Part shown: one piece after another, positions 1 to 50,384 of the stretch | How positions within the stretch are numbered: position 1 is the stretch's first letter | Layout of the letters: each line of letters starts with the position of its first letter | From: a virus | Lineage: Duplodnaviria; Caudoviricetes | Virus record (IMG/VR): IMGVR_UViG_3300030117_004591 | Coordinates: 1-50,384 of that record | DNA length: 50,384 nt | Reading direction: 5' to 3' (one strand) | Made by a program: the position numbers and the translations under genes | Notes under the pieces: model-generated | What the model was told of the DNA's origin: nothing | Seen by the model: the letters and a program-made list of their open reading frames with translations, nothing else | Databases searched by the model: none

Positions 1-254
1 AAGTTTGTAATTCTATTAACTAAGCGCTCTATTTTATCTACAGCACCCATTTCTCTCTCAGCTATTTGTTTTATCTTAGTTTGTATAGGTTCTGTATAAT
101 ACTCTAAAATACCATAAGGATCATCCTCTCTAGGTAATTTGGTTTTTTTGTCTATAACAGCCTGAAGCCCGTCATTCTGATATTCTATTAATTGCGTAAT
201 TTTTTGCTGTATTAAAACAAGGTCGGTAAAGTTTTTACCACCTTCTTCAGATGC
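1..254. repeat. Imperfect terminal direct repeat, copy 1 (circular overlap with 50131-50384)
   Basis: Positions 1-56 and 178-254 are identical to the window end. There are 18 substitutions within 57-177 and no indels. Confidence 0.97.
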
Positions 255-3200
255 ACCTATAATTTTGTTTATCTTCTCATTCATTTCCCCTAATTTGTGA
301 ACAGGGTCATCTATACCTTTTATATCGTCACCATTTAGTTTTTTAGTTAAAAGTTCTATATCAGCAAAAACTTCTCTTAAATCAGACCTAAGGCCTGTAG
401 CTTGTCCTGAAACTTTATCAAGGGCAGTTTGTGCTTTATTAAGAACATCTACCATAGCTTCGTTTCCTAAAAGCTTAAATGCATCTACATATTTTTCTAT
501 ATTAACAACATCTTTAAATAACTCTGCTTTATCTGACAATATGATACTTCCAGTCTCAGCTGTGCTACCAAGAGTATTTTTTATAGTTTTCATAGCTCTA
601 AGTAAGTCAGCTTCTTCCTGAGCAGATACTCCGCTTTCTCCTCTTCTAAGCTTAAATTCTTTAACCAAAACTTCTGCTTCAGGAATTTGCAGTTTACCAT
701 CTCTCCATATAGCTAATTGATTTTCTATTAAATAAGATGCTAGTCCTACAGCCCTTCTATCTAACCCTTGAGTCTCTAACATTCTTTCTATAAATAGTTC
801 TTTTACTATAGACAGCTCTCCTAATTTAGTTTTAGGCATAGTTCTAGTTATAGTTTTAAAATATTCAGCTACCTGATTTATTTTATTAGCATCTATTTGT
901 ATTGTAGATGGCTCTGTTTCCCTTGTAGGTCCAGCTTCTTTTCCTAGATGTACAGACCTCATACTAAATATAGACCTTAAGAAAGCCATAGATTCATCAA
1001 CTTTATCATTCTTAGCTTGCTGATTAGGGTCTTTAGAATCTTTTTCATAGCCTATTATTTTATAATCAGCTATATCCCTAGCATATCTTCCATTCTTTAG
1101 TAAGAACAGCTCATCTAACATTTTAGTCATATTGCTATCCTGAACATCAGCTGAAGAACCTTCTACTATTTTAAACAACCTGTCATTAGCTTCTACATCT
1201 CTAGCATATTCTAAAAAGTGAAGAATGCTATTATCATTAGCTTCTAATACAATGTTTTTATTTCCGAATTTTTTAGACATTATATCCATATACTTTTCTA
1301 TAACTTTAAACGTCTGTAAGTCAAACTCGCTATCACTTAATTTGCTATCTTTTTTTAAGACATCTAAGTCTTTTTGTTGAGTTTTAGTTCTTACTGTAAG
1401 TATATTTAATCTATCTAATGCTCTAATAACGTCATTATATATTGTAGCTTGCCCTAAATCTTGACCTTCTCTACCTCTTACTTCATAAGCAGACATATTG
1501 CCTTGCTCATCAATAGCTACCTCAAAACCAAACCTATCTCTAAGTTCTGTTAGCATCGCTTTATATATATCAATTACATCTTTTTGACCTTCTTTAGTTA
1601 TTTTAGGGAGAGTGCCCGCAAAACCTAAGTCTTTAATAAGAACATCACGAGTAGTACCTTCTCCTTTTTCAACTACTATATTATCTACTTTATCTGCTAT
1701 TCTATTTAAAGCTTCTCTTGACATGTTTTCTACTTTTATAGGAACATAATCGGGTCCAACTTCAGCTCTTTTTTGAGCATTATATAAAGATAAGAATTTA
1801 GCAACTCTTTTATGGTCGCTATGTTTAAAGTCCCCAACTCCTACAGCTGTAATATTGGGATCGTTTAATACTGAATCAAATGCTCTGACTATTTCAGGAC
1901 CTACTCTTCCAGAAGATATATAGTCTCCCATAGCTATAGTAGGGTCTAAAATTTCAATTGCAGTGATTTGATTCTTAATTACTTCAGGTGAAGACCCCAT
2001 TGTTTTTAAAGCTCTCTTATAAGGCCCATATTCGGCTAAATAAGCACTATTGCTCTGTCCTCCAAACACCGTACCATCTTTACCCCAATGACCTCTATGT
2101 CTTGTCATTAAAAGACTCATAAACAAGTGAGAGCCTAACTCTTGATCACTTAAAGTTTTCCATAGTCCAGTATTAAACATTTCCCAATTCATAGCAGTTA
2201 CACCTATAGCCATTCTAGGTAAGGAGTAAGTTATATCTTCTAAAAGCCTTCTACCGTGAAAACTTCTAAGTTCGCTTTCAACCTTTTTTCTAATCTTATT
2301 ATTAAGAATAACAAGCTCTTCTTTAGTCATTTTTTCAATACCTAAAGCTTTGTTTCCTCTAACATTATTTATAAAATCGTCTACACCGTTTATAGTTCTT
2401 TTACCGACATTCCAAGTAGCATGTCCAATAGCACTATGATTCCATAAATCTAATTTAGCTCCTCTAGCCATAACAATAGCTAAGTTCCCTAAATCTGTCT
2501 GGTCCATAGTATTGTAGTCTGTTTTTTTAAATCTATTAAACATACTACCAACACCATTTTTCCACGAATCTCTACCACCACCAGGTATAGCTCTAATTAA
2601 AGGAAAAGCTAGAGCCATTACAAAAGAATGGTTTAAATCGTCCATAGGCTTCATTTCTTCACCATTAGCCCAAGTTTTAAATCTATTAGCTACAAGAGTG
2701 TGTGTAGTCATCATCAACATGTCTTGTGCTGCCATACCAGTATATCTAGCAAAATTCTTTCTAATGGCCCCTGGCATAGCTCCTCCAACACCTCTTTCTA
2801 CTAAATCTGCAAAATCATTTATAAATCTTTTTCCTCCCGTCAAATCTTTTACAATTTGCCTACTTGCATTTTGCGCTACATCCTCACCTATTTCAATACC
2901 AGCTTTTTTATATGCATTTGTTACTGCAGCTCTTGTTATTAATTCCAACTGGTCCGCAGCTTCTACTCCTTTTGCCCCAGCTATATTAATTTCTCTTATC
3001 CAAGAAGATCCAATATCGCCTTTAACCGTCTTATCAACTTCTTTTTTAATACTTGTATTTAACTTATCTTTAGCTCTAGCGATATTTTTAGAAGTAGCGC
3101 CACCCCACATTTTAGAGGCTCTTTCTGTTGCCAATCTAGTAAAAGCATCAGCTTCTTTTCCATCTAATTCGCCTGTAGTTCTAGCGATATTTTTAGCTGT

Positions 3201-3563
3201 ATATTTTCCAATTTTTGTATTGCCAGCTATTCTAGCAGCTTTTCCAAGACCTTTAGCCATAAGCCCAAAAGGCCCAAAAGGACTAAATAAAGATGCACCT
3301 TCACCTAAAACCCATCCAGTTTTTGCCCAAGCGCTCATTTCTTCCCAAGGAGTATCATGTGTAGCTAACTCAGAAGCTCCCCATGTTATTCCAGATGCGT
3401 ATCCCTCAAATCCGCTTTCAAAGAAATCCCATAATCCACCTTGATCGATTTCTTCTGGTGGGCTTACATCTGGATACCAATAAAGATTTTGACCCCCTGG
3501 TCCTGGCCCTTTAAAACCACGATCCTGGGTATCTTGTAATATTTTATCTCTCCAATCGCTCAT
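1..3563 (-). CDS. N-terminal part (~1,171 aa) of a giant virion protein / putative virion RNA polymerase; continues across the circular junction into 44409-50180
   Basis: ATG at 3563 (MSDWRDKILQDTQDRGFKGPGPGGQNLYWYP) with AAGGA upstream. The frame runs off the left edge, so it is absent from the ORF track. The in-frame ATG at position 50 is the same codon as 50180 (MGAVDKIERL). Confidence 0.92.
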   Translation of the reverse strand, partial: MSDWRDKILQDTQDRGFKGPGPGGQNLYWYPDVSPPEEIDQGGLWDFFESGFEGYASGITWGASELATHDTPWEEMSAWAKTGWVLGEGASLFSPFGPFGLMAKGLGKAARIAGNTKIGKYTAKNIARTTGELDGKEADAFTRLATERASKMWGGATSKNIARAKDKLNTSIKKEVDKTVKGDIGSSWIREINIAGAKGVEAADQLELITRAAVTNAYKKAGIEIGEDVAQNASRQIVKDLTGGKRFINDFADLVERGVGGAMPGAIRKNFARYTGMAAQDMLMMTTHTLVANRFKTWANGEEMKPMDDLNHSFVMALAFPLIRAIPGGGRDSWKNGVGSMFNRFKKTDYNTMDQTDLGNLAIVMARGAKLDLWNHSAIGHATWNVGKRTINGVDDFINNVRGNKALGIEKMTKEELVILNNKIRKKVESELRSFHGRRLLEDITYSLPRMAIGVTAMNWEMFNTGLWKTLSDQELGSHLFMSLLMTRHRGHWGKDGTVFGGQSNSAYLAEYGPYKRALKTMGSSPEVIKNQITAIEILDPTIAMGDYISSGRVGPEIVRAFDSVLNDPNITAVGVGDFKHSDHKRVAKFLSLYNAQKRAEVGPDYVPIKVENMSREALNRIADKVDNIVVEKGEGTTRDVLIKDLGFAGTLPKITKEGQKDVIDIYKAMLTELRDRFGFEVAIDEQGNMSAYEVRGREGQDLGQATIYNDVIRALDRLNILTVRTKTQQKDLDVLKKDSKLSDSEFDLQTFKVIEKYMDIMSKKFGNKNIVLEANDNSILHFLEYARDVEANDRLFKIVEGSSADVQDSNMTKMLDELFLLKNGRYARDIADYKIIGYEKDSKDPNQQAKNDKVDESMAFLRSIFSMRSVHLGKEAGPTRETEPSTIQIDANKINQVAEYFKTITRTMPKTKLGELSIVKELFIERMLETQGLDRRAVGLASYLIENQLAIWRDGKLQIPEAEVLVKEFKLRRGESGVSAQEEADLLRAMKTIKNTLGSTAETGSIILSDKAELFKDVVNIEKYVDAFKLLGNEAMVDVLNKAQTALDKVSGQATGLRSDLREVFADIELLTKKLNGDDIKGIDDPVHKLGEMNEKINKIIGASEEGGKNFTDLVLIQQKITQLIEYQNDGLQAVIDKKTKLPREDDPYGILEYYTEPIQTKIKQIAEREMGAVDKIERLVNRITN

Positions 3564-3588
3564 ACTCTAATATTCCTTTAAATATAGT

Positions 3589-5079
3589 TTACAGCATAGG
3601 GGGTGTTGCACCCATTTGCCAAATATTTTCTTCTAATTCTTTCCTAGCGTCTTCTCTTTCTTTTTCTTCTATCAACTCAGAAAGCGATTTATTTCCTGCT
3701 GTTTCAGTAAAATGTCCTGCGGCAAAGGTCTCAATATCTTCACCATCTATTGTGGTAGTAACGCTACCTATATTATTTCCACCATACTCATACCTAATTC
3801 CATCAACATTATAGTATCTCTTTGTTCCCAAATCGTCTGTTTTTACTCCAAGATTCTTTAGTCTTTCTTTTTGTCTGTATGGAGCATTAGGGTCATTAGG
3901 GTCTCCGTAAAAATCGTAATAAAAATCTTCATAATCTTTGTCAACTGGCCTTCCAGCGTTCCAATCAATAGAGATAAATTTAAGAATTTCTTTTTGCTCG
4001 TCAAAAGTATATTTATTCCTATTTTGATGAAAAACAGCGAATGCTTCAGTTATATCGCTAACTCCTTGTGAATCAAATTGCCATTCATCATAAATAGATT
4101 CGTAGAAGTTTGAATCTTTTTTACCTTCACTTAATAGTTGATTTTTTCTACCTATAGCCCTTTCAATATTTTGTATTAAAACTTTAAATTTAGGATTATA
4201 AGTAAGCAAGTCTCTAACTTCTTGACCACCTCTTTCATCAGGCCATTGATAAATATTAATTAGAAAAGATTCGGCATCAGGATCCATAGCCATAGCTGCT
4301 AAATGTTCTACAACTTTATCGCTAGGAACTGTCAGTTTTCCATCAATAGGATTTTGATATGAAAGATTAAGCTCAGCATGCTCTGACCAACTAATAGGAT
4401 CGGAATCTTTGTCAGCGGTTTGTTTTTGTCTTTCAAACATGCTTTGCAACATTGAATATTGAGCACTTATTGTTTCGTTTAGCCCTTCCTGCTTAATAAT
4501 AGCTCCAGTCATTTCAAGTCCCATTTTAGCTCTTTGCTCTTTTGGAACTTTATTAAAAACTGATATAGCTCCAGCCCCACCATACTTCCATCCTTTTCTA
4601 GCTATACCTTCTGCTAATAAATTCTGAAATTCCAAACCTTCTAAGATTTTATTATCACCAGCATATTCATCGTACATCATATCATAGTCTCTTTGCTGAG
4701 CACTAATATTTGATATAGCATCCTGAACATTAGCTATTCTTGTATCTAAAGTATCAATATTACTTTTCATAGTCTTAACATTAGCTTTGCCACCTTCTAA
4801 AATATCAGTACTTAATTGTTTTATGCCAGAACTGACATCTTGTTCGCTAAGGTTTGCAAGTTGCAATAAGCTTTTGTTCAAATTTTGAAGCTCTAGCTCT
4901 TTGTTTTTCATAATATCGAAAGTAAACTTTCTAGTATTTTGAGCTTCGTTTTCCTCTGCCTGAAGTTCTAATTTTATAACATCTAATGCATTTTGTGCTT
5001 CGTTTTGTTCTTTTTGCATTTCTAACTGCTTTTTTTCTTTCATAAATTGCAGTGCATATGCCATTAAGTCTCGACTCAT
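3589..5079 (-). CDS. Hypothetical protein, probable internal virion/ejection protein (coiled-coil N-terminus)
   Basis: 496-aa ORF between the tail gene and the giant virion gene; Q/E/K-rich helical N-terminus. Function inferred from synteny. Confidence 0.6.
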   Translation of the reverse strand: MSRDLMAYALQFMKEKKQLEMQKEQNEAQNALDVIKLELQAEENEAQNTRKFTFDIMKNKELELQNLNKSLLQLANLSEQDVSSGIKQLSTDILEGGKANVKTMKSNIDTLDTRIANVQDAISNISAQQRDYDMMYDEYAGDNKILEGLEFQNLLAEGIARKGWKYGGAGAISVFNKVPKEQRAKMGLEMTGAIIKQEGLNETISAQYSMLQSMFERQKQTADKDSDPISWSEHAELNLSYQNPIDGKLTVPSDKVVEHLAAMAMDPDAESFLINIYQWPDERGGQEVRDLLTYNPKFKVLIQNIERAIGRKNQLLSEGKKDSNFYESIYDEWQFDSQGVSDITEAFAVFHQNRNKYTFDEQKEILKFISIDWNAGRPVDKDYEDFYYDFYGDPNDPNAPYRQKERLKNLGVKTDDLGTKRYYNVDGIRYEYGGNNIGSVTTTIDGEDIETFAAGHFTETAGNKSLSELIEEKEREDARKELEENIWQMGATPPML

Positions 5080-5099
5080 ATTATATCCTATTAGTTAAT

Positions 5100-7724
5100 T
5101 TAAAATAATGCTTCTAAAAACTCATCGTTTTCTGCAGCTTCATCATATTGCAGCTTTAAAGTTGCATGCTGACTACTTATATCGCTTATATCGCTATGTA
5201 ACTTAGACTTTATTTGATCAGACTGCTTATCAAACCCAAATCTAAAATCTTTTAATTTATCATCAAATTGATTAGTTAAAGCCTTTAAAGCATCTTTTTT
5301 AGTGCTTTCCCAATCCATTTTAAGTCCTTTGCTAAATTTCTGGGTTTTATCTAAACTATCCATAAGAGTTGTGTCTTGGGCAGAAAAATCAGCTTGAGTA
5401 CTCTGTATATAGCTAGCATAATTATCTTTTAATCTATTAATATCTTTGTACCCTGTTGCTACAGTATCCTGAGCTACACCTCTTAAACTTTCTCTAGTTG
5501 ATTCAATTTGTTTCATTAATGCTCTATTTGCTGCAGCTTCTTGCCCAGCACCTACTAACCAACTTACTCCGCTAGCAATAAGACCTACAGTAGGAGCCCA
5601 TTTCCCTATATTCGTAGCAAGGTTAGTCCAGTCTATTAAAGCAATTCTTCCTGTATCGTCACGATAAGGCCATGTTTTTTTAGGATTATCTTCAGGTTTA
5701 ATTACACCAAGTCTTACTAACACGTCTTTCATTTTTTTGCTCATAGAATCGTTGTAGTCAGCAAAACGATTTTTTTGATATTCTATCAAAGTGTTTACAG
5801 CTTTATTTTTAGCTTGCGGACCAGATTCTCCATAAGTTTTTAAAACATGATATTCCCAAGGGTTAACTCTAATACGTTGATTATTTTTAACAAGAATACC
5901 ATTATCGTCATAATGCTCTCCGATATCTGCATATATTTCAATAAAATCTAGAGCATCTGCATAACTACCATTGTTCATCATTGTTTCATATGCTTGTTGG
6001 GTATATAGCAAGTCTTGTAATGTTAGATGTCTATCTTGATTAACCACAGATATCATATTGTGTTTAGAAGAGTCTGGCATGTTTTCAAAATTTTCTATTT
6101 CTGCTTTTAAAGCGTTTTGAGCCATAGCTGTATCTGAATTGTAAGTTGCTAAAGTTATGTCTTTCCAATCCATATTTAAAATATTTGAAGCTAAAAGCAT
6201 TTCTTCGTTTAACATTTTTTGATCAGGGCTATTAATTAATTCCATTATAGTTTTATTTTTTGCCTGACTTTCTACTATAGCTTGGTCTATAAAAGTATAA
6301 GGATTATTAATATCTATCCCAGCCTCTCTTATATTGCTATAAGACCTAAGCATATCTAGAAAGTTAACAGGCATAAATCCACTATTAGATAAATCATCGT
6401 AATAAGTTATAAAATCGTCTAACTGTGCTTGTTGCCCGAAATGTATTTCTTTAGCACGATTATATGCATTTTCAGTGTTTTCACCCCAAACGCCATCTAT
6501 TTGATTTTTGCCATCTATTTCTTGTGGCAAAAGACCCATTCTTACTAACAAGTTTTGCAAATTAGCAACATGAGTTCTATTTTGCGTTAGCTCATCATTA
6601 TCTGAGTACATTTGTTGAATAGCTGTAAACTTATCTCCAATAGTATCTCCTCCTATAGTTACATAAGGATTGTCAGCACTCCAATCAAACATGTTTTCAC
6701 TAAATTCTGGGAATTGATCTAAAAAGTATTCTGGAAAAATTATATCTTCTGCAGCTAAAGCTTCGTCTATAGAAGAATATTCAGAAGTATTAAAAAAGTC
6801 TTCAGGTTGATAATAGCCTTCTTTTTTATAGTCTTCATGCAATGGTTTGAAAGAACCGTCTTCTTGTCTTACTTTAATTTCTTGGTTTCCGCTAGTATAT
6901 ACCTTGAAAGCCCTCTTAACATTACTCATAACAACATTTCTATCAATCAACTCTTTTTCCTTAAGTCTTTGAAATTTCCCTTGAAAACCTTGAAGACTTA
7001 GAGTAGGACTGGCATTTATAGAGTTTGGTATATCGCCTATTTGCTGCCCTATCATGCTTACTCCGACATTATTATCAGCTCCCCATTGAAAATCAAGCAT
7101 ATTGCCTAAATTTACGCCTTCTAAGTCCATATAATAAGCTATGTTATTTTTAGTAAGCCCTTCACTTGTGAAATTTATAGGATTAAAAGGATAGCTATAC
7201 TCTTTCCATTGACCTTCTTTATTTTTTATAGGAGGCATTATAAGAGATTTTGAAATTTGATTCATATCAAACCCTATTAGCTCTTCTTTTAAGCTATTAG
7301 GCATTTCTGTAAAATATTGATCTTGAGTAGCTGTATAGCTTTTTTTAATATCATAAACAACACTTCCGTCGTTAGCTTCAATTTTGTTGTAAAAAAATTC
7401 TAAAATATTATCTTTTTGACCAAGCACAGCTGGTGAGCCTTCTAAAGCCTTTATTACTCCAAAAGGCACTCTAAAAGCTTTTTTGTCTGGAGTAAGGCCA
7501 TAAAATAAATTATGCTCTTTACTATAGGTAAGATTGCTTTGTTCAGCAAATTGTATAGTATCTTGTTTTTCTGCATAGCTTTCTGCGTGTGTACCAGCAA
7601 CATCTGCACCAAGTAAGGTTATAGTAGCTAAGTTCTCTAACTTAGATCTCTTATTCTCAACCTTCCTTCTTATGGTATCTGTAGCGTTAGCATGTGCTTG
7701 CATTATTCTGTTTATCGAGGCCAT
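5100..7724 (-). CDS. Probable internal virion/ejection protein with a peptidoglycan-binding (PG_binding_1-like) motif
   Basis: VANLQNLLVRMGL...IDGVWGENTENAY matches the PGBD pattern (LQxxL..G..DGxxGxxTxxA). A Gly/Ala hydrophobic segment and a coiled coil follow near the C-terminus. Confidence 0.65.
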   Translation of the reverse strand: MASINRIMQAHANATDTIRRKVENKRSKLENLATITLLGADVAGTHAESYAEKQDTIQFAEQSNLTYSKEHNLFYGLTPDKKAFRVPFGVIKALEGSPAVLGQKDNILEFFYNKIEANDGSVVYDIKKSYTATQDQYFTEMPNSLKEELIGFDMNQISKSLIMPPIKNKEGQWKEYSYPFNPINFTSEGLTKNNIAYYMDLEGVNLGNMLDFQWGADNNVGVSMIGQQIGDIPNSINASPTLSLQGFQGKFQRLKEKELIDRNVVMSNVKRAFKVYTSGNQEIKVRQEDGSFKPLHEDYKKEGYYQPEDFFNTSEYSSIDEALAAEDIIFPEYFLDQFPEFSENMFDWSADNPYVTIGGDTIGDKFTAIQQMYSDNDELTQNRTHVANLQNLLVRMGLLPQEIDGKNQIDGVWGENTENAYNRAKEIHFGQQAQLDDFITYYDDLSNSGFMPVNFLDMLRSYSNIREAGIDINNPYTFIDQAIVESQAKNKTIMELINSPDQKMLNEEMLLASNILNMDWKDITLATYNSDTAMAQNALKAEIENFENMPDSSKHNMISVVNQDRHLTLQDLLYTQQAYETMMNNGSYADALDFIEIYADIGEHYDDNGILVKNNQRIRVNPWEYHVLKTYGESGPQAKNKAVNTLIEYQKNRFADYNDSMSKKMKDVLVRLGVIKPEDNPKKTWPYRDDTGRIALIDWTNLATNIGKWAPTVGLIASGVSWLVGAGQEAAANRALMKQIESTRESLRGVAQDTVATGYKDINRLKDNYASYIQSTQADFSAQDTTLMDSLDKTQKFSKGLKMDWESTKKDALKALTNQFDDKLKDFRFGFDKQSDQIKSKLHSDISDISSQHATLKLQYDEAAENDEFLEALF

Positions 7725-7903
7725 TATTTCTCCTTAATATCTAATTTTATAAAATAGTTTTGACCGTTTGCTTTTATTTGTTTATACGTTTTTTGATTTT
7801 TAGTATAAACTCTCTCCCTGTTAAGACCTTTTGTAGAACGATGGCCTACAGTAGTTTTTAAATTTGACGTATGTAACGCTTTTCTTTCTGTTTTATTTCT
7901 CAT
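7724..7903 (-). CDS. Small basic hypothetical protein (59 aa)
   Basis: MRNKTERKALHTSNLK...; TAATG stop/start overlaps at both ends; below the ORF-track cutoff. Confidence 0.75.
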   Translation of the reverse strand: MRNKTERKALHTSNLKTTVGHRSTKGLNRERVYTKNQKTYKQIKANGQNYFIKLDIKEK

Positions 7904-10900
7904 TATTTTAAAGCCTTATTTCTATATATTACAGATATATCATTTATTTCTGCATTGCTGTTGCCGTTATTACTAGTATCTTCAACTGTTATCTGTATCC
8001 ATTTACCTATTACTCCACTAAGCTTAAATACATCTTCACCTATAGAAGTATCAGTTGTATTGCTTGTACATGAGCCTATTAAAGTAGAGCTAGACACCTT
8101 ATCAGTTGTATACATTAATCTAAGCCCATCTAATTCTTTCCCCCTAATAATAACCTTATGAAACTTTTTATTTTGAGCTATATTCCCCATGCTAAGCCTT
8201 CCTGTTTTAAGCTCCATATCTTGACTAGTGCTGGATACCCTACCTATATACTTAACACTCCCTCCATCTTCGTAGAAAACAGTAGATCCGTCTGCGAGAG
8301 GGACAGAATTTGTTTCAGGCACATTAGCCAATGTCGGCATATGAGATACCCAGGTTTTAGTTATAAGCGAGTATGCATAAGCCTCATTTGTATCTTTCCA
8401 AGCTATGATTAATTTATCTTTAGGCCAATAAACTATAGCTTGATTTGCAAGTCCTGCTGTTCGCATTTTTTCATCACTAATAGTTTTAACTTGTTCTCCA
8501 TCAAATAAATGAACTCCGTTATCATTTACCCACGCAAGTCCTTCACCTACTTTGGCAACACATCTGTGTCCATCTACTCCCATATTTGGTAACTGAGCTT
8601 CTAAAAACTCAATATCTTGAGCTACATTAATTATAGCAAGCTGATGAGCAGAAAATACAAAAAGCCTGTCTCCACTAGACTCCATAGCTTGAATAATGCC
8701 TCCACCAAAGTCTAAATCTATATACTCTATGTTAGAAAAACCAGCATTTTTACCAAATGCGCTTTTTAATATTTTAGAACCGTCAAATTCTCCAAATTGA
8801 GTTATTTTAACTTGGTTAGCACTTTCTGTTCTATTAGCTGCAAACGCAACAGCCATTGCCCAATCGTCTTTTGTTCCAGCCCCATCAGAAAAAGCTCCTG
8901 CTGTATGAAGCACATTATTAGTCGCATCTGTTGCATCTTGTATGACTACATATCCAGTAGATGCTGTAAATCCTTGGGTCTCCCAATTACCGCTTCCTCT
9001 TCTCATTTTGCTTGTAGAGGCAGACTGAAAATCTAAACTTATAGAACTAGTATCTAATGTTTCATGATTAATCTCTTCAGCCACATTACCTATATAAACC
9101 TGTCTACCAATTACTGCAGAACATTTAAATAAAGTATTAATTGTTTCAGTACCATCTGGAAATCCACTTTCTAAAGTATACGTAGAGCCTAAAGGTGGAT
9201 TATCAAATGATATCTCAACCTGAGGCATAGCATAAAGACTTACATTGTCTACCTTACCTGCGCCACTTCCAGTAGCATCATCATCAACAAATATCCATAA
9301 ATGACTTCTATCTGTAGATCCAACCGTAAACTCTACTACATTAGTTGTATCAGCACCATACAATGCAGCAGGTACTAGAGTTTCCTGAGCAACATTACCG
9401 CTACCATTACTCACACCACTAGCATCTCCTCCCCCTATAGTTAAATTTATATCCGCATCATCAATATCAAATTGAAGTTGATATTTTTGACCAGCTTTCA
9501 TAGATGATGCTAAAGCTCCTATTATAGAAGCCTCCTCATCATTGTCACAAACATATTTACCACCCGTTAAAGTCCATCCGTCACCATCACTAGCACCTGC
9601 ATCTTCAGCACTTCTTACAGTCCAATTAGATGCAAAGTCTGTTCCATTTTGAACTAAATCCGTATACACATTAGAACTCCAGGCCGTATATGAGTCACTA
9701 TCTACTTTTTTAACCCCTTTAGTTTTATCCCAAGTAGCTAATAAAAGTTTATCAGTAGTAGAAACTCCAGCATCGTCTAATGTTTCGTAGTATATATTAC
9801 CAGATAAAGGACCATGAGTTTCATCAGGTCTTTGCACAACAAGCTTAGCTGAACTTGTATTTTTCTGATATATTCCATCATATCTAGTAGGTAAAGATTC
9901 TATTTCATTTTTAATTAAACTTTGAGATAGCTTTGTATCATTTAAAGACCATTCATACGTAATGTCGTTTGGGACAAAAGCTATCTCTCTTATTTCAAAC
10001 TTAGGCTGAGTCGTATCTACTGTAGACGTGCCTTCAGTTGCAAATCCAACAGTTAGCTGACGAACATCGCCATGGCTATACTTGTTTCCTACATGTATAG
10101 CTGTCTCATGCGGTATAACTATTCTTGCAAAATCAGAGGTACATCCTGCTGCTGTTATTTGAGATTCTGTAATTTTCCATATTTTGCCATGAGGATCTTC
10201 TTCATTATACCAAAATTCACTATTTTGCTCATTACAGTCCAATCCAATATAAATCCCGTCAAATCCTGCATTCCAATTAGCTCCATTTGCTTTAAGCTCT
10301 ATTACTATATCCCTATTTTCCATAGTAGGCATAGTAGTTCCATATAGACCTTGCCTCATATCGCTTGAGCCATTTACTTCCATTCTACCTACACGAAAAG
10401 CTATAAAAACACCTCTCGTAGTATCAGAACCATTCCATATTCCTATAGTATTTACAGTGCTAAAATCAAAATCTGAATTTGTTCCTGTAAAATCCATGTA
10501 ATTACCAGAAACATTTTTTATTGTAACTCCATCGTTAGCACCTGCAGCTGCTGTTCTTATTAACTCGCATTCACTTTCACTTGTATCAGTGAAATAGTCA
10601 ACATCTTCTCCAGCTCTACCGTTAGGCCCAAGGTCAAATTTAGTATTAATAAAGTCAGAAATACCGCTTTCACTTTCGTCTCCAGCTAAATGATTAGGAG
10701 CTTGGTCAATATCTAGATAATTCATATTACCTATCATCCCTTTAGCTTCTTGGTTATTAGCTGCCTGTCCTCCAAGGAAAATTATAGTGTCCCTACTTCT
10801 ATCATTTAGCAAAGATATATCTACGCCATCTTTTTGACTGCCCATATTAGCAGGGTTTAATGATCCTTGCGTAGGTGCATGGGAAATGTAATCACTTTTA

Positions 10901-11220
10901 GCCATATAATTAATCTTTTCGTCTACAGCATATATGCCTGTATTTTGATGCCATTTACTAACTAAATTGCCTGAGTTATCACGATATACCATAATAGCTT
11001 TATCTGCAGATGTATTGTTTGCCGCATCAACACCGTCACTAGGATTGCCCGTTGATATTGTAAACACATTGCCCGTAATTTTACCTCTATCTTCTAAAGT
11101 AAAATTTTTACATGAAACGCATTCATCCTCTCCTTCTCCATTAGAGATAATATCAGAATGACTTGAGTCTAAATTCAATCCTCCACCAAAACCATTTAAT
11201 GTTAAAGATTGTTTAGGCAT
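7903..11220 (-). CDS. Tail tubular/nozzle (stabilization-type) protein with inserted beta-rich domains
   Basis: Likely true start is the ATG at 11220 (GGAG RBS; MPKQSLTLNGFGGGLN). The FxGGLN N-terminus and the C-terminal propeller-like region ending KTGRLSMG..KKFHKV..GKWIQI..INDISVIYR are typical of podoviral nozzle proteins. Confidence 0.7.
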   Translation of the reverse strand: MPKQSLTLNGFGGGLNLDSSHSDIISNGEGEDECVSCKNFTLEDRGKITGNVFTISTGNPSDGVDAANNTSADKAIMVYRDNSGNLVSKWHQNTGIYAVDEKINYMAKSDYISHAPTQGSLNPANMGSQKDGVDISLLNDRSRDTIIFLGGQAANNQEAKGMIGNMNYLDIDQAPNHLAGDESESGISDFINTKFDLGPNGRAGEDVDYFTDTSESECELIRTAAAGANDGVTIKNVSGNYMDFTGTNSDFDFSTVNTIGIWNGSDTTRGVFIAFRVGRMEVNGSSDMRQGLYGTTMPTMENRDIVIELKANGANWNAGFDGIYIGLDCNEQNSEFWYNEEDPHGKIWKITESQITAAGCTSDFARIVIPHETAIHVGNKYSHGDVRQLTVGFATEGTSTVDTTQPKFEIREIAFVPNDITYEWSLNDTKLSQSLIKNEIESLPTRYDGIYQKNTSSAKLVVQRPDETHGPLSGNIYYETLDDAGVSTTDKLLLATWDKTKGVKKVDSDSYTAWSSNVYTDLVQNGTDFASNWTVRSAEDAGASDGDGWTLTGGKYVCDNDEEASIIGALASSMKAGQKYQLQFDIDDADINLTIGGGDASGVSNGSGNVAQETLVPAALYGADTTNVVEFTVGSTDRSHLWIFVDDDATGSGAGKVDNVSLYAMPQVEISFDNPPLGSTYTLESGFPDGTETINTLFKCSAVIGRQVYIGNVAEEINHETLDTSSISLDFQSASTSKMRRGSGNWETQGFTASTGYVVIQDATDATNNVLHTAGAFSDGAGTKDDWAMAVAFAANRTESANQVKITQFGEFDGSKILKSAFGKNAGFSNIEYIDLDFGGGIIQAMESSGDRLFVFSAHQLAIINVAQDIEFLEAQLPNMGVDGHRCVAKVGEGLAWVNDNGVHLFDGEQVKTISDEKMRTAGLANQAIVYWPKDKLIIAWKDTNEAYAYSLITKTWVSHMPTLANVPETNSVPLADGSTVFYEDGGSVKYIGRVSSTSQDMELKTGRLSMGNIAQNKKFHKVIIRGKELDGLRLMYTTDKVSSSTLIGSCTSNTTDTSIGEDVFKLSGVIGKWIQITVEDTSNNGNSNAEINDISVIYRNKALK

Positions 11221-11234
11221 TTTTCTCCAAATTT

Positions 11235-11318
11235 TTGGGAGAGCCTTTACGAGCGAATAAGCCATTAGTACAGTTTGATTTCTCAAACTTAGGAGGATTT
11301 GTACAAGAGCTCTCCCAA
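11235..11318 (-). ncRNA. Structured intergenic RNA element upstream of the nozzle gene
   Basis: 10-bp closing stem TTGGGAGAGC/GCTCTCCCAA, inner GTACA/TGTAC pairing, GTTTGA-GAAA-TCAAAC tetraloop hairpin and an unpaired CCTCCT on the minus strand. Confidence 0.6.
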
Positions 11319-11355
11319 TATCTTTTTAAGGCTATTATATGACTAAATTTACTCA

Positions 11356-11565
11356 CTATATCTTGTCAATAATAGTCGCCTTAACTACGTCTTCAATAGA
11401 GTCATATATAGCATTTAACGCCTTTGCTTCTGTTTTTTCAGAAATAAAAGGTATGTCAATATTGTCATTCAATTTTTTAACGATCTTTTCTTGAAGCTCG
11501 TCATCAAATATTTTAGCTACTAACTCATCTTTATGTTTCTCTAATAGATCTTTTACGAAACTCAT
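11356..11565 (-). CDS. Hypothetical protein (69 aa)
   Basis: ORF with GGAG RBS and ATGA overlap; NDNIDIPFISEKTE motif. Confidence 0.8.
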   Translation of the reverse strand: MSFVKDLLEKHKDELVAKIFDDELQEKIVKKLNDNIDIPFISEKTEAKALNAIYDSIEDVVKATIIDKI

Positions 11566-11948
11566 TGTTTTTCTCCTGTTTTATTGTTATTAAATGTTTT
11601 CTTTTTACCGCCATGATATTCATATGCATGACCTTCATCTTTTAATGAATCATTTAAAGTCTTATCTTCCCCCTCAATAAAAATCTCACCTAAAACTCTA
11701 CCATATTTTCCAACACCATGAGATTTAACAATAAATTCGCCATCATTTTTTGAGAGCATTTCTTTAGTGTATTCTTTAGCAGCCAATCCTTTTTTCTTTT
11801 CTTCTAGGTCTCTAGTTCTTGACTCCCAAGTATCAACACCCATAAATCTAATTCTTTTTTTAACAGACACATCGAAACCTAAATCTATATAGGCATCACA
11901 AGTATCTCCGTCTACAACTCTTTTTAATTTAGCTTTATATTTATACAT
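11562..11948 (-). CDS. Thermonuclease (SNase-like) family protein
   Basis: Motifs RVVDGDT, RIRFMGVDTWE, GKYGRVLG and GHA. Confidence 0.92.
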   Translation of the reverse strand: MYKYKAKLKRVVDGDTCDAYIDLGFDVSVKKRIRFMGVDTWESRTRDLEEKKKGLAAKEYTKEMLSKNDGEFIVKSHGVGKYGRVLGEIFIEGEDKTLNDSLKDEGHAYEYHGGKKKTFNNNKTGEKQ

Positions 11949-12040
11949 TAGTATTTATAAGAAGTTTTCTTAACCTTTTTAACTACTTTCTTTTTAGCTT
12001 TTTTTACTGCCTTTTTTACCACTTTTTTTGCTTTTGCCAC
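11948..12040 (-). CDS. Very Lys-rich 30-aa peptide (MAKAKKVVKKAVKKAKKKVVKKVKKTSYKY)
   Basis: GTG start with AAAGGAG just upstream. Its TAA overlaps the nuclease ATG, and it fills the gap exactly. Confidence 0.7.
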   Translation of the reverse strand: MAKAKKVVKKAVKKAKKKVVKKVKKTSYKY

Positions 12041-12218
12041 AACAATCTCCTTTTAATATCATTTCTATTAATCTACTTTGCTGAAAAACTATAGACTCTA
12101 ATTTATCAATTCTTTCATCAGCATCATTTGGGTCTTCTACATACTTTAATACTTTATCTAATTTAAATTTCTTTGAAACTGTCCTGAGTATCTTCTCTAG
12201 TATTATTGCTTTTATCAT
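11994..12218 (-). CDS. Hypothetical protein (74 aa)
   Basis: ORF co-oriented with the operon; VLKYVEDPNDAD motif followed by a coiled coil. Confidence 0.75.
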   Translation of the reverse strand: MIKAIILEKILRTVSKKFKLDKVLKYVEDPNDADERIDKLESIVFQQSRLIEMILKGDCCGKSKKSGKKGSKKS

Positions 12219-12336
12219 TACCTATCCTATGTTCATGTTTTATTAAGCATTGTTCTGGGCAAGGATTTCTAGATTCATAATTATCTATAAAATACCCTAA
12301 CCAAAAAGCTAGTATAAATATTACAACGTCCCCATG

Positions 12337-12699
12337 TTATTTTTCTTCCCATTTACTTAAGTCAAGCATCTGTAAAGGCCTTTCTATTACATGATCCTTA
12401 AGTTTATCATTTTGTATTTGTATTTTTGTTCCACCTTTAACATAAGGTTTCCCATTAGCCATTCCTATATCATAAGCAAAAAATGTTGTTTTCCACAAGC
12501 CCACTCTAATAACTCTAGCTGGCCTTTCGTCTAATATAACAACATCATCTGTATTTAAATCTTTGCCTAAAAATACTTTTAAGCCCTCTACTACAGTTTC
12601 TATAGTTGATTTAAATAATAATAGAGCAACTCCAGACACAAATAGCCAAACCCAGTTTCCTAAGATACCTTCTGCTTGATTCTGTATTTGTTCGTCCAT
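12337..12699 (-). CDS. Membrane protein resembling the TM + beta-domain of MscS-type mechanosensitive channels
   Basis: Hydrophobic helix WVWLFVSGVALLLF, then DDVVILD..ARVIRVGLWKTTF..KIQIQNDKL, which resembles the MscS middle domain. Confidence 0.55.
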   Translation of the reverse strand: MDEQIQNQAEGILGNWVWLFVSGVALLLFKSTIETVVEGLKVFLGKDLNTDDVVILDERPARVIRVGLWKTTFFAYDIGMANGKPYVKGGTKIQIQNDKLKDHVIERPLQMLDLSKWEEK

Positions 12700-12701
12700 A
12701 G

Positions 12702-13478
12702 TTACCCATTTATTGTTTTACCCCACAATGAGGCTTGCCCATTTATTATTTCAACTACTTCTACTGTAAAATTTCCACCTTTAAACCAATTTATTATAGC
12801 AAAAGCATGATTCCAGTTAGTTAGTCTTCCACCTAGCCAGTCTTCATCTGCTTTAATATCTTTTAAGCAGCCTAAGCTCCAAGAACTTATAGTCCCTCCA
12901 GCTTTAGTAGCAGTATGTCTTTGAAGATCGTGTGTATGTCCATACATTATGCTTTCACCGTAATGTTCTAAGTGTTTTTGAGAATGATACTTTGTAGTAT
13001 ATTTCCCATGAGTAAAGTTTAGTTTGCCTAACTTTAAACACTTCTTTCTATTATAAGGATGGAACTTATAACTTCTTTCTTTTAAGTTTAAGGCATTTTG
13101 AGTTTTATATTGAGTTAGATAAGGATGTCTTATAACAAATTTATCTAACCATACTTCATGATTACCTTGAACAAAATGTCTTTCTTTAGTACCAGCCTTA
13201 TCTAAAGCTTCATCAATCCAATCCATACCTGCATTAACTGATCTTATATCAAAATCCAATAAAGGCATTAAATCCTCCATTGGCTTTGCATTCCTACCTT
13301 TCCAGTAATGAGTGCTAAAATGCTCCCATTCGCCCGTATCTCCCAAATCTACATAAATGTCTGGCTTAACAATTTCTATCGCTTTACAAACAATATTAAT
13401 TGCTTTTTTATCATGCAGAGGAAAGTGCTTGTCGGGTGTAACAATTGCTGTTTTTCCCGCAATACCTTCTTTTGGCAT
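12702..13478 (-). CDS. Calcineurin-like metallophosphoesterase
   Basis: Motifs DKH, GD, GNHE, HG and GHTH in canonical order. Confidence 0.93.
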   Translation of the reverse strand: MPKEGIAGKTAIVTPDKHFPLHDKKAINIVCKAIEIVKPDIYVDLGDTGEWEHFSTHYWKGRNAKPMEDLMPLLDFDIRSVNAGMDWIDEALDKAGTKERHFVQGNHEVWLDKFVIRHPYLTQYKTQNALNLKERSYKFHPYNRKKCLKLGKLNFTHGKYTTKYHSQKHLEHYGESIMYGHTHDLQRHTATKAGGTISSWSLGCLKDIKADEDWLGGRLTNWNHAFAIINWFKGGNFTVEVVEIINGQASLWGKTING

Positions 13479-13487
13479 AAAGCCCTC

Positions 13488-13637
13488 CTATTTTTTTAGC
13501 TCATTCTTTATTTTTATAACTAGATACACTAAAGTCGTCAGCCCTACTATAATACTAATTAGCTCAGGGAACCAATTAAAAAAACCTACAGTAGAGCCTC
13601 CTACCCCAACTAGTGACGTTTTTAACGTATCTTGCAT
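13488..13637 (-). CDS. Small membrane protein, holin-like (49 aa)
   Basis: MQDTLKTSLVGVGGSTVGFFNWFPELISIIVGLTTLVYLVIKIKNELKK: a TM helix with a basic tail; fills the gap between its neighbours. Confidence 0.6.
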   Translation of the reverse strand: MQDTLKTSLVGVGGSTVGFFNWFPELISIIVGLTTLVYLVIKIKNELKK

Positions 13638-13638
13638 A

Positions 13639-14130
13639 CTAGTCTATTCTTTTAAAGTCGACATCTATTTTAGAATAATCAACTTCTAAGTATCCGTCAT
13701 TTCCAGTAGATGATGCATTTGGAACTTCTTGAGCCATAACGCCTCTATATCTACCTTCTCCATAAGATTTATCTTTATAGTCAAATTCATAAATATTAAT
13801 ACCTGAATTAGACTTTCCAACTAAATCTATGTTTTCTTTTAGAACTCTATCTGATTTGCTAGGTTTACCAGGCTTACCAGGCTTAGCAGGCTTAGGTTTT
13901 TTACCGCCCTTTATAGATGCAGGTTTAACATCTGCCGTAACGCCTTTAATTGGCACATATTTAGCAGATCTTGCACCTTTAGCTTTAGCTTTAGACCTAA
14001 CCTTGCCTTTGGTCTTGCCACCTGCGTACCCAGACTTAACCTCAGCCCCTTTTGTCTCAGATGGACCTTCTTGGCCAGATTCTTTTATGAGTCCTGCGAT
14101 ACCTATTATCCTTGAACTACTTGTTGTCAT
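13639..14130 (-). CDS. Lys/Gly/Pro-rich protein with a C-terminal peptidase S74 (intramolecular chaperone) domain
   Basis: SDRVLKENI...IYEFDY...GVMAQEV...GYLEVDYSKI is the S74 signature. Confidence 0.85.
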   Translation of the reverse strand: MTTSSSRIIGIAGLIKESGQEGPSETKGAEVKSGYAGGKTKGKVRSKAKAKGARSAKYVPIKGVTADVKPASIKGGKKPKPAKPGKPGKPSKSDRVLKENIDLVGKSNSGINIYEFDYKDKSYGEGRYRGVMAQEVPNASSTGNDGYLEVDYSKIDVDFKRID

Positions 14131-14148
14131 TTTTACTCCTTTATTTAA

Positions 14149-14496
14149 TTAACCTCTATAGGCTATAATAAAATCACCATCTTTAATACTAATTTTGTCG
14201 AACACGCCATAAATTATATCGCCATTTTCAATTACAACTCTTTGACCTGTATTGTACGATCCAGTTTTGGAAAAATCGTCACCCTCTACTCCAGCTAATG
14301 TTCTTGCCGTAACTTCGGCATCAGCGCCATTAATAGCTTTTATAGCTACCCAGTATCGAGCTTCAACTACTCCTGCGTCTCCAACTGTCTTTTCAACATC
14401 ACTTGAAGCATCTCCTATAATATCAAAACCACCTTGACCTATAGCTATATTAGATATTTCATCTGCTGAATAATTTCTTAGTCCTTTATGTGCCAT
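14149..14496 (-). CDS. Small virion structural protein (paralogue of 14515-14904)
   Basis: Shares GDDF.K.G.Y and D.IYG.FDKI motifs with its neighbour. Confidence 0.7.
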   Translation of the reverse strand: MAHKGLRNYSADEISNIAIGQGGFDIIGDASSDVEKTVGDAGVVEARYWVAIKAINGADAEVTARTLAGVEGDDFSKTGSYNTGQRVVIENGDIIYGVFDKISIKDGDFIIAYRG

Positions 14497-14514
14497 TTTT
14501 TTATCCTCGTTAAA

Positions 14515-14904
14515 TTAATCTATTGGTGCTAAATTAAGCCTTATCTGAGCATCTTGCCTTGGAGAACCTACTTCGTCCTTATATAAAAGAATCTTGTCAA
14601 ATCTTCCGTAAATTAAATCAGAAGAAGCCATTCCTAAACAATTATCGCTGTTAGAGGGACTATTGTCATAAACCCCGTCTTTAGCAAAATCATCACCATT
14701 ATCATTATACCCTCTTGCCATAACTTTTCCAGCGCCATTTATACTTGCAAAAGAAGCAAATACAAATCCTTCTGGAGCAGAAATTCTTGTAAAATTACTT
14801 ACATTTGCTGCTGTGTGAACTTTAATAATAAAACCTGATTGATTAACAGATATATGAGAAATTTCCCCTATTCTATATCTTCTTACGCTATCATTTATAC
14901 CCAT
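14515..14904 (-). CDS. Small virion structural protein (paralogue of 14149-14496)
   Basis: Motifs GDDFAKDGVY and DLIYGRFDKI. Confidence 0.7.
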   Translation of the reverse strand: MGINDSVRRYRIGEISHISVNQSGFIIKVHTAANVSNFTRISAPEGFVFASFASINGAGKVMARGYNDNGDDFAKDGVYDNSPSNSDNCLGMASSDLIYGRFDKILLYKDEVGSPRQDAQIRLNLAPID

Positions 14905-14908
14905 AATA

Positions 14909-16018
14909 TTATTTCATACTCCAAAATCCTGAAGCCATATAAACACCGTGTTTTCTAGCTGCCGCATTTCTACCTATAGCTTTTCTAAATAAACTCATAA
15001 AATACTCCCTACCTTCCATATCTTTTATTTCTTCTGCTTGCATAGCTTTTAAATAATAGACAATAGATTTTGCTTGACCTCTAGTTATATCTAGTTCAAA
15101 ATCTTCGTCAAGCATTATTTCGACATTTGCACTAACATAACAATCATAAGCAGGATATACTTGCAAAGCAGTAATGTCGGTTTGGTCTGTTTCGCTTACT
15201 AAATTGGTACCTGTAGTTGTCTGCACCTCTTTAGCATTACTAGACCCTACATACGTTTTTTGTGTAACTACAAGATTGCTAGATAAAGGTAAAACTGTAT
15301 GATTTGCTTCATCTATTTTCCAAACACCGTTGTTATTATTTTCTCCTGACCCTGTTATATATATGTAGTCACCTGCTGAATAATTTGAACCTAAATAGTC
15401 ATCTGGAGGCGATGCAGTGGCATCATATATTGTGTCAGTATCAGCATGAAAATCTAAAGCCTGATTAACTCTATAATTAGACTGTCCTTTAACTTTAGTA
15501 TATGTTAACAGAATTCCATCAGCTGAAAGAGCTTTAACCTTATGTATTCCATCCCACTTACCAGCTCCTTCGACTAAAATATAATCATCATCTTGAGATA
15601 ATGCATTAGTTATAGAATTGTATGGAGCGGCTGTTAAATCTACAACTGTGCCACCACTAGTGTTAGGAGGCCTTACAAATGCTAATTGCCCATCTACATT
15701 GGCCCAAAAAGGAAATAAAAACCTATCTACTGCTAATATTTTTTGACCATTTACTCTATAAGTAGGTATATAAGAGTATTCTATTTCTAGGCCATTAGTA
15801 ACACTTTCTACTGGGCTAGTATACTCTCCATAACTATCTAAATTTCCTGAACTTCCAGGTATCCATTGACCTCCTGCTGCTTCACAAGTAGCTTTAGTTG
15901 AATAACTACTTAATGTGCAATGAGCTACAGCCATTTTACCACTACTAGTAGTAGCTGCTTGCTCTACTATAGCTATTTGATTGCCTTTGTTATAATAAGC
16001 GTATTTTTTAGATGCCAT
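14909..16018 (-). CDS. Probable neck/tail protein
   Basis: 369 aa in the structural operon; beta-rich middle and adaptor-like C-terminal helices (SIVYYLKAMQAE). Confidence 0.55.
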   Translation of the reverse strand: MASKKYAYYNKGNQIAIVEQAATTSSGKMAVAHCTLSSYSTKATCEAAGGQWIPGSSGNLDSYGEYTSPVESVTNGLEIEYSYIPTYRVNGQKILAVDRFLFPFWANVDGQLAFVRPPNTSGGTVVDLTAAPYNSITNALSQDDDYILVEGAGKWDGIHKVKALSADGILLTYTKVKGQSNYRVNQALDFHADTDTIYDATASPPDDYLGSNYSAGDYIYITGSGENNNNGVWKIDEANHTVLPLSSNLVVTQKTYVGSSNAKEVQTTTGTNLVSETDQTDITALQVYPAYDCYVSANVEIMLDEDFELDITRGQAKSIVYYLKAMQAEEIKDMEGREYFMSLFRKAIGRNAAARKHGVYMASGFWSMK

Positions 16019-16289
16019 CTGTATCCTCTGTTTGAGGTTCGTAAATAGTTCTAGGAATACTTTCGTATTTGTTGCTAGTATTTTTATGATGCTTGCATCT
16101 TATATCTAATAATCTTACCATATCTTTTGGTAGATCGTAAAATCTTTTACCGTTCTCTATATCAATTTGAACTCTTTTTATATGTGTTGGGGATTCTAAA
16201 GCTATTTCTTCAAGAGCGTCTTTTATCCACATAATACCTTTACCAGTACCTGTAATCCCTGCTCTTTCCATTAATTCTAAAACTTTCAT
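16008..16289 (-). CDS. Adaptor-like small structural protein
   Basis: WIKDALEEI...FYDLPKDMVRLLDI resembles the N-terminal half of head-tail adaptors. Confidence 0.55.
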   Translation of the reverse strand: MKVLELMERAGITGTGKGIMWIKDALEEIALESPTHIKRVQIDIENGKRFYDLPKDMVRLLDIRCKHHKNTSNKYESIPRTIYEPQTEDTDGI

Positions 16290-16975
16290 TAGTTATCTCC
16301 AGTTTGAGCTTGCTGCTCTGGTTGAAGCTCTTGCATATATTGTGAAGAGCATAATCCTAAATTTGTTGATAATGATTCTACTAACTCTGGGTCTTCTTCT
16401 ACAAATGTCATCTCTGAAAGTTTTGCTTGTAAAACTCTAATAGCAGCATAAAGAACTACTAAATACACTTTATCGTCAGCAAAGTATTTTATATCACTAT
16501 GTGAATATAGTAAAGCAGCTCCACCTTTATCTTGAGGGACATTATTTACATAATAAACTTTAAAACTATTTGATCCGCCAGCAGTAGGTGAAGGAAATAC
16601 ATTTATAATTCCATTTTCCATTATTGTATATACTGGATTAAGCTTAGATGCGTAAAAAATACTATCAACATCTTCTACTCTATTTTGATGAGAAGGAGGA
16701 ATAAATTTACACTCCCTCCAATCATTGTTTGCCCCACCTTCTCTCAATACAGTTGCTATTTTCGCACCATTTATATCGAGAGAATCGTTTCCAGTTTGCT
16801 CAGTAGATTCTACTAAAAACTTAGTAACATGACTAGGGTTTTTTGATATTAGCTTACTAGTAACATCAATTACTCCGTCTTTTAAAAATTGAGTTAATTC
16901 GTCTTGAGTAGGCACGGTGCTTCCAGTTAAAGTTAAGCCCGTATATCCTTTTACCTGTGCTTCAAATGTCGCCAT
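16289..16975 (-). CDS. Probable head-tail adaptor / tail tubular A-like protein
   Basis: Pattern ELTQFLKDGV...INVFPSP...YYV...LVVLYAA, and position downstream of the capsid genes. Confidence 0.6.
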   Translation of the reverse strand: MATFEAQVKGYTGLTLTGSTVPTQDELTQFLKDGVIDVTSKLISKNPSHVTKFLVESTEQTGNDSLDINGAKIATVLREGGANNDWRECKFIPPSHQNRVEDVDSIFYASKLNPVYTIMENGIINVFPSPTAGGSNSFKVYYVNNVPQDKGGAALLYSHSDIKYFADDKVYLVVLYAAIRVLQAKLSEMTFVEEDPELVESLSTNLGLCSSQYMQELQPEQQAQTGDN

Positions 16976-17148
16976 TATTTTCCTGCAATATATTTATTAG
17001 ATACAACTCTAAAATTTAAACTGCTTGACATTTTTTTGTTTTTCATGCCGTAGGATTTTCTCATAGATCCTGTATTTAATTTTTGACCGTCTTTCCCATT
17101 TCTTCCAGATACATCAGAAGCTTTATTTATTGTTAAAGTATTTGCCAT
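16975..17148 (-). CDS. Small basic hypothetical protein (57 aa)
   Basis: ATG at 17148 with TAAGGAG RBS; its stop overlaps the next ATG (TAATG). Confidence 0.75.
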   Translation of the reverse strand: MANTLTINKASDVSGRNGKDGQKLNTGSMRKSYGMKNKKMSSSLNFRVVSNKYIAGK

Positions 17149-17164
17149 ATTATCTCCTTAATTA

Positions 17165-17207
17165 CCCACCCCCCTAGAGAAGAACCCATCTTCAGTAGGA
17201 GGGTAGG
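17165..17207 (-). terminator. GC-rich hairpin after the capsid/decoration genes (terminator or mRNA-stabilising stem)
   Basis: 12-bp stem CCTACCCTCCTA/TAGGGGGGTGGG with G-U pairs on the minus strand, plus inner GAAGA/TCTTC. The U-tract is weak. Confidence 0.55.
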
Positions 17208-17218
17208 ATTTATTTTAT

Positions 17219-17644
17219 TTAACTGATCGTAATTCCAGCTGCGACTTTTCCAAGTCCACCAACTATATACCATGCAGAGCCGTCACAAACAAGTTTAACC
17301 CAGTCGCCAGCAACTGCGTTGCCATCAACAAAGTTAACTTGTGTATCAGTTCCGTCAGAAGTATCAGCTGTATCATCGGTTGCACCAGCAGATACGCTAC
17401 CTAAAACGTAATCTGATGAAGAGGCCGAAGATACAGCATAGTCAGCACCACTAGGAGCAGTTTTTACTACAAATGTAGCATTCCACCCAGCATTTCCTGA
17501 AGCGGCAGGCAAAGTAGTCGTAAAGCCACCAGCTAGATCTAAGAAAAAGATCTTGCCACTATCGCCTACGCCTAATGTACTTGCAGCAGTTAAGGATTCG
17601 CAGTAACTGCCATCCCAACCAGCATTTGCACCTAACTTAGCCAT
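17219..17644 (-). CDS. Probable capsid decoration/fibre protein
   Basis: Motifs DSGKIFFL..TTLPAA..GW..TFVV..GDWVKLVCDGSAWY; located next to the capsid gene. Confidence 0.6.
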   Translation of the reverse strand: MAKLGANAGWDGSYCESLTAASTLGVGDSGKIFFLDLAGGFTTTLPAASGNAGWNATFVVKTAPSGADYAVSSASSSDYVLGSVSAGATDDTADTSDGTDTQVNFVDGNAVAGDWVKLVCDGSAWYIVGGLGKVAAGITIS

Positions 17645-17654
17645 TATCTACCTC

Positions 17655-18170
17655 CTAAACCAGTTCAACGCTAAAAGCGTCTATTCTGAACTCGTTATCA
17701 GCATGTGCAACACTCCAGTCTACATTTAAAGCTACAGGAATACCTGCAGTTGTATCTTTACTTGTAAGAGATGTAGTACCTATTACTACAGTAGCTCCAA
17801 GAGCATCTGTTCGCAATTCAGATATAGCTGTCATAGTTCCAGAAGAACCTATAGAAGTTACATGAACATCTGCCCATGCATACACTACATCGTTATCATC
17901 TACATTAAGAGCTGCTCCAGTAGCAATAGCTGTTCCGCCAAAGTTAAGAACAGGAGTTAAAGTATCTGTGCTATTATTATCAATAACAGTTCCAAATACT
18001 TTTATTCTAACTATGTCCCCTACTTCTAACTTATTAGCTGGAATAACCATAGAGCATATATCTGCAGCATCTGTAGTATTTTCATGCTCTCTACCAGTTC
18101 CTGCTTCAGAATATAGCCTTTCTCCAACTCTACTGTCGAAGGAGTTTTGTCCGTATAAAGGATTTTTCAT
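17655..18170 (-). CDS. Probable minor capsid/decoration protein
   Basis: Beta-rich 171-aa ORF directly downstream of the major capsid gene; NPLYGQN N-terminus. Confidence 0.55.
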   Translation of the reverse strand: MKNPLYGQNSFDSRVGERLYSEAGTGREHENTTDAADICSMVIPANKLEVGDIVRIKVFGTVIDNNSTDTLTPVLNFGGTAIATGAALNVDDNDVVYAWADVHVTSIGSSGTMTAISELRTDALGATVVIGTTSLTSKDTTAGIPVALNVDWSVAHADNEFRIDAFSVELV

Positions 18171-18182
18171 AAAATTAACTCC

Positions 18183-19724
18183 TTATACCCAAAGGGCGTG
18201 TGTTTCAGGGCAGCACCATTCCATACCAGCTTCAGTAAGGATTTGGTCCACTCTACGATCGACTCCAGAGTTCTCTAAAGTTTGAACTCCTACGTAGACA
18301 CCTGTGTCTCTGTTAATACCATTACCAACTAATGGACGATATGCACAATACTTCATGTTAATACCAATCATTTTAACATTTGTACTGTCTAAGTGAACGT
18401 TTCTTGCAACATTCATATCACCATATACAGTTGAAATAGTTGAAATATCTACTCCAAACACTTTCTTCTTACCTGTTAGAGACATTTCTGCTCTTAGGTT
18501 AGGAGATTGCTCTAGATTGTTTTGGAAGTATCCAGATAGTTTATGCAACCAATTGTAAACTGCTGTATTGCAGAAAAATACAGTTGAGCCTGCATTGTTA
18601 TATCTAGGGTCTAACATTGCTGATAGATCATCCAAGAAATCGTCTTGTGTTTTTGTTGAAGTATTTAAACTGAATGAGTTTCCATAAGTAGAAATATAGT
18701 CAACAGCTCCTTGAGTTGTACCATAAGTAGCACTTTGAGAACCAAATAATAAAGAATTCTCAATATCCCATTTATGCTCAATAAGCTTTTCTTTCCATAT
18801 TCTAGCCCATTCGTTACCTTCATACTTAAGAACAGTAGCTCTATCTGTATTATTCATCACTGCTGATGTTTTCCAGATTTGAGTTTGTCCGTGAGCAGTA
18901 CTGTAAGGCTGATCTTGCCATGTTTCTGGGTAACCAGAGCCAGCAGCAAAAGCGCTACCTACTACATAAGTCTTAAAAGATTCCATGAATTCAGTAGACT
19001 TTGCTGTAGATGTTACAGTAGCATCATATCCTAAACCACCACCTGCAGTACCAGTTTCATCTGTGCTTACCGCTGAAGTAAAGTAAACTGAAGATGCTCC
19101 TTTAACACAAGTAGCATTTACAATTGCTTTATTTACTGTAGCAGATGCAGATGAGTTAACTCCTTGAGTATCTAAATCTACGCTATTAATTTTCCATAGC
19201 GAATATCCAGAAACTGTACCAGCAATAGAATTAGCATTGCTAGAAGCATGAGGTATTTTGATTAATTGGCCAGGAATAAAAAACTGAGGCTGTGTTCCTT
19301 CAATACCTTCTGAGTAATCTACTACTTGACCATATATATTTGTTTGGTTACCGTTACTATTGTAATCAGTAAAGAATCCAAAAGAGTATATGTCACCCGC
19401 TGATGGTGATAAAGCTGAGTCTGTTTCTACTCCTGTTGCAGGTACAGAACCAGCACTTGAATCATAATCAGCCATATAGGCATATCTTTTGGTATATGAT
19501 GAACGTTTTTCAGTAAACTTGAAAGACGGATCATCGGTAGGCTTCTTAGAGACCATACTAACAAACCTAAAGAACGGATCTTGAGCTAAAGCTAATTCAG
19601 ATACGTAATCACCAAAGTTATACTTTCGTCTTAACGCACCCGTATTTAACTGTACAGAAGATTCGCCTCTTTCTATTGAACCAGAAGTATAATTACTTCC
19701 AGTTACACTTAGACTATCTGACAT
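18183..19724 (-). CDS. Major capsid protein (HK97 fold, SU10/DUF5309-like) with a large insertion
   Basis: Motifs DPFFRFV..KKPTDDPSFKFTE, TQIWKT, EHKWDIENSLLFG, ISTVYGDMNV and DQILTEAGME; follows portal and scaffold. Confidence 0.9.
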   Translation of the reverse strand: MSDSLSVTGSNYTSGSIERGESSVQLNTGALRRKYNFGDYVSELALAQDPFFRFVSMVSKKPTDDPSFKFTEKRSSYTKRYAYMADYDSSAGSVPATGVETDSALSPSAGDIYSFGFFTDYNSNGNQTNIYGQVVDYSEGIEGTQPQFFIPGQLIKIPHASSNANSIAGTVSGYSLWKINSVDLDTQGVNSSASATVNKAIVNATCVKGASSVYFTSAVSTDETGTAGGGLGYDATVTSTAKSTEFMESFKTYVVGSAFAAGSGYPETWQDQPYSTAHGQTQIWKTSAVMNNTDRATVLKYEGNEWARIWKEKLIEHKWDIENSLLFGSQSATYGTTQGAVDYISTYGNSFSLNTSTKTQDDFLDDLSAMLDPRYNNAGSTVFFCNTAVYNWLHKLSGYFQNNLEQSPNLRAEMSLTGKKKVFGVDISTISTVYGDMNVARNVHLDSTNVKMIGINMKYCAYRPLVGNGINRDTGVYVGVQTLENSGVDRRVDQILTEAGMEWCCPETHALWV

Positions 19725-19785
19725 TTGTCTATCTCCTTATTATTTAAATTAAGTTTAGATAGACTTTAATATAAATTATATTAGT

Positions 19786-20724
19786 CTACCCAAACAGGTT
19801 ATCTACACTATCATCAAAACCGAGAATATTTTCAAAAACATTTCTGTCTTCACTTTTAGTCTCGCCTTGACTATTTGCTCCACTAGCAGAAGTAGGCATA
19901 TTTCGCACATTCTTCATCTGGTTAATCATATCCTGTTTGGCATTGTCAGCGACATTTTTAGCTGCTTTATCTTTATTTAAGAGAAAATGAACATCATTTA
20001 ACGTCATCTTATGTTGTTTGGCCTGACTCTTAAAAGCGTCATATTCTTCTTGAGTCATGTTTTTCTCTTGCATAAATCGCATTTCTTCTTCTTTTAGCGC
20101 ACGAGCTTTTTGCATTTGCACAGCTCTTTGTTGCTCTTGCTGAAAAATGGTATTAACTCTTTGCTGAACCATACCATCTACATGTGCATTCATAACTTTA
20201 GCACTATCAGAATCAGGGTCTGTCATAGCTTCTTGTTGGTCAAAAACAAAATCTTCACCAAGGTCTAATTGCTCTTGAATAGATTTTGCTGGTGGACCTC
20301 CATTTTGAAGATATTCTCTGACATGATTAACTAGCCCACTATCTTGCTTCATAGCATCGAGAACAGGTACAAAAGCTTCCACTTCTTTATACTTGTCTCT
20401 CCATCTAACGGCTTCTCGACTACTGTCTTTGTATCTTTTTTCCCAGTTAGAACCGTTACCTAACTGATCCACATTATTGGAGCCAATGTCTTGTGTATTG
20501 TGGGTTACCTGTTCGGGGCCACTTGTTTGACTTTGGGTTGCCTCAGCGTTTTCTGGCATATCTTGTATACCACTATTTACTGCATTTTCTAATCCGTCAA
20601 AAAAGGCTTGAGAGCCTGATGAAGTATTTTCTACTTCTTGTGTCTGGGTTGCTTCTGCCGATTCTAATGTATCAGCTTGCATTCCAATCTCAGGGTTGCC
20701 GCCACCTTGCTCTTGATCTGTCAT
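19786..20724 (-). CDS. Probable capsid scaffolding protein
   Basis: Acidic disordered N-terminus, WEKRYKDSSREA coiled coil; lies between portal and major capsid genes. Confidence 0.75.
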   Translation of the reverse strand: MTDQEQGGGNPEIGMQADTLESAEATQTQEVENTSSGSQAFFDGLENAVNSGIQDMPENAEATQSQTSGPEQVTHNTQDIGSNNVDQLGNGSNWEKRYKDSSREAVRWRDKYKEVEAFVPVLDAMKQDSGLVNHVREYLQNGGPPAKSIQEQLDLGEDFVFDQQEAMTDPDSDSAKVMNAHVDGMVQQRVNTIFQQEQQRAVQMQKARALKEEEMRFMQEKNMTQEEYDAFKSQAKQHKMTLNDVHFLLNKDKAAKNVADNAKQDMINQMKNVRNMPTSASGANSQGETKSEDRNVFENILGFDDSVDNLFG

Positions 20725-20763
20725 AGTTTTCCTCCCTATTTAACAGTTTTTTCCTTGCTTATA

Positions 20764-23100
20764 TTACTCAGACTTTTCTGAATTTTCCAAGCTATTTTTA
20801 TAATTTTGTAACATATCGTTAGCTCTAGCCTTAACTAGCTTACCTTCATTGAGAACACTGCCCTTAACATTATCCATCATTGCTTGAGCTTTTAAGAGGT
20901 CTTTGTTTAGCTTATTATTGCTAGCTAGTTCAGCTTTTTCTATGTTAGATTTAACCTCTTCTTTCTTTTTATTAATCTCAACTGTAGCTTGCATAGTTTT
21001 GTTTTTTATGCCAGCCTGTACAAGTTGTCTCTCAAGTGTCTCTATAGTGCCATCTTTATCTTTTAATGCTTCAGATAATTGACTTAATTGACTTTGCATT
21101 TGAGAATACATACTCTTTCTTTTAACGATACTTTCTTTGTTTCTTAAATCTGTTTCGGCTAATACGGCTATATCATCAACAACTCCTAACTGCATTAACT
21201 GTTTTAATTCTTCAAGATAAGCCCATCTATTAATAGGCAATGTAGAGCCTGATATAATTCTAACATCATATTTTAATGCAGATATATCCATCGATTTGCC
21301 CACAGCCTCTCCCATATCATTATATATAGGTATATTAATTTCTTGAGTTTTCCCTTCTCGTATTGCATTTGGCTGCAATATTCTAAATCTTTTATTAGCA
21401 GTATATGTTGCTTGACAAAACTGAAAAACAAGCTGTCCTAATTGTTTTAAAGCAGGTTCCATAGAAGTAGTCATCCATTGCTTTATTCTTCTTGTCCCAT
21501 ACTCATCCATAGCTAACATGCCTCTATACGTTTCAGCTCCACCACCACTATCTCCCATCATAGAGCTATATATACCAGCTAAATACTCCATATCTTGTTT
21601 ACCTTGCTGAACTATACTATAAAAAGCATTCGATAAAGGCATTGGTTGTATTGGTGTAGGAGGTGTTACTCCTGGTCTAATCGGAAGCAAAGCTCCTGGA
21701 CTAGAAGAATATTTCTCCCAAAGCTCTTCGTCTATCCCACCTTCTTCATACATCCATCTTAAACTACTACCTAAAGAAGCATTATGCACCATAATTTGGT
21801 GAGATTTATTTATCTCTTGTTGTTTTCCTATTAAAGGAGCTACTGCGCTCATAGGAAAAGGTGTTCCAGTCCATTTAAAATGAAACGGAACTATTGGATA
21901 GTCTTTTACAGTTTCAGGTAAAACTTTTTCATATAAAACTTTATCGCCCGCAACGCATGTTTGTTTTAATCTTACAGTGTAGAATTGAACACTATCAACT
22001 ATATTTTTAGCAAAACTTTCTTCTGCCATCATTATGTTAAATTCTTTTTCTGAAACTATTACATTTTCTATCTTTGATGCTTCTGATTGCAATTTGCTCA
22101 TACATTCTTGTTGGTATGATTGAAGTTGTTTCTGCATCATTTCTTGCGCTTTTGTAAGCTCTAATTGATATCTTTCAGGCAACATTTTTCCAGATTGAAC
22201 AGCTGCTTGCATTTCTTTATCTTGCTCTAAAAGCTGTACTTGCATTTCCTGTTGCATTTCTTTAACCATAACTTCGCATTGTTGAGCTAATTGCTTTAAT
22301 TGCTCTTCATTTGGAGGTATTCTATAAAATACGCTCATATTAGAAACTTTTATCTTCTCATATATTTCAAAAAATTCAACAAGAGGATCTTGCTTACCAT
22401 CTGCAGTTATACCCATTCCAATTTGCTCATTACTATCATTATAAGCAAATAAAGACTGGTCATCGTCTCCTAATGGTCTTTGCGAATAAGTTCTTTGTTG
22501 CTGTTCGCTACTATTAGAAGCATTAATTTTTCTTTTAGCATCTGGGAAAAGTTTAATTAAATGATTTTTAGGAAGTATTTTCCTTATCATTACGTAGGCT
22601 GCATCTTTAAAAAGCATATCTCTTGACTTAGGGTCTACATAAACATCAAAAGGTTCTGGTTGTTGCAATACAACTTCACCCATACCATTGTCTGCATCTC
22701 TATCTACAGTAACTAGCATATACCCTATGCTTTTTGTTATGCAATCATTTACAGCATTATTATATAAGGTAGAGCCATTAGAATGATTCCAGACATAATC
22801 AGCTAAGTCTGATATAACTGTAGCAACATCTGTATCTGAGCCATCTACACCTACTGCTTGCCATCTTGGATTATTTGCTGTTGCGTAAAAATTCAACATT
22901 TCTACTACAGGCAATATCCTGTTTACAGTAAATGTAGGCATTCCTTGTTCTTCTAAAGACTGCTTTTCATTAACAGTCAATTGATCGTCATGAGCAAATT
23001 CATAACCTTTTTGATTGATAGATTCCCACTGCTTTCTCGTCCAGCTATTTGCTAGATCGTACAGCTGTCTTACTTCATCGGCTCTTTTCTTTTTTGCCAT
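20764..23100 (-). CDS. Portal protein (P22-like)
   Basis: 778 aa; motifs PTFTVNRILPVVE, FDVYVDP, YPIVPF and KQQEINK; long C-terminal coiled coil. Confidence 0.9.
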   Translation of the reverse strand: MAKKKRADEVRQLYDLANSWTRKQWESINQKGYEFAHDDQLTVNEKQSLEEQGMPTFTVNRILPVVEMLNFYATANNPRWQAVGVDGSDTDVATVISDLADYVWNHSNGSTLYNNAVNDCITKSIGYMLVTVDRDADNGMGEVVLQQPEPFDVYVDPKSRDMLFKDAAYVMIRKILPKNHLIKLFPDAKRKINASNSSEQQQRTYSQRPLGDDDQSLFAYNDSNEQIGMGITADGKQDPLVEFFEIYEKIKVSNMSVFYRIPPNEEQLKQLAQQCEVMVKEMQQEMQVQLLEQDKEMQAAVQSGKMLPERYQLELTKAQEMMQKQLQSYQQECMSKLQSEASKIENVIVSEKEFNIMMAEESFAKNIVDSVQFYTVRLKQTCVAGDKVLYEKVLPETVKDYPIVPFHFKWTGTPFPMSAVAPLIGKQQEINKSHQIMVHNASLGSSLRWMYEEGGIDEELWEKYSSSPGALLPIRPGVTPPTPIQPMPLSNAFYSIVQQGKQDMEYLAGIYSSMMGDSGGGAETYRGMLAMDEYGTRRIKQWMTTSMEPALKQLGQLVFQFCQATYTANKRFRILQPNAIREGKTQEINIPIYNDMGEAVGKSMDISALKYDVRIISGSTLPINRWAYLEELKQLMQLGVVDDIAVLAETDLRNKESIVKRKSMYSQMQSQLSQLSEALKDKDGTIETLERQLVQAGIKNKTMQATVEINKKKEEVKSNIEKAELASNNKLNKDLLKAQAMMDNVKGSVLNEGKLVKARANDMLQNYKNSLENSEKSE

Positions 23101-23107
23101 TTTTCTC

Positions 23108-23179
23108 CTACTTATCTATATTATATAGCATGTAAATTGTACCCAAACTTAAAAAAACTAATGCCATTATCAAAGTCAT
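23108..23179 (-). CDS. Possible 23-aa single-TM peptide (MTLIMALVFLSLGTIYMLYNIDK)
   Basis: Fills the gap exactly between the 23180 ORF and the portal RBS; very short. Confidence 0.4.
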   Translation of the reverse strand: MTLIMALVFLSLGTIYMLYNIDK

Positions 23180-23551
23180 TTATAATCTTTTTAAATTATT
23201 AATAATATCTTTTTCTACAGGTATAGACTTTCTGGTACTTAAAAAATCAAACCATTCATGTATAGCTTTGTCTATCTTGTCTAACTCATCTTTGGTTTCA
23301 TATATTCCAAAATGCCTCATATCCTTTTCATTCCTCCAATCACCTTTGTGCATTGAAGGTACTAATACGGCAGGAAATTTATCATCTGGATTTTCTGCTA
23401 CACTAAAATACTGTGTAAGTATATTAGAGGCCTTACCTTCTTTTGTAAAGTTTTCAACCATAGGAAACTCTTCAAGACTTAGTTCATAATCCCCAGTATA
23501 TTTAATATCTTTACCAGTATCTTTTAACCATTGATCAAATTCTTTATTCAT
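23180..23551 (-). CDS. Hypothetical protein (123 aa)
   Basis: ORF coupled to the endolysin gene (4-nt overlap). Confidence 0.7.
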   Translation of the reverse strand: MNKEFDQWLKDTGKDIKYTGDYELSLEEFPMVENFTKEGKASNILTQYFSVAENPDDKFPAVLVPSMHKGDWRNEKDMRHFGIYETKDELDKIDKAIHEWFDFLSTRKSIPVEKDIINNLKRL

Positions 23552-23940
23552 TCTCTTATCTCAAAATGTGGGAAATCGTCAAAACGATTATCCTTTACTC
23601 TAAAGTCCATATCCCAATCTCCACCCCATCTTAACTTGATACCCATGCTACGAGCAATGCCAATAACAAACCCTGCAAAAAGAGTTTGTCGCTCCCTATC
23701 ACTCCAATCCACTGGATAAGGGGTGACGTCCACAGCACGGCTAGGGGAAGAATTATGCCTCCCATTAGGGAATTTAACTTTAGTTTTACCTTCTTCAAAA
23801 AGCTTGTTTTGTCTTTCAGCACTTCTATGTCCCTCCAATACAGAACAATCTACATATTTTATTACTTCATTAAAAACCTTTTGTAATCTTTTATCACAAC
23901 TGGCTAAGTTTTTTTTAGATTTATTTCCAAATCTAGGCAT
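23548..23940 (-). CDS. Endolysin, M15 family L-Ala-D-Glu peptidase
   Basis: Zn-peptidase motifs EGHRS..RQ..L, RHN...AVD, LRWGGDW and DFPHFE. Confidence 0.92.
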   Translation of the reverse strand: MPRFGNKSKKNLASCDKRLQKVFNEVIKYVDCSVLEGHRSAERQNKLFEEGKTKVKFPNGRHNSSPSRAVDVTPYPVDWSDRERQTLFAGFVIGIARSMGIKLRWGGDWDMDFRVKDNRFDDFPHFEIRE

Positions 23941-23949
23941 AATATCTCC

Positions 23950-25503
23950 TTACGCTGTTACCCAATTTTTTGGTGTTCTTTTTTTCTTATACCAACCTTC
24001 TTTATTTTCGCTTAATCCTTGTGGAGGATGCGCATATTTACATGCATACGCTAATGCATCAATTGTGTCATCATGAGCCATTCTCGGTCCAAATGTCATA
24101 ATTTCTCTATGTAAATCATATTGCGTTTTCTTTATATGAACCTGACCAACAGCAAATCTTTGAGCCATTATTTCTTGAATTCTATCTCTTTTACTCATTC
24201 TGTTGCCAGGCTTCTCTTCTTTAAATGGAATAATAAATTCATTCCTTCTTCTCATTTCTGCCCTTATAGCTTGGAATACAGGCTTACTCATTGTAGTATC
24301 CTCTATTGTAAATAGCTTAGGGCTATAAAATTTTGCATACCTAAAAATATGGTCTACTATACCAATTTTATCTGTTCCTGGAATACCAAGAACTGGCAAG
24401 GTTCTATCTCTTATGTAGTCTAATACATATATATTATTATCAGGAGTTATTGCAATAGCGATAATAACAGAAAAATCCGAATTACGCCTAGCTGAATCTG
24501 TAGCAGGGTCAACCCCGATATAAATACTGCAAGGTTTAGGGTCTTCACCATTAGGTAAAATATATGTAATTCCACTTTCTTCATCTTTGCTAAATGTTCC
24601 ATCCCAATATTTAACATGATCTCTTGTAAATATAGAGTCTTCTTCGCTTTGAACTTCCATCATATATTCTTGGTAAAATTTTTGAGGAGTCCCGCTATCC
24701 TGGTAAAACTTTTTCTTTCTTTCCATTTCCTTATGACCGAACCATGAAGGCCATAAAGGAGTTCCATCTTCTTGTAAAGCTTTATAAGTAACTACTTCCC
24801 AACTATAAGGAACTTTTTCTTTTTTAGACTGTTCGTAACCTATTAATATTTTTTGTATAAAAGCATCAAAATGAACTGGTGTTCCGTTAATTCTCAATCT
24901 TCCCGTCTTTGGTTCGAGCGCAGGGAAAACAACTGCTGTGACAAGATTACTGATTTTGGAGCGTGACTCAGCCGTGATCGTATTATTCTCGTCTTCAAAG
25001 TCATCAAGTACAATAAGATCATAACGCTTATGTAACTTGGCACCACCACGAATACCAGAAAGATTAGATTTAGAAATAAGCTTAGTCCCGTTTTTAAGTT
25101 CGATATCATCCTCTGTCCATTTTTTACCCTTTAAATCACCAAAATAATACCTAATTTTATCATTATACTCCACATGATACTTTATATAATCTAGATTAGG
25201 AATAGATATTTTTGAACTTGCAGCAACCCATCCATAAAACAAAGGCTCTGTAGTAAAACAAAAGTCACGAAGTATATTGCATTTAGTAAGAACCGTTTTA
25301 CCATGTCCTCTAGGCAATATAATCGCAACTTGTCTTTTCTCTAAATCTGAAAGCGTGTCCGCTACCTGATAATGAAAAAATGGTGTTTCAGATCTCATAA
25401 AGTCATCTGGCAAAAAAAGCTTACCAAAAGCAATCATATCTTTGCTAGCTAACTCTAATTCTTCTTCTACTTTAGATACATTATTAAAGTTGACATTAGC
25501 CAT
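23950..25503 (-). CDS. terL: Terminase large subunit
   Basis: Walker A PRGHGKT, Walker B IVLDDFE, coupling motif GTP, nuclease motifs GVDPA and HDDTIDAL. Confidence 0.96.
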   Translation of the reverse strand: MANVNFNNVSKVEEELELASKDMIAFGKLFLPDDFMRSETPFFHYQVADTLSDLEKRQVAIILPRGHGKTVLTKCNILRDFCFTTEPLFYGWVAASSKISIPNLDYIKYHVEYNDKIRYYFGDLKGKKWTEDDIELKNGTKLISKSNLSGIRGGAKLHKRYDLIVLDDFEDENNTITAESRSKISNLVTAVVFPALEPKTGRLRINGTPVHFDAFIQKILIGYEQSKKEKVPYSWEVVTYKALQEDGTPLWPSWFGHKEMERKKKFYQDSGTPQKFYQEYMMEVQSEEDSIFTRDHVKYWDGTFSKDEESGITYILPNGEDPKPCSIYIGVDPATDSARRNSDFSVIIAIAITPDNNIYVLDYIRDRTLPVLGIPGTDKIGIVDHIFRYAKFYSPKLFTIEDTTMSKPVFQAIRAEMRRRNEFIIPFKEEKPGNRMSKRDRIQEIMAQRFAVGQVHIKKTQYDLHREIMTFGPRMAHDDTIDALAYACKYAHPPQGLSENKEGWYKKKRTPKNWVTA

Positions 25504-25511
25504 TAATTTTT

Positions 25512-25700
25512 TTAATGCAGCTTACCTGTAATATTCATTAATTTTTTAAATCGCATTTGAGTTACTTTTTCAGGATTTAATTTAAAGAGCATAGATTCAG
25601 CATTTAATCTGTTTAGCTCTCCATAACCATATTTAATATTTGCAAACTCACTCTCGCTTTTATCAAACTCCATCCTTAGTTTTTCTATATTTTTACGCAA
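25512..25700 (-). CDS. Hypothetical protein (62 aa)
   Basis: TTG start with AAGGAG RBS. Confidence 0.6.
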   Translation of the reverse strand: MRKNIEKLRMEFDKSESEFANIKYGYGELNRLNAESMLFKLNPEKVTQMRFKKLMNITGKLH

Positions 25701-25848
25701 CTTCTTCTCCTTCTATAGGTTTATGGACAGCTTTTATGTAAGCTTGATTTCTATTTATATCGCTTAAAAGTATTTTATATCTTGAAGAAACAGGTATAAA
25801 ATTGTCCATAGCCTTTAATGCTTTTTTCATATTATTTTTTTTATTCAT
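25693..25848 (-). CDS. Small hypothetical protein (45-51 aa)
   Basis: MNKKNNMKKALKAMDNFIPV...; fills the gap and overlaps the next gene. Confidence 0.55.
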   Translation of the reverse strand: MNKKNNMKKALKAMDNFIPVSSRYKILLSDINRNQAYIKAVHKPIEGEEVA

Positions 25849-25849
25849 A

Positions 25850-26668
25850 TTAATAATCTAACCAGCTAGTAAAGTCAGAAAACATTCTTCCGTACCAAGT
25901 ATTAGGTATTTCAAAATCGCTTCCTTCAATTTTTTTCTTACTTATAGGATTTGTTAAATACATTTTTATAGGTTCACCTTCTTTTAGTTGTGATACATTG
26001 TACCTATTCTCATAACCTTTATACATTGCGTCTACAATATTATCAGTGCTAAGAGTATAGCCAGTATCTCCAACAGAAATATTAATATCATAATCTCCTG
26101 CATTATGATAGAAATCTTTAGCAGCTACATATAAATTATCTAATTTACTATGAATAGGTTTTGCTACAGACATTACAGCGTCATCTAAATGAGAAGCTAT
26201 TCCATGTTCTTCACTTAAAAGCCCGTGGCTTATAGGGCCTGGCCCAACTACCTTAACATATGGATCAAGAAAATCATATATAGCTTCGTTTGCCTGGTCT
26301 AATTTTTTACCATAATATCCAAACATAAAATCAGGTTCATCTAAGTTTTGAGCAAGCTTTAATGTTTCAGATTTTTTACGAGCCATATTATCTTCATTCA
26401 TAGTTAGTCTATTTTCTGTTTTACTTAAATTAAAAGCTTCATCTATAGTTTGAGGGCCGTATTCAGGAGAATTTGTATAGCCACCATGAGAAACTACATT
26501 CCCTTCTCTGTCTGTAACTATACCTTCAGGAATTACGTTAAGATTTTTTCCAACAAGCCTTACATCGTCTAATTTTAAATTTGGAGTTGTTTTTTTAGTA
26601 GTGTCGTCATCAACTAACATTACGTCATCTAACATAGTATCCATTATTAATCTTTCAGTTTTCGCCAT
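25850..26668 (-). CDS. Hypothetical protein (272 aa)
   Basis: Long ORF with GAGGAG RBS. Confidence 0.8.
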   Translation of the reverse strand: MAKTERLIMDTMLDDVMLVDDDTTKKTTPNLKLDDVRLVGKNLNVIPEGIVTDREGNVVSHGGYTNSPEYGPQTIDEAFNLSKTENRLTMNEDNMARKKSETLKLAQNLDEPDFMFGYYGKKLDQANEAIYDFLDPYVKVVGPGPISHGLLSEEHGIASHLDDAVMSVAKPIHSKLDNLYVAAKDFYHNAGDYDINISVGDTGYTLSTDNIVDAMYKGYENRYNVSQLKEGEPIKMYLTNPISKKKIEGSDFEIPNTWYGRMFSDFTSWLDY

Positions 26669-26679
26669 ACTAATCTCCT

Positions 26680-27561
26680 CTACTTACGTCCAAAAATATT
26701 ATCTTCTTGAAATAAATTCATCACATCTTTTACAGGGTTATATTTTGTTTTTCCTGCATCTTTGTCTGGGTTTCGATAATATCTACCAGAATCTTCGTCT
26801 TTTAATACAGATCTATATTCACTAGGTTTTTCTCTGCCTAATAATTTACCAAGATGCCAGCCTTTACTTTCTTTGTCATAGTCTTCAGCATAAAATTTTT
26901 GCTTTTGTTTATCCCAATCTCTTGCATCCTGTATATACTCCTCATCTTTCATAAAGTCTAATTCCTCACCTGCTTTAAAAGATTCAATTAGCTGAATTAT
27001 ATCTCTAATATCTGCTGAGCCTGCATGAGATGGAATTATGCGATCTTGATTGTATCGATTAGAATAATATGGAAAGGATGTTTCTTTTGGTCCAATATTG
27101 GGTAAATTTTCTACGTTTTCTCCATAGGACATATTTGGGTCCATTTCTCCACTAATATACTTGGTGTACATATTTTTCTCTAAAGGATAAGGTCTATATC
27201 TATCACTATCATAGTCATCTGGTCCAATAGAGCCAGTCATTTCAGTAGGACCTCCGTGCAATATATGGTCAATTGTATTGGCTATATTAACAGCGTATCC
27301 TGGAGCGTCTTGCGTCAATGGACTTTTATCCCAAGTACCCACGATCTCTTCACCTGTTCTTTCATCTACTCTCAAATATCTACTTGGAGATTCTAGCTCT
27401 TTTAATTGATTATATGCTTGATTAAACAATTCCAATTTCCTATTCTGAACATTGGGCTTATATCTATTCTCCCAAAGGTCTCTTGCAAACGCTTTAGTTT
27501 CGATATTACCCCCAAAGTCACGGTCTATATCATATAAGTCTTTATTTTCTCCGTACGCCAT
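26680..27561 (-). CDS. Hypothetical acidic protein (293 aa)
   Basis: Long ORF with AGGGG RBS. Confidence 0.8.
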   Translation of the reverse strand: MAYGENKDLYDIDRDFGGNIETKAFARDLWENRYKPNVQNRKLELFNQAYNQLKELESPSRYLRVDERTGEEIVGTWDKSPLTQDAPGYAVNIANTIDHILHGGPTEMTGSIGPDDYDSDRYRPYPLEKNMYTKYISGEMDPNMSYGENVENLPNIGPKETSFPYYSNRYNQDRIIPSHAGSADIRDIIQLIESFKAGEELDFMKDEEYIQDARDWDKQKQKFYAEDYDKESKGWHLGKLLGREKPSEYRSVLKDEDSGRYYRNPDKDAGKTKYNPVKDVMNLFQEDNIFGRK

Positions 27562-27639
27562 TTTTTCCCCTAGTGTTAAATTGTTAGTCTAGACCTGCTT
27601 CTTTTCTTAAGCTTTGATAATAGCCCTGATAACTCTCTG

Positions 27640-28392
27640 TCATCGAATCAGCCTGTCCTTGTCATTTGTTATTTCCTTAGGCCTTTCAGCCTCTTTTAAT
27701 TTTTCATTACTAAACCCTTGAAACATAGCTCCTGTTACTTGTGTAACCTGAGTTTTATTTTTATCTTCAAGATCCATTATATCGGATAGCTTGAACAATG
27801 CCTTTAAGCGGGTATCTTCTTTTTGTCCTGTTTCTGCTATTTGATGAATATTCCTAAGAATACTAGTTTCATTTATACCTAAAGCCTCTAAAACAGGTTT
27901 TAACTCTTCTTTCATAGCTGTCTTAATCCTTGTTGTTTTAACTAATTGTCCTGCACGTACGTTTGCATAGTGCGGGTCATTCGTAGGGAATGCCTTTAGA
28001 TACGCTGTACGTGCATCGATACCTGAAGCCAGGTACTGGACAAACAACTCCTCCCTACTAGATAAAGTCTTTCTAGACTCTATCCTCTCATCTCTATCTA
28101 CATTTCCTCCTATACTGTAGATATTAATTCTTTTAGATGTATCCATTCTATTCTTATCGGATACAACAAAGGTTCCAGTGCATGTGCCTAAGTATTCAAC
28201 TTTTCTAATCTTTCCCTTAGGCTTCATCATACTGCCTTTTCTCAGTATCTGTATTACACAATCATCGTCCGTCTTTACCCAATCACTTATATGACCATCC
28301 CTCCAGTCCTCTAGATAACTAATATCAGAAGGCACTTCCTCGACAGAATCAAATACAGTATGATTAATACCATTGACCTTGTAATGTCTCAT
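27640..28392 (-). CDS. Probable terminase small subunit with N-terminal extension
   Basis: HTH-like LSSREELFVQYLASGIDARTAYLKAF and C-terminal DTRLKALFKL helix typical of TerS; lies upstream of terL. Confidence 0.65.
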   Translation of the reverse strand: MRHYKVNGINHTVFDSVEEVPSDISYLEDWRDGHISDWVKTDDDCVIQILRKGSMMKPKGKIRKVEYLGTCTGTFVVSDKNRMDTSKRINIYSIGGNVDRDERIESRKTLSSREELFVQYLASGIDARTAYLKAFPTNDPHYANVRAGQLVKTTRIKTAMKEELKPVLEALGINETSILRNIHQIAETGQKEDTRLKALFKLSDIMDLEDKNKTQVTQVTGAMFQGFSNEKLKEAERPKEITNDKDRLIR

Positions 28393-28422
28393 CTTATACT
28401 CCGTACCCCGCTAGGGGTTCGG

Positions 28423-28611
28423 TTAACTTACTCCTATATCGTCACTATTAATGACATTTAAAAAATCTTGCATCTCACTTGGGATGTCTAACTCTTCATC
28501 ATCTACTATAAGTTTATATTCATCTTCATCTGAGAATTGCTCTGATAAATGAACTATTTCACCCTTAGTAGAGTCATAATATACTCTTAATACATATTTC
28601 TTTATTGCCAT
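28423..28611 (-). CDS. Small acidic hypothetical protein, first gene of the late block
   Basis: ATG with AGGAG RBS. Confidence 0.75.
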   Translation of the reverse strand: MAIKKYVLRVYYDSTKGEIVHLSEQFSDEDEYKLIVDDEELDIPSEMQDFLNVINSDDIGVS

Positions 28612-28838
28612 ATTATCACTCCTAGATAGACCTAGCCCTGAGGAGCTAGTAAAGATTTTAACTTCTGAACTTCATCTTAGACCAGTAATTTCTCCCATAT
28701 CCTAGATTTATATCAGAGTCAGTTTTATCGGTTATTGGGGACAATCTAAATCTCTATATGAGTTAGCAACCCAACTTCTGATCCATTACACCCTTGCTAA
28801 GGTCACATGGATGATATTCTTAAGAATACCGATAAGCT

Positions 28839-28868
28839 AATATAATAGATAAAATATCAAAATACCAA
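28839..28868 (-). promoter_or_regulatory. Sigma70-like leftward promoter candidate (TTGGTA-18-TATATT)
   Basis: Located about 230 nt upstream of the first minus-strand gene. It has the same CTTG...TTATATT pattern as 34904-34933. Confidence 0.45.
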
Positions 28869-28921
28869 GAGGTTTTAAAAATTATGTAATTTTAGTGTGT
28901 GGTGTTATATAGTAGTAGTAC

Positions 28922-28958
28922 CCCTTTAAAAGGGATTATCAGTAACGTAATTACGTTA
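28922..28958. promoter_or_regulatory. Two adjacent palindromes at the strand-divergence point
   Basis: CCCTTT-A-AAAGGG (28922-28934) and a perfect 16-bp palindrome TAACGTAATTACGTTA (28943-28958). Confidence 0.6.
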
Positions 28959-29018
28959 TTTTTCATTTGTATTAAATATTGATTTAGTATTTTTAAATTA
29001 ATATAGGAGTAACATATT

Positions 29019-29282
29019 ATGCTATTATTTTCACTTGATCAGTTGACCAGTGAGCAACAAGCCATTGACATAGCGGATAGACTTGTCGATGAGGCAATAG
29101 AGGCTAGTACAGCTCAACGTAACAAGCGTAGAAAGATAAGGGCTGTCGAAGCTAAGATAAAGCGTGTACAAAAGAAATGTCTTGTAATGCAATGGTCTAA
29201 GCCTATCGAAAAGCTTAAGAGATCGTTTGAAATGCTTGAAGAAATGCGTGGTGAGCTTGATGTGCAAATGTGGGGAATATAG
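29019..29282 (+). CDS. Hypothetical protein, first early gene
   Basis: AGGAG RBS; 87 aa, helical. Confidence 0.8.
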   Translation: MLLFSLDQLTSEQQAIDIADRLVDEAIEASTAQRNKRRKIRAVEAKIKRVQKKCLVMQWSKPIEKLKRSFEMLEEMRGELDVQMWGI

Positions 29283-29294
29283 ATTATTCATAGC

Positions 29295-29331
29295 GTGTGT
29301 GTGAGTTTAGTCGACTTGCACACACCTCCTT
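29295..29331 (+). terminator. Hairpin after the first early gene
   Basis: 12-bp stem GTGTGTGTGAGT/ACTTGCACACAC followed by CTCCTTGT. Confidence 0.5.
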
Positions 29332-29453
29332 GTATGTATACTTGTGCCGTAATAAACCACGAAAGGTGTAGTGTAATAACAACCTACGATATGTGTATGT
29401 GTGTAAGATAATATATACCAACTTATACCAAACTATAAGATTTAGTAATACAA

Positions 29454-29666
29454 AGAGTCGCAAGAGTAACTCGACTAATTAAAAAAAGTTACTGATGTGA
29501 GTACTTACAGGTCAACTTGTACCTGTCAGGAAAATGTCTAAGATAATATGCGGATAACATAGCGGTTCAATACTGTGTAACAAGTTTATAAGAGATTGAT
29601 AGTCATGTGAAGATCATATATTGCTGAGGTAATCAATGCCAAACTTTATGTGTGACACATGACTCT
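29454..29666 (+). ncRNA. Putative structured RNA with pseudoknot
   Basis: Pairings AGAGTCG/TGACTCT, AGTAACT/AGTTACT and ACAGGT/ACCTGT. The loop AACTTGT is complementary to ACAAGTT (29580). No ORF. Confidence 0.6.
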
Positions 29667-29700
29667 CTTAAAATTAACCTAAACCATAAAAGGAGAAATA

Positions 29701-29946
29701 ATGTACGAAGAGCTAACCGAATGCCCTGATTGTAAAGAGCTGGCAACAATAACCAATTCAAGTTTTAATGCATCTATAAATTGTGGATGTGGAGTAGTAG
29801 AGATAGAGACTATGATAGAGGAAGACAGGTTATATCCTGTGTATCAGCAAGTCTTTGGATCATTTATTATGACTAAGTATGAAGATAGTCGTATTAAACA
29901 TTCTGGCAGACTCAAAAGCCTAAAACATAGGAGGACCAACAAATGA
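29701..29946 (+). CDS. Zn-ribbon-like hypothetical protein
   Basis: CPDC...CGC; AAAGGAG RBS. Confidence 0.8.
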   Translation: MYEELTECPDCKELATITNSSFNASINCGCGVVEIETMIEEDRLYPVYQQVFGSFIMTKYEDSRIKHSGRLKSLKHRRTNK

Positions 29947-30401
29947 TATATGAAATACTATTTTCAGTAGCTGGTGTTCTTATAATATTATTATTTATTA
30001 TGACTGATAAGTATCGAACCCAATTGAATCGTGCAAACAAGTGGAAGTCAGATTATTTCGCAATTAAATCAGTATTAGATGATGAGCGTAATAAAGTAGA
30101 TCTAGTAGCTAGACTGGCTGGTGTAAACTTGAAAGAAGCTGAAAAAGAGGCTAGAAAGAAAGGCTTGTGGAAAGAGCCTGAGCCTTGGATAGGACATCAC
30201 CCAATGGATGTAAATGAAGAGTGGTGGAAATACGAAACACGTAAAAGATCAGATGATAGTAAACCTAAAAAAAAATCTTTTAAAGATATTGATATAGCTA
30301 AGATAGCAGCTGAGATTAAAGCTAAAAAGAAAGGTTTATGGCCAGAGCCTGAGTCTTGGAAAGACAGAAACACTGGTGCCTTAAAGAAAAAACTTAAATA
30401 A
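29943..30401 (+). CDS. Membrane-anchored protein with an internal repeat
   Basis: N-terminal TM helix; ARKKGLWKEPEPW and AKKKGLWPEPESW. Confidence 0.8.
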   Translation: MIYEILFSVAGVLIILLFIMTDKYRTQLNRANKWKSDYFAIKSVLDDERNKVDLVARLAGVNLKEAEKEARKKGLWKEPEPWIGHHPMDVNEEWWKYETRKRSDDSKPKKKSFKDIDIAKIAAEIKAKKKGLWPEPESWKDRNTGALKKKLK

Positions 30402-30432
30402 CAACGTTGTTGTTTTAGATAACAATAAAAGA

Positions 30433-30467
30433 CCACCTTATATTATATAGCTAGTAATGTAAGGTGG
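30433..30467 (+). other. Stem-loop
   Basis: 13-bp stem CCACCTTATATTA/TAATGTAAGGTGG; no U-tract. Confidence 0.6.
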
Positions 30468-30493
30468 CACAGTAAATGATGAATGAATGATGT

Positions 30494-30948
30494 AAAGGAC
30501 ACGATGAATTAGTTATCTCGTGGATAAATAAAACTAACTAAAATTAAGATGTTAATATACAAGCTCCGATGTGCGACGGTACATCTCGGTTATGTGTATT
30601 TTAATTGGTAATGATGTGAACGGCTTGTTTCCAAAGGCCTACATCAGCATACTTTCGGTGTTGACTGACATGTCTATTAAATGATAGAGGTGTAAGAGCG
30701 TAACTAACTTAAGTATGGCGAGTGTTGAAACTAAATAACTAAAGAGATTTGGTTACGGTATAAACTATACTATGCTTGTTGTGAGCAGTATAGATACAAT
30801 ATGGATATAGTGTCCTTTGTTGATGCATAAGTGATGCAAAGCTTATGTAAGGCAAGTTACGACAGTAATTATTGTATGTATCGTGAGGCGAAAGCCCATA
30901 ACAACTAGACATTCTGAAGGTATCTCAAGTCCTTCACCAAGCATCTTA
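30494..30948 (+). ncRNA. Large, multi-helix putative non-coding RNA (~400-450 nt)
   Basis: ORF-free, with more than ten complementary segment pairs. These include nested long-range stems and a GGC-GAAA-GCC tetraloop (see findings). Confidence 0.75.
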
Positions 30949-30977
30949 TTATTAAATAATTTAAAAAGGAGAAATGT

Positions 30978-31136
30978 ATGAAAGCAGTAAAGTTTAGACA
31001 ATTAGTGTCAAAAATAGTTATTGAAGGCAATGCACCTGATAGTATTGCAAAAGAAATATTAGAATGGGCGAAAGAAAGCAAGCCTATAGTTAATCATAAG
31101 CAGAGCTGGTCTACTTCTTATAAAGGAGGCAAGTAA
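30978..31136 (+). CDS. Small hypothetical protein (52 aa)
   Basis: AAAAGGAG RBS; MKAVKFRQLVSKIV...; TAATG overlap with the next gene. Confidence 0.8.
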   Translation: MKAVKFRQLVSKIVIEGNAPDSIAKEILEWAKESKPIVNHKQSWSTSYKGGK

Positions 31137-31369
31137 TGAGTGATGTATATAAAATATCTCAAGCATTAGAGGATATGAAGAATTATTATGGGTTAAAAGA
31201 GATAAAAAATGTGACACTCAATATGAATGATGTTGAAGATGTCCACATTACATTTGTATCTAATAAACCTACTAATAACCTATTTAATGATATGGAAGGG
31301 CTGCCAGATAAGTTGACATATGTGTTGAAACTATCTATAAATGTGGGCAGTATATTTCCAAAGGAATAG
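31136..31369 (+). CDS. Hypothetical protein (77 aa)
   Basis: AAGGAGG RBS. Confidence 0.8.
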   Translation: MSDVYKISQALEDMKNYYGLKEIKNVTLNMNDVEDVHITFVSNKPTNNLFNDMEGLPDKLTYVLKLSINVGSIFPKE

Positions 31370-31375
31370 TCAAAT

Positions 31376-31903
31376 TGGGAGAAGTTTGGCTGTTTTGGGT
31401 TATTCCATACCCTTTTCCTTTTCAGCCTTGGTTGGCTTCTCCCATATTATTAGGGGAATAGCTACTCACCTAGCGAGGTTCTTTTCTGTCTTTCATACGC
31501 TTAAGAGCAACCTACTCACACTCGATATTCCCCTATTCCATTCAATGGTGAAGTCTACCAGGTAGTTCAGACAAAAGACTGGCGGCAGGAAGGAAAAAAT
31601 TAAAGCTGAGGCGGTAGTAGTGCACACCTAGATATAGTATATACGAAATCTATATCAACAAGGGAGCTATCGTTACATGTCTCTGCCTGTGAACATAAGT
31701 AGCAGGTAGAGAAAATTTAAACTTATGACCAACGCAAGGCACCGTATCGTAAAGGCGGAATAATGTCAGGTGGTAGGGTCTATGTGCTGAGTGTAACTAG
31801 ATGATTACTGAGTGACTCGAAATAACAGATGCTTACACTATCACGGCACGGGGACGACACGAAGATCACTCATCGAGTCCACGAGATAACTGTGGTTCGT
31901 CCC
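31376..31903 (+). ncRNA. Tandem cluster of structured RNA domains
   Basis: Successive closed stems at 31376-31444, 31451-31535, 31610-31674, 31680-31727, 31784-31849 and 31851-31903. G-U pairs are consistent with the plus strand. Confidence 0.7.
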
Positions 31904-31938
31904 AAAGAATTTTATTAATTAAAATAGGAGACTACGAT

Positions 31939-32265
31939 ATGTCAGTATTAGATAATGAAGTTAAAGCAAAAATAGTAGAAACTACCTCAATTGAAGCAAA
32001 TATAACTATCAAAAAGTTATTAGATATGATTTGCAAGCATTGGGAAAAGTGTATGGATAATTATTATGTGATGGAATCAGAGCCTGAACTATCAACCGAT
32101 GATTACAGTGACAGTATTACAGTAAATCTTAATACTTCAGACAGAGTTGATTTAAATCATGTAGTAGATGACGTTAGAATGTTATTTGAAGAAGAACTTG
32201 AAGAATACATTAAGAAACAAGAAGCATTGCAGTCTGTCGAAGAAGGTGAAAGTGGCAGCCTATAA
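31939..32265 (+). CDS. Acidic hypothetical protein (108 aa)
   Basis: AGGAG RBS. Confidence 0.8.
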   Translation: MSVLDNEVKAKIVETTSIEANITIKKLLDMICKHWEKCMDNYYVMESEPELSTDDYSDSITVNLNTSDRVDLNHVVDDVRMLFEEELEEYIKKQEALQSVEEGESGSL

Positions 32266-32428
32266 ATGTTATTATTGCAACACGAAGCTCACAGATACTT
32301 TTTACGCTAACTATTATTCTTATGAATACGATACGAGTAATATGTTGTGCGGAGATGGTAACTGTTGGGCTGAGTGGATGCAAGACAATACACAAGAGTA
32401 TACCATAGAGGAGGATGAAGATGAGTAG
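32252..32428 (+). CDS. Small Zn-finger-like protein
   Basis: GTG start after AAGGTG; CYYC...CGDGNC. Confidence 0.7.
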   Translation: MAAYKCYYCNTKLTDTFYANYYSYEYDTSNMLCGDGNCWAEWMQDNTQEYTIEEDEDE

Positions 32429-32561
32429 AAAAAGTGATTTAAATGCCTTTAAAGGCTTGGTAAGAAGAATAACTAACATGATATTTGGCTATAGGCCGAG
32501 GGGGGAAGATGACAGACCAAGAAAAAGACGTAAATCTAAACGATCCAAAGCAAAGAAATAA
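32421..32561 (+). CDS. Small basic protein (46 aa)
   Basis: GAGGAGG RBS; MSRKSDLNAFKGLVRRITNMIFGY...RKRRKSKRSKAKK. Confidence 0.6.
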   Translation: MSRKSDLNAFKGLVRRITNMIFGYRPRGEDDRPRKRRKSKRSKAKK

Positions 32562-32802
32562 GTATTGGACTAAAACAGCACAAAATGTTTTACTTGGAAG
32601 AAGGATACTAAGAGTAGAATATATGCAAGATAAAGAATGCAATGACTATGGTTGGTATAAGAAACCTATAACTTTTATACTAGATAATGGCACAAGAGTT
32701 ATAGCTATGCAAGATGATGAAGGAAATGATGGTGGCGTATTGACTTGTCTTACAGAAGAAAGGGAAGAAGTGCTACCTGTATTAAGCATAGGAGATGAAT
32801 GA
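32509..32802 (+). CDS. Conserved-looking phage hypothetical protein (DDEGNDGG motif)
   Basis: ATG at 32509 after GAGGGGG. Confidence 0.8.
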   Translation: MTDQEKDVNLNDPKQRNKYWTKTAQNVLLGRRILRVEYMQDKECNDYGWYKKPITFILDNGTRVIAMQDDEGNDGGVLTCLTEEREEVLPVLSIGDE

Positions 32803-33035
32803 TGACAAATAAAAGAAATGTTTTAAGACACGCTGGATTTAAATCTATAAAAGTATCTTTCAAAACTGAAATACCTGACGAATTCTTTGACAGATACTGC
32901 ATAAAACATAGAATTAATAGAAATCTAGCTGTAGCGCAACTAAAATCAGCTGCTATTAAAGCTGCAGATGATGAAATTAACACATTATTAATGGAGGTGC
33001 AAGATGTCCACAAAATTTATGATAACAGGGAATGA
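32799..33035 (+). CDS. Hypothetical protein (78 aa)
   Basis: AGGAG RBS; overlaps the previous stop. Confidence 0.75.
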   Translation: MMTNKRNVLRHAGFKSIKVSFKTEIPDEFFDRYCIKHRINRNLAVAQLKSAAIKAADDEINTLLMEVQDVHKIYDNRE

Positions 33036-33405
33036 TTTAGTAGATGGTGAACCAGAAAATTGCCAATATTGTGCTGTAGCTCTAGCTGTAGCCAGAGATA
33101 TAGTTACTGATTTACCTAATGCAGAGAATCTAGTACCTAATATAGATGGTGACGGTAATTTTTATGTTCAAGAAAAACTTAAAGATAATGATGGATTTAT
33201 AAACTATCAAGATAAATATTATCTAGAAATGGATTATGATATTAGTTCTGAGTTATGTGATTTTATATCTTGGTTTGATGTAACAGCTCATTCTGATAAT
33301 CAAGAAGTTGCTGAAGACTTTCAAGAACATGTGGTAAGGTATGATAAAAAACCTTGGGAAATAAACTGTAAAATAGTGGAGGTAAAAGATGCTAGATGTA
33401 GCTGA
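33004..33405 (+). CDS. Hypothetical protein with CxxC
   Basis: GGAGG RBS; GEPENCQYCAVALAV. Confidence 0.8.
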   Translation: MSTKFMITGNDLVDGEPENCQYCAVALAVARDIVTDLPNAENLVPNIDGDGNFYVQEKLKDNDGFINYQDKYYLEMDYDISSELCDFISWFDVTAHSDNQEVAEDFQEHVVRYDKKPWEINCKIVEVKDARCS

Positions 33406-33676
33406 ATTATTGCAAGTAAATGCAAAAATGAAAGAGGATTTAAAAGATGTTATCGAGCAAAATATAAATCTACAGCACGAACTTGGTAGGCATGAAGCTA
33501 TAACTAAAGAATTAGATGATCTTGAAGATCAATTATACCTACTCGAAGAAGTGCCTGATGAAGATTTATGGGAAGATGGTGAATTAAAGAAAGATGAAGT
33601 CTTTGATAAAATCAACTACCATTTATTTGTTGAAGGTGATTGGAAATTAATGAGGAGGAAAACAAATGAGCTTTGA
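33389..33676 (+). CDS. Acidic coiled-coil hypothetical protein
   Basis: GGAGG RBS. Confidence 0.8.
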   Translation: MLDVAELLQVNAKMKEDLKDVIEQNINLQHELGRHEAITKELDDLEDQLYLLEEVPDEDLWEDGELKKDEVFDKINYHLFVEGDWKLMRRKTNEL

Positions 33677-33959
33677 AAAAGATGCGTTAATGCATGAAAT
33701 ACAAGACCAAGTAGACAATTTCTACAGAGATAATATAGTTATTCCAATATATTGGAGAGAACAAAATGGTAGAAAAATATATGATCTTGAATACATGCAA
33801 AGTGAGTTTGATAAACATATGGAAAAACTGTGGGATATTAACTCTAAAGAAGATTGTTATGCATGTGCCACTCAAAGACATGCTTGTGAACACGATAATT
33901 GGGAAGACTATCAATGTGGCAATGATGAGGCTCCCCGCAAAGAAGAAGGAGAATTCTAA
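33666..33959 (+). CDS. Hypothetical protein (97 aa)
   Basis: GAGGAGG RBS; IPIYW...IYDLEYMQSEF. Confidence 0.8.
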   Translation: MSFEKDALMHEIQDQVDNFYRDNIVIPIYWREQNGRKIYDLEYMQSEFDKHMEKLWDINSKEDCYACATQRHACEHDNWEDYQCGNDEAPRKEEGEF

Positions 33960-34489
33960 TGGAAAAATTACAATACATAGAGCTAGGGCCTAAAGAATCT
34001 TGGCCCAAATCATCATATGCTTCTGAAAATGGTAAAAATGAAGTAGGTGAATATGGAAATTGGTATGATTATCTTAATATAGATAGAAGAAATGAAGCTA
34101 TTAAAGGAATGAAAGCCTTGAGAGAGCAATGCCTTAGAAAAGGTACCAATATTAAGAAAATAGTTATAGAATATTCTGGATATGGAGATTCTGGTGATGA
34201 AATCTACGCTTATGTTGATAATGATGGTAAATATGAGTGGGGAGGATTCCCTGGAAACGATGAAGGCGATTGCCCTGAATTAAAGAAAACATTAGGTGAT
34301 AAAGCTGAAAATATGGTGTTTGACGCCTTATTTCAACTACTTCCTGGTGGCTGGGAAATCAATGAAGGTTCTCAAGGCCATCTGATATGGGATATTGTTA
34401 ATAATAAAGTAGAAGTTAATCACGAATGGAACGTTAGAAGTGTCGAACATGAAGATTCTGTAGCTGAGATTAGTTTTGAAGGCGTTTAA
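33959..34489 (+). CDS. DUF6878-like protein
   Basis: Motifs IEYSGYGDSG and PGGWEINEGSQG. Confidence 0.7.
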   Translation: MEKLQYIELGPKESWPKSSYASENGKNEVGEYGNWYDYLNIDRRNEAIKGMKALREQCLRKGTNIKKIVIEYSGYGDSGDEIYAYVDNDGKYEWGGFPGNDEGDCPELKKTLGDKAENMVFDALFQLLPGGWEINEGSQGHLIWDIVNNKVEVNHEWNVRSVEHEDSVAEISFEGV

Positions 34490-34835
34490 TCATTGCAAGT
34501 CTAGTAAATCTAGATTTGGAGGCAAAGAAGAAGACTATCATGCTATACATGCTTGGTTTGATGAATCTAAAGCACATGTGCCAGACATCAGACATAGAAT
34601 GTTAAGGCATCATAGTCAAGGGATAGAAGAATGCGAGAAAACCTTTGGTATATATCTGCAAAATAGCGATGGAAAAAAAGTGCCAGTGAAATCTATAGCG
34701 GAGCAGCACATACTGGAAGACCTAGGGTTTATTCCTACATTACAAGACTGGATATCTAATATCTATATAAAATCTTGGATGAATCACGGACAAGGAAAAC
34801 GTGGTGCAAGGAACAAAAAATTGAATCTGGCGTGA
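34476..34835 (+). CDS. DUF6915-like protein (His-rich)
   Basis: H..SS..RFGG..EDY..IH.WFDESK....RHR..RHH..GI..CE..FG...VPV..IAEQH..EDLGFIP...DW. Confidence 0.8.
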   Translation: MKAFNHCKSSKSRFGGKEEDYHAIHAWFDESKAHVPDIRHRMLRHHSQGIEECEKTFGIYLQNSDGKKVPVKSIAEQHILEDLGFIPTLQDWISNIYIKSWMNHGQGKRGARNKKLNLA

Positions 34836-34849
34836 TTCTATCGTGGTCT

Positions 34850-34901
34850 AAGAGAGCTGGAATTATAACACACAAGTAGCTTATTATTCTAGCTCTCTTT
34901 T
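34850..34901 (+). terminator. Terminator-like stem-loop ending the small-gene cluster
   Basis: Stem AAGAGAGCTGGAAT/ATTCTAGCTCTCTT followed by T residues. Confidence 0.65.
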
Positions 34902-34904
34902 CCC

Positions 34905-34933
34905 TTGTTTGTATCAGAATCTATCCTTATATT
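34905..34933 (+). promoter_or_regulatory. Sigma70-like promoter candidate for the replication operon (TTGTTT-17-TATATT)
   Basis: Directly after the terminator; 17-nt spacer. Confidence 0.55.
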
Positions 34934-34966
34934 GTGAAGCAAGTTTATTATAAAATAGAGGGAAAT

Positions 34967-35125
34967 ATGCCTACAAATTCTGAAATCGATGATGCTGTAA
35001 TCAAGACTTATTTAGAAATATATTTGAATGCTTTAAATGAACAAAAGTCATATAAATATATAAATATAATTAAGTCTAGAATACAAGAGCTGCTTCAGAA
35101 ACGAATGTACATTTTATCAAAATAA
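34967..35125 (+). CDS. Small hypothetical protein (52 aa)
   Basis: ATG at 34967 after GAGGG; preferred over the track's GTG at 34934. Confidence 0.65.
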   Translation: MPTNSEIDDAVIKTYLEIYLNALNEQKSYKYINIIKSRIQELLQKRMYILSK

Positions 35126-35138
35126 ATAAGGAGAATCC

Positions 35139-35600
35139 ATGGAAGAGAAAGAAATTCCACAAGGGGATAGTGCCCCCAAAATCGTACCAATAAGAAATGA
35201 AAAATGGATGTCAGATAATATAGAAAAGCTAGCAGATGCTCTGTCAAGAGCACAATCAGAAATGAAAGGTGCGCAAAAGAAGTCTACCAATCCTTTCTTT
35301 AAATCTAGCTATGCTGATCTACATACATGTATTGAAGCATCCTTTCCACATCTTACCAAACACGGATTATCTGTGATACAAGGTAATGATGTAGATGAAA
35401 GAGGAAGTTTTTATGTCACAACTATGTTACTACATAGCTCTGGACAATGGATAAAATCTAAATTGAAAATGCCTATAACAAAAGCTGATGCACAAGGTGT
35501 AGGAGCTACTATAACATATGCACGTAGATTTGCTTTATGTGCAATGGTAGGTATTTCTCAGTATGACGATGACGGTGAATCAATAACTAATCATAAATAA
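35139..35600 (+). CDS. erf: ERF-family ssDNA annealing protein
   Basis: Motifs NPFFKSSYADL, TMLLHSSGQWI and QGVGATITYARRFAL...GI...DDDG. Confidence 0.95.
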   Translation: MEEKEIPQGDSAPKIVPIRNEKWMSDNIEKLADALSRAQSEMKGAQKKSTNPFFKSSYADLHTCIEASFPHLTKHGLSVIQGNDVDERGSFYVTTMLLHSSGQWIKSKLKMPITKADAQGVGATITYARRFALCAMVGISQYDDDGESITNHK

Positions 35601-35610
35601 GGAGAAAAAG

Positions 35611-36165
35611 ATGGCCATAAAAACAATGCAAGCAGGTGGTGGCGGAGGTGAAAAGTTCGCTGAAGGATGGCACGAAGTGTCTATATCTAAAGCTGAAACT
35701 GGAACTTACGGCACTGGTGATGCAGAAAAAGCATATATTGAAATAAATATGCAAGATTATCCTGATAATATGAGTTTTAGAGTGTATGAAACATTCAATA
35801 AAACTACTAATGAGGAGTTTAAAGTTGCTAATTTATTCAAACATGCTAACGCTGGTATTGTTGGAGTATTGAAAGACCCTAATGGCAAGAACCCATTAAT
35901 TCAATATGATGACGATCCAAAGAATCTTGTAGGTAAAACTATTCAAGTTTATATCTATAAAGAACAAAAGACTGGTAACGGATATAGTAGAGTATTTGAT
36001 ACTGTCGCCCCTGTAACACAGGAAGGTGAGCACATATCATATACACCTGAACAAGTTGCTAGTATCAAGAATAGTATTTTCAAGCAAGTAGAAAAGAAAA
36101 TGGAAGCAGAAGCTAAGTCAGCACCTGCAACTACTGGATTATCTGCTGAAGAAATACCCTTCTAA
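35611..36165 (+). CDS. Probable single-stranded DNA-binding protein
   Basis: OB-fold-like pattern (EGWHEVSI, LVGKTIQV), acidic C-terminal EEIPF tip, adjacent to erf. Confidence 0.7.
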   Translation: MAIKTMQAGGGGGEKFAEGWHEVSISKAETGTYGTGDAEKAYIEINMQDYPDNMSFRVYETFNKTTNEEFKVANLFKHANAGIVGVLKDPNGKNPLIQYDDDPKNLVGKTIQVYIYKEQKTGNGYSRVFDTVAPVTQEGEHISYTPEQVASIKNSIFKQVEKKMEAEAKSAPATTGLSAEEIPF

Positions 36166-36176
36166 ATAAAAAACTG

Positions 36177-36351
36177 AAAAGAGAGCCAATAACTGGTCCT
36201 CCTGTAAAGTTTTCCCACAAAACTATAGATGGGATGGAAACAAAGACACAAGCATAGTCTTTACAGGGAAAATAAGTCCTACCGATAGAACATTATATTT
36301 ACGAATATAAGTTACTATTTTAAGGCAAAGGAATATGTGAGGCTCTCTTTT
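36177..36351 (+). ncRNA. Multi-branch structured RNA between the SSB gene and the primase operon
   Basis: 11-bp closing stem AAAAGAGAGCC/GGCTCTCTTTT; CCTGTAAAG/CTTTACAGG; TTATATT-TACG-AATATAA hairpin. Confidence 0.7.
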
Positions 36352-36369
36352 ACAACCAGAGGAGACCCA

Positions 36370-36639
36370 ATGTACGGATTACCAAAGAAACAGAAATATA
36401 CAGTCAGGAATCATATAACAGACTTTTTAAAAATGAAATTAATGCAAAATACTAAATTCTACACACATGACATTCAAAACCTATCTAATGCATGGTTTGC
36501 ACGTTTTAATCACAGATTAGGTAGCACTGAAACTTATACTAGAGAATTTAGAAGAATGAGATTAGATGAAATTATAGAAGTTGAAAAACTAAATAGAGTT
36601 AATAAAGAACAGCTCTGGAGGATAAAAGGAATTAAATGA
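36370..36639 (+). CDS. Probable winged-helix DNA-binding protein
   Basis: ATG at 36370 after GAGGAG; STETYTREFRRMR recognition-helix-like segment followed by a beta hairpin. Confidence 0.55.
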   Translation: MYGLPKKQKYTVRNHITDFLKMKLMQNTKFYTHDIQNLSNAWFARFNHRLGSTETYTREFRRMRLDEIIEVEKLNRVNKEQLWRIKGIK

Positions 36640-38369
36640 TAAAAGAATACGCTTTTGGCTTAGCAAATAGACATCATTTTGGAGATATATCTGAATTAGA
36701 TAATTGGGCAGGAATGGCTCAAGATACATTTATGTCTTTGTGGGATTATGATGGGCATGTTGTTGAGTATGTTAAAGAAAAGAAAACTTTATCTAGTTAC
36801 GATGGAATATTATATATGCCAGACGAGTTTATATTAGATGTAGACGGCACTAATCCAGAAAATGCAAAACAAAAAGCTATTGGCTTAACTATATTGTTAG
36901 ACGATTTATGCATACCATATCAGCCATACTTTTCTGGCACAGGATTTCATTTAGGAATACCTGGTCAAGCGTTTAGATGGAAACCGTGTCCAGATTTGCA
37001 TTTAAAAGTAAAAGAAGAACTCATGTCTAAAGGCATATACGAATATGCAGATTCATCTGTATCAGATAAGACAAGACTTATTAGAGTAGTAAATACATTA
37101 AATAGTAAATCTAAATTATGGAAAATACCGTTAAGTAAAGCTGAATTAAATGGCTCTATTGAAGAAATTCAAAAGCTAGCATCAGGTAAAAGACATAATT
37201 ATGAATGGATTACATTAGAATGTGAGCCCGCATTTGATGTATTAAAAAGAAAAACTAAAGGCAGTGATAAGAAATTTGAAACTGTAACTTTAGGTAGAAA
37301 TCCTGATCCTGTATGGTATCCATGTATCCAAAAGATGTTAGACGGCAGTCCTCAAGGTTCTAGGCATCAATTGGCTCTACGGATAGCTGCACACTTAAGA
37401 TGGAGGTATCCAGAACATGTAGTTAGAATTATCATGGAAGATTGGAGGCAAAGAGTTGATATTAAATCTCATCCGTTTAGCAAAAATGAGATGGATAAAA
37501 TAGTAACTGATTGCTATGAAGGTCATAATGGTAACGGCTATAATTATGGTTGCAGCGATGTTTGGATGGATAAAAACTGTCAATCTACTTGTAGGTTGTA
37601 TAAAGCTAAAGCTTCTCAAAATACTATGGATGCAGCAAGTATGGAAAAAGAACTTGTTGAGTTTCTTACTAGGGACCACAATCCAATTAATATAGGCGAA
37701 GCTTATGGTGGTGATTATCCTGTGTATCCAGGTGAAGTGGTTATCATACAGGCTCCTCCTAAATCTATGAAGACTATGTTATTGCAAAATTGGGTAAATA
37801 CCTTTAAGCGTAACACATATTTCTTAGAAATGGAGATGAGTCCAAGACAAATGTGGATGAGATTTGTTATGATAAATAATAAATGGAACGAAGAGCAATT
37901 AAAAGAGTATTACAGTCAGTATTCTAACGGAATCAGCAAAGACTTTGACTGGCTAACCGTAGATTACAGTAGTTGTTTTGCTCATGAATTGCAAAAGCGT
38001 ATACAAATGCTTCCTCAGAAACCTGAGATAGTAGTTGTAGACCACATGGGCTTGTTTAAAAGCAAGAGAACAGATAATAATATGAAAGTAGAGGAGGTTT
38101 CTCAGTCATTAATGGAGCTTGCTATACATAATAATATTATTGTATTTGCTGTATCTGAGATAACTAAATCAGCTTATAACGAAGGAATGAATATTGCGTC
38201 AGCAAAAGGCTCGTTTCGTATTGCTTATAATGCTAATAAAGTTATATCTATAACACCATTTAAAGATAGTGATAATCTTATACAAATGTTGAAAGTAGAG
38301 AGTACAGCTAATAGAGAGAAAGAAAATCTTGATGTTCAGCTTAATGTTAAGGGAGCTATTATAGGATGA
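36636..38369 (+). CDS. Primase-helicase fusion (AEP primase/PrimPol + Cys-rich PriL-like region + RecA/DnaB-like ATPase)
   Basis: AEP motifs ILDVD, FSGTGFH and D...SDKTRLIR; YPCI...GC....NC...C; degenerate Walker A APPKSMKT; Walker B VVVDH. Confidence 0.85.
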   Translation: MIKEYAFGLANRHHFGDISELDNWAGMAQDTFMSLWDYDGHVVEYVKEKKTLSSYDGILYMPDEFILDVDGTNPENAKQKAIGLTILLDDLCIPYQPYFSGTGFHLGIPGQAFRWKPCPDLHLKVKEELMSKGIYEYADSSVSDKTRLIRVVNTLNSKSKLWKIPLSKAELNGSIEEIQKLASGKRHNYEWITLECEPAFDVLKRKTKGSDKKFETVTLGRNPDPVWYPCIQKMLDGSPQGSRHQLALRIAAHLRWRYPEHVVRIIMEDWRQRVDIKSHPFSKNEMDKIVTDCYEGHNGNGYNYGCSDVWMDKNCQSTCRLYKAKASQNTMDAASMEKELVEFLTRDHNPINIGEAYGGDYPVYPGEVVIIQAPPKSMKTMLLQNWVNTFKRNTYFLEMEMSPRQMWMRFVMINNKWNEEQLKEYYSQYSNGISKDFDWLTVDYSSCFAHELQKRIQMLPQKPEIVVVDHMGLFKSKRTDNNMKVEEVSQSLMELAIHNNIIVFAVSEITKSAYNEGMNIASAKGSFRIAYNANKVISITPFKDSDNLIQMLKVESTANREKENLDVQLNVKGAIIG

Positions 38370-38566
38370 AAAACATACTATATAAAGTAAATAATATAGT
38401 AAGGTACACTTTATGTGGCAGTTGTGAAAAGGGAATTGAATGGGAGTATGAATTAGATCATGCTCCTAATCATTCCTTGTGCTACTGTATACATGAAAGC
38501 TATCCAAATTTAATTAAACAGTTTATAAAACGAAAAATAAGGAGAAAGGATGAACCCATATTCTGA
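38366..38566 (+). CDS. Small Cys-containing hypothetical protein
   Basis: CGSC...CYC; ATGA overlap with the previous gene. Confidence 0.65.
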   Translation: MKNILYKVNNIVRYTLCGSCEKGIEWEYELDHAPNHSLCYCIHESYPNLIKQFIKRKIRRKDEPIF

Positions 38567-39341
38567 TATAAGAAAAGTACCTCTTGATTACCAAGGGATA
38601 CAATCAAATGCTTATTCTGTGCAAAGACAGGATATAGATAAAGAAGGGCAATTTAAATGGAAGGAAGTAGGTACAGTTAGCAATAACTATCTACTTATCG
38701 ACAATGCTAGAGTAAGAAATATGGCTGAAGAAATAGCTACTAATTCTAATTTAAACATGGAAGAAGAGAAAACATTCTTTGATGGTAGAAGATATGCTAT
38801 AAGCTATATAGCTAGAGATAATAGTATTGGAGAAGTTGCTCCTGGTGATCCCGTAGCTATTGGATTCCAAATGTGGAATAGTTATGATGGTAGCACATCT
38901 TTAGGATTTAAAATGATGATATATAGACTTGTTTGTACTAATGGTATGATGAGTCACGATGTATTAAATAAATATAGATTCAGACATAGTCCTGATAGTG
39001 AAAACTGGGAAGAAGAGCTAGAGAAAGTATCTGGTATTCTTCAGGCTGGTGGTGAAGGTAGACATAGTTCAGTTAATCAGATGATATCTAGCTTCAAAAG
39101 ATTAAATACAGCTCAAGTTGATGTAAATGAATTAAGTGATATAAGATTTAATCACTTAGATAACATTCCTACGGGAACTTGGGGATCTGTAGTAGATAGA
39201 TTTCTAACTAAAGGTAATTCTGGATGGGATCTATTGAATGCAGCAACAGATGAATTATGGCATAAAGAAAAGCCGACAGTTGCATCATACAATCATAATG
39301 CTACAATAGTAGATGGATTGTGTAACTGGGTAGCAGCATAA
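38550..39341 (+). CDS. DUF932 (LGT_TIGR03299-like) family protein
   Basis: VGTVSNNY.L..N, NSYDGSTS...YRLVCTNGM...RH, W.LLNAAT. Confidence 0.88.
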   Translation: MNPYSDIRKVPLDYQGIQSNAYSVQRQDIDKEGQFKWKEVGTVSNNYLLIDNARVRNMAEEIATNSNLNMEEEKTFFDGRRYAISYIARDNSIGEVAPGDPVAIGFQMWNSYDGSTSLGFKMMIYRLVCTNGMMSHDVLNKYRFRHSPDSENWEEELEKVSGILQAGGEGRHSSVNQMISSFKRLNTAQVDVNELSDIRFNHLDNIPTGTWGSVVDRFLTKGNSGWDLLNAATDELWHKEKPTVASYNHNATIVDGLCNWVAA

Positions 39342-39344
39342 AAT

Positions 39345-39745
39345 TATAGGTGTCTACGAGCGTAAAACATAATCCCAAGGGTATCCAAGCGTGCATGTAC
39401 GGAGTGAATCCAATGGGCGGTGTGAATAATTAATAGAGTCCGCAGGTGATGCATCAGTCATTTAATTGGCAGCCAATAAAGTAACATAACGGTAACTGTT
39501 ACACGTTAATTATTCAACCTGACGAGGTTATAGAGACATAAGAGAGGGAAACTAATAGCTGTGCTCAGCTCTCACCTATATTGAATTGCTGTCCCATGGC
39601 GATAGTATTTGAAGACTAGGCTACAATGTATAAATCCGATGTCGGCTCATTGCGAGAGACTAGGAGGGCAGCAATAGAATTGTGGAGGCCTGAAGAATTT
39701 TTCGTTGAAAATGACGACAAGATATGCTAACTTTAGGCCTCTGCA
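39345..39745 (+). ncRNA. Three tandem structured RNA domains
   Basis: Closing stems TATAGGTG/CACCTATA (39345-39580), ATTGCTGTCC/GGGCAGCAAT (39585-39675) and a 15-bp TGTGGAGGCCTGAAG/CTTTAGGCCTCTGCA (39681-39745). Confidence 0.7.
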
Positions 39746-39763
39746 TTAACTTTGGAGGGATTA

Positions 39764-39886
39764 ATGAGTAAAGTCGAAAAAAATAGACTTAAAAAGCAAA
39801 TTCTAAGGCTAATTAAGAAAAAAAGAAATAGAGAAGCTGGGCTATTAATTCAAAGGTACAAAAGTAAGTACGGAGAACTAAGCTAA
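39764..39886 (+). CDS. Small basic protein (40 aa)
   Basis: GGAGG RBS; TAATG overlap with the next gene. Confidence 0.7.
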   Translation: MSKVEKNRLKKQILRLIKKKRNREAGLLIQRYKSKYGELS

Positions 39887-40155
39887 TGAAAGAAATAAGT
39901 AAAGGATTTCTTAGAAAAGACACTAAAGCATATAGACCAGATAAGGAAACTGGTAAATGGAGAGGTGTTGAAACTAAAAATGGTCAGTTTGCTACTATAA
40001 AGCCTGGCTGGTTTGGAGAATTGACCATAAATAAAAAATCACATAAAATAGAAATATGGGCTTTCAATACAAAATGGGGAGCTCAAAGTTTGTTTTACAA
40101 AATAACTGAAAATACAGATAAAAAGGAGGATTATGACAGATCATCAGAGTTCTGA
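39886..40155 (+). CDS. Hypothetical protein (89 aa)
   Basis: GGAG RBS; beta-rich. Confidence 0.8.
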   Translation: MKEISKGFLRKDTKAYRPDKETGKWRGVETKNGQFATIKPGWFGELTINKKSHKIEIWAFNTKWGAQSLFYKITENTDKKEDYDRSSEF

Positions 40156-40480
40156 ATATCAAATTGAAGTACGATATCCTAAAACTTTAAATAAGTTTAA
40201 GCAAATTCAAAAAGAGCAATTAGAATTGTTCTGTAAAAAGCAATTAGATTATGGTCCAAGTAATATAGGTCTAGGAAAATCAAAACCTGAAAAACCTGAA
40301 GATATAAGGCTATCAGCAATGGGGCTAGGTATACGTATGCAAGATAAAATATCTCGCTTTTTAAACCTGTCTATGAACGATAAAGAGCCTAATAATGAAA
40401 GCTTAGATGATACTTTAATAGATATAGCTAATTATGCTATAATGGGTTTAATAGTTAGAAACAAAAAATGGGGGAAATAA
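40133..40480 (+). CDS. DUF1599 / nucleotide-modification-associated domain protein
   Basis: LFCKKQLDYG..NI...IRMQDKISR..NL...ESLDDTLIDIANYAIM. Confidence 0.88.
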   Translation: MTDHQSSEYQIEVRYPKTLNKFKQIQKEQLELFCKKQLDYGPSNIGLGKSKPEKPEDIRLSAMGLGIRMQDKISRFLNLSMNDKEPNNESLDDTLIDIANYAIMGLIVRNKKWGK

Positions 40481-40659
40481 TGCCTACAAAAAAGAAAGAA
40501 AGCGAAAAAGCAGTAAAACAGTCTAAAAAAATAGACTATAAAATATCTAAAGAAGATATGGATAAGTTGTATGATGTTATAAATGAAATGCAAGAAAACT
40601 TAAACTATGTAAATGATAAGCTTGCAAGAATAATAGATAGGATGGGTTTAAACATATGA
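40480..40659 (+). CDS. Small coiled-coil protein
   Basis: ATG at 40480 in a TAATG overlap. Confidence 0.75.
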   Translation: MPTKKKESEKAVKQSKKIDYKISKEDMDKLYDVINEMQENLNYVNDKLARIIDRMGLNI

Positions 40660-40934
40660 AAAATAAACAAACAAGAAAACCTACAAATCTCGAATTAAAA
40701 ACAGCAATAAACAATCTTATTATGGAATTGGGCTATATACAGCAAGGAATGCGAAATTTAGATTCTATAGTTTCTGCTTATATAGACTATAATGAAGATA
40801 CAAATAAGTTTAAAGAATGGTTAAAAGCAAAATATAACGAGGAGAAGAATGAACCAAACACAGAAAACACTACAAAGAGCTCTAAAGGAGATTCACAAGC
40901 TAAAGTCAGAAATATCAAATCTAAAAAAGCATAA
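40656..40934 (+). CDS. Hypothetical protein (92 aa)
   Basis: ATGA overlap; KPT..EL motif. Confidence 0.75.
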   Translation: MKNKQTRKPTNLELKTAINNLIMELGYIQQGMRNLDSIVSAYIDYNEDTNKFKEWLKAKYNEEKNEPNTENTTKSSKGDSQAKVRNIKSKKA

Positions 40935-41079
40935 AGCCGAAGAAGTTGTTCCAATAATAGATTCTAAGAATCTTGTAAAATCTAGAGTAGATGAAATATG
41001 CTCAGATAGAGAAAAAGCTTTAGAAAGACTTTCAATTAAATTATTTGGGAGGGTCTATGCCAAGCAAGAGCAAAACTAA
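40849..41079 (+). CDS. Hypothetical coiled-coil protein (76 aa)
   Basis: GAGGAG RBS. Confidence 0.7.
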   Translation: MNQTQKTLQRALKEIHKLKSEISNLKKHKAEEVVPIIDSKNLVKSRVDEICSDREKALERLSIKLFGRVYAKQEQN

Positions 41080-41374
41080 AGGAAATACATTTGAAAGATT
41101 AATAGTAAATAAGGCTAAAGATCTTGGTCTTAAAGCTAAAAGAGCTTGGGGGTCTAACGGTCAATCTATAGGTTGGCACGAAGAAGTAGATGTTCTTATA
41201 GATGAGCACTTTACAATACAAGCTAAATGTCGTAAAAAATTAGCAGACTTTTTAATTCCTAGCGAACATGTTGACTCGGTAGTATTCAAACAAGATAGAG
41301 GTGAAACTTTGATATTATTAAGGTTTGACGATTTCTTAAAAAATCATTACATGAAACCAAGGAGTAAAAAATGA
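41057..41374 (+). CDS. Holliday junction resolvase (archaeal Hjc-like PD-(D/E)xK nuclease)
   Basis: SKTKGNTFER...EVDVLI...IQAK; ATG at 41057 after GGAGG. Confidence 0.85.
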   Translation: MPSKSKTKGNTFERLIVNKAKDLGLKAKRAWGSNGQSIGWHEEVDVLIDEHFTIQAKCRKKLADFLIPSEHVDSVVFKQDRGETLILLRFDDFLKNHYMKPRSKK

Positions 41375-41559
41375 AATATGGAAACAATATGGCAGGAATG
41401 ACATGGAGCAAAGGATATAAAGCCTTATGGCTGTATCCTATAGGTTTTGAAGTATTTAATAATCCTGATATGGATTTATTTGAAATAAGCTTCATAATAC
41501 AACCTCTTGCATTTTCATTCAACATAAGGTCTAATATTACACTATTTAGAAACGACTAA
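41371..41559 (+). CDS. Hypothetical protein (62 aa), last plus-strand gene
   Basis: AAGGAG RBS. Confidence 0.65.
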   Translation: MKYGNNMAGMTWSKGYKALWLYPIGFEVFNNPDMDLFEISFIIQPLAFSFNIRSNITLFRND

Positions 41560-41566
41560 AAAATAT

Positions 41567-41616
41567 GGCGTAGGTAGTTCCTATATTAATTTAAAACTAC
41601 TATCTGCGCCTATTTT
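41567..41616 (+). terminator. Stem-loop at the convergence of the two gene blocks
   Basis: 12-bp stem GGCGTAGGTAGT/ACTATCTGCGCC followed by TATTTT; an A-rich tract lies on the other side. Confidence 0.65.
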
Positions 41617-44390
41617 GAAAGCCCTTCTAATATTTTAAGAGAGTTTTCAAGGTTAGGATGAATCCCTTTTAATGTTTCTTTAGACCTTCCTTTTTTGAGA
41701 CTAGGTGTGTATCTCTTCTTTTTTGGTACTCCTGGCATATAACGTCTAGCTTCTTTAGTCCACCAAGAAGGATAAAGTTTAAATGTATGTGTAGCAAAAT
41801 CTCTTCCCAAACTACCTCTTTTATAAGAAGGATAATAGTTGTTTTTAATAGCACCCCACTCTGTACTTAATTGATAAGCTTTATATCTTTCTGTAAGTTC
41901 ATCTCCAGGATCTGCATAGTCTACATTACCAAATAAAATTTTATTTAAAGTTGAATTATCTATATCAATAATACCACCGACTATTCCAAAATATTTCAAC
42001 ATACCTAAAGTTGGACCTGTAAATTCAGACATAAGTCCAAATGTTCCTTTTTGAGGCTCATCGTATTCTGTGAGGTCAGAATATATTCTTTGAACTCTAT
42101 TTATAGATTCGTTTTCAATTATATTAAATAAATTAGTATTAAATATAACCCCAAATAAAGCTATTAAAGATGATGCGCCAGCATAACGTAATGCATATTG
42201 AATTTCTTCAGAATCCATCCCTTGTTTAGCTCTCATAGATTTAATAATACCTTTAAATGCCGAATAATGAGTTTCTGCTAACGACATAGGATAGTGAAGT
42301 AAGTGAAAAGCTACTTCAGACATTCCACCAGTAACTCCATGCTTTAATTTTTTTGCTATAACTCCACCACCTTCAAGTTGTTCTACGGTCTTCCACTGAC
42401 CTCTTACCATTTTAGATTTAGCATGAGCAGCATATTCATATGCAAATCCATTTACCATGTTTAATGCAAAATTCCTAGCAAACGCTTCAGATTTAGCCTC
42501 TCCGTATCCATTTTCTGTGAGCCATTTATATTTTTTATGAAAAGCCGTTCTAAACATCTGTCTACGCTGAAAGTTCTCAGTAATTCTATGTAGTATTAAA
42601 GCTTTGTCTAATAAAAAATTACCAGCATTACCAGCCACATCTCTAACTTTTGTCCAAGTAGTTTCATCCTGACCTTTAAACTCCATTTGACCTGTTTTTT
42701 CATTAAACCTAACTTCACCAAAATCTCTTTGGTTTTTTGTAATAATACCTTCTGCATAAAGCTCTGTAGCGGCAGTTTTTGTAAACTTAAACCCTGCTCT
42801 ATTCTCAACTCTTTCCATAACTTTAGCAAATTCTGGATCTGAGGTCATGTCACGAATTTGATCTGCACCAGCTTTAAAGCCTATTCTACTATAAAAGTGT
42901 ATTGCACTTAAAGCATTTTTAGTAGCACCTGTTATATTTAAACCCATAGTTCTTGCAGTCTGGAAAGCATTTAACGTTCTTACAGTATTATTAACCCATT
43001 CAGGTCTTACTGAAGTTCCTTGCGTAAAAACTGTATACTCTTCATCTATAAAGCGTTTCATTCCTTTTGCAAACTCTATACTAGTTGCAGCATTACCCAA
43101 GCCTTTCATAGCATTTAAGTAAGAGAGCTGAGTGTATATTAGCTTATTAAAAGATTGAGCTTGATTTCCATATTCAGATAAAACTAGTAAAGGGTCTTTT
43201 TCCCAGTAAAAATCTATATCAGACCTTTTTTTAGCATGTCTTGGAATCCAGTCCTTTTTAATAAGTATATTTTCCATAATACTTGTAAAATTGGACTCAG
43301 TGTTCCCTATTGCAGATTCAAAAGCTTTACTTAAATGAGCCTTAATTGCTGTCATGCTTTGAAAATCCATATGAGGAAAATATCCTTGATTAGAATCAGG
43401 GCGCATAGATATAGTCATGTCTTGAATAGAATCGTCTATTTTCTTAATAATACTAGCAGCTCTTTTATTTAAAAGCGAAGCTTTAGATACATCGCTAATT
43501 CCTGTAAATTTCATAGCTACTAATTTCTTAAGACCTTCGAGTCCCCTTACTTGCACTTTACCCATGTCATTTAGTAAAACTCTAGCAATTTTTACAGCTT
43601 CATATACTTGGCTTTGATATAGCATTTTTTTACCAAAATCAGGATTAGGCTTTCCATCTGGCAATACATCTCTATTATCAACCCAATCCTTTTTTCCTGC
43701 AGCATTAAAATCTTTTTGAGACATATGAACAAGCTTTAAGAAATCGCCAACATTACGCCCAGCATCAGTTTTTACAAATCCTTCCATTTGAGCTATAAAT
43801 TCGCCTTGCAATGTTATATTTTCTGGATCTTTTGCAAGACGTGCTCTTATTTCTTCTAGTCTAACTAATTCAGGACTTTTTCTTTTTAAATATTTACCCT
43901 TTACTCTTTCTAATGTAGGGTTTTTAAGCTCATGAGTATTAATATAGGCTTCTAGCATCAAATCTGCTATTTTTGCATTTGATTCTACTATTTTATTAGT
44001 TTGCACACGTTCATAGTCTATTATCTTGTTTAATTCTGTATAAAATCTTCTAGCTGTAGGGTCTTGCTTAGAGATACCTTCTGGAGTATACCATGCTAAA
44101 TTTTTAAATTTACCTTTTAAAGCATTAGCATAATCAGATATTTCTACTTTTGCTCTATTAAAATGGTGCTCAGCTAAAGGCGCATGCTGATTCCAAGGAA
44201 CCTCAAGTCTATACTCCATCAATCTTCCAAATTCTTGATAAGCTATAGCAGCTGATTCATCTGTAAATTTTCCATATTTATCAGCAAACCTATCTCTAAT
44301 AGATTTATGAGATATAAAGTTACCCCAAGCATCGTTTATTTTACCATCACGCCAAACTGCATCTTGACCTACATGATTACATAAAGCCAT
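41610..44390 (-). CDS. Large basic protein, probable internal virion/ejection protein
   Basis: 926 aa directly downstream of the giant gene. GYFPH and TARTMGLN...KN segments recall large ejection proteins, with hydrophobic segments near the C-terminus. Confidence 0.6.
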   Translation of the reverse strand: MALCNHVGQDAVWRDGKINDAWGNFISHKSIRDRFADKYGKFTDESAAIAYQEFGRLMEYRLEVPWNQHAPLAEHHFNRAKVEISDYANALKGKFKNLAWYTPEGISKQDPTARRFYTELNKIIDYERVQTNKIVESNAKIADLMLEAYINTHELKNPTLERVKGKYLKRKSPELVRLEEIRARLAKDPENITLQGEFIAQMEGFVKTDAGRNVGDFLKLVHMSQKDFNAAGKKDWVDNRDVLPDGKPNPDFGKKMLYQSQVYEAVKIARVLLNDMGKVQVRGLEGLKKLVAMKFTGISDVSKASLLNKRAASIIKKIDDSIQDMTISMRPDSNQGYFPHMDFQSMTAIKAHLSKAFESAIGNTESNFTSIMENILIKKDWIPRHAKKRSDIDFYWEKDPLLVLSEYGNQAQSFNKLIYTQLSYLNAMKGLGNAATSIEFAKGMKRFIDEEYTVFTQGTSVRPEWVNNTVRTLNAFQTARTMGLNITGATKNALSAIHFYSRIGFKAGADQIRDMTSDPEFAKVMERVENRAGFKFTKTAATELYAEGIITKNQRDFGEVRFNEKTGQMEFKGQDETTWTKVRDVAGNAGNFLLDKALILHRITENFQRRQMFRTAFHKKYKWLTENGYGEAKSEAFARNFALNMVNGFAYEYAAHAKSKMVRGQWKTVEQLEGGGVIAKKLKHGVTGGMSEVAFHLLHYPMSLAETHYSAFKGIIKSMRAKQGMDSEEIQYALRYAGASSLIALFGVIFNTNLFNIIENESINRVQRIYSDLTEYDEPQKGTFGLMSEFTGPTLGMLKYFGIVGGIIDIDNSTLNKILFGNVDYADPGDELTERYKAYQLSTEWGAIKNNYYPSYKRGSLGRDFATHTFKLYPSWWTKEARRYMPGVPKKKRYTPSLKKGRSKETLKGIHPNLENSLKILEGLSK

Positions 44391-44408
44391 TTATTCCCCT
44401 ACTATTTA

Positions 44409-47400
44409 TTAACATTTTCTACCAACTTCTCTTTGGTCTAATATATTCTCTACAACTTTTTTATTCTTATACTCTCTCCAGTCACGATAATTGTTTCTTT
44501 CAGTCTTACCAGTGCTAGGATCTATTGTATCTATTTTAACGTCTTTATTAACAATAATTTCTTTATTAAGAATATTCGTCAAATAAGGATGAGCGTAAAA
44601 AGTACCAGTCCATCTAGCTAAAAATTTCCAAGTACCTGCCATATCTCCCAATCTGTCAAAATTATAATTGTCAGTTTTATAGGCATCACGCTCAATTGGA
44701 CCTTTCATTTCTCTACCAGATGCAACAGATTCCCAATCTCTCATTGTTTTTTCAACCCAACTTCCCCTATTATTAGATTCTGCATAGTCAAAAACTGTTT
44801 TAATTAAATGATCGTCCATCTTATAAGAAGGCATTTCATAACCTTTTTGAATCTGAATTCTTGTAGGCGATATCTGTGGCTGTATTAAATAATTTAATAA
44901 GAAATCTACAGGTTCCCCTGGAATATTTTGTGTTACTTCAGGAGCCCATTTATCTAAAAACAATCTAATTTTTTCATACTCTATAGTTCTATCAATAAGA
45001 AAAGTTTCATCCAATAAAGTTCTTTGGTCAAACGCTCTATCTAATGTTTTTCTATAACCTCTAGATATAGAGTTTCTTAAATCTAAAGCATTTTGAACAA
45101 ACTGCTCTACTAAACTTTCGTCTTTAATAAATGCATTAGGTGATTTTTTATGACCACCATAAGTTACTTCAAATAAAGCATTAGCATATCTTAATTCTAC
45201 TGAGCTTGAGCTTGCTCTGCTTGTAGGGTTTGTATCGACTATATAAGTATAATTAGCATCATACCTTATTCTGTCTCCATATTTATAATATCCGACAAAT
45301 TCTAGCTGACTATTATCAACTCTAGCCCTTGTACCTTTCCAGTCTAAAACATGGTCGTATAAATTTCTAGGTTTTTGCGGAATACTGCCGTCAGCTTTTG
45401 CTAAAGGATCAGGCCTTACATCGCCTTTTACTTTAAAAACTGCAACTCTGTTTTTAGAATTTGGATTAGACCTTTTAAATGTTTGGTTTCCTAGATTTTT
45501 AGGCTTCCATATATTTTCTTTATTATTAGTCATGCCGCTTTTCTTTACAGATAAATCTTTAGCTATTTGAACATCTAATATATCCATTGCTTTTTGTAGA
45601 TTAATAGCTCTGTCTTGCAATTTTTGTATTTTATATGGGTCCATAAAGCCTTTATTAGCACTTCTAAAGCTAGAAATAGTTTGAAGTATACCCATATACT
45701 GTTTTTCTACAACATCCCTTAATATGCCTTTATGAATAGCTGATGAAAGCTCACCTTTTCTACCTACATGAGGGTTACCAAAAGACTCTATGTTAATATC
45801 ATCTAGTCTAGTAATATCTATTAGCCTACCTTCATCATTAAACATTCTAGCTTCTGCAACAAAAGACTCTATGTTTCTAACAAAATAACCTAAAGCATTA
45901 TTTATTTTTCGAGTAGGGTTTTTTATACCTTCAAAATTCTTTTCGTGAAAAGCGGGAGTTTTTACTAGTCCATCAAATATTTTACCAGAAATAGAAAAGT
46001 CAAAACCTGATGTCCCTGATACAATGTTGTCCCAATTAAAATCTCTATTTATAAATTTATCTCTTTTCCCATTTACAATATCTTTATATAGTTGATTTCT
46101 AGTGTCAGGCTTATTGTATGCTGCATAATTTTCTCCATAAAACATATCAACGTATTGTGTCACTAATTCATCTACGCCTGCTTTTTGAGCATCTGTTCCA
46201 TATTTTTTATAAAAAGATATGCGAGATTTAATGGCATCTGCTATATAAGCACTAGGGTCTGCAAAAAGTCTTTCCATTCTCGAATGGTCTTTTTTAAGCT
46301 CCCAAGGTTCAGGCTTTCTTGGTCCTACTTCATCGTAGGTACCCCCAAATACTTTATTAGGAGATCTTAAAGCTCTAAATATTGCATATACAATTTCTCT
46401 TTCAATAGCTCTAGTTCCTTTAAACTCGCTCATTCCAGATAAAATTGTTTTTTCATTACTAGTAACACCTTCTTGACCTAAATGCCTCATTAGATTAGCG
46501 TCACCTCTGCCTTCTCTTTGAGCTCTAAAATATTCTGCTCTCATACTAGATTCCATAATATCAAAAAGCAAAAAGTCTTTTAATTGTTGTGTTTTCTGAA
46601 ATACATCATGTATACCATCGTGTATATCTACTGAATTTTGGAACATATCATACATTTTATCTAAGAATGCCCAACTATCATTGTTTTTATTAGCTATATT
46701 TGAAAATTTCTTAAATAACTGCTCTCCTCTATAGCTAAGCTGCATTTCACTTGCCCAAGATAAAGCTGACCTTAGCCCTATAACTTGACCTATAATCATT
46801 TTTGAAGAATGAATTCTATTAGCATATTGATGGAATCCAGCCTGATGTGATTTTGCTGAAGAACCAGCTCTCATAACTTCTCTACCGTCAACAGTTTCTC
46901 TGTTTAATCCAAAAATATTGATAGACTCTAAGTTTAAATTGTTACTAGCATCCCACATTCTAAAGTCATCTTTCTTTCCAGCTTCTCTTAGAAATTGCCT
47001 CATAATGCTTCTTGGGTATCTAGTGTGAAAATAAAAATGGTCACCGTCATTATCTCTTTGAAGGACAGTTCTTAAATCATGATTATTTATTTCAGTTAAC
47101 CCGTTCATATTGTCAAGTATTCTTTCAATTTTAAGAATTACTTTATCGTGACCTATTGCTGGTATAGCGTTACCCATACCTGCTACCCATACTTTTTTCA
47201 AAATTCCATCTTTTACAGTGCTTGCTTTTAGACCAACTAAATTGTTAAGGCCTTTAGGATCTCTACTAGAAACTTTTTTACCTTGCATTAAATTGATAAC
47301 ATCATGCAGTGTGAGCTGATGATTTACAACTAAATTGTCCAATTCTTTAAGAGCAAGCTCTACTTTCATAAGTTCTTTTGCTGAAATTGCAAGATCTTTT

Positions 47401-50384
47401 TCTGTATACTGAACTTCCTTACCATTCTTATCTACACCTTTAATGTAAAGTTTATTTTTATTAGTGCCTAGCAGAGGGTCTGCATTAGAGGTTCTTAAAG
47501 CATCTATAGAAGGCACTTCTGCATAAAACTTACCATCGCTTCTATTAAACCCTATTATCACCTCAACTCCGCTATTTGCTTGATAGATAAAAGTTTCACC
47601 AGTAAGAGAGCTACTACCTCCTCTTCCCATACCTCTTTTTGCCGTATTAGCACCTATAGCAATACCTCCAAACTGAAGAGCAGTTCTATTTACTCTAGTA
47701 GGATTATCAGGGTCTCCACTTTTAATACCTCTAGGACCGTGTATTTCAGCATAAACAGGGACAGATAAATCTGATTTTACGTTAGGAGTAATAAAAAGGT
47801 CTTCTCCACCATTTATGTTTTTATTAGTCTTTAAATCATCATATTGTTTATTTCTCAAAGTTCTTCTAAGAGCTGTTTGTATAATAGGATTTTCAGGACT
47901 TGCCCCATAGGTAAATAACAACTTCATTCTGCCACTATCGCCAGTCTCCATTCGATTTCCCTTAGCTTCATTTATATCTAATAAAAATTTAGCCGTCAAA
48001 CCTCCATCTGTATGAAGCGTACCCCATTCAGCAGCTACATGAGTTAACTTTTCGTTTAATTTCATCCATTCAGCTGCACGGTTAACTGTTGTGCTACTTT
48101 GAAAATCAAAAACACTATGAGATATAGCGACACCTTTTTGATTGCTCGATGTAAAAGATACTCCTATACTTTCTATATCTAAATCAATCATGTTAGATTT
48201 TTCAGACTTTCCTGGAGCTTTTTTATTGGAAGATTTTCTTAAATCAACAGTCCAATCAGTTTTGTTTTTTATCTCTAGCGGGCTAACCTTATTAACCCCA
48301 TCGACACTAATGCCGTCAAATGTTTTAGCAGATTCTGTGCTAATAACCATATCAACATCTTTAGGCATATTTTTAGCAACCTCTGGATGATATATCATGA
48401 AGCCTTTACCAAGCATTTGATCGCCACCAGTTCCAAATATAATAGTTTTAGCGCCATTAGGATCTTCTAAAAAACTTCCAGTATGCACTTTGCCTTTAGA
48501 AGCCATAATTAACCTCATCATTCTTTCTGATACAAACTTAGCACCATCAAGCAAAGAGTTTTCAAGGCTTCTCAATTCATTATTATTTATAGAAAGCTCA
48601 TTTACCCTAACTATTCTTCTAAGCAAATCTCCTTTATTTTTTTCTAAACCTAGCTTTTCCAATACTAAGTTTTTTATACCTAGTGGGCCTGTTGTTTCAT
48701 TTTTACCACCTATTACTAAACTTCTAAACTTTCCACCCTTAGATTTACTTAATATAGATTTAGCCGCTTCTCTAACCTTAGGGTCTGGATGATCTCTTCT
48801 AGCCCATCTTATAACTTCTTTATTTAAAGGCTGAGTAGTTCCTCCATCTGAAAGAAAGCCTCTCTTAAACATATTGTTTTGAATTTTAGCAAGAATTTTT
48901 TCCCTACCTCTGCCAGCCATTTCTCCTATAAACTTATCAAATTCGCTTCGTTTTCCAGTATTAGTTAAATATGGAGCCATTAATTTTATGTTAACTATAT
49001 CTCTAACATTAGTAGTTTTTCCAATTAAATGACCAAATGCAGTTTCAAATGTAGTTGCTAGTCTAGATTTATTTTTAACATCTAAATCTTGGTATCTTTT
49101 TAATGTTCTATTATACCAAGCTGTAAACTCATTGTTTAATTTTGCAATATTGCCTTCTGTTGCTACAAATAAAATCTTATTTCTAGGAGAAAGGCGAACA
49201 TAAAAGAAGTGATTAGACAAAGCTCCGTCTGCACCAATATTTATAGAGTCTACCATTTCTTTAACAGCTTCCATTGTAAGTGATGGATCTTGTTCTTTTA
49301 AAGCTTTAAACAGGTCTTCTTTACTACCTCTTCTTATAGCGTCATTAATCCATCTTTGAATTTGATTAGGGTCTTGCACAGTGTCGATACTAACATTTCT
49401 AAGCTTATCTCCACCAGCATCTATACTCATAACATCATCTATAAAATGAACAGCAAATCCTTTCTTTTTAAAATAAGAAGTTCCAGGGCTATTTATATTA
49501 GAGACATTGCCTGTAAAATCCATTACAGACCTTTGCTCTCCTCCTGGAGCCACACCTTTAAATCTTACAGTGTTAATAGGAGCAGCATTTGCAATTGTAT
49601 TCATAAGTTCCATAGAATGAGTTAGCCTAAAATCCTCCCATTTTGATTTAAATTCAGAAGTATTTAACTTGCCATCAACTGTAGCATTTTCCTTAATTTT
49701 AGCCCTTATTATAGCCATTGCAGCAAAAGGACTTTTTGACAGTTCTGACCTAAAATGAGGATCTATTGCTCCTGTTGCATCTATAAGGTCATAATCTTTC
49801 AATATTTCTTGAATACTTTTATGATGCTCTTCTGTCTGATTAAGCTTATCCATAGCTTTCATCATTTCAACAGCTTCTCTATGAAAAGGATGTTTTTCAT
49901 TTCCTATAATAATTTCTTTGTCAATCTGCCTATCTATTGCTTCAACAACTTTTAAAGCATCTGATACAAGTCCATTGTTACCTAATTCTAAAATAATTTC
50001 AGATAAAACTTTTTGACCACCCTTGCTGTCTAATCCTTTAACTGAATTTGACAAATCTTTTGATAGGTTTTCAATAAGAATTTGAACTTGCGCTGGAGAA
50101 AGGCCTAGATTTTTTTGACCTTGAAATGTTAAGTTTGTAATTCTATTAACTAAGCGCTCTATTTTATCTACAGCACCCATTTCTCTTTCAGCTATTTGCT
50201 TTATCTTAGTCTGTATAGGTTCTGTATAATACTCTAAAATACCAAACGGATCATCTTCTCTAGGTGTATTAGTTTTTTTATCTATTACAGCTTCAAGTCC
50301 TTTATTGTGATATTCTATTAATTGCGTAATTTTTTGCTGTATTAAAACAAGGTCGGTAAAGTTTTTACCACCTTCTTCAGATGC
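44409..50384 (-). CDS. C-terminal part of the giant virion protein, containing putative two-barrel RNA polymerase catalytic motifs
   Basis: LLDGAKFVS (~48545), MLGKGFM (~48405) and QRDNDGDHF (DNDGD at 47040-47054). The frame stays open to the right edge. Confidence 0.85.
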   Translation of the reverse strand, partial: ASEEGGKNFTDLVLIQQKITQLIEYHNKGLEAVIDKKTNTPREDDPFGILEYYTEPIQTKIKQIAEREMGAVDKIERLVNRITNLTFQGQKNLGLSPAQVQILIENLSKDLSNSVKGLDSKGGQKVLSEIILELGNNGLVSDALKVVEAIDRQIDKEIIIGNEKHPFHREAVEMMKAMDKLNQTEEHHKSIQEILKDYDLIDATGAIDPHFRSELSKSPFAAMAIIRAKIKENATVDGKLNTSEFKSKWEDFRLTHSMELMNTIANAAPINTVRFKGVAPGGEQRSVMDFTGNVSNINSPGTSYFKKKGFAVHFIDDVMSIDAGGDKLRNVSIDTVQDPNQIQRWINDAIRRGSKEDLFKALKEQDPSLTMEAVKEMVDSINIGADGALSNHFFYVRLSPRNKILFVATEGNIAKLNNEFTAWYNRTLKRYQDLDVKNKSRLATTFETAFGHLIGKTTNVRDIVNIKLMAPYLTNTGKRSEFDKFIGEMAGRGREKILAKIQNNMFKRGFLSDGGTTQPLNKEVIRWARRDHPDPKVREAAKSILSKSKGGKFRSLVIGGKNETTGPLGIKNLVLEKLGLEKNKGDLLRRIVRVNELSINNNELRSLENSLLDGAKFVSERMMRLIMASKGKVHTGSFLEDPNGAKTIIFGTGGDQMLGKGFMIYHPEVAKNMPKDVDMVISTESAKTFDGISVDGVNKVSPLEIKNKTDWTVDLRKSSNKKAPGKSEKSNMIDLDIESIGVSFTSSNQKGVAISHSVFDFQSSTTVNRAAEWMKLNEKLTHVAAEWGTLHTDGGLTAKFLLDINEAKGNRMETGDSGRMKLLFTYGASPENPIIQTALRRTLRNKQYDDLKTNKNINGGEDLFITPNVKSDLSVPVYAEIHGPRGIKSGDPDNPTRVNRTALQFGGIAIGANTAKRGMGRGGSSSLTGETFIYQANSGVEVIIGFNRSDGKFYAEVPSIDALRTSNADPLLGTNKNKLYIKGVDKNGKEVQYTEKDLAISAKELMKVELALKELDNLVVNHQLTLHDVINLMQGKKVSSRDPKGLNNLVGLKASTVKDGILKKVWVAGMGNAIPAIGHDKVILKIERILDNMNGLTEINNHDLRTVLQRDNDGDHFYFHTRYPRSIMRQFLREAGKKDDFRMWDASNNLNLESINIFGLNRETVDGREVMRAGSSAKSHQAGFHQYANRIHSSKMIIGQVIGLRSALSWASEMQLSYRGEQLFKKFSNIANKNNDSWAFLDKMYDMFQNSVDIHDGIHDVFQKTQQLKDFLLFDIMESSMRAEYFRAQREGRGDANLMRHLGQEGVTSNEKTILSGMSEFKGTRAIEREIVYAIFRALRSPNKVFGGTYDEVGPRKPEPWELKKDHSRMERLFADPSAYIADAIKSRISFYKKYGTDAQKAGVDELVTQYVDMFYGENYAAYNKPDTRNQLYKDIVNGKRDKFINRDFNWDNIVSGTSGFDFSISGKIFDGLVKTPAFHEKNFEGIKNPTRKINNALGYFVRNIESFVAEARMFNDEGRLIDITRLDDINIESFGNPHVGRKGELSSAIHKGILRDVVEKQYMGILQTISSFRSANKGFMDPYKIQKLQDRAINLQKAMDILDVQIAKDLSVKKSGMTNNKENIWKPKNLGNQTFKRSNPNSKNRVAVFKVKGDVRPDPLAKADGSIPQKPRNLYDHVLDWKGTRARVDNSQLEFVGYYKYGDRIRYDANYTYIVDTNPTSRASSSSVELRYANALFEVTYGGHKKSPNAFIKDESLVEQFVQNALDLRNSISRGYRKTLDRAFDQRTLLDETFLIDRTIEYEKIRLFLDKWAPEVTQNIPGEPVDFLLNYLIQPQISPTRIQIQKGYEMPSYKMDDHLIKTVFDYAESNNRGSWVEKTMRDWESVASGREMKGPIERDAYKTDNYNFDRLGDMAGTWKFLARWTGTFYAHPYLTNILNKEIIVNKDVKIDTIDPSTGKTERNNYRDWREYKNKKVVENILDQREVGRKC
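50131..50384. repeat. Imperfect terminal direct repeat, copy 2
   Basis: Matches positions 1-254 with 18 substitutions. Confidence 0.97.

Follow-up and report, generated by a model that had tools for sequence, protein, structure and literature searches.

Conserved structured RNA elements occupy ORF-free slots in the early region of a marine tailed phage

The window analyzed here is the whole 50,384-nt stretch of a tailed phage (Duplodnaviria; Caudoviricetes) deposited as IMG/VR record IMGVR_UViG_3300030117_004591. Its early region contains six ORF-free stretches, described on the plus strand as G1 (29283–29700), G2 (30402–30977), G3 (31370–31938), G4 (34836–34967), G5 (36166–36336, with its true end at 36371) and G6 (39342–39751). 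These gaps amount to 2,276 of the 10,456 nt of the early-region stretch (21.8%), versus about 1,976 nt (7%) of inter-ORF space in the late minus-strand part (1–28392), the latter being an upper bound from a sum that counts only ORFs of at least 80 aa. The measurements agree with an earlier sequence-only reading of this DNA, in which about 2 kb of a ~10.5-kb stretch was held to be ORF-free and the genes elsewhere to be tightly packed. In 13 relatives ORF-free sequence made up a fraction of 0.09–0.30 of the early region, compared with 0.22 in the window. Stop codons of two or more kinds interrupt each of the six frames of G1, G2, G3 and G6, so no single stop reassignment opens these gaps, and the ORF at 31341–31565 was not retained in the closest relative. 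Fourteen of the 20 early genes around the gaps had no PHROG family and one had no relatives at all; a 1,923-aa protein had no PHROG or Pfam match that would point to the virion RNA polymerase considered in the sequence-only reading, and G5 adjoins a primase-helicase operon.

When the gaps were folded and compared with shuffled sequences, the z-scores ranged from -1.7 to -4.4. By shuffling alone the standouts were G1 (-3.8/-4.3), G2 (-4.2/-4.4), G4 (-3.3) and the full G5 (-3.3). For G1, the z-score was -3.83 with 0 of 100 shuffles as good, and separately -4.30 on the plus strand versus -1.77 on the minus; the remaining values were -4.40 for G2 (0 of 100 shuffles as good), -3.27 on the plus strand for G4 (34836–34967) and -3.29 for the full G5 (36166–36371; 0 of 200). 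In contrast, G3 (-1.8/-2.0) and G6 (-1.7/-2.3; 2 of 100 shuffles as good at -2.29) were unremarkable and lay within the range of 14 same-strand coding control windows (mean z -1.73, sd 1.16, minimum -3.85). The thermodynamic signal alone is weak evidence that is not clearly beyond coding sequence, and it is covariation with relatives that carries the case. The plus strand folded better than the minus in five of the six gaps, the exception being G5, for which the fold had the 3' arm cut off. In the covariation-supported structures, G-U pairs exceeded A-C pairs by 131:13 in an RNA of G3 (motif-1, below) and by 40:3 in the large RNA of G2, an excess that indicates the plus strand, as the sequence-only reading had proposed from its own G-U pairs.

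Motif-1 (31715–31916, plus strand) is a pseudoknotted RNA of ~190 nt in G3 that is built from helix P1, with P1a as a variable addition, and from P2-P3-P4 and P5-P5a, and in which the P4 loop (31812–31819) pairs with an internal loop of the P5 arm (31874–31882). A first model of this RNA (R1) gave 25 matches in 98 sources and a second (R2) gave 77 matches in 99 sources, in each case one per locus, the latter in marine viral and metagenomic stretches. Across 66 distinct sequences, in alignments that were fitted to the model and thus favour pairing, 94.4% of cells were paired, versus 76.2% when shuffled and 32–45% when slid, and 28 of the 36 pairs had double-sided (compensatory) changes; with plain MAFFT and RNAalifold only the P5 helix was recovered. 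The pseudoknot occurs in at least nine different complementary versions, and its cognate duplex energy was -7.78, compared with -5.36 +/- 0.28 for permuted partners (0 of 1000 permutations as good). Motif-1 is present once in the window, scoring 165.5 bits against 11.4 for the runner-up, and no Rfam model matched it there or in 20 loci that carry it. Its conserved core, with a pseudoknot and invariant junctions, is aptamer-like.

Upstream in G3 lies motif-2 (31452–31534, plus strand), a three-way junction with a 9-bp closing stem, a hairpin loop CUCACC and one exchangeable hairpin. Among the 11 aligned sequences the closing stem and first hairpin were invariant or nearly so, and the middle hairpin had at least six different self-complementary replacements; hairpin-for-hairpin swaps of this kind were also found in P1a of motif-1. 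Motif-3 (31535–31599, plus strand) follows and was found in seven of the 11 aligned relatives and missing from three. Between it and motif-1 is an insert of two long hairpins (31600–31714, plus strand) that is shared with G002/L115 and L123 and missing from L091 and L096, in which motif-3 directly abuts motif-1. The insert folds with 34 pairs and no compensatory changes, the copies being nearly identical. From ~31441 onward G3 is nearly identical to that of the closest relative, G002, except for two swapped hairpins. Identity of the flanking proteins is 62% and 67%, and a different gene lies downstream in the two phages, which indicates that G3 does not interrupt a single gene as an intron.

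G1 contains a 13-bp hairpin (29295–29325), followed by a 22-25-mer (29412–29433) with a direct repeat inside it. The window has a single copy of this 22-25-mer, and as a 22-mer it is unchanged in all 13 of the phages aligned, which have dissimilar flanks. A domain at ~29447–29603 is common to one metagenome locus (L120), and in this comparison, which has two sequences only, eight of 20 predicted pairs were changed on both sides. G2 begins at its 5' end with two hairpins (30406–30426 and 30433–30467) and contains a large conserved structured RNA (~30553–30936, best supported at 30778–30936), all on the plus strand as in G1. Homologues of this G2 RNA were found in L181 (score 199), L154, L140, L087, L021 and L123; RNAalifold on plain MAFFT alignments gave 48 pairs, 26 of them compensatory, with five sequences and 36 pairs, 14 of them compensatory, in a second alignment of four sequences. 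No homologues were found for G1 before 29447 or for G2 before 30553. Several of the supports, namely those for the G1 domain, the G2 RNA and the M2 stem of G6, rest on two to five sequences.

The remaining gaps contain elements that keep their ends or come and go as units, again on the plus strand. In G4, a clamp hairpin (34850–34901) has conserved arms, with AAGAGAGC at the start and GCUCUCUU at the end, and a U-rich tail after them; both arms were retained in seven close relatives with interiors of 12 to ~90 nt, and the small ORF beside it (34968–35125) was retained in four of the seven. The G5 clamp (36177–36351) is closed by an 11-bp stem whose sequence is of the G4 type, and in nine copies its 21-nt 5' and 21-nt 3' ends were invariant around a structured but hypervariable interior that was unalike in both length and sequence. 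The 5' 16-mer of this element was present at 37 of 163 loci, in double copy at three of these and in single copy in the window. G6 consists of five modules, M1 (39342–39423), M2 (39424–39517), M3 (39518–39588), M4 (39589–39673) and M5 (39674–39751, with a hairpin at 39680–39745), which come and go whole among close relatives: L001 has M1, M3 and M5, L002 has M3 to M5, and L003 has M2, M3 and M5. M2 has an invariant core of ~67 nt that is closed in three phages by three unrelated self-complementary stems, and it contains palindromes of 10 and 11 bp; in the M5 stem a C-G pair is changed to U-A. The closed self-complementary domains that had been proposed from the letters were seen in the folds, and many of them behave as units across relatives.

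None of these elements matches an Rfam family. Rfam models, those for GOLLD and ROOL included, gave no match in the window at gathering thresholds, nor at E <=5 over 28400–41700, and ARAGORN and the Rfam tRNA and tmRNA models found no tRNA or tmRNA gene in the window. For GOLLD (RF02032, gathering 150 bits) the window was without a match in the same search that returned 173.4 bits for G002, and for manA (RF01745, cut-off 55.2) it was likewise negative while L121 and L127 scored 59.4 and 56.7 bits. There was no Rfam model match for hammerhead, twister, pistol, hatchet or HDV-like ribozymes or for group I/II introns, and a CUGACGA word in M3 has no stem II and lies in a simple hairpin loop. Intrinsic terminators were also rejected (three sites versus 5.2 +/- 2.9 expected, none on the plus strand inside the gaps); a U-rich tail follows each of the G4 and G5 clamps, yet the clamp interiors are 12 to ~190 nt. 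In relatives, by contrast, known RNAs occupy the equivalent positions. The slot in G002 that is equivalent to G2 holds GOLLD and a tRNA-like element, L121, which is syntenic with the window, carries manA in the place of G2, L127 also has manA in that slot, and tRNA-Met(CAT) was found in 12 of 28 relatives, with tmRNA-model matches of 82 nt also present among relatives. The locus therefore has the properties of a phage RNA island, in that six plus-strand slots contain structured RNAs and their contents vary among relatives.

There is some chance, well short of an even one, that the modules are instead cis-acting parts of early mRNAs, such as processing sites, 5' stabilisers, translational operators or riboswitch-like leaders for the next gene. 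At the 3' end of each large gap a structured domain lies 10–30 nt ahead of an RBS and start codon, an ORF lies within 11–28 nt of the 3' end of motif-1 in six of the 22 copies with downstream sequence, the published riboswitch candidate manA sits in the same slot of relatives, and the U-rich tails of the clamps would also suit such a role. However, many motif-1 loci have a further 100–580 ORF-free nt after the element and the genes downstream of motif-1 differ, so motif-1 is not tied to a gene, and the window and G002 have G3 in common with different genes downstream. No terminator or alternative pairing that would hide a start site or RBS was seen, terminator-like sites did not exceed expectation, and the invariant loops and junctions together with the pseudoknot go beyond the needs of a stabiliser.

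It is very unlikely that the elements act as DNA, that is, as a replication origin, as promoters or operators, as sites of packaging or recombination, or as small mobile cassettes bounded by inverted ends. The strong one-sided G-U excess argues against this, as does the covariation of closing stems and of a long-range pseudoknot whose sequence is otherwise free, which is not a behaviour of double-stranded DNA sites; moreover, the elements are single copy in each genome and no repeated family links the gaps. On the other hand, the 22-25-mer of G1 and the invariant ends of G5, which adjoin the primase-helicase operon, could be protein-binding DNA sites, and the palindromes of M2 and the gain and loss of modules between close relatives would fit the same view. 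The idea that gene decay or neutral spacer accounts for the gaps, with apparent structure due to chance or base composition, has a probability close to negligible, even though the z-scores of G3 and G6 fall inside the coding-control range and early genes turn over fast, most of them being without a PHROG family. The gaps are more conserved than the adjacent genes, motif-1 and the G2 RNA have extensive compensatory change, stop codons of mixed kinds close every frame, and motif-1 has been retained in 77 ocean metagenome stretches. Neutrality is contradicted for motif-1, motif-2, the G2 RNA and M2, and is a possible reading only for the homologue-free segments 29326–29410 and 30468–30552.

We conclude that the ORF-free stretches hold modular structured plus-strand RNA elements under selection, as the sequence-only reading had supposed for this space, and that at least five elements of the window belong to conserved families selected for pairing, namely motif-1, motif-2, the G2 RNA, the G4/G5 clamps, and M2 with M5. 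Processing of a polycistronic early transcript into separate sRNAs, decoys or ribozymes, which that reading also proposed, would be a further hypothesis. The elements are conserved, occupy slots equivalent to those of relatives, and are most probably (we estimate about 0.62) the contents of an RNA island in which slots between early and replication genes hold independently folding RNA cassettes. The cassettes are closed by stems of freely changing sequence, carry replaceable peripheral hairpins, and have been acquired, lost and swapped between related marine phages, the same slots serving in relatives for GOLLD, manA, the tRNA-like element and tRNA-Met. The RNAs would be made early within long transcripts together with the neighbouring genes, fold independently of their surroundings, and exert their effect as RNAs on machinery of the host or the phage, most likely translation-related by analogy with their tRNA and GOLLD neighbours, rather than as gene-specific leaders or DNA sites.

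Structured RNA between phage early genes has precedents. Phage T7 has RNase III processing hairpins between its early genes and the tRNA region of phage T4 yields stable small RNAs; like the RNAs proposed here, these are structured RNAs made within long transcripts, some of them released as stable RNAs, and the elements of the window appear to differ in being larger and pseudoknotted with conserved loops and junctions. Closer in kind are GOLLD and ROOL, which passages of a preprint by Kretsch et al. describe as phage and prophage RNAs without a known function that are often near tRNA islands, rank with the largest RNAs of bacteria and phages, and were recently shown to form RNA-only cages; the same passages report phage islands that combine tRNAs with large ornate RNAs and one marine GOLLD downstream of a Met-tRNA. 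The RNAs of the window are likewise phage-borne, multi-domain and intergenic, but they belong to other families and are smaller (~80–390 nt each), and where GOLLD and ROOL sit by tRNA or tRNA-like genes the window itself has no tRNA. The marine/cyanophage RNA manA resembles motif-1 in length (~190–200 nt) and in its proposed pseudoknot, but motif-1 and the G2 RNA differ from it in sequence and helices, and published accounts tie manA to particular gene classes whereas motif-1 is not gene-linked here. From IMG/VR intergenic regions, 8,495 novel covariation-supported candidate structured RNAs have been reported (Fremin, Bhatt and Kyrpides 2023, PMC10690425), with a data source and method that, as described there, are the same in kind as ours; with stated lengths of 29–151 nt these are smaller than motif-1 or the G2 RNA and are set apart by length, although parts may overlap. 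The earlier suggestion of an undescribed system therefore stands with respect to the RNA families themselves, which are new, and not with respect to the island, which is of a known kind.

The lineage is widespread in ocean metagenomes, and in it several previously undescribed structured RNAs trade places with GOLLD, manA, a tRNA-like element and tRNA-Met, so its fixed early-region slots form a natural comparative series of what replaces what and what always co-occurs. A further reading, which we offer tentatively and consider rather unlikely, is that motif-1 is a new catalytic or ligand-sensing RNA class and the island an exchangeable toolkit of RNA-only machines; motif-1 might then possibly be a self-cleaving ribozyme, with cleavage of the early transcript releasing the adjacent cassettes. 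If so, GOLLD would be one member of a set deployed at the start of infection, and studying the set jointly could reveal the purpose of GOLLD-type RNAs. With its length of ~190 nt, its covarying pseudoknot, its invariant junctions and its 77 copies, motif-1 has a complexity typical of ribozymes and riboswitches and is a ready candidate for in vitro tests. Within the series, manA and motif-1 co-occur on the same contigs, and in L092 a GOLLD-like match lies ~900 nt upstream of motif-1.

The early side of this genome holds six gaps free of ORFs, namely G1 (29283-29700), G2 (30402-30977), G3 (31370-31938), G4 (34836-34967), G5 (36166-36336, with its true end at 36371) and G6 (39342-39751), which together occupy 2,276 of 10,456 nt (21.8%), as the sequence-only reading had estimated (about 2 of ~10.5 kb). 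Its statement that genes are tightly packed elsewhere was also borne out, the inter-ORF space of the late region (ORFs of at least 80 aa) being ~7%, an upper bound. The best interpretation of the gaps is an RNA island, a set of slots with exchangeable structured-RNA cassettes on the early strand: their structure is under selection, it belongs to the plus strand, modules are gained and lost, and slots are equivalent to those of known phage RNAs. Stop-codon reassignment was rejected as the cause of the gaps, since each frame of the four large ones is interrupted by two or more types of stop codon. Across 13 relatives, ORF-free sequence made up 0.09-0.30 of the early region, and so the trait is a property of the lineage.

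Folding energies gave a divided answer to the claim that these gaps are unusually self-complementary. Relative to dinucleotide shuffles, G1 (z -3.83), G2 (-4.40), G4 (-3.27) and the full G5 (-3.29) folded better, and G3 (-1.76) and G6 (-2.29) marginally so. Coding controls (14 windows of 450 nt on the same strand) had a mean z of -1.73 (sd 1.16), and the Erf-like and SSB coding sequences (35150-36099) reached -3.85 and -3.20, matching the best non-coding gaps, and therefore thermodynamics alone cannot tell gaps from genes. Comparison of gap against gap found no repeats common to different gaps, scans for promoters and terminators found no excess, and k-mer enrichment in gaps versus coding sequence yielded nothing decisive (ATAAC, 4.3 vs 1.8 per kb). 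The window matched no Rfam family at gathering scores and none credibly at E up to 5, in keeping with the proposal that its elements are not familiar ones, and ARAGORN found no tRNA genes in it.

Evidence for selection on structure comes from motif-1 (31715-31916), the 3' portion of G3, which recurs at other positions in other phages. A degenerate pattern from its best-conserved part matched 24 stretches of viral contigs and 52 of metagenome contigs, and had no match among the genomes of 185,579 cellular species. Its structure, drawn from visible covariation and single-sequence folds and then made into a model, consists of P1 with P1a, a hairpin that varies, and two arms, the long P2-P3-P4 and P5-P5a. 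The first model gave 25 matches in 98 sources, and a second, built from those matches, gave 77 in 99 sources, each locus having a single match; 75 were full-length (108-169 bits), two were cut by contig ends (84 and 60 bits), and no weaker matches appeared down to E 0.1. The motif is single-copy in the window (165.5 bits, runner-up 11.4), and neither its window copy nor the copies in 20 carrier loci fit any Rfam family. Across 66 distinct sequences, standard pairs filled 94.4% of cells, against 76.2% for shuffled controls (0 of 500 reaching the observed value) and 32-45% when partners were slid, and 28 of 36 pairs had double-sided changes (94.3% and 30 of 40 in the first alignment), although these alignments were fitted to a model made from our own structure, which favours pairing. 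Model-free MAFFT and RNAalifold recovered only P5, with 10 pairs. Despite the model bias, the pairing margin and the variety of pair types are nevertheless large.

The motif-1 structure also includes a pseudoknot between the P4 loop and the P5-arm internal loop, whose sequences are complementary in nine or more distinct versions. The energy of cognate duplexes was -7.78 kcal/mol versus -5.36 +/- 0.28 when partners were permuted (0 of 1000), and an earlier run gave -8.61 versus -6.84 (0 of 500); a first test with poorly chosen windows gave no difference (cognate 6.12, non-cognate 6.17). The assignment to the plus strand from G-U pairs, made originally from the window, held in the alignments, with G-U exceeding A-C by 131:13 in motif-1 and 40:3 in the large structured RNA of G2. 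Homologues of this G2 RNA (~30553 to 30936) were present in six loci, and model-free MAFFT and RNAalifold gave 48 pairs, 26 of them compensatory, with five sequences and 36 pairs, 14 compensatory, with four. A pattern from its conserved loop matched 20 stretches, of which only the one in L181 was homologous.

The remaining elements vary as modules. In G3, the 9-bp closing stem and CUCACC-loop hairpin of motif-2 (31452-31534) are retained in 11 sequences, among which the middle hairpin has at least six unrelated replacements. Two further blocks, motif-3 (31535-31599) and a pair of long hairpins inserted at 31600-31714, the latter very alike among its carriers, are gained or lost whole. G6 consists of five modules (M1-M5), of which close relatives hold differing subsets; in M2, ~67 nt form an invariant core, whereas the self-complementary stem that closes it is unrelated from one to the next of three phages, and the M5 hairpin includes a compensatory change. 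The CUGACGA of M3 was considered as a hammerhead and rejected, as it has no Rfam match and, without stem II, lies in a simple hairpin loop. The later part of G1 has hairpins in common with one metagenome locus (8 of 20 pairs with double-sided changes, in two sequences only), and homologues of 29326-29410 (G1) and 30468-30552 (G2) were absent from the loci searched.

A search with the primase returned 97 stretches; 80 of these (59-98% identity) were retained as loci, and gap sequences were conserved patchily across them. In the nearest relative spanning G1-G3, G002, the sequence of G3 from ~31441 to the ribosome-binding site is near-identical to that of the window, even though the proteins on either side share only 62% and 67% identity and the gene after G3 differs; the differences cluster in two patches, each an unrelated hairpin replacing another. 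Rfam scans of 43 related loci identified GOLLD RNA in G002 and L115 (173.4 bits, cut-off 150), a GOLLD-like match in L092 (112.6 bits, E 4e-29), manA RNA above the cut-off in L121 and L127 and slightly under it in L162, and, in G002, L115 and L154, 82-nt matches to the ends of the tmRNA model, taken as a tRNA-like element. These elements (GOLLD with the adjacent 82-nt element, or manA: L082 2509-3013 (-), L115 12625-13129, L092 141-547, L121 1116-1315, L127 61-260) lie in the early region, 0.5-1.5 kb from motif-1. L121 is gene-for-gene syntenic with the window, and manA fills its G2 position; in G002 that position holds GOLLD and the tRNA-like element. Rfam identified tRNAs in 9 of the 43 loci, and ARAGORN a single early-region tRNA-Met(CAT) gene in 12 of 28 (e.g., L056 2798-2868, L011 2417-2490, L181 3078-3151), which the window lacks. 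According to the preprint of Kretsch et al., GOLLD and ROOL are RNAs of phages and prophages that have no known function and often lie close to tRNA islands, with one marine GOLLD 3' of a Met-tRNA, and manA is a riboswitch candidate of marine phages and cyanophages (Weinberg et al. 2010).

Covariation in motif-1 and the G2 RNA, together with modules conserved among relatives, supports the earlier suspicion that the gap space is selected, and decay or chance is excluded as the source of the conserved modules. The main rival to an island of independent RNAs is a role in cis, in mRNA processing, stability or translation, which gains support from the final domain of each gap lying directly 5' of a ribosome-binding site. 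Motif-1 often begins where the ORF before it ends, at that ORF's stop codon, and on the 3' side of the motif there is either an ORF within 11-28 nt or a further 100-580 nt of ORF-free sequence; a cis role is disfavoured, however, because the downstream genes are not conserved across loci. It is unlikely that the covarying elements act as DNA, given their G-U asymmetry and the pseudoknot. In the RNA-island reading, the RNAs would be co-transcribed with the early genes, closing stems of free sequence would insulate the folding of each cassette, and the cassettes, released or stable as separate RNAs, would presumably act in trans.

A role at the DNA level may apply to the ends of G5 and to an invariant 22-mer in G1. 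This 22-25-mer (29412-29433) occurs once per genome, is unchanged in all 13 aligned phages despite their unalike flanks, contains an internal direct repeat (TATACCAAC / TATACCAAAC) and in several relatives is followed 20-650 nt 3' by a tRNA-Met gene; it could be an origin, an operator or the promoter from which the RNA island is read. In nine copies of G5 the 21-nt 5' and 3' ends are invariant while the interior varies in length and sequence, and the 5' word is present in 37 of 163 loci. The closing stems of the G4 hairpin (34850-34901) and the G5 element (36177-36351) are of one type, with arms that start AAGAGAGCC and finish GGCUCUCUU. Over 19 nt, the start of G5 (36168-36186) is 84% complementary to the 3' arm plus tail of the hairpin in G4 (34892-34910), probably because G4 and G5 carry the same clamp sequence; on this complementarity, G4 and G5 may pair over a long range, bracketing the Erf and SSB genes.

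The suggestion of an undescribed system stood in part. As a phenomenon it is known in kind, an island of exchangeable RNAs resembling the tRNA and large-RNA islands of phages, but the window RNAs are outside every described family that was compared. Full-text literature searches returned no description of the motifs, and the family comparison covered motifs with an Rfam accession, which the published marine-only motif Ocean-VI (PMC2864571) lacks. The IMG/VR intergenic screen of Fremin et al. 2023 (PMC10690425) reports 8,495 unnamed candidates, 29-151 nt in length, and pieces of the window motifs may be among them.

The 50,384-base record is ~95% complete. Its minus strand carries the late genes, including a recognised portal and large terminase, and the plus-strand module extends from ~29019 to 41559, with GC skew flipping sign at each end. 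Its products include an Erf-like annealing protein, an SSB, a primase/DnaB-like helicase and many small family-less proteins, 14 of its 20 proteins having no PHROG match. Cultured phages gave no DNA match to the early region or to motif-1; their closest primase was that of a Moorella phage (27.8% identity), and terminase identity was at most 27%. The giant proteins at 44409-50384 (-; 1,923-1,991 aa) and 41610-44390 (-; 926 aa) had no PHROG or Pfam match, the 1,923-aa protein being the one previously taken as a candidate virion RNA polymerase. ORF 29943-30401, whose 152-aa protein has no relatives in viral contigs, includes a 62-nt direct repeat (30131-30192 / 30302-30363, 77% identity). A 24-nt inverted repeat (28985-29008 / 41579-41602, 96% complementary) flanks the entire plus-strand module, each copy immediately preceding a ribosome-binding site, that of the gene at 29019 (+) and that of ORF 41525-41286 (-). 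The divergent region separating the late and early modules (G0, 28612-29018) is ~70% conserved in ~20 viral and 11 metagenome loci, and its fold z slightly favours the minus strand (-2.2 vs -1.8 for the plus strand).

Follow-up and report, generated by a model that had tools for sequence, protein, structure and literature searches.

The locus and its surroundings

The window analysed here, the whole of a viral contig of 50,384 nt, has an estimated completeness of 95% and derives from a tailed phage. Genes for a large terminase, a portal protein, Erf and SSB were assigned with PHROGs and a gene for a small terminase with Pfam; a DnaB-type primase-helicase gene is also present. Structural and packaging genes on the minus strand meet early and replication genes on the plus strand near 28.4-29.0 kb. 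The element described here lies 1.5 kb into the plus-strand block, in a 576-nt gap (30402-30977) that separates two plus-strand ORFs (29943-30401 and 30978-31136). The gap and the ORF behind it are laid out as follows.

30402-30544, plus strand: spacer from the upstream stop codon to the start of the RNA; not conserved, and without a counterpart in relatives
30545-30948, plus strand: the whole conserved structured RNA, 404 nt; conservation in alignment A2 runs from the start of helix P1 to just past the 3' strand of P1
30978-31136, plus strand: first downstream ORF, 52 aa, with its own AAAGGAG ribosome-binding site, starting 30 nt past the RNA

The spacer contains a strong local hairpin of 14 bp (approximately 30432-30466) that is not followed by a T run. 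No terminator-like sites were found in 28300-32000, and promoter-like sites occur in the same interval at the rate seen in shuffled sequence. The genes that flank the RNA are almost without relatives. A search of viral contigs for relatives of the upstream 152-aa protein gave 73 pattern matches, none of which was confirmed, and the 52-aa ORF belongs to no Pfam or PHROGs family. When the neighbouring ORFs of related loci (labelled L below) were searched with jackhmmer, relatives of the 52-aa ORF were recovered at +30 to +54 nt in the window, L111, L125 and L118, and farther off in L090/L116/L112, L132, L107, L093 and L089/L106. A small protein of this type is a feature of about nine lineages, not of all, and it lies at varying distances on either side of the RNA. 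An ORF conserved inside the RNA was considered and rejected, the longest stop-free stretches (39-84 codons, flanks included) not being common to the relatives.

Relatives of the RNA

Blastn searches with the gap found no match among 50,697 phage records or, with a word size of 7, among 80 helicase-linked loci. A DNA search of five related whole phage records returned chance fragments only, and a first scan of viral contigs with exact 18-mers returned nothing. The family was entered through a single-sequence nhmmer search of the 80 helicase-linked loci, which recovered one partial copy at the contig end of L022; a pattern taken from the conserved block of that copy led to two full copies. A relaxed pattern applied to viral contigs gave 13 stretches, 12 of which were confirmed, and the same kind of pattern applied to metagenome contigs, most of them marine, gave 33, with 25 confirmed. 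A second, independent pattern contributed four more members. A covariance model (R1), built on the 3' domain only, brought in three much more divergent copies, referred to as D-type, among the helicase-linked phages, and a pattern derived from these divergent copies gave 13 stretches, all confirmed by R1. Chance pattern matches were dropped, namely L087, L100, eight of the 33 metagenome loci and eight of the 12 loci in the second-pattern set.

The resulting family comprises RNAs of approximately 370-440 nt from 29 viral contigs, including the window, and 25 metagenome contigs. There are 40 distinct full-length sequences, which fall into four subtypes. Every carrier is either a viral contig or a contig from a marine metagenome that bears phage genes, and none of the cultured phages is related. 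A search of 185,579 prokaryote genomes gave three matches, all in MAGs rich in G+C; neither nhmmer nor R1 confirmed any of them, so that no lead to a host or prophage resulted. Since a MAFFT alignment of the D-type with the other sequences (A4) was out of register in places, the D-type was aligned and folded separately, and A4 was left out of the pair counts. Folded in this way, the D-type has the same architecture as the other subtypes, including a covarying pseudoknot.

A closed, pseudoknotted fold

A consensus structure of 110 pairs in 20 helices was obtained by running RNAalifold on 27 distinct sequences (alignment A2) and adding one pseudoknot. Two stacked helices, P1 and P2, join the ends of the molecule; they are followed inward by a 5' domain and by a 3' core, which contains a four-way junction and is enclosed by a long-range helix. 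The elements of the fold are listed below with their positions in the window.

30545-30551 with 30942-30948, plus strand: P1, TAAGATG/CATCTTA, which closes the molecule
30554-30599, plus strand: P1a, a long hairpin between P1 and P2, with the tip GATGTGC-GACG-GTACATC and its GACG loop at 30575-30578
30605-30609 with 30936-30940, plus strand: P2, TTGGT/ACCAA, with changes on both sides at all three counted pairs
30613-30645, plus strand: P3 hairpin (helices 2 and 3), GATGT/ACATC plus an inner stem resembling GGCTT/AAGCC; the internal loop, GTGAA(A/C)G, is conserved
30648-30717, plus strand: 5' domain (helices 4-8), closed by CATACTT (30648-54) with AAGTATG (30711-17)
30668-30693, plus strand: hairpin with a conserved AAAUG loop, inside the 5' domain
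30694-30710, plus strand: hairpin with a conserved GUAACU loop, inside the 5' domain
30720-30725 with 30909-30914, plus strand: long-range helix GAGTGT/ACATTC (helix 9), which closes the whole 3' half
30736-30755, plus strand: hairpin TAACTAAA-GAGA-TTTGGTTA, between the long-range helix and the 3' core; alternative register 30729-36/30747-54
30756-30883, plus strand: 3' core, closed by CGGTAT (30756-61) with GTATCG (30878-83)
30765-93, plus strand: hairpin CTATACT/AGTATAG, in the 3' core
30778-30782 with 30901-30905, plus strand: pseudoknot GTTGT/ACAAC (helix 14), the 5' strand of which lies in the loop of the hairpin at 30765-93
30794-801 with 30870-77, plus strand: four-way junction, ATACAATA/TATTGTAT, carrying hairpins at 30803-15, 30817-55 and 30856-69
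30884-30898, plus strand: hairpin TGAGGC-GAAA-GCCCA with a bulged A (helix 19), in the TCGTGAGG...CCCAT block
30916-30935, plus strand: terminal hairpin GAAGG-TATCTCAAGT-CCTTC (helix 20), consensus loop GGUAAUNNNAAAUCC, with the 3' strand of P2 and then that of P1 directly behind it

The consensus was compared with controls in which the 3' partners were slid by one to three columns, and with 500 shuffles. Across the 27 sequences of A2, 93.4% of cells form standard pairs, as against 38.5-48.8% in the slid controls. Changes on both sides occur at 74 of the 110 pairs, compared with 16-26 in the slid controls, and the covariation score is 0.478, compared with at most 0.127. None of the 500 shuffles attained any of the five measures used. 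The count given here slightly understates the true paired fraction, since in the five A-type rows of A2, that of the window among them, helix 4 is shifted by one column; the CATACTT/AAGTATG pairing of this helix is read directly in the window sequence and is present in the centroid fold. Three elements were misaligned by MAFFT and were therefore checked one sequence at a time.

Covariation is found from the ends of the molecule to its core. The sequence of P1 differs in almost every lineage, and the variants are complementary: TTGGAGGGT/ACCCTCCAA, TATGTATGG/CCATACAT, AATAATTGG/CCAATTATT, TAAGGTG/CACCTTA and TGCGG/CCGCA, with TTGTGTG/CACACAA in the D-type. P2 occurs as TGGT/ACCA, TGAT/ATCA, TCAC/GTGA, TGGG/CCCA, TAGG/CCTA and CTAG/CTAG. 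P1, P1a and P2 fold together in 16 of the 27 sequences (subtypes A and C); subtype B lacks P1a and carries an insertion in P3 instead. The two helices of P3 show changes on both sides at 9 of 12 pairs. Long-range helix 9 is paired in 95.7% of cells, with both-side changes at four of its six pairs, and helices 11-18, in the 3' core, are 92-100% paired. The pseudoknot is paired in every cell (100%), and all five of its pairs are compensatory; its variants include GTCTC/GAGAC, GTTCA/TGAAC, TTCCC/GGGAA, ACTCT/AGAGT and ATCTC/GAGAT, with UCUC/GAGA or CUUC/GAAG in the D-type. The hairpin at 30736-30755 is shortened in the window, most relatives having an extra apical stem for which GAAA is the commonest cap. 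All 27 sequences fold an equivalent hairpin, with covariation in the lower stem (ACAUAAAA/UUUUAUGU, ACAAUGA/UCAUUGU and AACAAAUA/UAUUUGUU).

Several unpaired segments are conserved as well, among them the invariant GACA loop of the junction hairpin at 30856-69. TCGTGAGG, CCCAT and AGGTA do not vary in subtypes A-C, which is partly a matter of construction, since members were found with patterns and models derived from the family. TCGTGAGG and CCCAT, for example, are invariant in A2, yet they were demanded by the search patterns. In the model-found D-type these three blocks were able to vary, and its version of the TCGTGAGG and CCCAT segments has diverged. The loop of P1a is GACG in most sequences, is self-complementary in L113 (UGAUCA), L138 and the D-type (UGAUCA/UGAUCG), and differs again in L089. 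A receptor for the GACG loop was looked for by eye, and none was found. The idea that the AAAUG loop and the long-range helix take part in a switch was also dropped, as such a switch is not conserved.

Further support came from contigs of two other marine studies. In these, a T>C change at 30782 is paired with an A>G change at 30901, which together make up one pair of the pseudoknot, and further changes convert pairs to G-U wobbles or back. One of these contigs departs from the window at 8 of 357 letters within the RNA, compared with 32 of 241 in the adjacent coding stretch.

Inverted repeats can resemble RNA structure when they belong to an element that acts as DNA, such as a replication origin, a packaging site or a recombination hotspot, and the region is indeed a mosaic in which flanking genes have been exchanged. 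However, the folding is asymmetric between the strands. For 30545-30948 the plus-strand fold has z = -4.61, with none of 100 shuffles as good, and the minus-strand fold has z = -0.46, with 34 of 100 as good; for the 576-nt gap as a whole, the values are -4.40 (0 of 100 shuffles as good) on the plus strand and -1.25 on the minus strand. Many of the plus-strand pairs are G-U, including an invariant G-U at columns 344/502, which on the other strand becomes C-A, and exchanges of G-U with A-U or G-C keep pairing only in the plus-strand RNA. Moreover, the long-range helices and the pseudoknot span 120-400 nt. A DNA-level reading is already disfavoured by these observations, and we consider it extremely unlikely. 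The element belongs to the RNA level, on the plus strand, and has a conserved, closed and pseudoknotted fold. The structural evidence for the family is unusually strong, and 30545-30948 is almost certainly a genuine conserved structured RNA.

These results bear on a first-pass annotation, which had proposed a large ornate RNA of about 400-450 nt from the letters of the window. The proposal is borne out by an RNA of 404 nt on the plus strand with about 20 helices and a pseudoknot, and the covariation on which it had been made to depend is present. All of the complementary segments that had been named exist at their positions, and comparative analysis gave covariation support to 9 of the 13 pairings. 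TAAGATG/CATCTTA is P1, TTGGT/ACCAA is P2, the AATATACA.../...TGTGTATT hairpin with its GATGTGC-GACG-GTACATC tip is P1a, and GATGT/ACATC is P3. CTATACT/AGTATAG, GCATAAGT/GCTTATGT, GGC-GAAA-GCC and GAAGG/CCTTC each hold up across relatives, and the crossing pair TTGTTGTG/CATAACAA corresponds to the pseudoknot. The other four are not conserved: the long-range pair AAAGGACAC/GTGTCCTTT, ATGTCTA/TAGACAT, CAGCAT/GTGTTG and CGTAACTAA/TTGGTTACG. Their bases serve other helices, which covary. The start had been placed at 30494, the position of the 5' partner in AAAGGACAC/GTGTCCTTT; because that partner lies outside the conserved RNA and the four pairings are not conserved, the start was moved to 30545.

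The ACCA that follows GAAGG/CCTTC had also been pointed out. It is the 3' strand of P2 and reads ACCA, AUCA, GUGA, CCCA, CCUA or CUAG among relatives; because it varies in this way it is not a CCA end. A tRNA-like or tmRNA-like 3' end was rejected on the same grounds, ACCA varying and covarying with the other strand of P2, and because the hairpin loop has 10-12 nt rather than 7.

Genomic setting across the phage lineage

The RNA belongs to one group of uncultured marine tailed phages with genomes of 50-57 kb. At all loci with enough flanking sequence it lies 1-1.5 kb from a divergent minus-strand gene of approximately 244 aa, which in the window matches the small-terminase family, and it is encoded on the same strand as the small early genes that surround it. 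The genes immediately downstream are a different matter. The first downstream ORFs fall into 14 non-homologous groups over 18 loci. Eleven of these 18 loci have a listed downstream ORF that starts within approximately 50 nt of P1, and four have no ORF of at least 45 aa within approximately 200 nt downstream. One phage contig carries two copies of the RNA with different genes behind each. The RNA is independent of its neighbours, as is evident from the unrelated downstream ORFs, the two copies with different genes and the four loci with no near ORF.

Two other kinds of neighbour recur. A same-strand tRNA-Met gene lies 3-204 nt upstream of the RNA in L111, L095/L131/L104 and L143, and the Rfam tRNA model places one 97 nt upstream in L096. 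In several more lineages there is a tRNA-Met gene within 2 kb, and ARAGORN finds none in the window. In L089 a gene for a PNKP-type phosphatase adjoins the RNA. A possible second PNKP-type neighbour was seen in L095, by eye only.

Comparison with known RNA families

The first-pass annotation had placed the RNA outside the families that it could recognize. In agreement with this, Rfam 15 gave no match at gathering score in the whole window and none at E<=10 in 30300-31100. The RNA is not a tmRNA: ARAGORN finds no tRNA or tmRNA in the window, and no Rfam tmRNA or tRNA model matches the RNA. There are likewise no Rfam matches to RNase P or to intron cores, and motifs recalling RNase P or mimicking rRNA, considered as candidates, had no support from Rfam. 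There was no strong match to any family, the one likeness being to manA, at 18 bits in 3 of 24 relatives' loci.

The manA motif (RF01745) is an orphan riboswitch candidate known from marine cyanophages and metagenomes. Its Rfam model has 192 positions and a gathering cut-off of 55.2 bits. Against the loci of the 24 relatives, the model scored 18.3 bits in L111 and 18.4 bits in L097 and L114, and it matched no others; the RNAs of L097 and L114 are near-identical, and the E value for L111 is 0.015 when only that RNA is searched. The matches cover the 3' half of the RNA from end to end. In the 18-bit cmscan alignment the order of elements seems to correspond: a hairpin, a four-way junction with three hairpins, a further hairpin, a terminal hairpin and the closing 3' strand of a long-range helix or pseudoknot. 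The alignment also brings together similar loops in the terminal 5-bp hairpin (of GGUA...AAUCC type) and in the small junction hairpin.

These likenesses raise the main rival to the reading that we prefer, namely that the RNA is an enlarged relative of manA and acts in cis. As a 5' leader, it would sense a metabolite or another factor, or stabilise the message, and thereby control the early gene or genes downstream. The genomic setting offers some support. According to PMC2864571, manA RNAs occur in marine phages ahead of genes with varied functions, and the new RNA shares both the marine phage habitat and a position just upstream of functionally varied ORFs. The genuine manA of phage P-SSM2, which scores 181.6 bits with the Rfam model, ends 15 nt before an ORF, and at 11 of the 18 loci an ORF starts within approximately 50 nt of the new RNA.

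Other observations argue against a leader of this type. The manA scores are far below the cut-off and are confined to 3 of 24 loci, and the window itself has no manA match at gathering score or at E<=10 (30300-31100). None of five whole phage records matches manA at E<=10, whereas 4 of 14 unrelated control genomes do. The reverse search fails as well: with filters off, R1 gives only a local match of 3.3 bits to P-SSM2 manA, at the terminal hairpin, and nhmmer gives no match. Because the window has no match, control genomes do match and the reverse search fails, the RNA was not filed under manA. The two structures also differ. Their enclosing helices are not alike, and in the weak cmscan alignment one hairpin of manA is matched by nothing in the new RNA. 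At approximately 400 nt, against 192 model positions for manA, the new RNA has P1/P1a, a long-range helix and a 5' domain of approximately 110 nt in addition, and its pseudoknot is a different one. While manA is carried by T4-like cyanophages, the carriers of the new RNA are phages of 50-57 kb with no cultured relative. In addition, the downstream genes are unrelated to one another, the sequences that were read show no evident pairing of the RNA with a ribosome-binding site, and large riboswitch aptamers reach only about half of its 400 nt. Overall, a distant relationship to manA is possible, perhaps one chance in three, and we regard a cis-acting leader as rather unlikely. If the likeness to manA is real, the new RNA would provide a second, larger form of an orphan motif for comparison.

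The first-pass annotation had likened the complexity of the RNA to that of GOLLD and ROOL without recognizing their sequence. Neither the GOLLD nor the ROOL model matched 30300-31100 at E<=10, and neither matched the loci of the 24 relatives at thresholds of E<=1 to 10. Like GOLLD, the RNA is large, ornate, phage-encoded and found near tRNA genes, and the ends of its conserved domain are set by covariation. It is approximately half the size of GOLLD, for which self-assembly into a cage has been shown. ROOL comes from other hosts, in rumen and Gram-positive lineages, and has a different fold. According to PMC12286853, GOLLD and ROOL are often neighbours of tRNA islands in phage genomes, one marine GOLLD being encoded downstream of a Met-tRNA gene; ROOL is described there as large and pseudoknotted, as occurring in phages and prophages, and as having no known protein partner. 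In the new family, a tRNA gene close to the phage-encoded RNA is seen in four lineages, the window itself having no tRNA.

Fremin et al. (2023) reported 8495 unnamed candidate RNAs from IMG/VR, the collection to which the window belongs, some of them tRNA-like or upstream of genes (PMC10690425). The passages covered here describe no large RNA of the present kind, and a fragment of the RNA may be among the candidates. No published description of the RNA was found in literature searches that took in passages of PMC10690425 and PMC2864571. The family is new in fold and in sequence and matches no Rfam 15 model, and the general kind of RNA to which it belongs is known.

Possible functions

The reading that we consider best is that of a stand-alone early phage RNA that acts in trans in the manner of GOLLD and ROOL, and we put its probability at about one in two. 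Under this model, the RNA would be made early in infection within a polycistronic early transcript and would fold as a self-contained unit. It would then be released, possibly along with the neighbouring tRNA, or would at least function independently, as the adjacent tRNA does. Because neither a promoter nor a terminator brackets the RNA, release would need processing, which is putative here. Once folded, the RNA might work in trans, with a host or phage molecule as its binding partner or through self-assembly; action in trans would match the genomic habit of GOLLD and ROOL. The independence of the RNA from its neighbours is consistent with this model, as are the tRNA-Met genes upstream in several lineages and the constant place within the early operon. 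Other observations count against it: the window has no tRNA, the ORFs close behind the RNA also fit a leader, and the sole, weak database likeness points to manA, a motif that Rfam classes as cis-regulatory.

A ribozyme would share the closed, compact architecture. Such an RNA could process itself or act as a catalyst on other molecules, for example by cutting the early polycistronic transcript or by acting on the tRNA or another RNA. Its size, its compactness, its pseudoknot and its invariant unpaired or bulged blocks (TCGTGAGG...CCCAT, GACA, GUAACU and AAAUG) are typical of large ribozymes. The transcript that hosts the RNA must be processed for the adjacent tRNA to mature, and the PNKP-type phosphatase next to the RNA in L089 belongs to a class that heals RNA ends. 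However, this neighbour was tested at one locus, and no Rfam ribozyme family matches the RNA in the window or at the loci of the 24 relatives. The RNA is also not an intron in a gene, because the flanking ORFs are separate, the upstream one closed by a stop codon of its own and the downstream one equipped with its own start and ribosome-binding site. Taken together, these points make a ribozyme improbable.

The RNA could instead modify transcription, as a processive antiterminator that acts on the transcribing polymerase and allows readthrough of the early operon, in the way of the phage put RNAs or of EAR. This role would suit an RNA that always lies near the start of the early operon, on the coding strand, and that is presumably cotranscribed with the downstream genes, with no terminator nearby. 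Yet put RNAs and EAR-type elements are several times smaller than the 404-nt RNA, there are no downstream terminators to overcome in 28300-32000, and one genome carries two copies. An antiterminator has no specific support, and we judge it very unlikely.

The RNA marks a conserved early function in a lineage with no cultured member, the early genes of which are almost unannotated. To our knowledge, only a handful of bacterial and phage RNAs are as large and complex (rRNA, RNase P, tmRNA, introns, OLE, GOLLD, ROOL, HEARO and raiA), and each known large RNA has brought new insight; GOLLD and ROOL were recently found to form RNA-only cages. It is somewhat doubtful, but conceivable, that the family is a further class of large phage RNA that works independently of protein, either as a multimer or cage like those of GOLLD and ROOL or as a new ribozyme that acts on a tRNA or on the early transcript. 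In both cases an abundant marine phage lineage, as yet uncultured, would bring it into play within the first minutes of infection. At 370-440 nt the RNA may suit current cryo-EM of RNA. Given this possibly accessible size, the well-determined secondary structure and the 40 natural variants in four subtypes, the RNA could be taken directly into structure determination and biochemistry. As for assembly, the self-complementary UGAUCA/UGAUCG loop of P1a, present in three subfamilies, would suit a kissing contact.

A second copy of the RNA

One 54,531-nt phage contig carries two copies of the structured RNA, at L090:513-945 (-) and at L022:1-191 (+), where L090 and L022 denote separate loci of that contig. 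The L022 copy is the second one and is incomplete at the contig end; the 3′ 190 nt that the two copies share are approximately 95% identical, as estimated by eye, and the genes located 3′ of each copy differ from one another. Because the L022 copy ends at the contig edge, the repeated RNA may be where assembly of the contig broke off.

Directly downstream of this second copy is a stretch of 860 nt with higher G+C content (L022:390-1250), within which the largest gap lacking ORFs of at least 50 aa spans positions 614-1135. Parts of the stretch recur in many related phage loci; among these parts is a segment of 36-38 nt at approximately L022 653-690, which ten of the loci share at 97-100% identity. 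A comparison of L022:390-1250 with Rfam gave no match at E≤1.

Conserved intergenic stretches of the window

The early operon of the window includes a second ORF-free gap, 31566-31938 (373 nt). Positions 31846-31911 of the window are 84% identical to L022 590-656, and other pieces of the gap are found again in the related loci L007, L008, L093 and L067. The gap may contain another conserved noncoding element. A further ORF-free gap of 544 nt, 39342-39885, follows the DUF932 gene; the closest relatives (L002, L003, L004, L006 and L008) match segments of this gap at 79-99% identity.

The divergent intergenic region at 28612-29018 separates the small-terminase side of the window from the early operon. 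Many related phages share approximately 70% identity with it across approximately 350 nt, a level of sequence conservation that would be compatible with shared promoters or an origin.

Genes next to the RNA in related phages

In the related locus L089, a gene encoding a PNKP-type phosphatase domain (12504-13205, +; Pfam HAD_PNKP, E 1e-35) has its 3′ end directly at the start of the RNA. A gene with a similar DLDGT motif at its start, recognized by eye only, lies downstream of the RNA in L095.

An 80-nt stretch in L111 (60-139) is located directly 5′ of a tRNA-Met and the RNA. The Rfam tmRNA model scores 65.5 bits on this stretch (cut-off 47), above the tRNA score, and ARAGORN made no call there; the stretch is probably an unusual tRNA-like gene. 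In the group comprising L092, L094, L096 and L129, Rfam identifies a tRNA 97 nt upstream of the RNA (L096:4347-4419, -; 40.6 bits), which ARAGORN did not detect.

Contig ends

Two very long ORFs on the same strand, 3-3563 (-; 1187 aa) and 44409-50384 (-; 1991 aa), each extend past an end of the window, at opposite ends. Their position and strand would fit a single giant gene divided at the point where the contig was cut.

What the first reader, a model, noticed from the sequence alone, without database searches (positions are those of the whole stretch)
44409..50384. ~3,094-aa virion protein that looks like a divergent single-chain two-barrel RNA polymerase
Seen: joining 3563->51 with 50180->44409 gives one ORF of 1171+1923 = 3094 aa among the internal-virion genes. 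It carries, in order, LLDGAKFVS, MLGKGFM and VLQRDNDGDHFYFH. Established: this DG...KG...DxDGD order marks double-psi-barrel polymerases (cellular beta/beta', QDE-1-type RdRPs, YonO, and the virion RNAP of crAss-like phage phi14:2). Inference: this is a packaged, injected RNAP. The phage is only ~50 kb and uses strong Shine-Dalgarno sites, so it is unlike typical Bacteroidota-infecting crAss-like phages and may be a separate lineage using this strategy.
Basis: partly seen in the sequence, partly recalled or inferred. Interest (0 to 1): 0.9.

Follow-up and report, generated by a model that had tools for sequence, protein, structure and literature searches.

The report
Giant phage protein hides RNA polymerase
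A 3,094-residue protein of an uncultured ~50-kb phage carries in its middle a predicted RNA polymerase core of the cellular "two-barrel" type. This suggests the phage brings its own transcription enzyme into the host, as crAss-like gut phages do, although its capsid genes place it in a different lineage.

Summary
The window is a closed phage genome whose ends overlap by 254 bp, and the minus-strand ORF closes across that junction to 3,094 aa.

Across about 190 relatives clustered at 50% identity, the invariant residues are two lysines (K1749, K1763), Q2212 and the Asp triad D2214/D2216/D2218, which is intact in 78 of the 78 relatives that cover it.

No sequence library names the protein. [quoted passage not shown] QDE-1, plant RDR2 and Thermus-phage two-barrel RNAPs follow. 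A broadened family profile aligns DNDGD exactly on gp66's catalytic DFDID (hhalign E 3e-4 to 1e-3).

The phage is not a crassvirus by its markers: it has a SU10-type capsid protein, a P22-type portal, frequent Shine-Dalgarno sites and a ~50-kb genome.

Packaging and injection are inferred only, from the gene's place at the end of the late structural operon next to a conserved 926-aa partner.

Verdict: a deeply divergent, unannotated family of probable virion two-barrel RNA polymerases in a separate marine phage lineage. It is a new variant of a known kind.

The parts
3..3563 (-). N-terminal part of the giant gene, residues 1-1187. The ATG is at 3563-3561 and an AAGGA Shine-Dalgarno-like site lies about 11 nt upstream. 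The region is predicted to be almost all alpha-helical, with no known fold.
   Evidence: AF2 model m639580c37123 has pLDDT 70.5 and pTM 0.46. Foldseek against PDB gave 0 matches at E<=0.001.
44409..50384 (-). C-terminal part of the giant gene. It covers residues 1104-3094 and the stop codon at 44409-44411. Its first 84 residues duplicate the overlap copy at window 3-254.
1..254 (.). Terminal overlap. It equals 50131-50384 with 18 mismatches in 254 positions and marks the closure point of the genome inside the giant gene.
   Evidence: IMG/VR classes the ends as 'linear', and CheckV completeness is 95.
45594..49076 (-). Predicted two-barrel polymerase core, residues 1540-2700 (1161 aa), modelled and searched as one unit.
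   Evidence: Alignment A2. AF2 pLDDT 79.1 and pTM 0.79. Foldseek PDB top match 6vr4_A at E 4.4e-4. Foldseek BFVD gave 11 matches at E<=0.001, including crAss-like phage proteins.
48405..48548 (-). First-barrel motif block D1716-G-A-K ... N-G-A-K1749-T ... L-G-K1763. K1749 and K1763 are invariant and lie 14 residues apart, on model strands 208-215 and 220-228.
   Evidence: (K1749 in 71 of 71, K1763 in 72 of 72). crAss vRNAPs show a parallel pattern: D962, K1012 and K1027 are each kept in 60 of 60.
47040..47054 (-). Catalytic-loop candidate D2214-N-D2216-G-D2218. It occupies model residues 675-679, between helix 668-672 and strand 680-684.
   Evidence: (D, D and D each in 78 of 78). It aligns with gp66 D1361-F-D-I-D1365.
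41610..44390 (-). 926-aa gene starting 18 nt downstream of the giant gene, the last gene of the minus-strand operon. It is a conserved partner of unknown fold.
   Evidence: A homologue lies next to the giant gene in 32 of 34 loci. No Pfam or PHROG match. No hhalign similarity to phi14:2 g065.
3589..5079 (-). 496-aa gene ending 25 nt upstream of the giant gene.
   Evidence: A homologue was found in 16 of 34 loci, with flanks limited to 10 kb. No family match.

Best explanation
The 3,094-aa protein is a single-chain polymerase of the two-barrel (double-psi beta-barrel) superfamily. It is a very distant homologue of the virion RNA polymerase gp66 of crAss-like phages.

**Catalytic module.** It lies at residues ~1650-2450. 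A first, beta-like barrel carries the invariant lysines K1749 and K1763. A connector follows, and then a second, beta'-like barrel whose loop D2214-x-D2216-G-D2218 would hold the catalytic Mg2+.

**Proposed life cycle.** The protein is made late with the structural proteins, packed into the capsid and ejected into the cell with the DNA. There it synthesises RNA from phage DNA independently of the host polymerase, so as to start expression of the plus-strand early/replication module.

**Other regions.** The all-helical N-terminal ~1,500 aa, the C-terminal ~400 aa and the conserved 926-aa neighbour would serve packaging, passage through the tail and envelope, or auto-inhibition.

**Shown:** the ORF, the conservation, the predicted fold and its ranking against solved structures, and the motif-to-motif alignment with gp66.

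**Inferred:** catalysis, template, packaging, ejection and the choice of early genes.
For: 1. **Conservation.** Q2212 and the three Asp residues are kept in 24 of 24 full-length homologues down to 22% identity. They are also kept in 78 of the 78 representatives that cover the loop, out of 150 listed. K1749 is kept in 71 of 71 and K1763 in 72 of 72. Loop variants across the family are DNDGD, DFDVD, DHDGD, DYDGD, DFDAD and DFDGD. They therefore span the cellular-type and the crAss-type forms.

2. **Fold.** The AF2 model of residues 1540-2700 has pLDDT 79.1 and pTM 0.79. In Foldseek against 350,542 PDB chains the only match at E<=0.001 is 6vr4_A, the phi14:2 virion RNAP (E 4.4e-4, prob 0.99). Ranks 2-5 are QDE-1 (twice), maize RDR2 and phage P32 gp64 RNAP. 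Eight of the first 11 matches are two-barrel RNAPs. BFVD gives 11 matches at E<=0.001, including proteins of uncultured crAss-like phages cr118_1, cr272_1 and cr50_1 and Virus NIOZ-UU157.

3. **Control.** The N-terminal 1187 aa of the same protein, run through the same pipeline, gives no match at E<=0.001 and no RNAP near the top.

4. **Sequence bridge.**
   - Fragment P0146 matches the new-family profile (E 1.2e-18 against the whole library).
   - It also matches a crAss vRNAP core profile (E 8.9e-6 among 151 sequences), with its DFDVD on both DNDGD and DFDID.
   - A 71-sequence family profile aligns ...IPxxGHD...QRDNDGDH... with gp66 1318-1371 ...RIPNQG...GSDFDIDK... at E 2.9e-4 against the crAss core profile and 1.1e-3 against the full-length crAss profile.
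   - A collinear second hit falls on gp66 positions ~1116-1262 (E 8.5e-3). The paper gives the connector as residues 1095-1238.

5. **Context.** The gene lies at the far end of the co-oriented TerS-TerL-portal-MCP operon, with 25-nt and 18-nt gaps to its neighbours. It is followed by a large conserved gene in 32 of 34 loci. phi14:2 has the same arrangement, g066 followed by g065.

6. **No other polymerase found.** Searches scanned 24 ORFs against PHROGs: the giant gene as two pieces plus 22 of the other 23 ORFs of >=150 aa. None matched a DNA or RNA polymerase family. The unscanned one, 2698-3444(+), lies antisense within the giant gene.

7. **Precedent.** gp66 is virion-borne and rifampicin-resistant, and it transcribes early genes (passages of bioRxiv 10.1101/2020.03.07.982082).
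Against: - No sequence library recognises the protein: Pfam, PHROGs, and PDB by phmmer and by profile all gave nothing.
- The 24-sequence profile shows no similarity to gp66 or to a 60-sequence crAss profile.
- The positive hhalign results have low probabilities (5-40%) and cover only ~54 columns.
- Global TM-scores to solved RNAPs are low: 0.29 to 6VR4, with rmsd >20 A.
- I could not inspect model coordinates. The two six-stranded barrels and the distance between the lysines and the Asp loop were therefore not verified directly.
- The first-barrel alignment to gp66 is not significant (E 0.2-0.34).
- The neighbours show no similarity to phi14:2 g065 or g067-g071.
- There is no proteomic, transcriptomic or biochemical evidence for packaging or activity, and no cultured relative: tblastn against 50,697 phage records found nothing.
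Confidence: 0.72

Rival explanations
1. It is a two-barrel RNA polymerase but is not packaged. It would act as the phage's intracellular (non-virion) transcriptase, like P23-45 gp64 or YonO.
For: The fold and motif evidence says nothing about location. Phage P32 gp64 and P74 gp62, both non-virion enzymes, are among the PDB matches. No virion data exist.
Against: The gene sits at the end of the late structural operon, not in the plus-strand early/replication module. At 3,094 aa it carries ~2,000 aa of extra conserved sequence, like the virion enzymes of crAss-like and N4-like phages. The known non-virion single-chain enzymes in the hit list are ~600 aa (target lengths). An enzyme made only late could not start the infection unless it is carried in.
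Confidence: 0.1
2. It is an internal or ejection protein that keeps a two-barrel fold but no longer polymerises. The fold would be exapted for DNA binding or channel formation.
For: Most of the protein (the N-terminal 1,500 aa) has no polymerase-like fold. gp66 itself is crystallised in a self-inhibited state with a non-Mg-binding active site (passages).
Against: The three aspartates, Q2212 and both lysines are invariant across representatives clustered at 50% identity. Pseudo-enzymes normally lose exactly such residues.
Confidence: 0.07
3. It is a two-barrel enzyme with another nucleotidyl-transfer role: an RNA-dependent RNA polymerase, a primase-like enzyme, or a PolD-like DNA polymerase replacing the replicase that the genome lacks.
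For: No DNA polymerase was recognised among the ORFs of >=150 aa scanned. QDE-1 and RDR2, which use RNA and ssDNA templates, are the second-best structural matches. The nearest named ESM Atlas cluster carries Pfam RdRP PF05183, but with a score of only 0.81 this is a lead, not evidence.
Against: No PolD chain appears among the 50 PDB matches shown. The best match is a DNA-dependent RNAP. The gene lies in the structural operon, whereas the primase-helicase, SSB and Erf genes lie in the opposite-strand module. A dsDNA phage has no obvious need for an RdRP.
Confidence: 0.07
4. It is not a polymerase at all. The motif would be a chance acidic loop, and the fold matches would be artefacts of a large mixed alpha/beta model.
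For: About one DxDxD is expected per protein of this size. Foldseek TM-scores to PDB are low.
Against: The top five PDB matches are all two-barrel RNAPs, and the control region gives none. BFVD matches reach E 1e-20 to unnamed proteins and 6e-8 to crAss-like proteins. The Asp loop aligns residue for residue on gp66's catalytic loop in two independent sequence tests. The family matches are collinear with gp66: first barrel, connector, second barrel.
Confidence: 0.04

Closest known systems
Virion RNA polymerase gp66 of crAss-like Cellulophaga phage phi14:2 (PDB 6VR4; bioRxiv 10.1101/2020.03.07.982082, passages read)
   Same: - Single giant chain with two barrels joined by a connector.
- It is the best structural match, and the Asp loops align.
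- Both families keep two invariant lysines 14-15 residues apart upstream of the Asp loop.
- The gene lies at the end of the structural operon and is followed by another large gene.
- Most of the chain has no recognisable fold.
   Different: - 3,094 aa against 2,180 aa, with about 750 more residues before the first barrel.
- The loop is D-N-D-G-D with the cellular-type glycine, where crAss vRNAPs have I (58) or V (2) in the 60 sampled.
- Ordinary profile searches fail.
- The phage has a ~50-kb genome, a SU10-type MCP, a P22-type portal and SD-led genes. phi14:2 has ~100 kb, a Crass_capsid MCP and other portal and MCP PHROG families.
- gp66's activity and packaging are experimentally shown. Here both are inferred.
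QDE-1 / RDR eukaryotic RNA-interference polymerases (PDB 5FSW, 7Y7P, 7W82, 7ROZ)
   Same: They are single-chain two-barrel polymerases and rank 2-4 and 7 among the PDB matches. Their D-x-D-G-D loop has glycine at the fourth position; I recall QDE-1's DYDGD from the literature and did not check it here. DYDGD occurs in 7 family representatives.
   Different: The matches are weaker (E 0.03-0.7). These are cellular enzymes of about 900-1400 aa with no virion role and no giant flanking regions.
Thermus phage P23-45 gp96 (tape-measure-fused virion RNAP) and gp64/P32 gp64/P74 gp62 (non-virion RNAP) (Nat Commun 2024, PMC10770324, passages read)
   Same: They are phage two-barrel single-chain RNAPs. 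gp96 is likewise buried in a giant virion protein. gp64-type chains appear at ranks 5, 8 and 11.
   Different: The matches are weak (E 0.3-1.2). Those phages are siphoviruses, and the fusion partner there is a tape-measure protein. No tape-measure-like gene is seen here.
Coliphage N4 vRNAP (Schitoviridae)
   Same: It is a functional analogue: a ~3,500-aa virion-carried polymerase of a podovirus, ejected with the DNA to transcribe early genes (abstracts in the listing).
   Different: N4 vRNAP is a T7-like right-hand polymerase, not a two-barrel enzyme (recalled). It appears only at rank 28 (E 0.43) for the N-terminal model, which is not significant.

Membership tests
Two-barrel (double-psi beta-barrel) RNA polymerase superfamily | Overall fold resembles solved two-barrel polymerases | tested here: met
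   The AF2 core model has pLDDT 79.1. Foldseek PDB rank 1 is 6vr4_A (E 4.4e-4), ranks 2-5 are QDE-1 twice, RDR2 and P32 gp64, and 8 of the first 11 matches are two-barrel RNAPs. BFVD matches to crAss-like proteins reach E 6e-8. The control region gives none.
Two-barrel (double-psi beta-barrel) RNA polymerase superfamily | Two six-stranded double-psi barrels facing one cleft, seen directly | tested here: inconclusive
   Only the DSSP string was available. It shows beta-rich blocks around the lysines (strands 179-182, 208-215, 220-228, 243-246, 252-254) and around the Asp loop (629-636, 647-654, 660-663, loop, 680-684). Coordinates could not be inspected.
Two-barrel (double-psi beta-barrel) RNA polymerase superfamily | Invariant DxDxD metal-binding loop in the beta'-like barrel | tested here: met
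   D2214, D2216 and D2218 are kept in 24 of 24 homologues and in 78 of 78 representatives covering the loop. The loop aligns on gp66 D1361/D1363/D1365.
Two-barrel (double-psi beta-barrel) RNA polymerase superfamily | Conserved basic residues (two lysines) in the beta-like barrel | tested here: met
   K1749 is kept in 71 of 71 and K1763 in 72 of 72. crAss vRNAPs show the same pattern, K1012 and K1027 in 60 of 60. Their equivalence to the two beta-subunit lysines is recalled and inferred, not aligned with significance (E 0.2-0.34).
Two-barrel (double-psi beta-barrel) RNA polymerase superfamily | Bridge helix and trigger loop after the second barrel | not tested
   Long helices follow the Asp loop in the model, for example 749-766 and 768-778. 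Without coordinates or residue-level structural alignments they could not be assigned.
Two-barrel (double-psi beta-barrel) RNA polymerase superfamily | Template-dependent RNA synthesis | not testable with these tools
   Needs biochemistry.
Crassvirales virion RNAP (gp66 orthologues) | Sequence similarity detectable by profile methods | tested here: inconclusive
   There was no hit with the 24-sequence profile. With a 71-sequence profile the only hits are weak and local, E 2.9e-4 to 8e-3 with probability 5-40%. One bridging fragment, P0146, matches both profiles.
Crassvirales virion RNAP (gp66 orthologues) | DFDxD loop with Ile or Val at the fourth position | tested here: not met
   The window has D-N-D-G-D. 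crAss vRNAPs have I in 58 and V in 2 of the 60 sampled. Some distant members of the new family do have DFDVD (14 representatives).
Crassvirales virion RNAP (gp66 orthologues) | Encoded by a phage with Crassvirales hallmark capsid, portal and terminase genes | tested here: not met
   The window's MCP matches Pfam SU10_MCP (5e-21) and its portal matches P22_portal (5e-55) and phrog_156. The phi14:2 MCP matches Crass_capsid (8e-200) and phrog_11589, and its portal matches phrog_6547. BLASTP of portal and MCP against phi14:2 is not significant.
Crassvirales virion RNAP (gp66 orthologues) | Gene at the distal end of the structural operon, followed by a large 'RNAP-associated' gene | tested here: met
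   Layout of the window. phi14:2 g066 followed by g065. The partner is conserved in 32 of 34 loci. The partners themselves show no detectable similarity.
Crassvirales virion RNAP (gp66 orthologues) | Presence in the virion and delivery into the host | not testable with these tools
   There is no cultured member and no proteomics.

The most novel reading that the evidence does not exclude
A marine phage lineage with ~50-60-kb genomes, outside Crassvirales by capsid, portal and terminase, universally carries a ~3,000-aa virion polymerase. The lineage comprises at least ~190 protein clusters at 50% identity, and its sampled public members are labelled 'hypothetical protein' or unnamed.

The catalytic loop of this family runs continuously from the cellular and QDE-1 type (D[FYN]DGD) to the crAss type (DFDVDK). 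If so, the injected two-barrel transcriptase is an old, mobile module shared among unrelated podovirus-like phages rather than a crassvirus invention.

This glycine-retaining family would then be a better model than gp66 for an active-conformation phage two-barrel enzyme. It would also be a better candidate than crAss-like phages for the phage source proposed for eukaryotic RNAi polymerases.
Probability: 0.45. Interest if true: 0.78.

Novelty: new variant of a known kind. Interest (0 to 1): 0.66.

Why it matters
Virion-carried two-barrel RNA polymerases are experimentally known from crAss-like phages and from one Thermus siphovirus. This finding adds a large, unannotated family in small-genome, apparently marine phages with a different capsid lineage, whose genes use Shine-Dalgarno sites.

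Three consequences follow:
- 'Bring your own cellular-type polymerase' would be a more widespread infection strategy than the literature I could search suggests.
- The family offers a polymerase core with the canonical DxDGD loop, whereas gp66's DFDID loop was crystallised in a state that cannot bind Mg.
- The family supplies intermediate sequences that tie crAss vRNAPs to the rest of the superfamily at the sequence level.

In practice, the ~3,000-aa 'hypothetical proteins' in ocean viromes could now be annotated.

Tried and rejected
**Sequence libraries (nothing found)**
- Pfam and PHROGs on both halves of the protein and on four neighbours gave nothing significant.
- Pfam on all 24 members of the core alignment at E<=10 gave no polymerase family, and no family was hit by more than one member.
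- PDB by phmmer and by a 24-sequence full-length profile gave only coiled-coil noise. RPC1 appeared at E 1.4, which I do not count.
- tblastn of the C-terminal 1991 aa against 50,697 phage records found no match.
- A scan of 185,579 species genomes for relatives found none, so it gives no prophage or host clue.

**Comparisons with crAss-like phages (negative)**
- hhalign of the 24-sequence core profile against gp66 alone gave E 0.61, and against a 60-sequence crAss core profile E 0.38.
- The A2 HMM against 60 crAss vRNAPs gave no hit.
- BLASTP of the window's portal and MCP against those of phi14:2 was not significant.
- hhalign of the 926-aa, 496-aa and 1127-aa neighbour families against phi14:2 g065 and g067-g071 was negative throughout (E 0.13-0.84). 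The 1127-aa 'family' held only one sequence.

**Other**
- The N-terminal 1187 aa was folded (pLDDT 70.5, pTM 0.46) and searched against PDB. Only generic helical-repeat matches came back, none at E<=0.001.
- A promoter idea: the 12-mer AATTAATATAGG with up to 2 mismatches is not enriched (24 found against 20 expected), although its 3 exact copies are. It is absent from the 38 loci.
- The sigma-70-like and terminator scans were at or below shuffle expectation.
- No tRNA gene and no Rfam family were found.
- ESM Atlas gave only a weak lead, a viral RdRP PF05183 cluster with score 0.81.
- Earlier findings by place and by sequence returned nothing.

**Literature**
- Searches listed no paper on small-genome, non-crAss phages with a two-barrel virion RNAP. 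The library lacks most subscription journals.
- The supplements of the gp66 paper and Yutin et al. 2018 were not seen, so prior mention cannot be excluded.
Full report
**1. The observation**

The window is a whole IMG/VR virus record of 50,384 bases with a CheckV completeness of 95. One search lists two open-ended minus-strand frames:
- 3..3563 (1187 aa), which runs off the window start.
- 44409..50384 (1991 aa), open at the window end.

Window 1-254 repeats 50131-50384 with 18 mismatches in 254 positions. The contig therefore closes on itself with an imperfect overlap. This is probably population microdiversity, and IMG/VR accordingly calls the ends 'linear'.

Any of the three equivalent joins gives one frame of 3094 codons and a single terminal stop. 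The join is real for two reasons:
- A 3094-aa database protein from a 49,435-nt contig is 100% identical over the queried stretch, and 24 of the 25 proteins found are 2957-3097 aa.
- 29 of 34 IMG/VR loci carry an uninterrupted 2922-3175-aa frame. The other five are cut by contig or locus ends.

The three motifs lie at residues 1714, 1760 and 2210. By composition about one DxDxD and about 0.09 DxDGD are expected in such a protein, and exactly one is seen. The motif on its own is therefore unremarkable; its conservation is what counts.

**2. Conservation**

In 24 full-length homologues (22-82% identity) D1716, G1717, K1719, L1761-G1764 and Q2212-H2219 are invariant.

I built a profile of the core (residues 1540-2700) from the window and 23 IMG/VR loci (alignment A2). 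It found 191 proteins at E<=0.001 among 1.84 billion representatives clustered at 50% identity. The complete ones are 2.8-3.3 kaa long.

I aligned the 150 listed representatives to the profile:

| Position | Result |
|---|---|
| Asp loop (78 cover it) | D, D and D each in 78 of 78 |
| Q2212 | 78 of 78 |
| Fourth loop position | G 52, V 15, A 6, M 3, I 1, T 1 |
| K1763 (LGKG) | 72 of 72 |
| D1716 | D 53, N 16 of 69 |
| G1717 | 54 of 69 |
| K1719 | 20 of 68 |

Loop variants include DNDGD (21), DFDVD (14), DHDGD (7), DYDGD (7), DFDAD (5) and DFDGD (3).

**3. What sequence libraries say**

They say nothing:
- Pfam and PHROGs do not match either half, and Pfam matches none of the 24 core sequences meaningfully.
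- PDB by phmmer and by profile gives noise.
- tblastn against 50,697 deposited phage genomes finds no relative, and a scan of 185,579 species genomes finds none.
- The public labels of ten distant clusters are 'hypothetical protein' or empty. One is attributed to a Candidatus Pacearchaeota MAG. Their longest contigs are 13-61 kb, and several members come from Tara Oceans small-fraction samples.

**4. Structure**

AlphaFold2 on alignment A2 gave a confident model of residues 1540-2700: mean pLDDT 79.1 and pTM 0.79.

In the model:
- K1749 and K1763 sit on adjacent strands (model 208-215 and 220-228).
- The Asp loop (model 675-679) lies between a short helix (668-672) and a strand (680-684), after three strands (629-636, 647-654, 660-663).

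From memory, this is the layout around NADFDGD in beta'.

Foldseek against 350,542 PDB chains gave these results:
- One match at E<=0.001: 6vr4_A, the virion RNAP of crAss-like phage phi14:2 (E 4.4e-4, prob 0.99).
- Next come QDE-1 twice, maize RDR2 and phage P32 gp64 RNAP.
- Eight of the first eleven matches are two-barrel RNAPs.
- No PolD chain appears in the 50 matches shown.
- Global TM-scores are low (0.29 to 6VR4), as expected for multi-domain giants at ~10% identity.

Against BFVD there are 11 matches at E<=0.001:
- The two best are unnamed proteins (A0A516L9L2_2, E 1.4e-20, TM 0.56; A0A516M3R5_2, E 1.3e-17).
- Pieces of proteins of uncultured crAss-like phages follow (cr118_1 at 6e-8, cr272_1, cr50_1), then Virus NIOZ-UU157.
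- phi14:2's own entry is at E 0.47.

As a control, I folded the N-terminal 1187 aa of the same protein in the same way (pLDDT 70.5, pTM 0.46). It returned only generic helical-repeat proteins and nothing at E<=0.001.

I could not obtain model coordinates, so the barrels themselves were not inspected.

**5. A sequence bridge to gp66**

The 24-sequence profile does not see gp66 or a 60-sequence crAss vRNAP profile. That crAss profile was built from every second one of the 120 proteins listed.

Two things do link them.

First, fragment P0146 matches both profiles:
- It matches the new-family profile at E 1.2e-18 for the whole library.
- It also matches the crAss core profile at E 8.9e-6 among 151 sequences.
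- Its DFDVD lies on DNDGD in one alignment and on DFDID in the other.

Second, a family profile broadened to 71 sequences aligns window '...AIPAIGHDK...LQRDNDGDHFYFH' with gp66 1318-1371 '...YRIPNQG...TGSDFDIDKMYVM':
- E is 2.9e-4 against the crAss core profile.
- E is 1.1e-3 against the full-length 2140-column crAss profile.
- A second, collinear match (E 8.5e-3) falls on gp66 positions ~1116-1262. The paper gives gp66's connector as residues 1095-1238.

The first-barrel match is collinear too but not significant (E 0.2-0.34). It nevertheless pairs the family's S-x-[DN]-[GA]-x-x-[YFW] with crAss N-x-T-D-A-Q-A-W. Distant family members actually read NAQSY, NAQTW or DAQTW there.

crAss vRNAPs also keep two invariant lysines, K1012 and K1027, in 60 of 60 sequences. 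They lie 15 residues apart, against 14 in the new family. hhalign probabilities are low (5-40%), so this is supporting evidence and not stand-alone proof.

**6. Genome context**

On the minus strand the order is as follows:

| Gene | Coordinates | Note |
|---|---|---|
| Small terminase | 27640-28392 | |
| Large terminase | 23950-25503 | |
| Portal | 20764-23100 | Pfam P22_portal, 5e-55 |
| Capsid protein | 18183-19724 | Pfam SU10_MCP, 5e-21 |
| Metallophosphoesterase | 12702-13478 | |
| Three large genes without any family | 7903-11286, 5100-7724, 3589-5079 | |
| The giant gene | 3563 across the junction to 44409 | |
| 926-aa gene | 41610-44390 | last gene of the operon |

The plus-strand block (29.0-41.6 kb) holds Erf, SSB, a primase-helicase and a DUF932 protein. 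Searches scanned 24 ORFs against PHROGs: the giant gene as two pieces plus 22 of the other 23 ORFs of >=150 aa. None matches a DNA or RNA polymerase family. The one not scanned, 2698-3444(+), lies antisense within the giant gene.

The giant gene is separated from its neighbours by only 25 and 18 nt. The 926-aa gene accompanies it in 32 of 34 loci, the 1127-aa gene in 25 and the 496-aa gene in 16 (flanks were limited to 10 kb).

phi14:2 has the same broad order: terminase, portal, MCP..., phosphoesterase..., large virion proteins, g066 vRNAP, g065 'RNAP-associated protein'. Its components, however, belong to other families:
- Its MCP is Pfam Crass_capsid (8e-200) and phrog_11589, and its portal is phrog_6547.
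- BLASTP and hhalign comparisons of portal, MCP and the neighbours with the window's genes are all negative.

The window's terminase is only 24-27% identical to those of assorted ~40-50-kb phages. Its MCP finds one weak tblastn match.

Shine-Dalgarno-like sites precede 33 of 44 candidate starts, against 8.6% of random positions. From general knowledge, this is atypical for phages of Bacteroidota. The host remains unknown.

**7. Mechanism proposed**

Shown:
- A conserved giant ORF.
- A confidently predicted core whose nearest solved relatives are single-chain two-barrel RNAPs.
- An invariant Asp triad that aligns on gp66's catalytic triad.
- Two invariant lysines upstream.
- A late-operon position.

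Inferred, with about 0.7 overall confidence:
- The protein is made late, packaged and ejected with the DNA.
- Its core then performs Mg-dependent RNA synthesis on phage DNA, independently of the host RNAP, to launch the early module.
- The helical N-terminal half, the C-terminal region and the 926-aa partner serve packaging, transit or auto-inhibition.

This follows what was demonstrated for gp66: it is virion-borne and rifampicin-resistant, transcribes early genes, prefers single-stranded templates and has a cleft-blocking domain (passages).

The rivals are a non-packaged transcriptase, a non-catalytic exapted fold, another nucleotidyl-transfer role, and a chance motif. They are listed with their evidence in the Rival explanations section.

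**8. Comparison and novelty**

It works like, and is distantly homologous to, the crAss-like vRNAP. I do not file it as a gp66 orthologue for three reasons:
- The loop type differs (Gly instead of Ile/Val).
- Ordinary profile similarity is absent.
- The Crassvirales hallmark genes fail the test.

It meets the testable defining features of the two-barrel superfamily.

Four literature searches listed no description of such small-genome, non-crAss phages. That claim is limited by the library and by the unseen supplements.

Together the two findings suggest several undescribed lineages. I rate this a new variant of a known kind, with interest 0.66.

Noticed in passing
window 28985-29008 (+) and 41579-41602 (-); also 37685-37696 (+): A 24-nt inverted repeat (23 of 24 complementary) sits in the only two strand-switch regions and brackets the plus-strand early/replication module. 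Its core 12-mer AATTAATATAGG occurs 3 times exactly, against 0.05 expected. The left copy overlaps the SD of the first plus-strand gene. It could be a promoter, a terminator or a protein-binding site. It is absent from the 38 fetched loci.
   Followed up: partly
window 1-254 vs 50131-50384: The end overlap carries 18 mismatches (7%), nearly all within positions 57-177. The contig ends therefore seem to come from two co-occurring variants of the phage, which is why the record is classed as linear although it closes.
   Followed up: yes
window 28612-29018: A ~400-nt stretch with no ORF of 50 aa or more lies between the divergent late and early modules. It contains a palindromic stretch (28925-28976) and is a candidate origin or early control region.
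   Followed up: no
window 5100-7724 (-): This 874-aa gene, two genes upstream of the giant gene, has weak endolysin-like PHROG matches (phrog_1493 at E 0.0024, residues 382-423). It has no BLASTP counterpart in any of the 34 related loci, unlike its neighbours. It may be a variable, wall-degrading or host-specific virion protein.
   Followed up: no
window 13639-14130 (-): This 163-aa ORF has a Peptidase_S74 'chaperone of endosialidase' domain at its C-terminus (Pfam 5.5e-6). PHROG hits to tail-fibre and ejection proteins cover only that end. It looks like an intramolecular-chaperone module without an obvious fibre body.
   Followed up: no
window 29000-41600 (+): The replication module has Erf, SSB, a primase-DnaB-like helicase fusion and a DUF932 protein. 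No DNA polymerase was recognised among the ORFs of >=150 aa scanned.
   Followed up: partly
protein P0315 (cluster of P0087): One member of the giant-protein family is deposited in NCBI as a hypothetical protein of a 'Candidatus Pacearchaeota archaeon' MAG, on an ~12-kb contig. It is probably a phage contig binned into an archaeal MAG.
   Followed up: no
giant protein residues 1-1187 (window 3-3563, -): The N-terminal third is predicted to be almost entirely alpha-helical and has no fold match. It contains two conserved, mildly hydrophobic Gly/Pro-rich stretches (residues ~85-103 and ~310-328, including P95, F320 and P321, invariant in both family alignments). These might interact with membranes during ejection.
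   Followed up: partly
BFVD entries A0A516L9L2_2 and A0A516M3R5_2: Two unnamed viral proteins, each a ~1,450-aa piece of a longer chain, match the core model far better than any crAss-like protein does (E 1e-20 and 1e-17, TM 0.56 and 0.49, ~11% identity). They are probably further members or sister families of this polymerase group.
   Followed up: no
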